This document shows, piece by piece, positions 1 to 25,005 of a stretch of DNA of 25,005 nucleotides. The notes under the pieces were generated by a model. The model made no database searches. It saw only the letters and a program-made list of their open reading frames with translations, and was not told the origin of the DNA. The stretch covers positions 1-25,005 of the forward strand of contig JBFIEP010000001.1 of NCBI GenBank assembly GCA_041603335.1, in the 5' to 3' direction. Position numbers and translations under genes: made by a program. This DNA comes from Elusimicrobiota bacterium. Lineage in GTDB: Bacteria; Elusimicrobiota; Elusimicrobia; UBA1565. Positions within the stretch are counted from its first letter, which is position 1. Each line of letters begins with the position of its first letter.

Positions 1-510
1 AAGGCCGCTCATCGCGCACCGAACGCCATACTCCGCCGGAGAGCGTTTCCACGGCGTGTCCTTAAACATTCTCAACAACCCGCCCCAGCGCGCACGAACA
101 ACAGTCCAGCCCCTTTCGACAGGATGCTCTTCAACAGAATCCTTCTCCAAGGATTCGACCGAGAGCCGCCGACCTGCCGAGAGGATCTCAATGGCGGCGG
201 GCCCCAAGCGAACAAGCCACAACAGCCCGAGAGCTAAATTTCTTCGCCGGGCGTCATTGCCGTAAAACAATCCTCCATAAGGGTCCATCAACTCCCCTTT
301 CGAGAAGGGTTTCCCGTTATAGCGGATCTCAAGAAAGCCCGCACCTTGCCGGACCCGGTAGTCTTTTGCTCCCGCGGCAACCGCCGCCCGCACCCAAAAG
401 AAAACTCCCCGCTTTGGATCAGGGAGTTGGTAGCGCTCAAGCTTCTTTAAAGCACGCTTACGGTCGATGCGAAATCCGCCGCTTTCGACGAGCTCAGCGT
501 CGTCACTCAT
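1..510 (-). CDS. Partial CDS (3' end outside window): hypothetical protein with a degenerate GHKL/HSP90-like N-terminal region
   Basis: Not in the ORF track. ATG at 510-508 lies 1 nt after the stop of 512..1021, and the frame stays open to base 1 (170 codons): MSDDAELVESGGFRIDRKRALKKLERYQLPDPKRGVFFWVRAAVAAGAKDYRVRQGAGFLEIRYNGKPFSKGEL... The pattern F.ID..rAl.KL..YQL.DP......vrAAVA.GA..y.i resembles GHKL N-termini but lacks the N-box Asn. The CDS is well supported; the function is tentative. Confidence 0.75.
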   Translation of the reverse strand, partial: MSDDAELVESGGFRIDRKRALKKLERYQLPDPKRGVFFWVRAAVAAGAKDYRVRQGAGFLEIRYNGKPFSKGELMDPYGGLFYGNDARRRNLALGLLWLVRLGPAAIEILSAGRRLSVESLEKDSVEEHPVERGWTVVRARWGGLLRMFKDTPWKRSPAEYGVRCAMSGL

Positions 511-511
511 G

Positions 512-1021
512 TTATTTCAGGGGTTCAAACAAATCGACTTCCATCAACTCGAGGCTCGTGCGCAGCTCGGTACTCTTCCCATCGGGCGAAGCCATCATCG
601 CATCCGACACGGCAATGACCGTATTCCCATCCCACCAGAAATACGTCTCATCGACACGGCGCGGTTCGCCATACATGAGCGATAGTTCAATAACAAGCTC
701 CCCGATCGGCATCTTGCGGGAGTAGTCTTTCGTATAGATGACCTGGATGTGAGCGAGCCGCATTCCTTCAAAACCCAGGCGCATGGAATCCGCCTCGATC
801 GGGAAATACTTGGCCTGCGTACGATCCAGCAGTACCCGCCGTAAATTTCCCTGCGGGTCCTGATACGCACTCCATTTCCGCTTGGGGGGGTATACATATT
901 CGATTTCAGTTATCGAATCACCCAGTTTAAGACTCTCAAGATAACGCTGAACCGTCTCACTTCCCCGGGAAGAGGAAGTGATGAGCAATAAGCAGGGTAC
1001 GAGCAAGAGGAAGCGTCTCAT
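512..1021 (-). CDS. Hypothetical exported protein (169 aa, signal-peptide-like N-terminus)
   Basis: ORF track; MRRFLLLVPCLLLITSSSRG has basic residues followed by a hydrophobic core; tightly packed between its neighbours (9 nt and 1 nt gaps). Confidence 0.8.
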   Translation of the reverse strand: MRRFLLLVPCLLLITSSSRGSETVQRYLESLKLGDSITEIEYVYPPKRKWSAYQDPQGNLRRVLLDRTQAKYFPIEADSMRLGFEGMRLAHIQVIYTKDYSRKMPIGELVIELSLMYGEPRRVDETYFWWDGNTVIAVSDAMMASPDGKSTELRTSLELMEVDLFEPLK

Positions 1022-1030
1022 GGTGTCTAA

Positions 1031-2152
1031 TTACTTCTCGGCCCGGGCGACGAGCCCAAAATCTTTGCGGTAATGCTTGTATGCAATATCTCCGACCTTG
1101 GTGATGAATTCCTTGGCGCGGCCGTAACTCGCATTGCGGCCGGTCAGCACCGTAATAACAAAATCGCCGTTGGGGGAATACACAACACCGGCATCATGGC
1201 ACGAGCGGCGCAGAAGTCCTGTCTTATGAGCGATCTCCCAGCCGACAGGAAGCTTTTTCGCAAGACGCGTTTTTCCCTTCTTCCCCTTCATAATGTCCAA
1301 CATCAGTTCAGAGGCAAAACTATTTACCAATTGACCGCGATAAGCCTTTTCGAAGATACCCGTCATCTCACGCGCAGTCGTATAGTTCTCGTAGCGAACG
1401 CGCCCGCTCGTTAAACGCAGTCCTTCCGGATAAATTTCGGTATAGACCAGCCCCATCGTCGGAAAGAAGTTTTGCAAATACCCCATTCCGACCTCATCGA
1501 TAAGAAGCAGCATCGCGGTATTATCGGAACGCTGCATCATCTGCTCTAGGAGCTGACGCACCGTGAAGCGGGTTCCATCCCGCCGCCACTTTATCCGGCC
1601 GGAGCCCCCCATGCGCGTGCTGCGGCGGAGTTTGAGCTTGCTATGCAAAGAAAGCCGGCCATTGTGAATCTTGTCAAACACCCCGACCATGACCGGAACC
1701 TTAATGAGGCTTGCCGAGGGGAATAAATCGTCTGGGTGGTAGGCGTAGGTCCAACCGCGCCCCAAATCCCGGACGATTATCGCAACCCGCGCAGGATAGG
1801 CGCGCGCCGCCTTCTCCAGCTCGGCACTCATCTTCTCGAACTCGGGAAGCATGGCGCGATCTTCTTCGGTCAGCGGCCGGGAACTCGCACGCTCGGTGGA
1901 TTCCGGATGGCTCTCTTCCAAAAGCGAGCGGGCCGGATCACTCCCGACGAAACGATCGGACAGCATGCCGCCGGGAGCCGCCAGCATGTAAATCATCGGC
2001 GCAGCGATAAGAAAAATTACGAGGGGAAACTGGAACGAATCAGATGGGACCCAGCTCAAGGCTGAGACAACGCGATCACTAAAGCGCCGTCTCAGCCTCG
2101 ACCGGGAGCGGGAATTACTTAACTTCTGCGGGCGCCTTCGATTCGAAGACAA
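1031..2152 (-). CDS. Class A beta-lactamase-related serine hydrolase / PBP-like protein with an N-terminal membrane anchor
   Basis: Motifs SASLIK (SxxK), SDN and HKTG in the canonical order; Arg-rich N-terminus followed by a hydrophobic segment (FPLVIFLIAAPMIYMLAA). The TTG start overlaps the clpC end by 38 nt and is preceded by an AAGGTGG SD-like sequence; the exact start is uncertain. Confidence 0.88.
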   Translation of the reverse strand: MSSNRRRPQKLSNSRSRSRLRRRFSDRVVSALSWVPSDSFQFPLVIFLIAAPMIYMLAAPGGMLSDRFVGSDPARSLLEESHPESTERASSRPLTEEDRAMLPEFEKMSAELEKAARAYPARVAIIVRDLGRGWTYAYHPDDLFPSASLIKVPVMVGVFDKIHNGRLSLHSKLKLRRSTRMGGSGRIKWRRDGTRFTVRQLLEQMMQRSDNTAMLLLIDEVGMGYLQNFFPTMGLVYTEIYPEGLRLTSGRVRYENYTTAREMTGIFEKAYRGQLVNSFASELMLDIMKGKKGKTRLAKKLPVGWEIAHKTGLLRRSCHDAGVVYSPNGDFVITVLTGRNASYGRAKEFITKVGDIAYKHYRKDFGLVARAEK

Positions 2153-4601
2153 GCTCTTCCACCTTCTCGTCGCCTTTGTGTGTGACCCGGATCACCGAAC
2201 CCTTATCAAACTTCTGAAGCAGGATATCTTCGGCAAGCGGATCCTCAATTAGGCGCTGGATAGTCCGCTGCAGCGGACGTGCTCCGTAATTAGCATCAAA
2301 TCCTTCACTAATGAGATGCTTCTTGGCACTGTCATCGAATTTAATATCGTAGCCCTGGGCTTCGACCTTCTTCACAACTCGCTTGAGCATGATTTCGAGA
2401 ATCTTGGTCATTTCCTTCTCGGTGAGCGGGTGGAACACAAGAATTTCATCGACGCGATTAATGAATTCGGGGTTGAAGACCCGCTTCACCTCGTCCATTA
2501 CCGTACCCTTCATATCCTTATAATCCTTTTCTGAATCTTCCTTCGGAGCAAACCCAAGGGATTTGCCCTTCGTGATCAGACGCGCACCGACGTTTGATGT
2601 CATGATAATGACGCTATTCTTGAAGCTGACTTTATGCCCAAGGTTATCGGAGAGAATTCCATCCTCCATAACCTGAAGCAGGATATTGAACACATCGGGA
2701 TGGGCCTTCTCGATTTCGTCGAGAAGCACGACGGAATAGGGTTTGCGCCGCACGGCCTCGGTTAGCTGACCGCCCTCTTCATAACCGACATACCCGGGAG
2801 GAGCACCAATCAAGCGCGAAACAGCAAACTTTTCCATGTACTCGGACATGTCGATACGAACCATCGCGTCTTCATTGCCAAACAAGGTTTCTGCGAGCGC
2901 ACGCGCAAGCTCGGTTTTTCCGACACCGGTAGGACCAAGGAACACAAAAGATCCGATCGGCTTCTTTGGATCCTTAAGCCCTGTGCGCGAACGGCGGATG
3001 GCTTTCGCGATTGCCCTGATCGCCTCTTCCTGGCCGATCAGTCTCTTGTGAAGCTCTTCTTCCATCTTCACAAGTTTCTGTGTTTCGGTTTCGGTCAGAC
3101 GCGTGACCGGAACGCCGGTCCACTTGCTGACGACATGGGCGATATCCTCTTCGGAAATCTCCGGAGTCGTTTGATCGCGCTTTTCGCGCCACTTCTTCTT
3201 GTCGTCTTCTAGAGCTTTGCGCAGTTCTTTCTCCTTGTCGCGCAGGCGTGCCGCTTTTTCATATTCCTGGTTCGCGATCGCCGCAGACTTATCTTTAACG
3301 ACTTCCGCGATCCCCGACTCCTTTTCCTTGAACTCCGGAGGTGCTTGAGTCGTCTGTAGACGCGCACGCGATCCCGCCTCATCGATCAAGTCAATCGCCT
3401 TGTCAGGCAGGTAGCGCTCGGTGATATAGCGATCGGAAAGCTCCGCCGCCGCATTAAGGGCCTCATCGGTGTACTTGGCTTTGTGATGCGCCTCATACTT
3501 GTCTTTCAGCCCGTGAAGAATTTGAACCGTTTCATCAACAGACGGCGGCTCAACGAGAATCGCTTGGAAGCGGCGCTCAAGAGCGGCGTCGTGCTCGATA
3601 TACTTGCGGTACTCATCAAGCGTGGTCGCACCGATGCACTGCAGTTCACCGCGCGCAAGAGCGGGCTTAAGCATGTTGGACGCGTCGATCGCACCCTCTG
3701 CCGCACCCGCACCGATCACCGTGTGCAGTTCGTCGATGAAAAGAATAATCGAGTTCCGCGAGCGGCGGATTTCTTCAATGATGTTTTTGAGGCGCTGCTC
3801 GAACTCACCGCGGTACTTGGTCCCCGCCACAACCGAAGCGAGATCAAGCGTCAGCACGCGCTTGGAGGCAAGCAACTCAGGGATGTCCCCGGAAACAATT
3901 TTCTGAGCGAGGCCTTCGACGATCGCCGTTTTGCCGACGCCGGGATCACCGATGAGCACCGGATTGTTCTTAGTGCGGCGCGCGCAAATCTGAATCACGC
4001 GCTCGATCTCATCGGCTCGACCGATGACCGGATCCAAACGCCCGTCGCGCGCGTGGGCGGTGAGGTCGCGTCCGAATTCATCAAGCGTCGGCGTCTTTGA
4101 TTTTGACCGTGCACCCGAACCGCTCTGGCCGCCTTGCTGCGGACCGCCAACCTGAGGGGATTGTCCTTCACCGAGAAGATTGAGAACCTCTTCGCGCACA
4201 ACATCGAGGCGCAAACCGAGATTTTCAAGGACGCGCGCGGCGACCCCTTCCTCTTCTCGAATGAGGCCGAGCAGCAAATGCTCGGTCCCAACGTAAGAGT
4301 GCCCCATGTGCTGGGCTTCCTCGACTGCGTATTCGAGAACCTTCTTCGCGCGGGGGGTGAATGGAATTTCACCGAGCAGCATAACGTTATCGCCGGTTCC
4401 GACGATTTTTTCAATCTCGGACCGTACCCGGCGCAAGTCTACGCCGAGATTCGCAAGGACCTGGGCGGCGACGCCTTCTCCGAGTGCGATCAATCCAAGG
4501 AGAATGTGCTCCGTCCCCACATAGTCATGATTGAGTCTCTTCGCCTCTTCTTGGGCGATGAGAATTACACGCTGGGCTCGTTCAGTAAATCGGTTAGACA
4601 T
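2115..4601 (-). CDS. clpC: ATP-dependent Clp protease ATP-binding subunit ClpC
   Basis: Double Clp-N repeat ([15 protein letters not shown]; [10 protein letters not shown]); Walker A GDPGVGKT and GPTGVGKT; Walker B LFIDE and VLLDE; short UVR-type M-domain ([15 protein letters not shown]); ClpP-docking LGF loop; GARPL motif; GAGGG SD upstream. Confidence 0.97.
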
Positions 4602-4846
4602 AGATAATCCCTCTGGTTAATGCGTAATAGACGAACTGCTCGTCAAATACGAGGGAGACGCTTGCGCCTCCTTCAGTATTGTACAACTTTGTTAAATATT
4701 CAATACGAAGCTCCTTCCTTAATATAGTGCCGGGGGAAACCGAATCCCCCTCATTGACCTAGATCAACCCGGGGTCAAGGATGTAGAAAAGATCCTAGGC
4801 CCCTTTAATTCTGAATTTTCCATACAAGCACTACATATCCATACAT

Positions 4847-4862
4847 TGGGCCGTCGGTCCCA
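4847..4862. promoter_or_regulatory. Candidate operator, 16-bp imperfect palindrome TGGGCCGTCGGTCCCA upstream of P1
   Basis: 14/16 identical to the site at 15382-15397; related copies at 12157-12172 and 24964-24979. Confidence 0.55.
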
Positions 4863-5004
4863 TGGGGTGTTGGGCCCTTTAATTTCTCCTATTTGCCTGA
4901 TCGACCTATAGGTGATTTGAGGCGCTGTTATACAATCGAGAGGTCGCCATGGGAAGCGGCAGACGTGCCGTAGAAGTAAAAATGCCGAACAATCGAGGGA
5001 ACAC

Positions 5005-8000
5005 ATGATTCTTAAACAGTCCATTTCGGGACTTCTCGTAATCACTCTCTGTAGCAGTCACGCCACTCCCGCCTTTAGCCGTACGATCGCCGCGGGAAAC
5101 ACGGCGAATGCAAAGGTCGGCATGCCGGCCGCCATCAACACTCCGGCAACGTCTCTCACCACTCTCCCTCAAAACTCTCCCGCCCTCAACGGCGGGATTT
5201 CTTTTGCCCCATCCAACCTTCCCACATTGGATATGGCAAACCCGGCAACCTTGTCGCTAAACGTTACCGGTGTCGCTGGAAAATCTGCTGCAGTCGTTCC
5301 CTCGAATGCAGCCGTTATCCGACAACAGGCACCCGCGGGGTCGATCGCGTCCGTTATGCCCGCTCAGCCGGTCGTTCGCCGAGGACGTACGGCGAACGTC
5401 CAACTTTCCAATGCCGCTGCCCCCAACGCTGCTAAAAAAGAAACGGTTCTTGGATCGGCCGGTGAGCTTAACGCCGCAACCAAGAAATCAGGATTCGGCC
5501 GTGCCGCTCTTGGTCTCTTTAATCGCTTCTTTGACGGATTCGGAAAACGACAGACGCTCAACGGTGCCGATGAAGTAAAAGGGAAAGCGGCACCCGCGCG
5601 GCGCGGCGCTCTCGGCGACGTAGTCTTCCACGCTCTTAAAGACGGCAGCGACATCCGCACGCATCTTCCGCGAACTGTCGTTGTTTACGATACCTTCGCA
5701 GACAAAGCGCCCCAAGCAACTGTCAGCCGCCTACAAACCCTTATTAATGAAGGCGTACACATTGTTGTTATTTCCGACCGTCCCGAACGCGGCGAAGGGT
5801 CGATCGACGAAATTCTCGTTTCTAAACTGAAACCCTCAAAAACGAATCCGATCGCTGTCGCCAGCTATGCCGGTGCGCGCATCTCCTTTAAAGAGTCCTC
5901 GAAATGGACCGTCGTCAATGAAGCCGGTGCCTTCCAGGCGTCCGACATTGACCGCTTGGCGGAAATCGCCGCGCGTGCAAGTAGTGCCGTTAAACTTAAG
6001 AACACTCCCTCCTACACGGTTTCCCCAAAACAGGGCGACGCCCTCTCCGTTGAATTCCACCTGGAAGGAAAAGACCGGACCGGAAAAATTGTCGAAGCCC
6101 GGCGCCGCAATTTCATTGTCCGTTTTAACCGCTCGCTGTCTGCATCCAAGTCACCCTACCGCGCGCAGGAAAACCCCAACGACCCCGCCTCGATTATCAT
6201 AAACGCCTTGGCCCCGCGGCTCGCATTAGGCCGCATCGACAATGCGCTCAATGAACGCTTTAAAGGCGAAGACCTCACAGGAAAAGGCGACGAGACCATG
6301 GTCCTTTTAAGCGCGCGCGGGAACGAATCCTTCATGCGTACGATCACCGCCGATCCGGAATCCGTCCCGGGCTTGTTCCGCAACGCCTCCGTTCTCGACG
6401 CAGCCGATGCCGGCGCCCAAGCTTCGCTGCTCGGCGCCGTTGTCGAGGGGTCTCAACAGGCACCCATCGACGTTTCCATGAGCGACATGCGCCAATACCT
6501 CGACTTCTGGCGTCCCGTACTCGGCCGCAGCGGCAAAATAGCGAAGAGCAAGAACAACACCTCCGCAGGACGCTTCGGTCTTTTCACATGGCAGGTCCTG
6601 CACGACCTCATGACCGACTTCTACGTGGACACCGCCCGCGCCGGAACGAAATACACGAACTTCGGAAAATTCCGGGACTCGCTGCGCATGCGCTGGGCCG
6701 GAAAATCCAAGGACGGAAAGTTCCAACGCTATCGCGGTTCCAAGGCCGGAAAGACCGCAAACTCCGAATACCTCCGACACGCAGAACGCTTCGCCGAGAA
6801 TTTCTGGCAGCGCGAAATCGGCGACTTCCGAACCGCGCAGCTGGACATCCGTGAAAACCTTGTCACTGAAGGGAAGGTTTACACCCAAGTCCCTCTTCGA
6901 TCGCCGTTCACGGGACACACCTATAATCTCGGCGTTTCCATTGACCGCGTCATGAAGGTAGATACCTCCCAGGGCCGGGAATTAAACGCGACGATTTACC
7001 GGTTCGGAAAAGAGGCCGCGACCGACGGCGATGAAGCCCAAGCCCGCGCGGTGGCTCTCGCCGTGCTTCGCGGCTACGGCCGCAAAGGCGTGGACCTAAA
7101 GTGGCACCAGGGCTCCATTGAAGGACCGGCGCTGGCTCGCATCACCGTTCAAATCGAATACCTGAAACGCGCCCGGATTTTCGACTTCACGCCGGATGAA
7201 CTCCTTCAGATTGAAGCCGACGGCTCAATCTCCCAAGGCCCGAAAGCGCTCGAACTCGTTAACGAGATTGAATCCGCACAAGCCGACTACAAGTATGTCG
7301 CCTCTAAAAAGAAGAAGAGCAAGGTTGCTCCCAATCCGGAATGGGAGGGAACGGAGTGGGATGTCCGGGGAGAAGCCCTGAGTAACGTTTTTGCCGGGTA
7401 TTACCCCGACGCCCCAACCGTAGACCGTCTTCGCCCATTTATGAGTGAAGCGACCGCGCTTCGACCGCAGCCGAAATCGGAGCGCAGAGCGCAGATCGAA
7501 ATTCTCGACTCCAAAATCAACTGGCCCTCAAACGCCAAGACGCCCGACCCGATCGATGAGGACGGGTCCCAGATTGAAGACGATATCGAAGCGACGCCGC
7601 GCGTCGTTTTCATCGAAGACATTTTTAATGAACCCGCCGATGACGCAACGGTGGATCGCGTCCAGCGCCTCATCGATGCGGGAGCCCACGTCGTGTTTAT
7701 GACAGCGCGCCCGCACAAAGGGGAGGATTCCGCTGACAGCGTTCTTCTAGACCGTCTCAAGGTCGGACAGGCAAACCCGGTCATCGTCGCCAGCAACAAC
7801 GGCGGCCGCATCGCACTCCACTCCCGAGCGAAGGCATCGAAGCCTTATATTGACGACAGCCGGGCCTTTAACGACGAGACGCTCAAAACCTTCGACACCG
7901 TGGCCAATACCCTTTCCGGCGATCTCGACATTGAGTTTGAAATCGAAGGAACGGCGTTCCAATACGATATCTGGATTCCGCAATCGGTTTCCGCCGGCGA

Positions 8001-9348
8001 CGTCGCTTCAACCCGCTCAAAGTTAATCCGCGGCTTTAACGCGGCAATGAAAGCGGAAGGCCTCGAGTACACCATTCAGAAGCACCCGAAAAACCCGCGC
8101 CAGCTATGGGTCCGCTCCCAGCCGATGCGCATGTCGCTTGACCGCATCTTCCAAGCCCTCGACAAGCGTTTCGCAGGCGAAGAACTTCTCACCCGCCCGG
8201 AAACGTTCTTAGTGATCGGAGACTCGAAACGCTCGCTGAAGCTTTCGAAGGCCTGGCCGAAACTGACGACCTTCCGCTCGGCGCAGAACGAAAGCGAGAT
8301 TTTCGACTACCTCGGAAACATTCTCGGGGATCGAAAACAAAAGCAGGTAGGCGTTAAGCTCGGTGAGATTCGCTCCTACAGTGAGTTCTGGGAACCGATG
8401 CTGGAACGCCGTTCCGGAAACTTCGGAAGCGGGGGACACCAAAGCGCCCGAATGACCGAAGAAGACCGCCGCTACCACGGACCGTTAGCGATGTTCACCG
8501 GGTCTATCTTCTACAAGTTAATGCCGGAACTTTTCGAGAACGTTTGGCGCGGACAAGCCCGCAACACATCACGGTCGCACGCCATGAAGCGCCTTGAAGA
8601 TATGTGGCGCAATCCGGAAAAAGAAGGCGTGTTTGTCAGCAAGCGGCAGGCAGCGGTGATGAGCGAGCCCGGCTGGAAAACCCGCTCACGCGGCTACCTG
8701 CAGCGGGCACTCACGCTCTTTGGTGAAATTTACGACCGCACGTTCGACCACTACACCGACGCGGCCCAGGACATCATGCACAACATGGCCGCCCTCGCGA
8801 CCGATCGCCAAAGCCTGATCACGCTCGTTTTCAAGTCAGGCGGAAAGATCTACAAAGTATTCACGCGGCTGCCGCGGCTCATGAAGCATGACACCGTAGA
8901 CGGTCGGGTGTTGTCGGTAATCGCGTATCGCACCGGAAAGGAGCCTTTCGAAGGCGACGGCGGCGGAATTTACGCGAAAACGCTCGCGATGGCCGTTCTC
9001 GCCGGGTTCGCACAGCCCGGAAACGACGGCCAGTGGCACGACGGCTGGGCACAAGGACCGCGCATTTCAAAACTCCACATTCGATTGGAGTACAAGCAGG
9101 GAGCGCGGGATCTTTACTTCGACCCGAGCGACTTCTTTAAGATCCTGCCCAACGGCAGCTACCGCCAAGGTGTTGTCGTTAAGGAAATCGCAAATTTGAT
9201 CGAGCGCATGCGCGCCGATGAAGAGTTTCAAGAGCACTTCAAAGCTGAGAACGAAAAAGCGACCGATGAAGAAATCGCGGAAGCCAAGAAGAAGGGCAAG
9301 GGGACTGCCAAAAAACCGGCGGTCCTACAGAAGGGGGCAAAAAAATGA
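5005..9348 (+). CDS. P1: 1447-aa leader-bearing protein with two tandem ~550-aa units, each a degenerate HAD-IIB-like domain plus a degenerate PD-(D/E)XK-like domain
   Basis: GAGGGA SD 4 nt before the ATG; signal-peptide-like N-terminus. The internal duplication is visible in aligned blocks (VHIVVISDRP/AHVVFMTARP; NPIAVASYAGARI/NPVIVASNNGGRI; IYRFGKE/IAYRTGKE; WHQGSIEGPAL/WHDGWAQGPRI; IEYLKRAR.FDF/LEYKQGAR.LYF). Confidence 0.9.
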   Translation: MILKQSISGLLVITLCSSHATPAFSRTIAAGNTANAKVGMPAAINTPATSLTTLPQNSPALNGGISFAPSNLPTLDMANPATLSLNVTGVAGKSAAVVPSNAAVIRQQAPAGSIASVMPAQPVVRRGRTANVQLSNAAAPNAAKKETVLGSAGELNAATKKSGFGRAALGLFNRFFDGFGKRQTLNGADEVKGKAAPARRGALGDVVFHALKDGSDIRTHLPRTVVVYDTFADKAPQATVSRLQTLINEGVHIVVISDRPERGEGSIDEILVSKLKPSKTNPIAVASYAGARISFKESSKWTVVNEAGAFQASDIDRLAEIAARASSAVKLKNTPSYTVSPKQGDALSVEFHLEGKDRTGKIVEARRRNFIVRFNRSLSASKSPYRAQENPNDPASIIINALAPRLALGRIDNALNERFKGEDLTGKGDETMVLLSARGNESFMRTITADPESVPGLFRNASVLDAADAGAQASLLGAVVEGSQQAPIDVSMSDMRQYLDFWRPVLGRSGKIAKSKNNTSAGRFGLFTWQVLHDLMTDFYVDTARAGTKYTNFGKFRDSLRMRWAGKSKDGKFQRYRGSKAGKTANSEYLRHAERFAENFWQREIGDFRTAQLDIRENLVTEGKVYTQVPLRSPFTGHTYNLGVSIDRVMKVDTSQGRELNATIYRFGKEAATDGDEAQARAVALAVLRGYGRKGVDLKWHQGSIEGPALARITVQIEYLKRARIFDFTPDELLQIEADGSISQGPKALELVNEIESAQADYKYVASKKKKSKVAPNPEWEGTEWDVRGEALSNVFAGYYPDAPTVDRLRPFMSEATALRPQPKSERRAQIEILDSKINWPSNAKTPDPIDEDGSQIEDDIEATPRVVFIEDIFNEPADDATVDRVQRLIDAGAHVVFMTARPHKGEDSADSVLLDRLKVGQANPVIVASNNGGRIALHSRAKASKPYIDDSRAFNDETLKTFDTVANTLSGDLDIEFEIEGTAFQYDIWIPQSVSAGDVASTRSKLIRGFNAAMKAEGLEYTIQKHPKNPRQLWVRSQPMRMSLDRIFQALDKRFAGEELLTRPETFLVIGDSKRSLKLSKAWPKLTTFRSAQNESEIFDYLGNILGDRKQKQVGVKLGEIRSYSEFWEPMLERRSGNFGSGGHQSARMTEEDRRYHGPLAMFTGSIFYKLMPELFENVWRGQARNTSRSHAMKRLEDMWRNPEKEGVFVSKRQAAVMSEPGWKTRSRGYLQRALTLFGEIYDRTFDHYTDAAQDIMHNMAALATDRQSLITLVFKSGGKIYKVFTRLPRLMKHDTVDGRVLSVIAYRTGKEPFEGDGGGIYAKTLAMAVLAGFAQPGNDGQWHDGWAQGPRISKLHIRLEYKQGARDLYFDPSDFFKILPNGSYRQGVVVKEIANLIERMRADEEFQEHFKAENEKATDEEIAEAKKKGKGTAKKPAVLQKGAKK
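5665..9240 (+). repeat. Protein-level tandem duplication within P1 (unit 1 ~5665-7320, unit 2 ~7594-9240)
   Basis: Collinear amino-acid similarity over the whole unit with an offset of 643 codons; diverged at the DNA level. Confidence 0.85.
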
Positions 9349-12056
9349 CCACGAATATAATGACCCGGGTCTTCCTCGCGATCGCACTCGCCGTGAACGC
9401 CGCCTCCCCGGCCTTCGCCCGCACCCTGACCTCCGTTAAAGTTGCGCCAAGCCTCTCTCCTGTCGCTGGACCGACCGCGATTATGGGAAGCAATGGCGTG
9501 CAGGGCCAATCGCTTAGTCTCTCGGCCCCAACGCTTGGAACATCGCTTCCAACACTTGCACCGGCACTGATGCCCAATACAGTCAATGCCGCCGTTTCAG
9601 AAGCCGCTGCTCCGGTTTCACGCAAATTTGTTCCCACGGCCAGCGGATCCGGCCAAGCACGCGTGATCGAGGCTGCGCCGAAGGCGGCGATTAACGCCGT
9701 ATCTCCCGCTAAGGGCTCGACGTTTAAACAAGCTGCGGCGAAGAGTGAAACGGTGGAGCATACCGTCGGTACAGTATTTTCAGGCCGCGCCGCGAAAATT
9801 ACCGGGCGCGTCCTCAACACGCTCTTTGATTTCAGCGGAGCCAAGAGCGCGCTCAACGGCGCAGATCTCTCTGACAATGCCGTCGACGCGGATGTCGACG
9901 CCAAAGTAAAAGCCGACGCGGAAGAAGATCTATCAATCGTTCCTGAAGATGAAGACGCCGCCTTGGATCTCTGGTTTGGTAAGACAAACCAAGGGAAACT
10001 CTTTGATTCCAAGATTTCGGCCTCCATCCGCCCGATCAACAACAAGGGAAGCGAACGGTTCTGGGGCCAGTATCAGAGGAAAATTCCTATCCGCATCATC
10101 GCCGGCGGAAAGGTTCAGTTCATCACGCGCATCGTCAAATCCTACACCCGAAAAATCAAGGACCTTACTTTAGAGGATTATAAAGCGTATTACGGCTCAC
10201 GCATCGCCGCAAAGAAGGGCGGCGAAACCGACGCGAAACAGCTCCAAAGACTCGAAAACAAGCTTCTCGCCGAAATTAAATGGAAGTCCGAACGGAAACT
10301 CAACGCACCGAAGGTCATCAGCAACGAGATGAAGGTTCGCGTTCTCAACTTCCTTCCTTATGATCAAGCCCGCGATCTCCCGGACAACGGCATTGAAAAG
10401 ACGCCGGCTGTTCGAGATCGCAAGGATCTCGAAATTCCGGCAAAGCTAAAAGACCTCCACCGCCTTTTACCAAGACTCGTCGTCTTCGATCTCCGCCTTT
10501 ACGGAGACCGCATTCCCTTTGATGTGCTCGAAGACATGGGGAAGCTTCAGAAAGCCGGAATGACCTTCGTCTTCCTTTCAGACAAAACACAAGAAGAAGT
10601 CGAGAAGATGATTCGCCGCGACACCCCGGCTCACCAGCAAAACGAAATCACACGCTGGAAATTACTGAGCCTCTCCAACGACGGAAACACCCTCTACGGC
10701 TTCTCGGGTTCTTTTGAGGAACTAAAAACCTCCAAGCAGTTCCAAGCCGACCAGCAGGAAATCATCAAGCGCGCCGCAGGAGCGACGGAAGGTGCGGTTG
10801 TCGTTACCGATCGCCGCTATATGCTTCAAATGCGCGGCAAGCGCGGCGTTAACCTGGATGAACTAAAAACCGCATTCGAGGCCCAACTAAAACGCTTCGG
10901 CATGCCCGAAGGCAGCTACTCGCTTTCCATCGGGGATAAAGAAGGAGCCCCCGTTGTTCAGGTTCGCCCTTCAACCCTAGCCAACTCAATGGAGCAGTTG
11001 ATCGCTGATCTGCAAGTCCACGAAGGCCTCTACCTGAATCAGGAGCATATCCTGACCGTTACAGACGATCCAGCGATCATGAAGGCACTTCCGGGTGCGA
11101 AGCATGCAGCGCCCGACATGCCCAAAGCCACCGACCGCTCCGACTACATTGAAACCGCATTGGCGGCGATGCTTGATACCTACCGCGTCAACAAGGTCGG
11201 GGACCTTGCGGCCTCGGCATCTTCGATGAAATCGTTCAAATACCGGCAACTCTACGGCGGCGGCGGCGGATTTGAATACCGCATCTATATGCTCATGGGA
11301 CACGTCGGGCACGCGGCGCTCGACTGGGCTGTCATGAAGTACAACGAAGACGGAAAACTCCCGCCCTTTGAAGACACCGTGAAGGTTGCCCGGGACATTT
11401 GGGTTCGCGAGCAAATCGATGTGACCAACAACATGCTTGAACGCGCTCGCGAAACGAACCTCGGGTACCGCGATGCGATGGAAGCGCGCATGTTCACCAT
11501 GTACGAAGAACTTCAACGAACGTTGGAGCTCTACCCGATCGCACTTGGAACCGAGCTTCCTAACTTGATGGTGGTCGACCGCTTCAACAAGGTCGGAGAG
11601 CCGACCCACCGCGACATCTTCCGCGGCCTGTTCGACTTGGTCGTCGCCAAAAAAGTGAAGGGCGGACTTGAAGTGTTTGTCACCGACTTTAAGACCGGTC
11701 AAACACCGGCGCTGCAGCACATGTCCAAGGATCTGCAGGTTTTGCTATACGACTTCTTCTCACGCAAGCTCTGGCCGACCATCAATGCGCCGTATTCATT
11801 GGCGCAACCGCTTGTGAAGGTCGTCAGCCGCGTCGTTGCCTTCATCTTCCCGCGCGGCATGCAGGGAAAGACAATCAACGAATTCGACCGCCTGACATTT
11901 GAGAAAACCATCAATCTCCTCATGCTCAAAATGCGTAAGCATAGCGGGAACCTTACCGAAGAGATGATGGAGAAAGAACGCCTGAAGGCGGAACGCGAAG
12001 CGCGCAAGGAACTCGCAGAAGCCAATAAAAACAAGAAAAAGTCCGATAAAAAATAA
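9345..12056 (+). CDS. P2: 903-aa leader-bearing protein with an ASCH/PUA-like domain, a degenerate HAD-like domain and a C-terminal RecB-family PD-(D/E)XK nuclease domain
   Basis: ATGA overlap with the P1 stop. Nuclease motifs SASS..SF, GHVGHAAL, E737, GLFD764L, TD781FK783TG and Q798VLLY802. HAD-like blocks PRLVVFDL, FVFLSDK and LSNDGN. Confidence 0.9.
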   Translation: MTTNIMTRVFLAIALAVNAASPAFARTLTSVKVAPSLSPVAGPTAIMGSNGVQGQSLSLSAPTLGTSLPTLAPALMPNTVNAAVSEAAAPVSRKFVPTASGSGQARVIEAAPKAAINAVSPAKGSTFKQAAAKSETVEHTVGTVFSGRAAKITGRVLNTLFDFSGAKSALNGADLSDNAVDADVDAKVKADAEEDLSIVPEDEDAALDLWFGKTNQGKLFDSKISASIRPINNKGSERFWGQYQRKIPIRIIAGGKVQFITRIVKSYTRKIKDLTLEDYKAYYGSRIAAKKGGETDAKQLQRLENKLLAEIKWKSERKLNAPKVISNEMKVRVLNFLPYDQARDLPDNGIEKTPAVRDRKDLEIPAKLKDLHRLLPRLVVFDLRLYGDRIPFDVLEDMGKLQKAGMTFVFLSDKTQEEVEKMIRRDTPAHQQNEITRWKLLSLSNDGNTLYGFSGSFEELKTSKQFQADQQEIIKRAAGATEGAVVVTDRRYMLQMRGKRGVNLDELKTAFEAQLKRFGMPEGSYSLSIGDKEGAPVVQVRPSTLANSMEQLIADLQVHEGLYLNQEHILTVTDDPAIMKALPGAKHAAPDMPKATDRSDYIETALAAMLDTYRVNKVGDLAASASSMKSFKYRQLYGGGGGFEYRIYMLMGHVGHAALDWAVMKYNEDGKLPPFEDTVKVARDIWVREQIDVTNNMLERARETNLGYRDAMEARMFTMYEELQRTLELYPIALGTELPNLMVVDRFNKVGEPTHRDIFRGLFDLVVAKKVKGGLEVFVTDFKTGQTPALQHMSKDLQVLLYDFFSRKLWPTINAPYSLAQPLVKVVSRVVAFIFPRGMQGKTINEFDRLTFEKTINLLMLKMRKHSGNLTEEMMEKERLKAEREARKELAEANKNKKKSDKK

Positions 12057-12081
12057 GTTTTTTAACTCCTTAAAAAGGAAG

Positions 12082-12109
12082 GGCCCCGCCGCGGCGGGGC
12101 CTTTTTTTT
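12082..12109 (+). terminator. Rho-independent terminator after the P1-P2 operon
   Basis: GGCCCCGCC / GGCGGGGCC GC-rich inverted repeat followed by T8 (12102-12109), 25 nt after the P2 stop; an A-rich run upstream may make it bidirectional. Confidence 0.92.
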
Positions 12110-12156
12110 GCCCCTCTGAAGACCCATAAATCCCTAGGCCTTAATCCTTGACACCT

Positions 12157-12172
12157 CAGGGCCTAGGACCCA
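12157..12172. promoter_or_regulatory. Candidate operator CAGGGCCTAGGACCCA upstream of P3
   Basis: 12/16 identical to 15382-15397; abuts the expected -35 position of the extended -10 at 12192-12200. Confidence 0.5.
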
Positions 12173-12191
12173 GAGTCTAAAGCCTGACCCC

Positions 12192-12200
12192 TGGTACAAT
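12192..12200 (+). promoter_or_regulatory. Extended -10 promoter TGgTACAAT for P3 (likely leaderless or near-leaderless transcript)
   Basis: TGn + TACAAT ends 8 nt before the ATG at 12209; no SD in between. Confidence 0.6.
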
Positions 12201-12208
12201 AGTTGTAT

Positions 12209-15200
12209 ATGGAAAAGAAGAAATCTATCCCGTCATCCTTTATCAAATCCCTTTCAATCTCTGTCGCTGCCGCCCTGATCGTCGCCTCGCCCGGTCCCTT
12301 TGCGACCCGTGCGTTTGCGAAGGTACTAGGGAAGGCTCCGACGAACATCTCTGTTGGCGTGACCCTTGGCCAGATCGGACTACCGGCTCTCGGCTCCCCT
12401 TCATTAACGAACGCAAACGCCACGCTTGCCGCGCCGCAGCTCGGAGCCAGCGTTCTTCCGACGCTTATTGCGCCGACATTCACCCAAAGCAAAACGGTCG
12501 CCCAGCAGGCGACCGTTTCTCGTTCCGCCGCGCCGGAAGCCGCAATCGCTGCCGAGCAGATAATTTCGATCGCTCCGACATCCGCACGCTCACTTGTTGT
12601 TGAAGAAACGGAAACCGCGAAGAAGGAACAGCCCACAACGCTTCAGGACCTGACAGCCGGCGTTGCGGAAATTAAACAAGCGAAGTCGCACTCCGGTGCC
12701 CGCGCAGCACTCACAAATCTTTTCACCGGCAGCCGCAAGACAGCGCGAACAGATACGGTTCTCGGCCGTATCGGACAACGCGCCAGTTCCCTTCTTTCGC
12801 CTGCGAAATCGCTTAACGCAGCCGATGAAAAATCGTCAAAGAAAACAACGGACGTTCCCGCGCCTCCGGCAGCCAATGACGACTTTCTCGATAAGCAGGC
12901 GACAAAGCAGGTCGCAAACCTCGTTGCTGAATACAAACGCATCGATGAAGCCGGACTGTGGGCCGACGCGAAAGAAACCGCGGTTTTCGTTAAAGAAATA
13001 ACCTGGTTCGCCGCCCGAGGGCGGGACAAGGACGGATCACCGGAACTCTCGATTCAAAAAATCGAGGAAGCACTCGCCGCAGAAGGCATCTCCAACACCG
13101 CCGCAGTGCGCAAACAGCTCATCGCTTTAAATGAGTCCACCCAATTAGGCCTCTCGGAACAAAAAGCCGCCGGCGGATCCTACCTCGCCGCAGAGGGCGT
13201 TGATGACGACGGCTTTACACCGATGCAGCGAAAAGGTCTTTTCGGAATGCTTTGGTCCCGCCCTTTTGGAATGCTCGGCTTCTCACTGAGCGCGATGGCC
13301 TATCCCTTGATGCTCATCGACACCGTTGGAAAATCAACGATGTATGAGCTCTTCTCCTTGGGCGGCATCATCTCCATTGGCGTCAATCTGCTTGTCGGAA
13401 AAGTCGGAGACCACCTTCCGCTTAAGAAATACATCGTTTTCAACGCCCTTCTCCGCTCGGCATTAAGCGCGGCCAACGCCGTTCTTTACACGATGGGCTT
13501 CCTCAATTTCTGGTCCCTGCTGTTTCTCACCGTCATCAACGCCTGGCAGTTCGCCAGCCTCTTCATTACCGATGACGCGATGATGGCCGAAATCGTAGGC
13601 CCCAACCGGAAGAAGATCTTTTCGACGTCCATCCTCATCCGGACGATGGGACTATTCGTCACGATCGGTTCCGGCATTTTCCTCGGAGAATTCATCGTTG
13701 ATGGATTAGGATTTGTAGCCACCTTCTCAATCGTTACGGTCGCCGCCGCCATCCCGGCCCTTATTCTCTGGGGAGCACTGCCCAACATCGGCGTAAAGGA
13801 TGGAAACGCGCCGCTTGGAACGGTTCTCGCGAAACTTCCGGGGATGGTTCTCGCCGCACCGGGCAAAGCTTTCAACGCCCTTAAAGGTCTGCCGTGGAAA
13901 AAATACGGGTCTTACGCCCTGACAGCCCTCAGCCTGGGTTCGACAGCGGCAGCCTTCTACTTCGGAACCCCGCTAGTGGGAACAGCCATTACAATGACCT
14001 ACGGCGTCATCGGCGGCGTTCTTGTCGCGGCGGCATCGTCTATCGGACTCGTTGCGGCCAACCGCCTCATGAAGGCGCACAAGGCCGAGCAGTCGGGAGA
14101 ACCGATCGAAGACAAAGAGGGCGACAACGTTCGCACCGTTCTCTTTAATACCGCGATCATCGGAGCAGCCCTCGCCGGCTACACCTTCATCTACCAGACG
14201 CCGTTCTGGTTTGTCGGCGGCGTAACCTACATGCTCACACGATCGGAAATCTTTAAGAAAGTCATCATGCGCCACGGCCTGCTAAAGATGGCGCTGCTCA
14301 TGGTTATCGCGACGACATTCGTAGAGGTCCCGCTTAGAAACGCCGTGCTGGGTGCACTCTCGGAAGAACTCGTCGGCGAAGCCGGCAAGGCTGCCTTCTA
14401 CGGAAAGCTGATCGCCGCGTTCACGCTCGGACAGCTCGTCACGGCGACGGGGAATCTTTCCCGGTCGCTGCAGATTGTGGTCAAAAAGCTCGGGTTCTTT
14501 AAACTAAAGAAACCGCTCTCCTTCAATCTATACCACACAACGCGCTGGCTCGGCGCCGCGGTACTCGCCGCGTGGGGACTCTACTTCATCGTTCCCGCCG
14601 GTTGGCTCGCCATGGCTGCCGCAGCGGTTCCGAATCTCACCGCCCAATTCGGATTTGAGGCCGGAATAAAACTCGGACTCATCGGGCCGTTGCTCGGAAT
14701 GTTTGCCGGTGCCATGACAGCACTCTGGGGCTACGCACGCCAAGACAAAGGCAAGAAATTCGGCTCAACACTTAAGACGGTGGGAACCATCGGGTTTGTC
14801 GCGGCCTTAACACTTCCGATTCTACCCGGACTCATCGCGGCTCTACCCGCAGGCGTCACAACGGCCCTGGGTCTGGCCATTGCCGGCGGAGCGTTCTACA
14901 AGTTCTACCAGCTCATCCATGACAACGCCAAAACAATTAAGCCGACCTCGTGGCTCCGCCTGGAAGCGGTGGGACTCGTCGCCATCGGTGTTCTTCCGCT
15001 CGTGACAGGGTTTAACCCGATTGCGCTGTACGCCAGCTTATTCCTATTCGGAATGACGCATACGCCGGCTAAGTACAATATTGGATCAGCCTACTCGGCT
15101 ACCGCTAAAGAAGTAGACGATAAGAACTACCAGTTCCTCAGCGCCATTAAGGGAACGTTTGTGGTCATGGCAGGGTCCATTGCCTACGCGATATACGGCC

Positions 15201-15367
15201 TGGCCAAGGATATACCCGAGATGCTCTGGGACAATCCGAACGCCTTCCCGTTCACCTGGCAGGTGCTCGCGGTCATTTACGGCGCCATTGCCGCCCTGTA
15301 TGTTTACAGCAGTTACCGGATGAATTTCGACAAGAAGAAAGCATCCGAAAAAAAGACGGAAAAATAA
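12209..15367 (+). CDS. P3: 1052-aa leader-bearing protein with a short helical domain and an expanded (~20 TM) MFS-type permease
   Basis: Start moved from TTG 12203 to ATG 12209 on promoter geometry. MFS motif-A-like G-KVGD-HLPLKK after TM2; many hydrophobic helices; collinear similarity to the P4 MFS region. Confidence 0.88.
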   Translation: MEKKKSIPSSFIKSLSISVAAALIVASPGPFATRAFAKVLGKAPTNISVGVTLGQIGLPALGSPSLTNANATLAAPQLGASVLPTLIAPTFTQSKTVAQQATVSRSAAPEAAIAAEQIISIAPTSARSLVVEETETAKKEQPTTLQDLTAGVAEIKQAKSHSGARAALTNLFTGSRKTARTDTVLGRIGQRASSLLSPAKSLNAADEKSSKKTTDVPAPPAANDDFLDKQATKQVANLVAEYKRIDEAGLWADAKETAVFVKEITWFAARGRDKDGSPELSIQKIEEALAAEGISNTAAVRKQLIALNESTQLGLSEQKAAGGSYLAAEGVDDDGFTPMQRKGLFGMLWSRPFGMLGFSLSAMAYPLMLIDTVGKSTMYELFSLGGIISIGVNLLVGKVGDHLPLKKYIVFNALLRSALSAANAVLYTMGFLNFWSLLFLTVINAWQFASLFITDDAMMAEIVGPNRKKIFSTSILIRTMGLFVTIGSGIFLGEFIVDGLGFVATFSIVTVAAAIPALILWGALPNIGVKDGNAPLGTVLAKLPGMVLAAPGKAFNALKGLPWKKYGSYALTALSLGSTAAAFYFGTPLVGTAITMTYGVIGGVLVAAASSIGLVAANRLMKAHKAEQSGEPIEDKEGDNVRTVLFNTAIIGAALAGYTFIYQTPFWFVGGVTYMLTRSEIFKKVIMRHGLLKMALLMVIATTFVEVPLRNAVLGALSEELVGEAGKAAFYGKLIAAFTLGQLVTATGNLSRSLQIVVKKLGFFKLKKPLSFNLYHTTRWLGAAVLAAWGLYFIVPAGWLAMAAAAVPNLTAQFGFEAGIKLGLIGPLLGMFAGAMTALWGYARQDKGKKFGSTLKTVGTIGFVAALTLPILPGLIAALPAGVTTALGLAIAGGAFYKFYQLIHDNAKTIKPTSWLRLEAVGLVAIGVLPLVTGFNPIALYASLFLFGMTHTPAKYNIGSAYSATAKEVDDKNYQFLSAIKGTFVVMAGSIAYAIYGLAKDIPEMLWDNPNAFPFTWQVLAVIYGAIAALYVYSSYRMNFDKKKASEKKTEK

Positions 15368-15381
15368 CGATTATTTATACC

Positions 15382-15397
15382 TAGGCCGTAGGTCCCA
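15382..15397. promoter_or_regulatory. Candidate operator TAGGCCGTAGGTCCCA upstream of P4
   Basis: Best-matching copy of the motif shared by four upstream regions. Confidence 0.55.
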
Positions 15398-15414
15398 ATA
15401 ACTCCTAGGCACAC

Positions 15415-15453
15415 AAACACCCTCTGGGCCCCTTATTGGCTCAGGGGGTGTTT
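15415..15453 (+). other. 16-bp RNA stem-loop in the P3-P4 intergenic region
   Basis: AAACACCCTCTGGGCC-(CCTTATT)-GGCTCAGGGGGTGTTT pairs without interruption, with two G-U pairs on the plus strand; it ends 24 nt before the AGGAGGT SD. Confidence 0.7.
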
Positions 15454-15489
15454 CGGGTTTTGAGACACAATTTAAATAGGAGGTGGTTG

Positions 15490-18400
15490 ATGTATATTAA
15501 TTCCAGAATCGCTGTCGGAGCAACCCGAATGATATCGGGACTGCTCGTTATTGCGATCTGGATTTCTTCAATTGGACCCGCCGCAGCCCAGGCTGCCGGT
15601 CCTGTCATAGGCAAAACCGCTGCGGGCGCCATCAAAGCTCCGGCCACGCTCGTCATCCCCTCCATTGCCGCTCCCATTCTCGGAAATACCGCCTCAAATT
15701 CAATTGTTCCTGGACTTGAATCAGGAGTACTTCCCACTTTAACTCCTACGATTCTCGCGACACCCGAAAAGGCCGCATCTGTTTCCGTTCAAAAATCCCC
15801 TATTGCAGAATCAATTGCTTCGGCAGAGACAAAGGCAGAGGAAGAAAAACCCGCCAAAACCGTTCGTGAACAAGTCGTAAAAGTCGCACAGCAACTCACC
15901 CAAACCAAGGGTTCATCCGCTCAAGCTAAAGTCCTAAACACTCTCTATCTTGGCGGACTTAATGCTGCGGACGAATCCAATAATGGCGTCGACGCCTCGG
16001 GAGGCACGCCCTCGAAAAATGTGCGCCTGCGCAAACAGGCGCTCGCGGAACTCGTCATTGCGGCAACCCAACCCAAAAGCACGCTCAAGAGCCGCAAGGC
16101 TGCAATTCGAGTTATCGCGAAGGTCCAAACCGAAGAAGCACGCGAAGCGCTGGAGCTCGTCGCGGACGCAAACCCCGAGGGAAACGCGCAGGACTATGAG
16201 ATCCACCGCGAAGCACTCAAAGCCCTTGATGCAAAATTCGGACTCCACAAATCCCTTCGCCCCATCTCAGAGTCGCACAAAAACGAGATTCTCGCACAAC
16301 TCGCCGCCGACAAACCCGAAATGGTCCTTACCGACTATGACCGCACCCTCGCGGAGACGAAGGTTGAAATTTCACCGGAGATGGCCGAGGCGGTAGCATC
16401 TGTCCCTAACGCGGGCGTGGAAATTGCAATCCTAACCGACCGACCCGCGCAGCCGCGCTTTGAAGGCGACATCACCATCTTTCAATCACTCGAATCAATG
16501 ACGCCCGCTCAAAAGAGCAAGCTCACCGTACTCTCCGATATCGGGTCAAAAACGTCCCTTTTTAACAAAAACGGCTCACCCCAATTGATCGGTGAAGTAA
16601 GGACCGAATTAACCGCTCAACAGCGGGAGGTGCTCGGCAAGGCTTCAAAGGCGCTTCAGGAGCGGTTCGGGGACCAGGACTTTCTTGGCAACACGGAAGT
16701 CTATGAAGCCGATTCCTACGAACGCTTTCTCCCCAAATCCCTAAGCGATGCGGAAATTGCGGAAGCCGGATTGCTGGTAGAAACCATCCTCAAGGCGGAC
16801 GGTGTTCTCGACGCTCATATCGTCTCCCGCCGGCCGCTGGGAAAAGGGGACGTTCCCTACGTTCGCGTTAACATCGTTGATAAATCCGCTTCCGCAGCCC
16901 GTATCCGCAAGGATGTCCGCTTTCTGGAACGGGCCCGCGACGTCATCCGCTTCGGCGGCGGGACACGCGCGCTGAAGTTCGCTAAGAAAATTTTCTCCCG
17001 TTTCCCCCGGCGGCCTGTGACCGCGAGAAAAACCGTCGTTATCGGCGACAGCTTTATGCCCGAAGTCGTCGCTCCGGGATCTGACGCCCTGATGGCAAAA
17101 GGCGCCCCCGAAGCTCTGTCCTTCGCCGTCGCGGGAGTCGCGAGCCCCCGCGTCAACAACGTGTTCGTTTGGCCCACCATGGGGGAAACCGCTTCGCTAG
17201 AAATTCTCGGGGCCATCGGAACGAAAGCCGTAAGCGATGTCGATAAAAAAGGCGTCGCGGGTCTCTTCGCGCAGCGAACGATTGCGATCACAACCTTTAT
17301 TCTCACAACAATTGCGTTTACAGCCATCGCGGTTCCCGCCATCGGGTGGGTCGGCTACGGAACGGTCATGGCCGTGGGTGCGTTAGCCCCCATTGCCGTG
17401 GGTCCTCTTAACGGCTGGATCGTCGATAAGCTCTCAGCCCGCAATTCGATGATGATGAATCAAACCGCACGCGTACTCCTGGACTTCCTTCCCCCCGCGC
17501 TCGTCTTGCTGGGAATGGTGAATACGCCGATGCTTATCGTCGCGGCGATCGCGAACTTCTGGGTTCTTTCCTCGGTCATGACGACCGAGGGCGCCTACAT
17601 TAAACGCCTCGCCGGGAAAAAATACGTGGGTCCGATTAACAGCCTGCTTTGGATGAACTACCTGGTCGTTCAGGTTGTCCTGGCTCTCATCCTTGGGTTC
17701 GGAGCGGTCGTTGGAATCGTGGGGCCTATCAATGCCTACTTCATCGCCGCCGCCATCAACGCCTTTATTATTATGCCGATCGTCTGGGTTACGATGCCGA
17801 ACGCAAAACCGATCCCAAAAACATTGTTGGGCATAGAATCGGAAATGCAAGGACTGAAAGACGGCCCTCGCCTTAAAAATCTCGAGAAAGCCCTGAATGA
17901 AAGAGAGTCGGCTTTAAACAAAGAAGTCGACCAATTTGAACTTGCCCTCGCCGATCTTGAGAATAATAAATCCCCCGATGTTGAGACAGAGCTTCGCGTA
18001 ACCCGTGAAGACCTTGCCGCGATGCGCGCGGAGCTCGCCCGAACACCGGCACCTTCCTTCACTCTCGCCCAGCGAAAGACAAATCTCAAAATCAAAATCG
18101 CAGCCGGACTAAAGCAATACGGCATTGGATTCGGACTGCTCGGGGCATCAGTCCTTAGCTACATTTTCCTATGGGCCTCCCCGGTTCCCATTGCGATCGC
18201 GTTGGGCTATCTTGTTTTACGCACCGACGGCGCAAAACTGCTGTGGTCCGGTCGCGGACGCGATATCAGCAAACAGGAATCCCAACTCGTTGAAACGATA
18301 CGCGCGCTGGAAGCGGAAGGCAAAACGGATTCGAAAGAACTAAAAGAGGCTAAGTCGGAACTCACCCGCTGGAAAAAATCTCCCCGCATCGCGATGCTCT

Positions 18401-19167
18401 ATATCGCACTCGGCGCGCTGACGCTCGGTCCGCTGCAAAGCTTCGGGATTCCCCGCTTCACCGAAGCCGTGACGGGACTGCCGATGTCTTCGCCTGAATC
18501 CTCGCTTCTCTTCGGCCAATACCTGGGAGCCATGTTTTTTGGAAGCCTGATCGCTAACGCGGCCCAGGTGCGGCTTCCCGAAATTCACGTCCCTTTGTTC
18601 GGCCGCATCGGAGGCCACCGCTTTGTACAAGGACTCGTTGCGGCACTCGCACCCATCTGGGTATACACCAGCCTCATTCCGGGAAGCGTTGTCGCTTCCG
18701 GCGCGGCACTCATTTTAGTCAGCGCACTTATGGCCATGGCCGCAAAACTCACAAACCGGGCGTGGATAAAAATTCTTGGACTCGGAATGGCGGGAATCTG
18801 GCTTCCCTATCTTGCCTGGGGCTCAGCCTTCCTATCACCCGGATTAGCGATGTTCCTGTCCGTGCTGCTCGCGGGGATGGTCTACGGCCCTGCGTTTGTT
18901 TCACTTAAAACGATTTTCGAGGGGAGTCTCCAAAAGAGTCTGCTTGGAAAAATGATCGGTGTTCAAGGCTCCTTGTTGAGTACGGCACGGGCCATCTCCA
19001 TTGGCGGAGCGGCAGCGATCTATGGGGCGCTAAACCCGGCATTTCCGACATTTTTGGGGGTGCTGGGAGGGTTCTACCTCTTAATTGGAATCGCCTTCTG
19101 GATTGCGCCGCGCTTCTTCCCCGCCTTACCCAAGACCCACCTCCGGCCAAACGACCGCCGCCGCTAA
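15490..19167 (+). CDS. P4: 1225-aa leader-bearing fusion of HEAT-like repeats, a HAD-IIB (Cof-type) phosphatase and an expanded (~16 TM) MFS permease with coiled-coil inserts
   Basis: Perfect AGGAGGT SD 5 nt before ATG 15490 (track start 15436 is too long). HAD motifs D282YD284RT, ILTDR, VDKS and VIGD520S...SD532. MFS motif-A-like GWIVDKLSARN. HEAT-like RKAAIRVIAKV..EEAREAL. Confidence 0.9.
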   Translation: MYINSRIAVGATRMISGLLVIAIWISSIGPAAAQAAGPVIGKTAAGAIKAPATLVIPSIAAPILGNTASNSIVPGLESGVLPTLTPTILATPEKAASVSVQKSPIAESIASAETKAEEEKPAKTVREQVVKVAQQLTQTKGSSAQAKVLNTLYLGGLNAADESNNGVDASGGTPSKNVRLRKQALAELVIAATQPKSTLKSRKAAIRVIAKVQTEEAREALELVADANPEGNAQDYEIHREALKALDAKFGLHKSLRPISESHKNEILAQLAADKPEMVLTDYDRTLAETKVEISPEMAEAVASVPNAGVEIAILTDRPAQPRFEGDITIFQSLESMTPAQKSKLTVLSDIGSKTSLFNKNGSPQLIGEVRTELTAQQREVLGKASKALQERFGDQDFLGNTEVYEADSYERFLPKSLSDAEIAEAGLLVETILKADGVLDAHIVSRRPLGKGDVPYVRVNIVDKSASAARIRKDVRFLERARDVIRFGGGTRALKFAKKIFSRFPRRPVTARKTVVIGDSFMPEVVAPGSDALMAKGAPEALSFAVAGVASPRVNNVFVWPTMGETASLEILGAIGTKAVSDVDKKGVAGLFAQRTIAITTFILTTIAFTAIAVPAIGWVGYGTVMAVGALAPIAVGPLNGWIVDKLSARNSMMMNQTARVLLDFLPPALVLLGMVNTPMLIVAAIANFWVLSSVMTTEGAYIKRLAGKKYVGPINSLLWMNYLVVQVVLALILGFGAVVGIVGPINAYFIAAAINAFIIMPIVWVTMPNAKPIPKTLLGIESEMQGLKDGPRLKNLEKALNERESALNKEVDQFELALADLENNKSPDVETELRVTREDLAAMRAELARTPAPSFTLAQRKTNLKIKIAAGLKQYGIGFGLLGASVLSYIFLWASPVPIAIALGYLVLRTDGAKLLWSGRGRDISKQESQLVETIRALEAEGKTDSKELKEAKSELTRWKKSPRIAMLYIALGALTLGPLQSFGIPRFTEAVTGLPMSSPESSLLFGQYLGAMFFGSLIANAAQVRLPEIHVPLFGRIGGHRFVQGLVAALAPIWVYTSLIPGSVVASGAALILVSALMAMAAKLTNRAWIKILGLGMAGIWLPYLAWGSAFLSPGLAMFLSVLLAGMVYGPAFVSLKTIFEGSLQKSLLGKMIGVQGSLLSTARAISIGGAAAIYGALNPAFPTFLGVLGGFYLLIGIAFWIAPRFFPALPKTHLRPNDRRR

Positions 19168-19215
19168 ACAACTTTTAAAAAACGGTTTTCCACAATTTGA
19201 TACGATGGTGGCTTC

Positions 19216-19593
19216 ATGGCTTTAATTCTCATCGCGGAAGACGATCCCGATATCGCCGGCATGCTGCAGGATATTCTTCAGTCCAAAGGACATCAGGTCG
19301 CAATTTCGGTTGACGGTGTCGAAATGATCGAACGCGCCAAATCGATTCAACCCAAGATCATTGTCTCGGATGTCATGATGCCCGGAGCCTACGGATCTTC
19401 TGCCTATAAATCCCTACAGGATGATGAATTTACCAAAGGAATTCCTATTCTTTTTCTTACCGCCATTACCCCGGAGCAGGCGGCCAAGGTGATTCCCCGC
19501 GCCGACGATATTCGCGTTCTTCACAAACCCCTCGACTTACCGGCATTTTTGACCACCGTTGACGAACTGCTTGCTCTAGCAGACTCCAAGTAA
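19216..19593 (+). CDS. Single-domain (CheY-like) response regulator
   Basis: ILIAEDD, VSDVMMP (phosphoacceptor Asp), FLTA and LHKP; no output domain. TGaTACGAT extended -10 at 19198-19206. Confidence 0.93.
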   Translation: MALILIAEDDPDIAGMLQDILQSKGHQVAISVDGVEMIERAKSIQPKIIVSDVMMPGAYGSSAYKSLQDDEFTKGIPILFLTAITPEQAAKVIPRADDIRVLHKPLDLPAFLTTVDELLALADSK

Positions 19594-19604
19594 CCAAGAT
19601 TGCA

Positions 19605-19633
19605 TTGACAAGGCACGCGGTCCCCGCTACACT
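19605..19633 (+). promoter_or_regulatory. Sigma70-type promoter TTGACA-N17-TACACT
   Basis: Consensus -35 at 19605-19610, exact 17-nt spacer, -10 at 19628-19633; 63 nt upstream of ATG 19697. Confidence 0.8.
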
Positions 19634-19696
19634 AGCCAAGCACCCCGCCGAGTAGGCGCCCGCTGGATTGGGCGTTTTCGAAACTGTTTGACATCT

Positions 19697-21184
19697 ATGA
19701 TTCGCAACCTTATCGCCTCTGGGCGCTGCCTTTCGGCCGCCTTTGCGGTCGCGTTTTGTCTAGCCGCGTCGGCTCGTCCGGCGGCGGCCGCTCCTACGTT
19801 TACTAATTTACATGAGGTTTCTATTACGACTCATGTCGCCCAGTCGATTACGCCGATTATTACCGGCGGCTACCGTATGTATCTAACAAGCGGCTCGTAT
19901 CAAATTGTCTCGGCATCATCGACTGATCTCGTGAACTGGACGCTCGAATCGGGAATTCGACTAACAACATCTCCAGCGAGTGTAGACACGTCTTCAATCA
20001 CGGCGGTGTCTGTTCACATGTCTACGAGTTCCGACTTCTACCGTATGTACTATGTTGGAATCAGTTCCGTCAGTAAATACAGCATCCTCAGCGCGACCTC
20101 GACCGACGGTCTAACATTCGGCAAAGAGTCCGCTTTCAAACTGCAAATCGCAACCGGCGCGGCGCATATCGGACAACTTCACGCTTTTGATGCGAGTCCA
20201 ACGGAGTTGGCCCTCTTCCATGTCGCCGAAAACAATAACGGAAACAATCCCGCCAACTATCGCGTTTTTGTGTCGACCTCTAATGACGGGGGGCTAACCT
20301 TTTCAACCTCCGCATTAGCTCTGGGAAATCAAGCTCTCGGGGTTTCGGTCTCGACGCTCACCGATGGAAAAACCCGGATGTATTACACCCAGCCGCTTTC
20401 GGGGAATGCAACCGGGGCTCAAGTGTTGTCCGCTATTTCAAGCAATGGATTGTCGTTCACGGCCGAAACAGGGGTCCGTCTATCAACGACCGCCACCACA
20501 AACATCGGCCCTCCTATTGTTTACCGAAGTACCAATGGTTTTCAGTGGAACCTCTACTCTAGCTTCACGCAGGACGGCTCCTCCATTGCTCAAGTATCTA
20601 GATCACTTGCCAAGACTCCCGTCATCAATTCTTTTTCACCCAGCCAGGCCAATAAAGGCCAAATCGGAGTTGCATACACAATTACCGGAGAGATTTTTGA
20701 CACCACGGCAAACCCCACGCTGACCTTCACCCAATCGGGATCCAGCTTCTCCTTCTTCACCATCGCGACCATTACTGATCTCCAAATTGACGGAACCTTT
20801 GATATGAACGGGATTGAAACGGGATTCGTCAATCTGTTTGTCACCAATTCCGACGGAGGCCAAGGCTCCGCGACCAGCGTGATGGAGGTAAAACTCCCTC
20901 CAGGGTCGGTCACCATTGTTGACAACCTTTTCCGCCCCTTAAAAGGGGGCAGTGCAGCCATTGAAATTCAAGTTTCCGAAGCCGGAGACATCGTCGCGCG
21001 CCTCTACTCCGTATCGGGAACGCATGTGGCCACACTCATGGACGGCCCGGCGCCCGAGGGTGCCACCAATCTTACCTGGAACGGCCGCAATGCTTCCGGG
21101 GCGGTTGTCGCGAGCGGGGTCTACCTTCTTTTTGTTTCCGGTCCCGGGCTTAATACCGTTCAGAAAATGGTCATCATTAAATGA
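19697..21184 (+). CDS. Exported five-bladed beta-propeller (glycosidase-fold-like) protein with an Ig/TIG-like domain and a C-terminal FlgD-Ig / T9SS-like sorting domain
   Basis: Signal peptide ending PAAAA. Five repeats of the type YRMYY...SATSTDGLTF..E. PVINSFSP starts an IPT/TIG-like domain. The CTD reads LYSVSG..VATL.DG...G...LTWNGRNASG..VASGVYL...QKMVIIK. ATG 19697 is preferred over TTG 19688. Confidence 0.82.
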   Translation: MIRNLIASGRCLSAAFAVAFCLAASARPAAAAPTFTNLHEVSITTHVAQSITPIITGGYRMYLTSGSYQIVSASSTDLVNWTLESGIRLTTSPASVDTSSITAVSVHMSTSSDFYRMYYVGISSVSKYSILSATSTDGLTFGKESAFKLQIATGAAHIGQLHAFDASPTELALFHVAENNNGNNPANYRVFVSTSNDGGLTFSTSALALGNQALGVSVSTLTDGKTRMYYTQPLSGNATGAQVLSAISSNGLSFTAETGVRLSTTATTNIGPPIVYRSTNGFQWNLYSSFTQDGSSIAQVSRSLAKTPVINSFSPSQANKGQIGVAYTITGEIFDTTANPTLTFTQSGSSFSFFTIATITDLQIDGTFDMNGIETGFVNLFVTNSDGGQGSATSVMEVKLPPGSVTIVDNLFRPLKGGSAAIEIQVSEAGDIVARLYSVSGTHVATLMDGPAPEGATNLTWNGRNASGAVVASGVYLLFVSGPGLNTVQKMVIIK

Positions 21185-22140
21185 GGTCTTTATTCATCCT
21201 CTTGCTGGCACTCACTGCGGCCACCCCCGCTGCAGCTTCGGGGGGGCGCACCTCGGCTATTTTTCTTCAACGGACGCTCGGATCTAAGGCCGCCGCGCTA
21301 GGATCTTCCTTTGTTGCGGTTAAACATAGCGCCGAATCAATCCAATATAACCCTGCCGCCTTGACCACGGTCCACGGCCGTACGCTAAATACAACCTACG
21401 TCAATGCATTTGGGAACACGAATTACGGCTTTGTCGGATACGTTCAGCCCCTCCCGTTGGGAAAGCTTGCTGTCAGCGGGGTCTACTTTAACGCCGGTCC
21501 CCTCGAGCTTAACTTGTCTAATGGCGGAAAGGGAACGGTCGTCGCCGAAGAGGATCTTGCGGCAGCCGTTTCCTACGCCATCCCCCTGCCGTTGGGATTT
21601 AGCATAGGAGCGACCTACCGGCACGTACGCCTCGAACTCGCCGAGGCCGCTACCGCAACGACAAACCAAATGGATTTTGGAAGCCATTGGAAAACACCGA
21701 TTCCCGGGGTCAGCATCGGCGCCTCTCTTCAATACATCGGACCCGATATTGTTTTCGAGGAGGCAGGCGATCCTCCCCCGCGGACATTCCGCTACGGAAT
21801 CGCGGGCCGGTTTCCGGATGTCGACATCAGAAAACTAGATCCGGGAGTTGATGTCCAGGCCTTTGATGTTTTAGCCACCGTTGACATCGTTGAGACCCTG
21901 CACGAAATTCCATCCCCCCGTGCCGGACTGGAAATGGGAATCACACCCCATTCCATGAAACGTGTTGCCGTCCGCTTGGGCTGGGTGGCGGGACGATCCG
22001 CCGAGGGGATGACATTCGGTTTCGGCTATATGGGGGAAAAGGTGGGCGTCGACTACGCCTTTGGAAGTTCCCAAGACCTTGGGAATCTTCAGAACCTAAC
22101 CTTCACGTATTACTTCGATAAACCCGGATCGAAGATCTAA
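21181..22140 (+). CDS. PorV-like (UPF0164-type) outer-membrane beta-barrel protein
   Basis: Signal peptide; hallmark N-terminal GSKAAALGSSFVAV...ESIQYNPAAL; alternating beta-strand pattern; aromatic residues near the C-terminus (FTYYF); ATGA overlap with the upstream CTD gene. Confidence 0.82.
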   Translation: MRSLFILLLALTAATPAAASGGRTSAIFLQRTLGSKAAALGSSFVAVKHSAESIQYNPAALTTVHGRTLNTTYVNAFGNTNYGFVGYVQPLPLGKLAVSGVYFNAGPLELNLSNGGKGTVVAEEDLAAAVSYAIPLPLGFSIGATYRHVRLELAEAATATTNQMDFGSHWKTPIPGVSIGASLQYIGPDIVFEEAGDPPPRTFRYGIAGRFPDVDIRKLDPGVDVQAFDVLATVDIVETLHEIPSPRAGLEMGITPHSMKRVAVRLGWVAGRSAEGMTFGFGYMGEKVGVDYAFGSSQDLGNLQNLTFTYYFDKPGSKI

Positions 22141-22141
22141 A

Positions 22142-22759
22142 TTACAAAACGCCGGCGCGCTTGAGATCCATTTCCAGCACCTCTGCTGTGGTAAATCGAA
22201 CCGCGTTCCATCCGAGTTTTTTTGCCGCCGCGACATTTTTAGAAAGATCGTCAATAAATAAACAAGCCTTGGGTTTCACATCCGCCATTTTCGGTCCCGT
22301 GCGGTAAATCTCCGATTCCGGCTTGCGGGATTTGACCTGATAGGAAAGCACCGCGCCCGAAACCTTTTTAGGAAACGCGTAACGGCGCTTGATCGAAGCG
22401 TAGTGAAGCCGATTTGTGTTGGAAAGCAGATAGGTCGGCACCCGCCTGGACACGCGTTCCAATAGCCGTATCGATGGGCGCATAAGACGGAAGTGACCGC
22501 ACCAGATTTTTTCAAAATTGGAAAACCCGCCCTCGAATTCCATTTCATCGCGCAGCGTCTTATAGAGTTCGCGCGGCAATATATTGCCTCGCTCGATTCT
22601 ATCGATAAGCTTGCCGTTCCAAAACAAGCGGGCGATTTTTAACGGGTGGCGGCGCGCGGCCCAGGCCAAATCACGCAGAACAAGCCCTCCGTCGAATTCG
22701 ACGAGAACATTTCCGATATCGAAGAACACCGCCTCGATCTTTGAAGTCTTGCTGGCCAT
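22142..22759 (-). CDS. HAD-IA family phosphatase (YihX-like)
   Basis: Motifs VFFDIGNVL, LLSNT, SRKP and FIDDL..NV..A..LGW. Confidence 0.9.
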   Translation of the reverse strand: MASKTSKIEAVFFDIGNVLVEFDGGLVLRDLAWAARRHPLKIARLFWNGKLIDRIERGNILPRELYKTLRDEMEFEGGFSNFEKIWCGHFRLMRPSIRLLERVSRRVPTYLLSNTNRLHYASIKRRYAFPKKVSGAVLSYQVKSRKPESEIYRTGPKMADVKPKACLFIDDLSKNVAAAKKLGWNAVRFTTAEVLEMDLKRAGVL

Positions 22760-22778
22760 TCGTTATTGAGTTACAGTA
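22749..22778. promoter_or_regulatory. Candidate bidirectional promoter: TTGCTG-N17-TACAGT on plus, overlapping TACTGT -10 on minus
   Basis: The plus-strand -10 (22772-22777) ends 6 nt before ATG 22784. The minus-strand -10 (22778-22773) lies 13 nt before ATG 22759. Only 24 nt separate the two ATGs. Confidence 0.5.
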
Positions 22779-22783
22779 GCTTT

Positions 22784-23449
22784 ATGAAGCCCGAAGAAAT
22801 AGATGAAGCACTTCAACTCCTGGCCCCAATCGTCAGCCACGAACTTCGCAATCCGATGGCCGTGATTAAGAACTCGTCATATTTTATCAAGACCAAGCTC
22901 GGGAACCTAGACGTTAAAGATGAAAAAATCGCCCGGCACCTCAGTATTATCGATGTTGAACTGGTAAATGCCAACAATTGCCTCGAAGAAATACTCCTCT
23001 ACGCGCGGATGCCCGAAGCCAAGGTCTCTCCCCAGAACCTCAACGACCTCATCAAGGCGGCGCGCCTGGCCGTAGAGCTTCCAGACGGTGTCCTCATAGA
23101 ATCAGAACCTGCCGGCGAGGAAACCAAGGTCGAAGCAGACCCTGAACTTGCCGCCCGAGCCATCATGCACGTCATTCGCAATGCCGTCCAAGCGGCCTCT
23201 GCCGATGAAGATGCTGATGTCGCTGTTTCCGCCGACGACGACGGCACCGTTTTAGTTGTTGATTCCGCCAAGGGCGGAATCCCCGAAAAGGCCCTGCCGC
23301 GTCTCTTTGAACCCTTCAACACGACCAAGCCCAAGGGCATAGGGCTCGGACTCGCCTACGCCACCAAGGCGCTCGGGCGCATGGGCGCGACCCTAATACA
23401 CAAACCCGGGGATGAAACCGTGTTTGAAATTAAGTTTAAGAAGGCTTAA
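22784..23449 (+). CDS. Sensorless histidine kinase (HisKA + HATPase_c only)
   Basis: H-box SHELRNP, N-box IRNAVQA, atypical G1 DSAKGGIP, F/G2 LFEPFNTTKPKGIGLGL; no TM or sensor domain. ATG 22784 is preferred over TTG 22766. Confidence 0.88.
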   Translation: MKPEEIDEALQLLAPIVSHELRNPMAVIKNSSYFIKTKLGNLDVKDEKIARHLSIIDVELVNANNCLEEILLYARMPEAKVSPQNLNDLIKAARLAVELPDGVLIESEPAGEETKVEADPELAARAIMHVIRNAVQAASADEDADVAVSADDDGTVLVVDSAKGGIPEKALPRLFEPFNTTKPKGIGLGLAYATKALGRMGATLIHKPGDETVFEIKFKKA

Positions 23450-24903
23450 AGAAGCCAGCGCAGTAAACGGGCGGCCGCCCGCTGCAATCCCGAGAGGGGT
23501 TTATTCGCCAATTCCTTCATTGTCTCGAGCGTGAGCAGGAAAGCATTCTTGTAATGCTCAAGGGAGAACTCGGCGATGGTATCGTTTTCAGAATGAATGA
23601 TGTCCCAGATGACTTCGTTTGAAGCCCCCATCACGGTCATGCCTGGGATTCCGTACCGGCGAAACGTCGAAGAATCGCTGTCGCCGCCGCGCAGAACCAT
23701 TTCCTGAAGTGCGTACCCGGTACGCACAGCAACGCTTTTTATCAAAGAAAGCAGCGAACGATCCGAATTGTTTTTCCAAGAGAATGTGCCGTCGACCGCG
23801 AGCGTGTCGAGATTTATCATCGCATCGATACGACTGCGTTCCGCCCGGTCCATGTTCCTTAGAAAGGCTTTCGATCCGAGCAATCCTTCTTCCTCACGGG
23901 CAAACCCGATGAAGACGATCGTGGCATCGGTCGCAAGATCATGCATGGCCTGATAGAGGTTGGCGACCATCGTCGCCCCCGTCCAATTGTCGATGGTTCC
24001 CGCGCCGCGGTGGACCTTGTCATGGTGACCGCCGACGACAATGACGCGATCGCTCTTTCCCGGCTTCACGACATAAATGTTATTGCGGCCGCGGCCGACA
24101 TCCTGTAAATGGATCTGATCACGGGACGCTCCGGCACGTTCGAAAAGCTCTACGAGAACCCGCTCTCGTTCGGGGTTGGTCAGGGGAGAGAGCGCGACGG
24201 AATCATGCAATTGATCATCGGTCGGCACGCCCAAAACGCCCAAGCGCGGACGTCCCGCTGAAAATCGGCGCTTGGCAAAGGAGACGAAGGATTCCGGCGA
24301 CTCGTGGGTGCTGGCGGCAGAGGCCGAGGGACCGCCGTCAAATAACGCGGCAAGACGGTCTTTAAAATTATTGCCCTCGGCGAAATCGCGGCTCAGGGCT
24401 TCAAAGAGGGGTCTGCCTTCGGCGTCGGGGCCCAAGGCCTCAATCTTTTTTGCGACACGAATTCCCTCGGGACCACCGCGTTCCCGCAACGTACGAACAA
24501 GGCGATCACGCTTTTCTCTATCACCTAAAGCCTCACCGACAATCCTTGCCGCATCAGGACGGCTCGCCAGTGCGGGAGACGCTGCCGGATTTCCCATCGG
24601 AGTCAAAGCGGGGAGGGTCTCGCGGGAGAGATATTCGACGGCTGCCGATTCTCCGGTGGGGAATAACCCTTCAGCTGGCAGTTGAATTAAATCTATATCG
24701 GGAAGTACGGTCCCGAGCCGAAGAGAAAGATGGTCCACCTGAAAGCCAATCGCTCGAACCGCTCCTGCGGCTACCCCGATAGAAGCTGGTGCAAAGGCAG
24801 GGGGCGTCATCGCCTTTCCCGGACCACGGAATGCAGTTGGTGCCGCTAGACCCGGGACAGAGAGTGTTAATGATAAGACGATTGAAAGGGCAGCTTTCCT
24901 CAT
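23446..24903 (-). CDS. Exported M28 family zinc peptidase with a ~200-aa low-complexity leader
   Basis: Zn-ligand motifs GGHHD, GTIDNWTG, REEEGLLGS, INLD and IHSENDT. Start reassigned to ATG 24903 (MRKAALSIVLSLTLSVPGLAA signal peptide). The leader contains LPALTP and LAALFDG. Confidence 0.9.
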   Translation of the reverse strand: MRKAALSIVLSLTLSVPGLAAPTAFRGPGKAMTPPAFAPASIGVAAGAVRAIGFQVDHLSLRLGTVLPDIDLIQLPAEGLFPTGESAAVEYLSRETLPALTPMGNPAASPALASRPDAARIVGEALGDREKRDRLVRTLRERGGPEGIRVAKKIEALGPDAEGRPLFEALSRDFAEGNNFKDRLAALFDGGPSASAASTHESPESFVSFAKRRFSAGRPRLGVLGVPTDDQLHDSVALSPLTNPERERVLVELFERAGASRDQIHLQDVGRGRNNIYVVKPGKSDRVIVVGGHHDKVHRGAGTIDNWTGATMVANLYQAMHDLATDATIVFIGFAREEEGLLGSKAFLRNMDRAERSRIDAMINLDTLAVDGTFSWKNNSDRSLLSLIKSVAVRTGYALQEMVLRGGDSDSSTFRRYGIPGMTVMGASNEVIWDIIHSENDTIAEFSLEHYKNAFLLTLETMKELANKPLSGLQRAAARLLRWLL

Positions 24904-24963
24904 AGTAATCCCACAATACAAAGCTGTCGGAAGTGCTCTATGAGCAGAAAGTCCCAAATCTCT

Positions 24964-24979
24964 CAAGGCATAGGTCCCA
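24964..24979. promoter_or_regulatory. Candidate operator CAAGGCATAGGTCCCA upstream of the M28 gene
   Basis: 12/16 identical to 15382-15397; 60 nt upstream of ATG 24903; an additional GTCCCA half-site at 24951-24956. Confidence 0.45.
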
Positions 24980-25005
24980 ACCGCTTGACAGTTCCCAGAT
25001 CAGGC

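Follow-up and report, generated by a model that had tools for sequence, protein, structure and literature searches.

Large proteins that share a single conserved N-terminal leader form a distinct sub-proteome in the Elusimicrobiota bacterium GCA_041603335.1, where one tag marks at least 51 of them, together a few percent of the coding capacity of the 3.6-Mb genome and essentially without Cys; the order-wide picture is alike. As the tag is shared and strictly N-terminal, recognition in trans is implied. With somewhat less than even confidence, the three motifs of the leader are regarded here as the conserved stretches of a previously undescribed N-terminal module, which would act on the cytoplasmic side as a membrane-targeting and partner-recognition tag for a Cys-free, inner-membrane-centred sub-proteome.

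Organization of the leader

The window, which is the whole stretch of 25,005 nucleotides that was analysed (JBFIEP010000001.1:1-25005), contains the leader-bearing proteins P1 to P4 and one further candidate:

5005..9348, + strand: P1, leader-bearing protein of 1447 aa; cargo of two HAD-like/nuclease-like units
5005..5574, + strand: P1 leader; signal-like helix 5005-5079 ending PAFS; LPTL 5218-5229; LFNRFFDG 5515-5538; LNGADE 5557-5574
9345..12056, + strand: P2, leader-bearing protein of 903 aa; PD-(D/E)XK nuclease domain; no transmembrane (TM) helices behind the leader; 0 Cys
9345..9869, + strand: P2 leader; signal-like helix 9345-9419 ending PAFA; LPTL 9546-9557; VLNTLFDF 9810-9833; LNGADL 9852-9869
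12203..15367, + strand: P3, leader-bearing polytopic membrane protein with ~14-20 TM helices; 0 Cys; likely start ATG 12209
12209..12829, + strand: P3 leader; signal-like helix with S-P-G and RAFA 12209-12319; LPTL 12455-12466; two-helix hairpin 12638-12724 that ends in ALTNLFTG 12707-12730; LNAADE 12812-12829
15436..19167, + strand: P4, leader followed by HEAT-like, HAD-IIB phosphatase and MFS transporter parts (Pfam MFS_1, residues 615-802); 0 Cys; likely start ATG 15490
15490..15975, + strand: P4 leader; signal-like helix 15490-15594 ending AQA; LPTL 15730-15741; VLNTLYLG 15931-15954; LNAADE 15958-15975
23446..24966, - strand: M28 peptidase, a possible degenerate fifth carrier in the window; its N-terminus matches a broadened leader profile weakly (E 8e-4), and Cys is absent behind the matched segment

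The tripartite motif noted in the preliminary description (LPTL, an LxxLF-type block and LN[GA]AD) translates exactly where it was placed in 12 of 12 occurrences in P1 to P4; of the search pattern proposed with it, the LPTL and LN[GA]AD positions hold and the strict L..L[FY] element fails on P1. Written more generally, the motifs are L-P-(T/S), [LIVF]xx[LIVF][FY]xG and [LVFM]N[AG]AD. The signal-peptide-like N-termini that precede the motifs end in PAFS|R (P1), PAFA|R (P2), RAFA|K (P3) and AAQA|A (P4). An orthologue of P4 with 71% identity is present in the Elusimicrobia MAG NORP122.

The leader is approximately 170-230 residues long and begins with a basic n-region (N-flank mean net charge +1.9), followed by a hydrophobic helix of 10-15 residues, an S-P-G kink and a short second helix ending in A-x-A. 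Across the leaders the h-regions span 9-15 residues; in P1 and P2 they have just 9-10 and the S-P-G is absent. Behind A-x-A lie 40-55 uncharged A/P/S/T/G/L/V residues that include L-P-(T/S), then disordered basic sequence, a two-helix hairpin that closes with L-x-x-L-F-x-G and, in this genus only, [LV]N[AG]AD, in coil where the leader passes into the cargo. The structure predicted by AlphaFold consists of helix 9-26, a break at S-P-G and helix 30-40 (pLDDT >80), succeeded by coil, with the second helix amphipathic rather than hydrophobic. The hairpin (144-157/161-172) is predicted with a block-mean pLDDT of 76-94, and LNAAD lies in predicted coil (pLDDT ~50). In LN[GA]AD the residue behind Asn is always small (G or A), and an acidic or polar linker comes next.

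Conservation and distribution

Among 22 paralogous leaders with a mean column identity of 24%, the L in LPTL never varies, nor do N, A and D in LNAAD. Leaders are 22-36% identical to one another, and the same residues are kept across three families and ~20 genera. Between orthologues the motif blocks retain 66-88% identity, whereas the intervening spacer retains 24-41% and carries indels, in agreement with the earlier proposal that the motifs are under selection within drifting low-complexity sequence. Over 62 leaders from the whole order, L-P-(T/S) is kept at L in 56/62 and at P in 58/62; S-P-G at P in 52/62 and G in 56/62, with S (34/62) or A (15/62) in first position; LFxG at F in 41/62 and G in 47/62; and A-x-A with A at -3 in 56/62, A/G/S at -1 in 57/62 and Q/R/K at +1. 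The loose form of LNAAD occurs in 9/54 leaders from other genomes of the order, with 1.4 expected. The third motif, [LV]N[AG]AD, is specific to the genus and its close relatives. As it lies in predicted coil and the order does not conserve it, it is an addition of this lineage and does not form the core of the signal.

A genome-wide scan, the check proposed in the preliminary description, gave an enrichment of leader motifs behind signal-like N-termini. In ORFs of at least 80 aa, LN[GA]AD occurs 28 times where ~3 occurrences are expected (an estimate from amino-acid frequencies), and ~20 of the 28 sit 110-260 aa after a signal-like helix. The xPG...AxA signature is found in 12/44 leaders versus 4/267 ordinary signal-like N-termini of the same genome. 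In a six-frame search of the genome (84% complete), a leader profile matched 51 ORFs at E<1e-3 (best 7e-45), a count that is a lower bound, and in 51/51 the match begins no further than about 80 residues into the stop-to-stop frame. Tandem paralogues account for several of the carriers, on contigs C1, C22, C46 and C72. A GG[AT]CCCA-type element is ~9-fold enriched upstream of leader genes (6/42 versus 21/1286), which hints at co-regulation.

The leader occurs in 35/41 genomes of the same Elusimicrobiota order, whose members are uncultured, with dozens of carriers in sister genomes, and in 0 of ~270 searched genomes from other orders; in a sample of the phylum, the 19/301 genomes with the leader all belong to that order. 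The leader region is covered by neither Pfam nor NCBIfam, and a description of it was not found in the literature.

Cargo and membrane side

The carriers are large, mostly polytopic inner-membrane proteins and ATPases, with cargo domains from unrelated families. Cargo linked to ATP or transport includes ABC exporters, MFS transporters, a double AAA+ ClpB-like protein, AMP-binding plus acyltransferase, ATP-grasp and PspA; proteases include M48 and M50. Types that are usually extracytoplasmic are also present (S8, HtrA-like trypsin plus PDZ, M28 and amylase). The Walker A/B and LSGGQ motifs are intact in the ABC nucleotide-binding domains, as are the ATPase motifs in both ClpB-like rings.

In every case that can be judged, the C-terminal end of the leader is on the same side of the membrane as the ATPase domains or, in ABC and MFS proteins, as the first helix with its canonical N-in orientation. 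No TM helices separate the leader from these elements in C358, C161, L129 and P4; three ABC paralogues have a two-TM hairpin with K/R-rich outer flanks in between; L113 has four TM helices in this position; and in L103 a full 12-TM MFS domain and then ATP-grasp follow the leader. As read from its sequence, P4 has MFS motif A on the leader side. At the first TM helix behind the leader, K/R in the N-flank exceeds that in the C-flank in 32 proteins and falls below it in 16 (p=0.03). At the signal helix itself the net charge of the N-flank equals or exceeds that of the C-flank, which favours N-in/C-out insertion, that is, export of the following chain.

Since the leader end lies on the ATPase-domain side, it is doubtful that the leader is a secretion signal for its cargo, as the preliminary description had suggested; of that proposal, a shared N-terminal tag read in trans stands, and secretion of the cargo, in the form proposed, finds no support in carriers that are mostly polytopic or ATP-dependent. 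The working side of the membrane, for proteins that combine an export-like leader with ATP-burning enzymes and normally oriented transporters, is a testable question, and directly so because the carriers are naturally Cys-less backgrounds for topology mapping.

Cysteine exclusion

The carriers contain 2 Cys in 29,258 residues, as against 0.88% in other long ORFs; expressed by class, the frequency is 0.014% in carriers versus 1.02% in cytoplasmic-type ORFs and 0.58% in signal-like ORFs. Carriers of eight sister genomes contain 12 Cys in 35,769 residues. Within the TM segments of carriers there are 0 Cys in 3,449 residues versus 40 expected. The single Cys of P1 lies in the h-region, without lipobox context, and none follows the signal helix. 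Ordinary exported proteins in the window mostly lack Cys in their mature parts.

Exported proteins are known to adapt to oxidising surroundings by excluding Cys (Daniels et al. 2010, PMC2823432), and the carriers resemble such proteomes in that Cys is removed systematically from one localisation class. They differ in that the exclusion is near-absolute (0.007-0.03%), extends into TM segments and ATPase domains, and follows a single leader, not the exported proteins as a whole. Periplasmic oxidation alone is insufficient to account for the loss, as Cys is missing even from membrane-embedded segments beyond the reach of DsbA.

Comparison with known signals

The leader has a positive n-region and an h-region, and small neutral residues at -3/-1 behind a helix breaker, as expected of a Sec/SPase I signal. 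The likeness extends to the 10-15-residue h-region, the Pro/Gly breaker and the aromatic residue at -2 of A-x-A, and to the continuation as an A/P/S/T-rich, Cys-free stretch of the kind found in disordered tethers of Gram-negative envelope proteins. Unlike a signal with a linker or pro-region, the leader extends over 150-200 residues as a conserved module with its own motifs and helical hairpin, its c-region (S-P-G to A-x-A) exceeds the usual length at ~10 residues, and it is common to >50 unrelated cargoes per genome that are ATPases and N-in transporters, not envelope proteins.

Several other signals do not fit. The RR consensus of Tat signal peptides (S/T-R-R-x-F-L-K) is absent from the leaders; the lipobox Cys at +1 of lipoprotein (SPase II) signals is absent, as is Cys from the carriers; and the alignments contain neither the GG cleavage motif of double-glycine (C39) leaders nor the G|F that precedes the hydrophobic helix in type IV prepilin signals. 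The TPS domain of two-partner secretion (PF05860) is similar on paper, as TpsA proteins are very large, Cys-poor and variable in their C-terminal cargo and carry, directly behind the signal peptide, a conserved module with a few short motifs that is read by a dedicated partner. P1 to P4 have no Pfam match to it at E<=0.1, NPNL/NPNGI was not seen, and the leader is predicted as coil with a small alpha-hairpin instead of a beta-helix, with cargo that is polytopic or ATP-dependent.

A further comparison is offered by the monotopic phosphoglycosyl transferase PglC, which has a re-entrant membrane helix and keeps its cargo cytoplasmic (Entova et al. 2018, PMC6133551). The PglC-type features, N-terminal basic residues and a Ser-Pro helix break, are found in the leader, together with a hydrophobic helix of ~14 residues, a short second helix and a predicted helix-break-helix form at S-P-G. 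Unlike in PglC, the second helix is amphipathic, ends in A-x-A and leads into a long disordered spacer where that of PglC packs against a globular domain; S-P-G is missing from P1 and P2, whose h-regions are very short, and the sequences are unrelated.

Possible functions of the leader

In the cytoplasmic-side reading, the hydrophobic helix-kink-helix would insert in or at the inner membrane and the chain that follows would stay unexported, with the disordered spacer serving as a flexible tether in the cytoplasm, on the ATP side. The hairpin and short linear motifs may be docking sites for one shared putative partner (a scaffold, adaptor or protease), which would gather membrane-maintenance enzymes such as ABC, MFS and MscS transporters, M48, M50 and CPBP proteases, ClpB-like and MoxR ATPases, PspA, lipid-repair enzymes and nucleases. 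LNAAD could be an additional motif for docking or processing, peculiar to the genus, where leader and cargo meet. The loss of Cys along the whole chain is accounted for by such a tether only ad hoc, for example as an oxidation-proof set of paralogues.

Some observations run counter to a cytoplasmic tether. The N-terminus has the classic form of a Sec/SPase I signal, and A-x-A has no obvious use in a cytoplasmic anchor; the uncharged A/P/S/T spacer resembles an envelope linker. The near-total Cys exclusion is like that of exported proteins, and some cargo types are usually extracytoplasmic. The amphipathic second helix is unlike PglC, the h-regions of P1 and P2 have 9-10 residues, and the N-flank charge favours N-in/C-out.

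True export is conceivable, though doubtful. The predicted Sec signal peptide would be cleaved, and the spacer, hairpin and motifs would serve in the periplasm as a pro-region, a tether or a further sorting signal, read by a chaperone or outer-membrane component. The canonical n-h-c layout with its positive n-region and A-x-A agrees with this, as do the uncharged residues directly after A-x-A, which read like an export-initiation region, the Cys exclusion in a genome with DsbA and DsbB, the secretome-type hydrolases (with PLD, nucleases and phosphatases besides S8, HtrA-like, M28 and amylase) and the presence of three or more secretin genes (five matches, of which two are partial). The consequence would be that the whole cargo, including ATPases and inverted transporters, lies outside the cytoplasm in a compartment needing its own ATP supply, and bacterial periplasms are not known to contain ATP. 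The intact ATPase motifs and the AMP-binding, ATP-grasp and PspA cargo argue against such a location. The leader is also joined directly to the N-in elbow and helix 1 of ABC exporters and to helix 1 of MFS domains, with motif A on the leader side, so its export would invert every transporter against the positive-inside rule, and periplasmic oxidation by itself would not account for the absence of Cys from TM segments.

Cleavage at LN[GA]AD that releases the cargo from the leader, by succinimide-type self-cleavage at Asn-Gly/Ala or by a dedicated protease, would fit either topology and is unlikely. The invariant N, A and D of the 22 paralogues, the small residue after Asn, the acidic or polar linker and the coil at the exact boundary suit a processing site; the order as a whole does not conserve the motif, although it keeps the rest of the leader. 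Asn-based self-cleavage normally requires a folded catalytic context, and coil provides none.

It is very improbable that the leader is a bipartite signal (signal peptide plus transit-like region) by which whole unfolded proteins, including membrane proteins, pass through the oxidising periplasm to an ATP-containing compartment, which could be a host, a prey cell or a so far unrecognised compartment within the cell. This model alone fits A-x-A, whole-chain Cys exclusion including TM segments, intact ATPases and positive-inside flanks on the ATPase side together, and the cargo could be a maintenance kit for a membrane-bounded compartment. Two reports describe some Elusimicrobiota as living with protists (PMC11257099, PMC9476967). 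Against this stands the 84%-complete genome, in which no T3SS, T4SS or T6SS markers were found. TLC-type nucleotide transporters gave no match in a search whose control gave none either, which weighs neither way. TM helices of strong hydrophobicity that follow a Sec signal are expected, moreover, to stop transfer and lodge in the cell's own inner membrane. Least probable of all is a likeness without function, due to shared ancestry of recent duplicates and low-complexity composition (A, P, S, T and V enriched, with tandem paralogues among the carriers), which is already contradicted by unrelated cargo families, residues kept between divergent leaders, motif blocks kept while spacers drift, strict N-terminal placement and a hairpin with block-mean pLDDT up to 94.

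Implications

If the cytoplasmic tether is correct, it would be a new bacterial way of organising membrane-maintenance machinery through a shared docking module. If instead the leader is an export signal, ATP-dependent machines and inverted transporters would operate outside the cytoplasm and a basic assumption of bacterial cell biology would be overturned. That it is a genuine export or transit signal defining a second, ATP-using extracytoplasmic compartment, be it an energised periplasm, a partner cell or a compartment inside the cell, seems rather unlikely; such a compartment would receive chaperones, RNases, lipid-repair enzymes and whole transporters in an unfolded, Cys-free state. The archaeon Ignicoccus has an ATP-containing intermembrane space, to which this compartment would be a bacterial counterpart. 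Signal-peptide predictors probably label the carriers as secreted, which would distort the predicted secretomes of Elusimicrobiota MAGs.

Distribution of the leader family

Three short motifs, LPTL, a helix end of the LxxLF/Y type and LN[GA]AD, had been proposed in the preliminary description for the N-terminal leaders of four large proteins (P1 to P4), and every motif listed there translates exactly where it was reported. The four genes all lie on the + strand, arranged head to tail. The assembly, in which the window is contig C1, comprises 3.64 Mb in 852 contigs and is 84% complete, with 54% G+C. The genes concerned are:

5005-9348, + strand: P1, large leader-bearing gene
9345-12056, + strand: P2, large leader-bearing gene
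12203-15367, + strand: P3, large leader-bearing gene
15436-19167, + strand: P4, large leader-bearing gene
19688-22140, + strand: FlgD_ig-domain protein and PorV-like barrel, downstream of P3 and P4
23446-24966, - strand: M28 peptidase, weak match to the broadened leader profile (E 8e-4)

The motifs are not peculiar to these four paralogues; they occur genome-wide and order-wide. A six-frame regex scan of the genome returned 28 occurrences of LN[GA]AD. About 20 of them belong to large ORFs on other contigs, where the motif sits 110-260 residues after a signal-like helix and a stretch rich in A/P/S/T. At E<1e-3 (best 7e-45), a profile derived from 19 leaders of the LN[GA]AD type matched 51 ORFs of the same genome, at the N-terminus in every case, and broadening the profile added five further ORFs, the M28 peptidase of the window included. 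At its N-terminus this peptidase combines a signal helix containing V-P-G with a short A/P-rich stretch, and no cysteine is present beyond the matched leader segment.

Within the order, 35 of 41 genomes have leader profile matches, with 20-38 copies per genome in the same genus and 1-20 in other genera; in a sample of the phylum, 19 of 301 genomes matched at the sensitivity of a one-genome model, all of them from that order. Neither Pfam nor NCBIfam covers the leader, the ESM Atlas returned only unnamed Elusimicrobiota clusters with sub-threshold scores, and no description was found in the literature searched. Profile matches in the PDB to ubiquilin and ribosomal P0 were dismissed as compositional, arising from low complexity. 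Leader-bearing ORFs reach 5,405 aa, and giant open frames of 3,400-5,405 aa are seen in sister genomes (the longest at G001:C123:9340-; those of about 3,400 aa at G012:C58, G003:C59 and G005:C91).

Anatomy of the leader

In an order-wide MAFFT alignment of 62 leaders, the hydrophobic helix is followed by S-P-G (P in 52, G in 56) and by an A-x-A site with A at -3 (56/62) and A, G or S at -1 (57/62), then Q, R or K. Further along come L-P-(T/S), with L in 56 and P in 58 leaders, and [L]xx[LIVF]FxG, with F in 41 and G in 47. The xPG...AxA signature typifies the leader rather than the ordinary signal-like N-termini of this genome, being carried by 12 of 44 leaders versus 4 of 267 of the latter. 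The mean column identity among 22 leaders is 24%, yet all of them keep the L of LPTL and, in LNAAD, the N, A and D. When orthologues are compared, the motif blocks retain 66-88% identity versus 24-41%, with indels, for the intervening spacer; such conserved blocks amid drifting spacer are the pattern that marks short linear motifs within disordered sequence.

An AlphaFold run on P3 residues 3-260, with the order-wide alignment as input, predicted a helix at 9-26, a break at S-P-G and a second helix at 30-40 (pLDDT above 80), coil from 41 to 143, and a two-helix hairpin (144-157 and 161-172; block-mean pLDDT 76-94) ending in the LFTG motif. The LNAAD region was modelled as coil with a pLDDT of about 50. 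Since the hairpin is predicted to end in LFTG and the chain to run as coil through LNAAD, the second motif of the preliminary description closes, in this model, a small folded element, and motifs one and three are predicted to be linear. The order-wide alignment misaligns the LNAAD region, so conservation of this motif was scored by regex against shuffles. LNAAD is particular to this genus and its near relatives: of 54 leaders taken from the order's other genomes, only 9 have even a loose form, versus 1.4 expected.

Cargo and cysteine content

The proteins that the leader heads in this genome (carriers) include ABC exporters, two of them full TMD-NBD-TMD-NBD proteins, MFS and MscS transporters, a double-ring ClpB-like AAA+ protein, an acyltransferase plus AMP-binding enzyme, RNB exoribonuclease, LOG, PLD and nucleotidyltransferase proteins, an alpha-amylase and an M50+S8 protein. 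Forty carriers of eight sister genomes add M48 (7), M50 (7), CPBP/Rce1-like and trypsin+PDZ proteins, PspA/IM30 and an MFS-ATP-grasp fusion; at least one TM helix is predicted after the leader in 37 of these 40, and several in 35. Walker A/B and LSGGQ motifs are intact. Taken together, the cargo reads as a set for inner-membrane maintenance and quality control.

The cargo of 49 carriers holds 2 cysteines in 29,258 residues versus 0.88% in 2,952 other long ORFs. By class, cysteine makes up 1.02% of cytoplasmic-type ORFs, 0.58% of signal-like soluble ORFs, 0.72% of leaderless polytopic ORFs and 0.014% of carriers, and most leaderless ABC, AAA+, RNB and AMP-binding paralogues in the same genome contain cysteine. 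The membrane-embedded segments of carriers have none in 3,449 residues versus 40 expected. In the eight other genomes, 40 carriers have 12 cysteines in 35,769 residues, and 34 of them have none. Genes for DsbA-like and DsbB-like proteins are present in the genome, and the mature parts of the window's ordinary exported proteins are likewise mostly free of cysteine.

Among leaderless ORFs of at least 300 aa in the whole genome, 316 of about 1,660 lack cysteine in the counted part. Of these, 91 are truncated by a contig edge and could be carriers that have lost their leader, and several Cys-free ORFs have leader-like N-termini missed by the profile (for example on contigs C471, C13, C379, C111, C30 and C59). 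For these two reasons the leader family probably exceeds 51 members.

Membrane sidedness and the role of the leader

Sidedness was judged at the junctions where leaders meet Pfam-defined ABC or MFS domains, and from the flanks of the first TM helix; automated whole-protein positive-inside counts were discarded as too noisy, with TM helices missed. In the carriers on contig C161 and at L129 the leader passes straight into the ABC domain at its elbow and first helix, and in P4 into the first MFS helix, with motif A kept on the leader side. Three ABC paralogues have an inserted two-helix hairpin of which both outer flanks are K/R-rich. Between the leader and the ClpB-like rings there are four TM helices in carrier L113 and none in that of contig C358, and carrier L103 has a whole 12-TM MFS followed by ATP-grasp. 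From these junctions, the leader is always separated from an ATPase or a canonical N-in helix by an even number of predicted membrane passes. For the first helix after the leader, the N-flank has more K/R than the C-flank in 32 proteins and fewer in 16 (p=0.03, noisy).

The evidence contains two strong but opposed lines, a Sec-like N-terminus with loss of cysteine and an ATP-needing, N-in cargo on the leader's own side. More weight is given to the latter because the families involved are well understood and export would make the demands set out below, and retention on the cytoplasmic side is for this reason the best explanation, held tentatively and at somewhat less than even confidence. The helix-kink-helix, which recalls the Ser-Pro re-entrant helix of PglC (PMC6133551), would insert in the membrane such that spacer and cargo stay cytoplasmic, and the hairpin and linear motifs would serve as docking sites for one shared partner.

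True export of the cargo is a serious rival, though a less likely one. In favour of the secretion signal suggested in the preliminary description, the N-terminus shows all the sequence features expected of a Sec signal that is cleaved, and cysteine is excluded from the carriers as is known for exported proteins (PMC2823432); against it, export would demand ATP in the periplasm and a wholesale breach of the positive-inside rule. A second membrane pass at the L-P-T-L block, which would reconcile export with cytoplasmic cargo, was set aside because the block has 2-3 prolines per 14 residues, sub-TM hydrophobicity in all but one leader and a coil prediction. Cleavage at LNAAD, the processing alternative, is possible at a lower likelihood; as the motif is missing from most of the order, such cleavage could not be the core function. 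Delivery to another ATP-containing compartment would accommodate all observations but is very improbable and lacks a machine, as no T3SS, T4SS or T6SS markers (FHIPEP, VirB4, TssC) were found in the 84%-complete genome and secretins alone were (PF00263; five matches, two partial, on contigs C58, C768, C277, C575 and C442).

Gene neighbourhood and upstream element

The neighbours of P1 to P4 are a ClpC-type ATPase, a beta-lactamase-like gene, the FlgD_ig-domain protein, the PorV-like barrel, a HAD hydrolase, a histidine kinase and the M28 peptidase. The stop of P1 overlaps the start of P2 at 9345-9348 (ATGA), and the two genes are for this reason probably translationally coupled. In a single-protein scan P4 had 71% identity to its orthologue in "MAG: Elusimicrobia bacterium isolate NORP122", which places the organism among the uncultured Elusimicrobiota. 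In NORP122 the orthologue is followed by two ORFs of 495 and 317 aa (L031, 7223-9660) that have the spacing, and nearly the sizes, of the FlgD_ig and PorV-like pair. The PorV-like family is greatly expanded, with 2-22 matches in every searched genome of the order, and in several sister genomes (G002, G004, G005 and G016) the best matches share a contig with leader matches. The PorV-like neighbour was rejected as a specific partner of the leader, since the family is present also in genomes without leader matches.

An element of the GGnCC(n2-3)GG[AT]CCCA type is found 35-115 nt upstream of leader genes, on contigs C44, C97 and C358 of the same genome and in the window at:

4880-4900, GGnCC(n2-3)GG[AT]CCCA-type element
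12170-12190, GGnCC(n2-3)GG[AT]CCCA-type element
15385-15410, GGnCC(n2-3)GG[AT]CCCA-type element
24967-24985, GGnCC(n2-3)GG[AT]CCCA-type element

It may be an operator or promoter that the genes of a leader regulon share; its strict form precedes 6 of 42 leader genes versus 21 of 1286 other genes.

Follow-up and report, generated by a model that had tools for sequence, protein, structure and literature searches.

RecB-family nucleases are known from helicase-nuclease machines, from CRISPR adaptation, and from the maintenance of mitochondrial DNA, and those of the RecB/AddB type with a QxxxY motif are known as end-processing enzymes and not as site-specific endonucleases. Proteins of the ASCH superfamily include the ac4C amidohydrolase YqfB from E. 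coli (9kyf) and the ASCH ribonuclease from Z. mobilis (5guq). The superfamily reportedly has a conserved N-terminal signature of the GxKxxExR type, said to go back to Iyer and colleagues in 2006. A sensor of the wider PUA superfamily is joined to a PD-(D/E)XK or HNH nuclease in modification-dependent restriction enzymes (MDREs), such as YenY4I (Lutz et al. 2019, PMC6765204).

The protein P2 is encoded in the window, that is, the whole stretch of 25,005 nucleotides of Elusimicrobiota DNA that was analysed (Table 1). The span 10011-11760 covered by the preliminary description corresponds to aa 223-805 of this protein. AlphaFold models three domains of P2 with confidence, and fold searches recognize them as ASCH-like, HAD-IIB-like, and AddB-like, the last being a PD-(D/E)XK domain. 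The combination of an ASCH fold, a remodelled HAD fold, and a complete RecB/AddB-type nuclease is previously undescribed, and literature searches for ASCH-RecB fusions and for Elusimicrobia nucleases yielded nothing on the P2 family. Sequence-profile searches against solved structures with the whole family, the ASCH part, or the nuclease part returned low-complexity or chance matches only, and an ESM Atlas fold search with P2 returned generic HAD and UvrD-PDDEXK clusters. Two weak Bacillota clusters from the same search cover HAD and nuclease together.

Table 1. Features of the P1-P2 operon, in positions of the window
Feature	Position	Strand	Remark
P2 ORF	9345-12056	+	903 aa
Hydrophobic leader of P2, signal-peptide-like (aa 1-26, ...AASPAFA|RT)	9345..9422	+	
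Disordered linker of P2, A/P/S/T-rich (aa 27-204)	9423..9956	+	pLDDT about 30
ASCH-fold (PUA-like) domain of P2, aa 205-344	9957..10376	+	fold
HAD-IIB-fold domain of P2, remodelled active site, aa 374-614 (D382-L-R384; S412)	10464..11186	+	fold
PD-(D/E)XK nuclease domain of P2, RecB/AddB-type, aa 616-868	11190..11948	+	
C-terminal helix of P2, Lys/Glu-rich (aa 872-903), then stop codon	11958..12056	+	modelled helix 872-902
Terminator: GC-rich hairpin, 8 G-C pairs, then T8	12082..12109	.	closes P1-P2 operon
P1, two tandem units of dead paralogue (pseudo-HAD + pseudo-nuclease, no ASCH)	5005..9348	+	

The best supported part of P2 is its nuclease domain. The RecB-family signature claimed in the preliminary description is complete, with every residue in its place: E737 in GTELPNL, D764 in LFDLVV, D781-F782-K783 in VTDFKTG, and Q798/Y802 in LQVLLYD. 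E737, D764, D781-F-K783, and Q798xxxY802 are each invariant in all 38 orthologues, as are G652, H653, and H656 of the GHxxH helix, and since identity within this set (n=38) goes down to 26%, such conservation is not a matter of chance. The family therefore holds the full RecB-family motif set of GxxxH helix, E, hhhD, (D/E)xK, and QxxxY. P2 reaches 27.3 bits with the Pfam model PDDEXK_1 (PF12705), for which the cut-off is 22, and 34 of 37 orthologous nuclease domains match the model as well (best E 6.5e-9). The AlphaFold model adopts a restriction-endonuclease-like fold that resembles solved RecB-family domains in the fold search. The lack of a helicase, also claimed beforehand, is borne out by Pfam for P2, for P1-P4, and for the neighbours, and the synteny of four other genomes contains no SF1 helicase or helicase-like genes. 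The same is true of the Fe-S cysteines: P2 contains no cysteine at all, and the four 4Fe-4S-ligating cysteines of the AddB/Cas4 subgroup are consequently absent. The sequences thus support P2 as a probable RecB-family nuclease that stands alone, has no Fe-S cluster, and keeps its active site complete and invariant.

P2 is encoded next to a relative of its own. The P1 TGA stop and the P2 ATG overlap (ATGA), and the P2 and P1-like families align in hhalign with a probability of 98.7 (E 2.4e-16). Compared with P2, the P1-like family has YR in place of DFK and PR in place of FD, has lost GTE, and lacks the ASCH domain, so that the ASCH fold is confined to P2, the predicted active subunit. This catalytically dead gene lies directly upstream of P2 in 17/20 genomes. 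P1 ends in a Lys-rich tail similar to that of P2. All seven catalytic residues and the GHxxH His are kept in P2 and each is lost in the paralogue, a contrast that is the signature of a retained active site. The same observation weighs on the reading of P2 as a non-working nuclease, in which it would be a pseudo-enzyme with a structural or regulatory part in a membrane complex and would keep its motifs for fold stability or ligand binding. Although enzyme folds without catalysis are already present in the HAD domain of P2 and in the partner P1, the invariance of these residues down to 26% identity, against the loss of every one in the paralogue, makes a pseudo-enzyme very improbable.

The P2 family is small, with 54 matches among 1.84 billion proteins, and is found in 21 of 301 sampled Elusimicrobiota genomes, in one order of Elusimicrobiota. 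Across this order, P2 is single-copy and keeps its neighbours, which include ClpC, the P1-like protein, large membrane proteins, a response regulator, and thioredoxin-PolA; transporters and one intact HAD-IIB phosphatase are also found nearby. In a relative, a gene for an S8 peptidase adjoins the P1-like/P2 pair. Synteny and translational coupling are the two observations that suggest a complex of P1 and P2.

The pseudo-HAD of the preliminary description is recovered as the middle domain, where the AlphaFold model and the fold search give a Rossmannoid core with a C2B cap (HAD subfamily IIB). No HAD model of Pfam or NCBIfam matches P2, and the putative HAD assignment is based on the modelled fold alone. 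Motif I, aligned to DYDRT of P4, is non-canonical: D382 is kept in 38/38 orthologues, and position +2 is R in 33, K in 2, S in 2, and A in 1, but never D. The nucleophile Asp is thus kept and the general acid/base Asp replaced. Motif II carries S/T in 38/38, and D575, a candidate for motif IV, is present in 31/38, whereas at the level of the sequence alignment no Lys was assigned to motif III. Behind motif I, the family has three invariant residues that are new, E396, D397, and K400. This remodelled domain could act as a scaffold or as a phosphate-binding and pairing domain common to the dead partner.

Regarding the ASCH domain proposed at aa ~223-338, its fold holds and its sequence match does not. 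A PUA-like beta-barrel of ASCH type is recovered at aa 205-344 by the AlphaFold model and the fold search, with an inserted long helix at aa 296-315. However, the Pfam ASCH model (PF04266) matches 0/38 ASCH-like segments even at E up to 10, the PDB profile search with this part of P2 finds no ASCH, and hhalign with the canonical ASCH protein that this genome also encodes gives a probability of 0.2. The signature region of P2 reads S-K-I-S-A-S-I-R (SIR being aa 227-229), and the family does not conserve a signature of the GxKxxExR type: in a register set by eye, R229 occurs in 27/38 (G in 8), S227 in 23/38, and K223 in 10/38. The predicted ASCH assignment is accordingly one of fold alone. Given the absence of Pfam matches in all 38 segments and the poorly kept signature, an enzymatic ASCH activity is unlikely; we infer a binding role, in which the domain would capture or select the substrate, be it a strand or a modified base.

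The sensing of a modified base is also the core of another explanation, that of P2 as a restriction or defence nuclease that depends on modification (Type IV-like). The ASCH domain would recognize the base in invading DNA and the PD-(D/E)XK domain would cut, perhaps at the membrane as the site of phage DNA entry. The layout is that of MDREs, e.g., YenY4I (PMC6765204), which begin with a sensor of the PUA superfamily and end with a PD-(D/E)XK nuclease, with a further domain between the two, and the sensor domains of the MDREs VcaM4I (EVE) and TagI rank directly after the ASCH matches in the fold search with this domain. PADLOC, on the other hand, finds no match to known defence systems, on which ground this explanation is ranked low, as a rather improbable one. 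In addition, a single-copy gene with the same neighbours across an order is unlike a defence island, the putative ASCH pocket signature varies among the orthologues, and the end-processing habit of QxxxY nucleases does not suit a restriction enzyme.

The signal-like leader of the preliminary description is confirmed throughout the family, with a signal-peptide-like N-terminus in 38/38 P2 orthologues and 34/35 P1-like partners. The P2 leaders have a K/R n-region in 34/38, a hydrophobic core with a mean KD of 2.4, and, under a lenient pattern, a small-x-small (AxA-like) motif in 38/38; acidic residues follow the core in deep-branching members, and a basic residue comes right after AxA in this genus. 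Lipoprotein, prepilin, and sortase signals were rejected for P2, the first two for the absence of a lipobox Cys at +1 and of G|FxxxE, and the third because LPTL differs from LPxTG. Within the linker, 53 successive residues are free of charge (aa 33-85), and LPTL, LNTLFDF, and LNGADL (aa 170-175) occur as well; the charge-free run has a median of 43.5 aa in the P2 family versus 13 in folded parts. A return crossing of the membrane by this stretch is speculative, with a borderline hydropathy (about 1.35-1.44) and the stretch missing in a few orthologues.

These features are at the centre of the question on which side of the membrane P2 works. If exported by Sec to the periplasm, the surface, or the medium, P2 would degrade DNA or RNA from the environment, either to scavenge nucleotides or in the course of DNA uptake, and the products would enter the cell through the leader-tagged phosphatase-MFS and other transporters encoded nearby. 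Export is favoured by the canonical signal-peptide features of P2 and its partners, by the long uncharged A/P-rich spacer, typical of envelope proteins, and by the transporters and intact HAD-IIB phosphatase in the neighbourhood. It is also favoured by cysteine usage: beyond aa 40, the 32,109 residues of the P2 orthologues (n=38) include 0 Cys versus 7 in leaders, and the P1-like proteins 2 in 25,807 mature residues versus 52 in leaders (genome background 0.63%), as expected for extracytoplasmic proteins. Nevertheless, Cys-free long ORFs are frequent in this genome (201/850), and P3 and P4 are Cys-free too, despite their cytoplasmic loops.

An argument against export comes from the leader-linker-LN[GA]AD module itself, which at least 19 of the genome's ORFs carry. 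The same module stands ahead of transporters, an ABC exporter and MFS proteins, in which TM1 necessarily starts on the cytoplasmic side and is not separated from the module by any hydrophobic segment, according to crude hydropathy and a positive-inside count (P3, P4, and two ABC proteins) that are clear for TM1-TM5 and too rough for a count of every helix. It also stands ahead of NTP-dependent Pol-beta nucleotidyltransferase and LOG domains, and the Sec machinery would be unable to distinguish leaders that are nearly identical. The basic residue immediately after AxA points in the same direction, and we know of no characterised extracytoplasmic RecB-family nuclease. Export, as previously claimed, is thus unsupported in that form, and is retained as a possible but less probable explanation. 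Because the module precedes N-in transporters and NTP-using enzymes, we lean to the cytoplasmic side, and P2 is considered a putative membrane-tethered nuclease for which this side is somewhat preferred over the exterior. Against this lean stand the positive charge of the N-tail, which does not fit an N-out anchor, and the acidic residues behind the core of deep-branching leaders.

In the explanation that accounts for P2 as a whole, which has about an even chance of being correct, P2 is a membrane-tethered nuclease and provides the catalytic subunit in a conserved two-gene module, behind the dead paralogue. It would act as a metal-dependent nuclease on single-stranded nucleic-acid ends or flaps, with DNA somewhat likelier than RNA, as in AddB, MGME1, and Cas4, substrate and polarity being extrapolated from distant structural relatives (12-14% identity). 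The P1-like and P2 proteins would form a heteromer, and the leader with its ~175 aa disordered linker would hold the enzyme at the cytoplasmic membrane, where catalytic domains on the cytoplasmic side could process nucleic acid beside the leader-tagged transporters.

An extension of this explanation, regarded as unlikely, makes the P1-like/P2 pair the nucleic-acid-cutting arm of a lineage-specific, previously unknown, module-tagged membrane machine of ~20 proteins per genome. The module, made of a signal-like helix, a charge-free A/P-rich stretch, and then LxxLF and LN[GA]AD, would serve to anchor or target proteins to the membrane in a new way and would bring together at one membrane site transporters (ABC, MFS), peptidases (M48, S8), and nucleotide or nucleic-acid enzymes (the P2 nuclease, Pol-beta NTases, LOG, and a Cof-type phosphatase) for nucleic-acid or nucleotide processing, uptake, or defence, with a topology that would violate the usual signal-peptide rule.

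If P2 is cytoplasmic, its leader is a clear case in which standard signal-peptide prediction would be misleading, and this case would point to an undescribed membrane-tethering module of ~20 proteins in little-studied groundwater bacteria; if exported, P2 would be, to our knowledge, the first extracytoplasmic RecB-type nuclease.

Among known systems, HAD-IIB (Cof-type) phosphatases and phosphomutases (4bnd, ISN1 6rmo, trehalose-6-phosphate phosphatases, and YbiV 1rlo) share their fold with P2, which differs in lacking the +2 Asp that serves as general acid/base, replaced by Arg in 33/38. Likewise, the likeness to the ASCH superfamily (PF04266: YqfB 9kyf, EF3133 1t62, L. crispatus 3s9x, and Z. 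mobilis 5guq) is one of fold. The P2 domain has no detectable sequence similarity to these proteins, carries a partial signature (SKISASIR) and the additional long helix 296-315, and is set inside a 900-aa multidomain protein, in which it would supply the ASCH fold with a concrete partner activity. PUA-superfamily MDREs have the same domain order as P2; however, the sensor of P2 is ASCH-type and not SRA, EVE, or genuine PUA, as listed in the conclusion of PMC6765204, its nuclease is RecB/AddB-type, and its middle domain has a HAD fold. P2 further differs from them in its obligate dead paralogue partner, its leader and linker, its conserved core-genome context, and its lack of a PADLOC match.

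The closest likeness in nuclease type is to AddB of AddAB (4cej_B, 3u44_B), MGME1, Cas4, and RecB, all of the PD-(D/E)XK type of P2. In contrast to AddB and RecB-family nucleases, P2 has neither helicase or helicase-like domains nor Fe-S cysteines, shares ~12% identity with them, with no sequence-level PDB match, and has its nuclease fused to ASCH and HAD folds behind a hydrophobic leader and a long disordered linker. A helicase-free, Fe-S-free RecB nuclease of this kind would broaden the known range of RecB-family nucleases.

P2 joins three folds, one of which holds a complete RecB-type nuclease site, to an N-terminal hydrophobic leader and a disordered linker of about 175 aa, and is encoded in a coupled operon with a catalytically dead partner lacking the ASCH domain. 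The start of P2 overlaps the stop of P1, the 1447-aa ORF of this partner, as ATGA; this overlap, together with the hairpin and T8 found after P2, indicates that both genes form one operon. The span first singled out, 10011-11760, corresponds to aa 223-805 of P2, and the G+C content of the window is about 55%. The homologues of P2 all come from Elusimicrobiota metagenome-assembled genomes, where they are annotated as "hypothetical" or "PD-(D/E)XK nuclease family protein". The database copy of P2 has 898 aa and begins at the second in-frame ATG (MTRVF..., window 9360 instead of 9345); only the 903-aa reading gives the ATGA overlap, and the leader is present in both.

Positions of P2, its conserved surroundings, and leader-module ORFs (loci L009-L020) in the window's own genome, G000
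Feature	Position	Strand	Remark
P2 ORF	window 9345-12056	+	903 aa
GC-rich hairpin + T8	window 12082-12109		3' of P2
Wider neighbourhood, conserved across the order	window 2115-4601	-	L004, L006, L007
Wider neighbourhood, conserved across the order	window 1031-2152	-	L004, L006, L007
Wider neighbourhood, conserved across the order	window 19216-19593	+	L004, L006, L007
Module ORF	C2:11655-13670
Module ORF	C28:102-3341
Module ORF	C40:63-3437
Module ORF	C46:8697-10943
Module ORF	C96:1-1659
Module ORF	C113:73-2418
Module ORF	C142:4448-6301
Module ORF	C148:3211-5718
Module ORF	C161:2467-5202		L017
Module ORF	C176:2-2098
Module ORF	C44:732-7193
Module ORF	C358:1-3372

The RecB-family signature read from the sequence is borne out in full: E737, D764, D781, F782, K783, Q798, and Y802 are invariant in an alignment of 38 orthologues with identities down to 26%. 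The same holds for G652, H653, and H656, part of a GHxxH helix that is the counterpart of the first RecB motif. Pfam PDDEXK_1 matches aa 650-809 of P2 with 27.3 bits (cut-off 22), as well as 34 of 37 orthologous domains. The preliminary description was also right to deny P2 Fe-S cysteines and a helicase. P2 contains no Cys, and none occurs after position 40 in the 32,109 residues of the 38 orthologues, whose leaders hold seven, which excludes an Fe-S cluster of the AddB/Cas4 type; no helicase domain was found in P2, P1, the downstream transporter genes P3 and P4, or the flanking genes.

An AlphaFold2 model built from the 38-sequence alignment (pTM 0.70) leaves residues 1-204 of P2 disordered except for the leader helix, with residues 205-903 mostly above a pLDDT of 85, and three domains were recognized in it by Foldseek and VIA-align against the PDB. 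The domain calls made earlier are thus supported as predicted folds, and for ASCH and HAD they hold at that level only. Pfam ASCH matches none of the 38 ASCH-like segments, and ASCH is absent among the PDB profile matches. The "SIR" equated earlier with the "TIR" of ASCH domains is not conserved: R229 is present in 27 and S227 in 23 of the 38 sequences, with R229 replaced by Gly throughout one whole clade. Conservation in this domain falls on other residues, with F259 and D278 never varying and S236, W240, T268, and R332 almost invariable. For this domain we infer a binding or positioning role, not ASCH-type catalysis. A canonical stand-alone ASCH protein is also encoded in the window's own genome (C830:586-1029, L008; PF04266, 33 bits), and a profile comparison between it and the ASCH-like domain of P2 detected no similarity.

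The HAD domain keeps the nucleophile D382 throughout the P2 family and the motif II Ser/Thr in 38 of 38 sequences, the register of motif I being confirmed by alignment to the intact DYDRT of P4. In HAD phosphatases, the Asp two residues after the nucleophile is the general acid/base. This position is never Asp in the 38 orthologues (Arg in 33, Lys in 2, Ser in 2, and Ala in 1), so the term "pseudo-HAD" is fair as regards phosphatase chemistry. However, Arg384, E396, D397, and K400 are themselves conserved, which argues for a site remodelled under selection rather than for simple decay, and binding of phosphate or another ligand is possible. A fold search of the ESM Atlas (model m2efb836cf61c, aa 365-868) lists, among its matches, two mostly Bacillota clusters, with representatives of 778 and 628 aa. 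Both align across the HAD and nuclease parts of P2 (TM 0.29-0.39), a hint that proteins combining HAD with a nuclease-like part may exist beyond Elusimicrobiota.

In 17 of the 20 P2-bearing genomes, the gene immediately upstream of P2 and in the same orientation is that of the dead partner; the remaining three are contig breaks or a miss. In the four loci examined from distant relatives, it is a gene of 760-910 aa without a Pfam match, which overlaps P2 by 4 nt at three of these loci and is separated from it by a short gap at the other one. A profile of 35 partner proteins matches that of P2 across the HAD domain and on into the nuclease (probability 98.7, E 2.4e-16). The partner has no ASCH domain, and every catalytic residue is replaced: GTE is lost, FD becomes PR, and DFK becomes an invariant YR. 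In the window, P1 (5005-9348) is a tandem duplication of this single-unit paralogue. The two-unit form is seen only here and in two genomes of its own and the nearest sampled genus (G182, G072), with one unit of about 760-830 aa in G144, of the same family, and in all other genomes. The pairing of an active subunit with a conserved but dead paralogue points to a possible heteromer, comparable to AddA/AddB or RecB/RecC.

When 1.84 billion representative proteins were searched with a P2 profile, only 54 matched at E <=0.001, comprising full-length orthologues, fragments, and weaker P1-like paralogues; all those carrying a name are from Elusimicrobiota. The family occurs in 21 of 301 sampled Elusimicrobiota genomes, namely in two families of one order plus one other member of that class, and the window's own genome has one copy of P2. 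Its core-genome setting is conserved, with ClpC on one side and large membrane proteins and a response regulator on the other, followed in some genomes by thioredoxin-PolA. ClpC is accompanied by a beta-lactamase-like gene upstream in the window and in L006, and the response regulator after the membrane proteins is a single-domain one in L004, L007, and the window; in L004 and L007 it is succeeded by thioredoxin and PolA. The membrane proteins change family between genomes (MFS, ABC, M48, S8-HEAT).

Taken by itself, the sequence of P2 points to export. The signal-like leader first noticed in P2 is present in all 38 orthologues, each with a hydrophobic core and a small-x-small motif, 34 of them with a basic n-region, and acidic residues follow the core in deep-branching members. 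Besides the Cys-free mature parts of P2, the P1-like family holds 2 Cys in 25,807 mature residues, against 52 in its leaders, with a genome background of 0.63%.

The context of this leader leans the other way. Leader, A/P-rich linker, and LN[GA]AD form one module, carried by at least 19 ORFs of the 84%-complete window genome and, elsewhere, by transporter genes adjacent to P2. In these ORFs, as in P1-P4, a helix resembling a signal peptide (often ..LSPG..Y.AFA[KR]T) comes first, then a linker of some 150-200 aa and LN[GA]AD. Attached to the module are, among others, ABC exporters, an M48 peptidase, an alpha-amylase domain, two Pol-beta nucleotidyltransferase domains, a LOG/SLOG domain, and, in P4, an intact Cof-type HAD; several module-bearing ORFs have no Pfam match. 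Pol-beta nucleotidyltransferases, LOG proteins, and Cof-type HADs are typical cytoplasmic enzymes. A module-bearing ABC exporter has hydrophobic cores at spacings of 39/62/5/82 aa, the arrangement of type I exporters, in which TM1 starts in the cytoplasm, and no hydrophobic segment lies between leader and TM1. A cytoplasmic location also follows, from MFS motif A and the positive-inside pattern, for the soluble domains that precede the transporter parts of P3 and P4. P3/P4 (window 12203-19167) and L017 present a topological paradox: their Sec-signal-like leader leads, without another hydrophobic segment on the way, to MFS or type I ABC transmembrane domains with a TM1 that must start in the cytoplasm. 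As for cysteine, long ORFs without any are no rarity in this genome (201 of 850), and P3 and P4 have none either despite their cytoplasmic loops. Leaders so closely alike are unlikely to be handled differently by the cell, and on balance the P2 domains are therefore more likely cytoplasmic and membrane-tethered, the export proposed earlier being the less probable reading. Directly behind the leader (P2 aa 33-85, window 9441-9599) runs an A/P/S/L/G stretch free of charges, whose median length is 43.5 aa in P2 orthologues and 54 aa in the P1-like family; the corresponding value for folded regions is 13 aa. With a best 19-aa hydropathy of about 1.35-1.44 it would be a borderline membrane segment, and one may speculate that it re-crosses the membrane. 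The novelty lies more in the shared leader module than in P2 itself.

P2 would act as a Mg/Mn-dependent nuclease on single-stranded ends or flaps, of DNA or RNA, as do its nearest structural relatives, AddB and MGME1, which along with RecB-family domains are also its closest counterparts as a nuclease. The ASCH fold would capture the strand or a modified base, while the remodelled HAD might pair with the partner or bind phosphate, and the P1-like/P2 complex may sit at the membrane, adjoining the leader-tagged transporters.

A literature search on the P2 family found no paper. The nearest architecture is that of modification-dependent restriction enzymes, which combine a PUA-superfamily sensor with a PD-(D/E)XK domain (PMC6765204). 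However, P2 has no PADLOC match, lies in a conserved core-genome neighbourhood, uses another type of sensor and of nuclease, and differs from these enzymes in its HAD middle domain, dead partner, and leader.

Follow-up and report, generated by a model that had tools for sequence, protein, structure and literature searches.

A conserved signal-peptide-like tag on MFS permeases and other nearly cysteine-free proteins of an Elusimicrobiota bacterium

Tagged genes in the window

The window, that is, the whole 25,005 nt stretch of DNA analysed here, corresponds to positions 1 to 25,005 of the forward strand of contig JBFIEP010000001.1 from an Elusimicrobiota bacterium (GCA_041603335.1). Two of its plus-strand genes, P3 and P4, encode cysteine-free proteins of 1052 and 1225 aa, respectively. 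P3 (positions 12209 to 15367) consists of an N-terminal tag, a domain of ~150 aa and an MFS-related polytopic membrane domain; its open reading frame begins at 12203, with the methionine at 12209 as the recorded start. The signal-peptide-like segment of P3 (residues 1-37, positions 12209 to 12319) has an n-region with a charge of +3 and a 14-residue core, followed by PGP and by A-F-A with a subsequent K. The rest of the tag (12320 to 12826) is made up of an acid-free, uncharged Pro/Ala/Ser/Thr spacer and the motifs LPTL (12455-12466), LTNLF (12710-12724) and LNAAD (12812-12826). The ~150-aa domain between the tag and the membrane part was called helical in the first-pass annotation, and the membrane domain extends from TM1 to the last helix at 13265 to 15307, with motif A at 13397-13429.

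P4 (15490 to 19167; reading frame opening at 15436, recorded start at the methionine at 15490) combines the tag with helical repeats, a predicted HAD-IIB phosphatase and a 14-helix MFS domain. Its signal-peptide-like segment (residues 1-35, 15490 to 15594) likewise has a 14-residue core, followed by GP and by A-Q-A with a subsequent A. The remainder of the tag (15595 to 15972) contains a disordered spacer and the motifs LPTL (15730-15741), LNTLY (15934-15948) and LNAAD (15958-15972). The same tag is found on the soluble paralogues P1 and P2 (pseudo-HAD/nuclease-like and PD-(D/E)XK nuclease, respectively), which are encoded at 5005 to 12056 on the plus strand, and on an M28 peptidase encoded on the minus strand (23446 to 24966; leader HMM E-value 5.7e-14).

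The soluble N-domain of P4 (16012 to 17220) was modelled by AlphaFold2 with a pLDDT >90, and in the model of the mature protein the spacer is followed by two short helices, a helical-repeat domain, an alpha/beta HAD domain and the permease. The HAD catalytic motifs I-IV (D282, D284, K465, G519-D520 and D532; motif I, DYDRT, at 16333-16347) are conserved in at least 90% of 40 homologues. Judged from these motifs and the model, the N-domain comprises helical repeats and a HAD-IIB phosphatase of predicted activity. Among HAD-family HMMs, TIGR01484 scored 17.5 bits on P4, below its cut-off of 41.8, and a Pfam search of P4 returned no HAD match. Cof-type HAD-IIB phosphatases include sugar-phosphate phosphatases that act together with efflux permeases. 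The P4 domain has the DxDxT, Lys and GD...D motifs and the alpha/beta fold in common with them, but it differs in the sub-threshold family HMMs, the covalent fusion to a permease and the tag.

Fold and orientation of the permeases

The MFS core of P4 (17260 to 19116, followed by a basic C-tail) was predicted by AlphaFold2 to have 14 helices in a 6+2+6 arrangement (pLDDT 93.4, pTM 0.89). The top 50 Foldseek matches of this model were all MFS proteins, 165 matches were obtained at E<=1e-3, and the best ones were 14-helix POT-type MFS transporters. At the sequence level, Pfam MFS_1 matched P4 with 33.6 bits against a cut-off of 33.4 and covered the N-terminal half only, and the Pfam search of P3 gave no MFS_1 match; the profile-profile comparison of P3 with P4 (hhalign) yielded 97.3% with an E-value of 2e-11 over 416 columns. 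Motif A had been noted in the TM2-3 loop of both proteins and was indeed located after the second helix, as GWIVDKLSARN in P4 (residues 642-652, positions 17413-17445) and GKVGDHLPLKK in P3 (residues 397-407). The family consensus of this stretch keeps Gly, Asp and Arg, with one Gly and one Arg conserved in at least 90% of the homologues.

POT-type transporters such as PepTSt and GkPOT (PDB 4ikv, 5oxn and others) resemble P4 (Foldseek probability 1.00, with a TM-score of about 0.65 on the target) in having two six-helix bundles whose central connecting loop contains an additional helical hairpin, and they share motif A in loop 2-3 and the location of both ends inside. In contrast, sequence identity is about 11%, and a sequence search of the PDB with P4 returned no match. 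Only P4 has a coiled-coil insert in the central loop and a helical-repeat plus HAD phosphatase domain of ~430 residues fused to TM1, itself preceded by the tag of ~160 residues. The P4-type clade is small, with 93 cluster representatives among 1.8 billion proteins; 20 of the 23 loci were organism-named, each an Elusimicrobia/Elusimicrobiota MAG, and the other three were titled 'bacterium' only.

The N-in topology expected of MFS transporters agreed with the count of Lys+Arg, with inside:outside ratios of 51:1 for P4 and 31:1 for P3 and a median of 30:1 over 68 homologues, in all of which the inside count exceeded the outside count. This positive-inside count points to an N-in/C-in topology in which one face, rich in Lys/Arg, carries not only the N-terminal domain but also the loop with motif A, the long loops in the centre and the C-tail. 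Because the split is so one-sided, the N-terminal domain is placed on the canonical "inside" face and a true inversion is very unlikely. P3 and P4 can be assigned as MFS permeases of ordinary orientation, P4 from its model and P3 from its homology to P4.

A truly inverted permease was one of three solutions that the first-pass annotation had offered for the conflict between leader and topology. With a normal signal peptide, the HAD domain and all Lys/Arg-rich loops would be periplasmic, the phosphatase would dephosphorylate scavenged nucleotides and the MFS part would import nucleosides. The canonical signal peptide, the cysteine-free soluble domain and the usual scavenging logic of nuclease, phosphatase and transporter fit this arrangement, with P2 directly upstream of P4 orthologues at 5 of the 23 loci. 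However, the Lys+Arg bias would be the wrong way round in every homologue, for which no precedent is known to us, the same tag would place intact ATPase domains of ABC exporters in the periplasm, and cysteine is missing also from the helices and the would-be cytoplasmic loops. We consider inversion very improbable; the other two solutions, a non-Sec signal or anchor and delivery elsewhere, both survive, so that the first-pass interpretation as a whole is partly supported.

Leader, spacer and cargo of the tag

Membrane segments were defined as Kyte-Doolittle 19-mers of at least 1.5. Past the leader, P3 reaches the first such segment at residue ~353 and P4 at residue ~591, which leaves helix-free stretches of ~315 and ~555 residues between signal peptide and MFS core and confirms the architecture noted in the first-pass annotation. 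The single intermediate peak of P4 (1.48) contains three Pro and one Lys and is not conserved in orthologues. In the model of mature P4, residues 26-124 (mature residues 1-99) were disordered (pLDDT ~30), and neither this model nor the spacer hydropathy of 53 tagged proteins of the genome revealed a conserved second helix before TM1 that would return the chain inside. The spacer 19-mer maxima of these 53 proteins had a median of 1.14 and contained 1-4 prolines; just four reached 1.6 or more, and none of these four combined at most one Pro with the absence of charge. These values weigh against a spacer that passes back through the membrane by an unrecognised crossing, for instance a hydrophobic stretch rich in Pro or a channel provided by a partner, with the signal peptide N-in/C-out, the spacer partly periplasmic and the cargo inside. 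In favour of such a return are the ~55 uncharged spacer residues, a run far beyond chance, and the values of 1.6-2.0 reached by the spacers of some orthologues, but the segment is poorly conserved and modelled as disordered, and the cysteine exclusion described below would be left unexplained; we regard it as improbable.

The leader was indistinguishable from the ordinary signal peptides of the genome in n-region charge, core length (median 13) and hydrophobicity. Neither of the two outcomes named as refutations in the first-pass annotation, a rejected signal peptide or a second TM segment that brings the chain back, was observed. A strict heuristic flagged it in 53 of 64 members of the MFS clade, and inspection by eye of the other 11 suggested about six with a leader and about five without an N-terminus, confirming that essentially every full-length member carries it, more than expected by chance. 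The n-regions have net charges of +1 to +5 (mean +1.9), and a small-x-small site, read by eye, is kept in 15 of 16 leaders. If the leader helix were instead a reverse anchor (TM0, N-out/C-in), the protein would have 15 helices and a short N-tail outside, and a consistent topology would be restored with everything downstream cytoplasmic, in line with the basic residues after the helix. Basic n-regions of this kind speak against it, as do cores that are followed by Pro/Gly and are too short for a stable span, and the conserved small-x-small site would have no role; we give this reading little more than a token probability.

With Sec/signal peptidase I signal peptides the leader shares the basic n-region, the hydrophobic core of ~13 residues, the helix breaker and the small-x-small site, whereas its c-region is conserved across genera (SPG-L/P-xx-Y/F-E/Q-A-x-A). 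The 30 residues past the core, acid-free and net positive in the tag, have a net charge of +2.5 and lack acidic residues in 69% of cases, versus +0.3 and 9% for ordinary signal-peptide proteins of the same genome. The mature start of tagged proteins is thus unlike the neutral or acidic one expected behind a Sec/signal peptidase I signal peptide. In E. coli, Sec translocation is impaired when basic residues stand near the start of the mature protein. Further differences from plain Sec substrates are three more conserved motifs in the tag and a cargo of N-in membrane proteins and ATP-dependent enzymes.

A clade-specific, three-part tag of ~200 residues begins with this N-terminal 'signal': the Sec-type signal peptide is followed by an acid-free, uncharged spacer of ~55 residues (Pro/Ala/Ser/Thr, containing LxAPSLxxSLPTL) and a charged stretch with LxxLFDG and LNAAD. 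Its distribution is restricted to one order of Elusimicrobiota, and in this genome it is found on at least 66 nearly cysteine-free proteins and so marks an undescribed sorting class. This proteome-wide spread, which includes ABC, SDF and rhomboid proteins and ATP-dependent enzymes, had been missed in the first-pass annotation, and it makes a general question of sorting out of what had seemed peculiar to two genes. Without any extra helix, the tag leads straight into other canonical N-in proteins: residue 229 of an SDF symporter aligns with profile position 1, the MFS part of a plain MFS protein starts at residue 225, and an ABC half-transporter that has Walker A begins its membrane domain at residue 245. 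Full-length ABC exporters with ATPase domains and a rhomboid are tagged as well. Among the soluble cargo are a ClpB/Hsp100-type double AAA+ protein, MoxR, an adenylate kinase paralogue, an acyltransferase plus AMP-binding enzyme (Aas-like), nucleotidyltransferases and a CheR-like protein, all of which need ATP, NTP or SAM. S2P, PLD, peptidases, nucleases and phosphatases complete the picture, and adhesin-type or OMP domains were absent from the top families. The housekeeping adk and ClpC of the genome are untagged; therefore, the tagged set is a separate class, as expected if it works elsewhere. Two rules of membrane-protein topology collide here: the chain behind a cleavable signal peptide is exported, and loops rich in Lys/Arg remain inside. 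The contradiction holds for all members of a conserved protein family and for no fewer than four unrelated tagged transporter superfamilies. The membrane cargo of the tag thereby adds a hard topological constraint.

Cysteine is nearly excluded from the cargo, with 6 Cys in 25,237 residues (0.024%) versus 0.89% genome-wide, an about 37-fold depletion. No Cys was found after residue 60 in 49 of the 53 tagged proteins, and all 15 tagged polytopic proteins are Cys-free versus 12% of other polytopic proteins; for comparison, the Cys-free share is 42% among signal-peptide proteins and 13% among cytoplasmic ones. The exclusion spans the whole chain, including helices, 'cytoplasmic' domains and loops, and Met, Trp and His were not depleted in the cargo. 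Such a pattern typifies exported proteins (Daniels et al., PMC2823432) and is not accounted for by residence in the cytoplasm. The near-total loss of Cys is a simple sequence marker for the tagged class.

Proposed targeting without export, or possible delivery elsewhere

The best reading, which we hold tentatively, is that the tag takes the chain to the inner membrane but does not export what follows. Its hydrophobic helix would bring the nascent chain to the membrane by SRP/Sec-type targeting and perhaps be cleaved, so that the tag would not be a plain export signal for the downstream chain. The basic, acid-free start of the spacer would block translocation and therefore the spacer, the soluble domain and the TM1 start would remain cytoplasmic, the permease would insert normally, and the conserved islands of the tag might serve the sorting or assembly of this protein class. 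The P4 phosphatase could then remove phosphate from a phospho-metabolite where the permease opens to the cytoplasm, and the permease would move the product; the substrate might be a nucleotide made by the often adjacent tagged nuclease P2.

Targeting without export is favoured by the Lys+Arg topology on the predicted MFS/POT-like fold of P4, the position of the tag directly ahead of other canonical N-in proteins, the ATP, NTP or SAM need of the soluble cargo, the net-positive, acid-poor residues past the core and the predicted disorder of a spacer that lacks a conserved second helix. The helix hydrophobicity of tagged polytopic proteins is normal (1.88 versus 1.91 in untagged ones, p 0.72), which fits ordinary SecYEG/YidC insertion and also counts in its favour. 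On the other side stand the cysteine exclusion, which tracks export in this genome, and the kept small-x-small site with a core length typical of a cleavable signal peptide rather than an anchor. A tether or targeting helix would be superfluous on proteins with 6-14 helices, the set of nuclease, phosphatase and transporter with tagged peptidases and PLDs would be physiologically better placed outside the cytoplasm, and the untagged adk and ClpC look as if the tagged class worked elsewhere. The signals thus conflict, with N-in cargo and ATP-dependent enzymes set against an export-like Cys depletion.

The main rival, possible but rather unlikely, is that the tag is a two-part address, a signal peptide joined to an acid-free, transit-like spacer with docking motifs, that ships a cysteine-free parallel proteome from the producer's cytoplasm to another ATP-containing place. 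The target might be a host or prey cell, with its cytoplasm and membrane, or a further energised compartment within the producing cell. The Lys/Arg-rich face with the HAD domain or NBD would point towards the ATP side, and the P4 phosphatase would strip phosphate from nucleotides freed by the tagged nuclease, while the permease passed the nucleoside across the membrane. Such shipment would account for the Cys exclusion along the whole chain, the canonical signal-peptide features and the small-x-small site read by eye; the conserved c-region and the three further motifs imply a dedicated receptor, the cargo looks less like a normal secretome than like the protein set of an organelle or a group of effectors, and untagged housekeeping copies coexist. 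However, a Sec signal peptide is not known to take a normally hydrophobic protein with 14 helices beyond the inner membrane of the producer (compare Krampen et al., PMC6110835), the genome (about 4 Mb, 84% complete) gave no VirB4 (PF03135) match and offers no separate hint that the organism lives as a predator or symbiont, and partner machinery was not identified. We know of no bacterium with an ATP-containing periplasm. An undescribed trafficking route in this one order, in which a bipartite N-terminal address would lead to an ATP-containing destination in another cell or a second energised compartment, appears unlikely to us. The cysteine-free proteome sent along it would comprise complete transporters of the MFS, ABC and SDF types together with a Clp-type AAA+ machine, adenylate kinase, nucleases and phosphatases. 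If true, the membrane that receives P4, a phosphatase-transporter, would be a foreign or an outer one.

If whole transporters and ATP-driven machines move beyond the cytoplasm, this would be a new kind of protein traffic, and if a canonical-looking signal peptide is systematically read as 'target but do not export', the interpretation of signal-peptide predictions would change. The HAD-MFS fusion is a convenient, reporter-friendly test protein.

The transmembrane effectors of the Legionella T4bSS count in favour of shipment, since these strongly hydrophobic membrane proteins can pass through an intermediate in the producer's inner membrane, into which they are inserted first (PMC11602083). Like the tagged transporters, they are hydrophobic membrane proteins that also bear a secretion signal, but this signal is C-terminal, cytoplasmic and read by T4SS machinery, whereas the tag is N-terminal and Sec-like. 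In secondary plastids, bipartite targeting sequences consist of a signal peptide and a transit peptide. That system is unlike the tag in being eukaryotic, with known translocons and no sequence relation. By analogy, the tag nevertheless resembles it in the succession of a signal peptide and an acid-free, net-positive, hydroxylated or Pro/Ala-rich disordered stretch, and the likeness may extend to the addressed proteome, a mixture that includes polytopic transporters, Clp-type machines and adenylate kinases.

Leader, spacer and permease of P3 and P4

The window derives from an Elusimicrobiota MAG that is 84% complete and holds four tandem genes on the + strand (5005-19167), of which the last two, P3 (12209-15367, +; 1052 aa) and P4 (15490-19167, +; 1225 aa), begin at the start codons of the recorded called proteins. 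In both N-termini a basic n-region leads into a hydrophobic core of 14 residues, after which come Pro/Gly and a small-x-small site, read as A-F-A followed by K in P3 and as A-Q-A followed by A in P4. Behind the leader, no further hydrophobic helix occurs for about 315 (P3) and 555 (P4) residues, and the first-pass annotation was correct in describing a leader and then a long gap without membrane helices ahead of an MFS-type permease whose first helix must start in the cytoplasm. In the full-length AlphaFold2 model of mature P4 (pLDDT 85), residues 26-124 are disordered and are followed by two short helices around an LxxLY motif and a disordered LNAAD stretch. Next come helical repeats that form a well-folded domain, then the alpha/beta HAD domain and finally the permease. 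Of 40 homologues, 90% or more keep the catalytic residues of the HAD domain.

A second transmembrane segment hidden in the spacer behind the leader would bring the chain back inside and remove the conflict. As a conserved feature it is ruled out by the P4 model together with a 19-mer scan of the tagged proteins, i.e., those sharing the ~200-residue N-terminal region of P3 and P4 (the tag): the top spacer 19-mer of P4 has a hydrophobicity of 1.48 and contains three prolines and one lysine, and the 53 tagged proteins scanned in the genome have a median of 1.14 and 1-4 prolines in this 19-mer. Pro-rich hydrophobic stretches are present in the spacer of a few orthologues. A crude 'biological hydrophobicity' sum failed to tell real MFS helices apart from the spacer and was left unused.

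The P4 permease barely reaches Pfam MFS_1 and has just 93 relatives among the 1.8 billion cluster representatives searched. Its AlphaFold2 model, built with 68 of these relatives aligned (pLDDT 93.4, pTM 0.89), has 14 helices arranged as 6+2+6 with a coiled coil inserted into the central loop, and the closest Foldseek matches are 14-helix POT-type MFS transporters. The membrane domain of P3 is homologous to that of P4 (hhalign 97.3%, E 2e-11), and in each protein motif A comes after helix 2; sequence searches of the PDB, run with both membrane domains and with the N-domain of P4, found no useful match. In the positive-inside analysis proposed with the first-pass annotation, the Lys+Arg ratio between the two model-defined faces is 51:1 in P4 and 31:1 in P3, with a family median of 30:1, and these residues are more numerous 'inside' than 'outside' in 68 of 68 family sequences. 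Because this bias favours the face bearing the N-terminal domain, that face is, as modelled, the canonical cytoplasmic face. A truly inverted permease, one of the solutions offered in the first-pass annotation, is strongly contradicted by this charge bias, as well as by the ATPase domains of tagged ABC transporters, and the explanation fails.

Composition and distribution of the tag

A leader HMM seeded with four N-termini and iterated over the ORFs of the genome recovered 66 proteins, matching at the N-terminus in all 66 and covering most of the ~200-position model, and a further few tagged proteins were recognised by eye among cysteine-free membrane proteins. The tag opens with a signal peptide and then one or two basic residues, continues with ~55 uncharged residues (Pro/Ala/Ser/Thr/Gly/Leu, containing LxAPSLxxSLPTL) and a charged stretch, and ends with LxxLFDG and LNAAD. 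Its leader equals the ordinary signal peptides of the genome in n-charge, core length (median 13) and hydrophobicity; the sole difference lies in the next 30 residues, which carry a net charge of +2.5 and are mostly acid-free, versus +0.3. In more distant orthologues the c-region is conserved as SPG-L/P-xx-Y-E/Q-A-x-A, and a plain signal peptide does not need a conserved c-region. The explanation of the leader as a reverse anchor fails, contradicted by the basic n-regions and short cores. Three other signal types were rejected: most n-regions are without the twin-arginine consensus of Tat signals, the conserved lipobox cysteine of lipoproteins is absent, and prepilin-type signals do not apply, as the G/FTLIE motif is absent and the elements are in the wrong order.

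Among 201 sampled genomes of the phylum, the tag is confined to two families of one order, with many copies per genome; family f3 has both tagged and untagged genomes. The P4 family occurs in Elusimicrobia/Elusimicrobiota MAGs in 20 of 23 loci, the other three being titled only 'bacterium'. In the ESM Atlas, the leader matched only unnamed clusters, the top two mostly from Elusimicrobiota, with scores (0.82-0.84) within noise, and literature searches, which had other aims than the tag itself, returned no description of it. Leaderless orthologues of the P4 permease were sought among five relatives from the order with 0-1 leader match: four have no permease and in the fifth it is present within a 1148-aa frame. 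The tagged class accounts for 5 of the 14 window genes, including an M28 peptidase at the window edge (23446-24966, -; leader HMM E 5.7e-14). A class-A beta-lactamase-like protein of the window (1031-2152, -) has a long, very basic N-terminal extension ahead of a hydrophobic segment.

Cargo and cysteine content of the tagged proteins

The tag stands immediately before an SDF symporter, in which position 1 of the Pfam profile falls on residue 229, a plain MFS protein (from residue 225) and an ABC half-transporter that has a Walker A motif and a membrane domain from residue 245. Other tagged membrane proteins are a rhomboid, M50/S8 proteases, two tandem full-length ABC exporters and an MscS-like protein. 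The exporters are encoded by overlapping genes (G000:C22:2138-7375 and C22:7333-12066, +; 1745 and 1577 aa), each with two membrane and two ATPase domains and no cysteine. As MscS is N-out, the MscS-like protein (G000:C126:2744-4564, -; locus L022) could have served as a counter-example for the side on which the tag ends, but its hydropathy profile is too ambiguous for a helix count. The soluble cargo includes a MoxR ATPase, an acyltransferase + AMP-binding (Aas-like) enzyme, nucleotidyltransferases, a CheR-like protein, HD and LOG domains, PLDs, and S8, M19 and M28 peptidases, as well as two proteins with untagged counterparts. A tagged adenylate kinase paralogue (G000:C72:4275-5303, -; ADK profile 1-147 of 151, E 1.8e-30), adjoined on the same strand by a tagged PLD (G000:C72:5316-7268, -), exists besides the housekeeping adk (C11:11253-11822), which is untagged and retains its P-loop cysteine. 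Likewise, the ClpC of the window (2115-4601; 2 Cys), which is untagged, has a tagged, cysteine-free counterpart of the ClpB/Hsp100-type double AAA+ kind (G000:C358:1-3228, -; locus L017), in which two Walker A motifs and a D2-small domain are present. The topology paradox is therefore general: a signal-peptide-like leader precedes N-in transporters from at least four unrelated superfamilies, as well as several enzymes that depend on ATP. The membrane cargo sets a geometric constraint that could not come from soluble cargo, namely that the tag ends at the Lys/Arg-rich face of the transporters, on the ATP side of their membrane.

The tagged proteins contain 33 Cys in 40,726 residues, mostly within the leader, and their cargo only 6 in 25,237 (0.024%, versus 0.89% genome-wide); 49 of 53 have none beyond residue 60. 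All 15 tagged polytopic proteins are Cys-free, helices included, compared with 12% of the other polytopic proteins. Cys-free proteins make up 42% of the signal-peptide proteins of the genome versus 13% of the cytoplasmic ones. Exclusion of cysteine is known to characterise exported proteins (PMC2823432). Cys alone is depleted in the cargo, and Met, Trp and His are not, ruling out a general loss of oxidation-sensitive residues. Among the ORFs of at least 900 aa in this genome, 34 of 85 are without any cysteine.

Possible locations of the tagged proteins

In 5 of 23 related loci (L056, L064, L065, L068, L075), the gene immediately upstream of the P4 orthologue encodes the tagged PD-(D/E)XK nuclease P2. 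A response regulator is found downstream in four loci (L053, L054, L061, L066), two of which (L054, L066) also have a FlgD-Ig protein and a PorV-like outer-membrane protein following. Nuclease, phosphatase and permease plausibly form a line from nucleic acid via nucleotide and nucleoside to transport, the direction of which depends on the side of the membrane and therefore on the location of the tagged proteins.

Tentatively, and at somewhat less than an even chance, the tag would target proteins to the inner membrane without export of what follows it. This fits the topology, the ATP dependence, the normal helix hydrophobicity and the basic post-signal segment, but accounts neither for the cysteine exclusion nor for the conserved cleavage-type site, and polytopic proteins would carry a tag that they should not need. 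Shipment of the tagged class to another ATP-containing place, which we consider rather unlikely, would agree with the signal peptide and the additional motifs, with the exclusion of cysteine, with a cargo list like that of an organelle and with housekeeping copies that have no tag; however, no known mechanism takes a 14-helix protein past the inner membrane of its producer. The remaining probability is spread over other options and the unknown. The genome is that of a diderm, with at least four secretin and at least four Omp85-family genes, and has one clear signal peptidase I and weak DsbA-like matches. VirB4 was not found in this 84% complete genome, and a search for ATP/ADP translocases gave no match in the control genomes as well. 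The lowered helix hydrophobicity expected of secreted membrane effectors was looked for in the tagged membrane proteins and not seen, which is weaker evidence because in Legionella an inner-membrane intermediate is possible for hydrophobic effectors (PMC11602083; compare PMC6110835).
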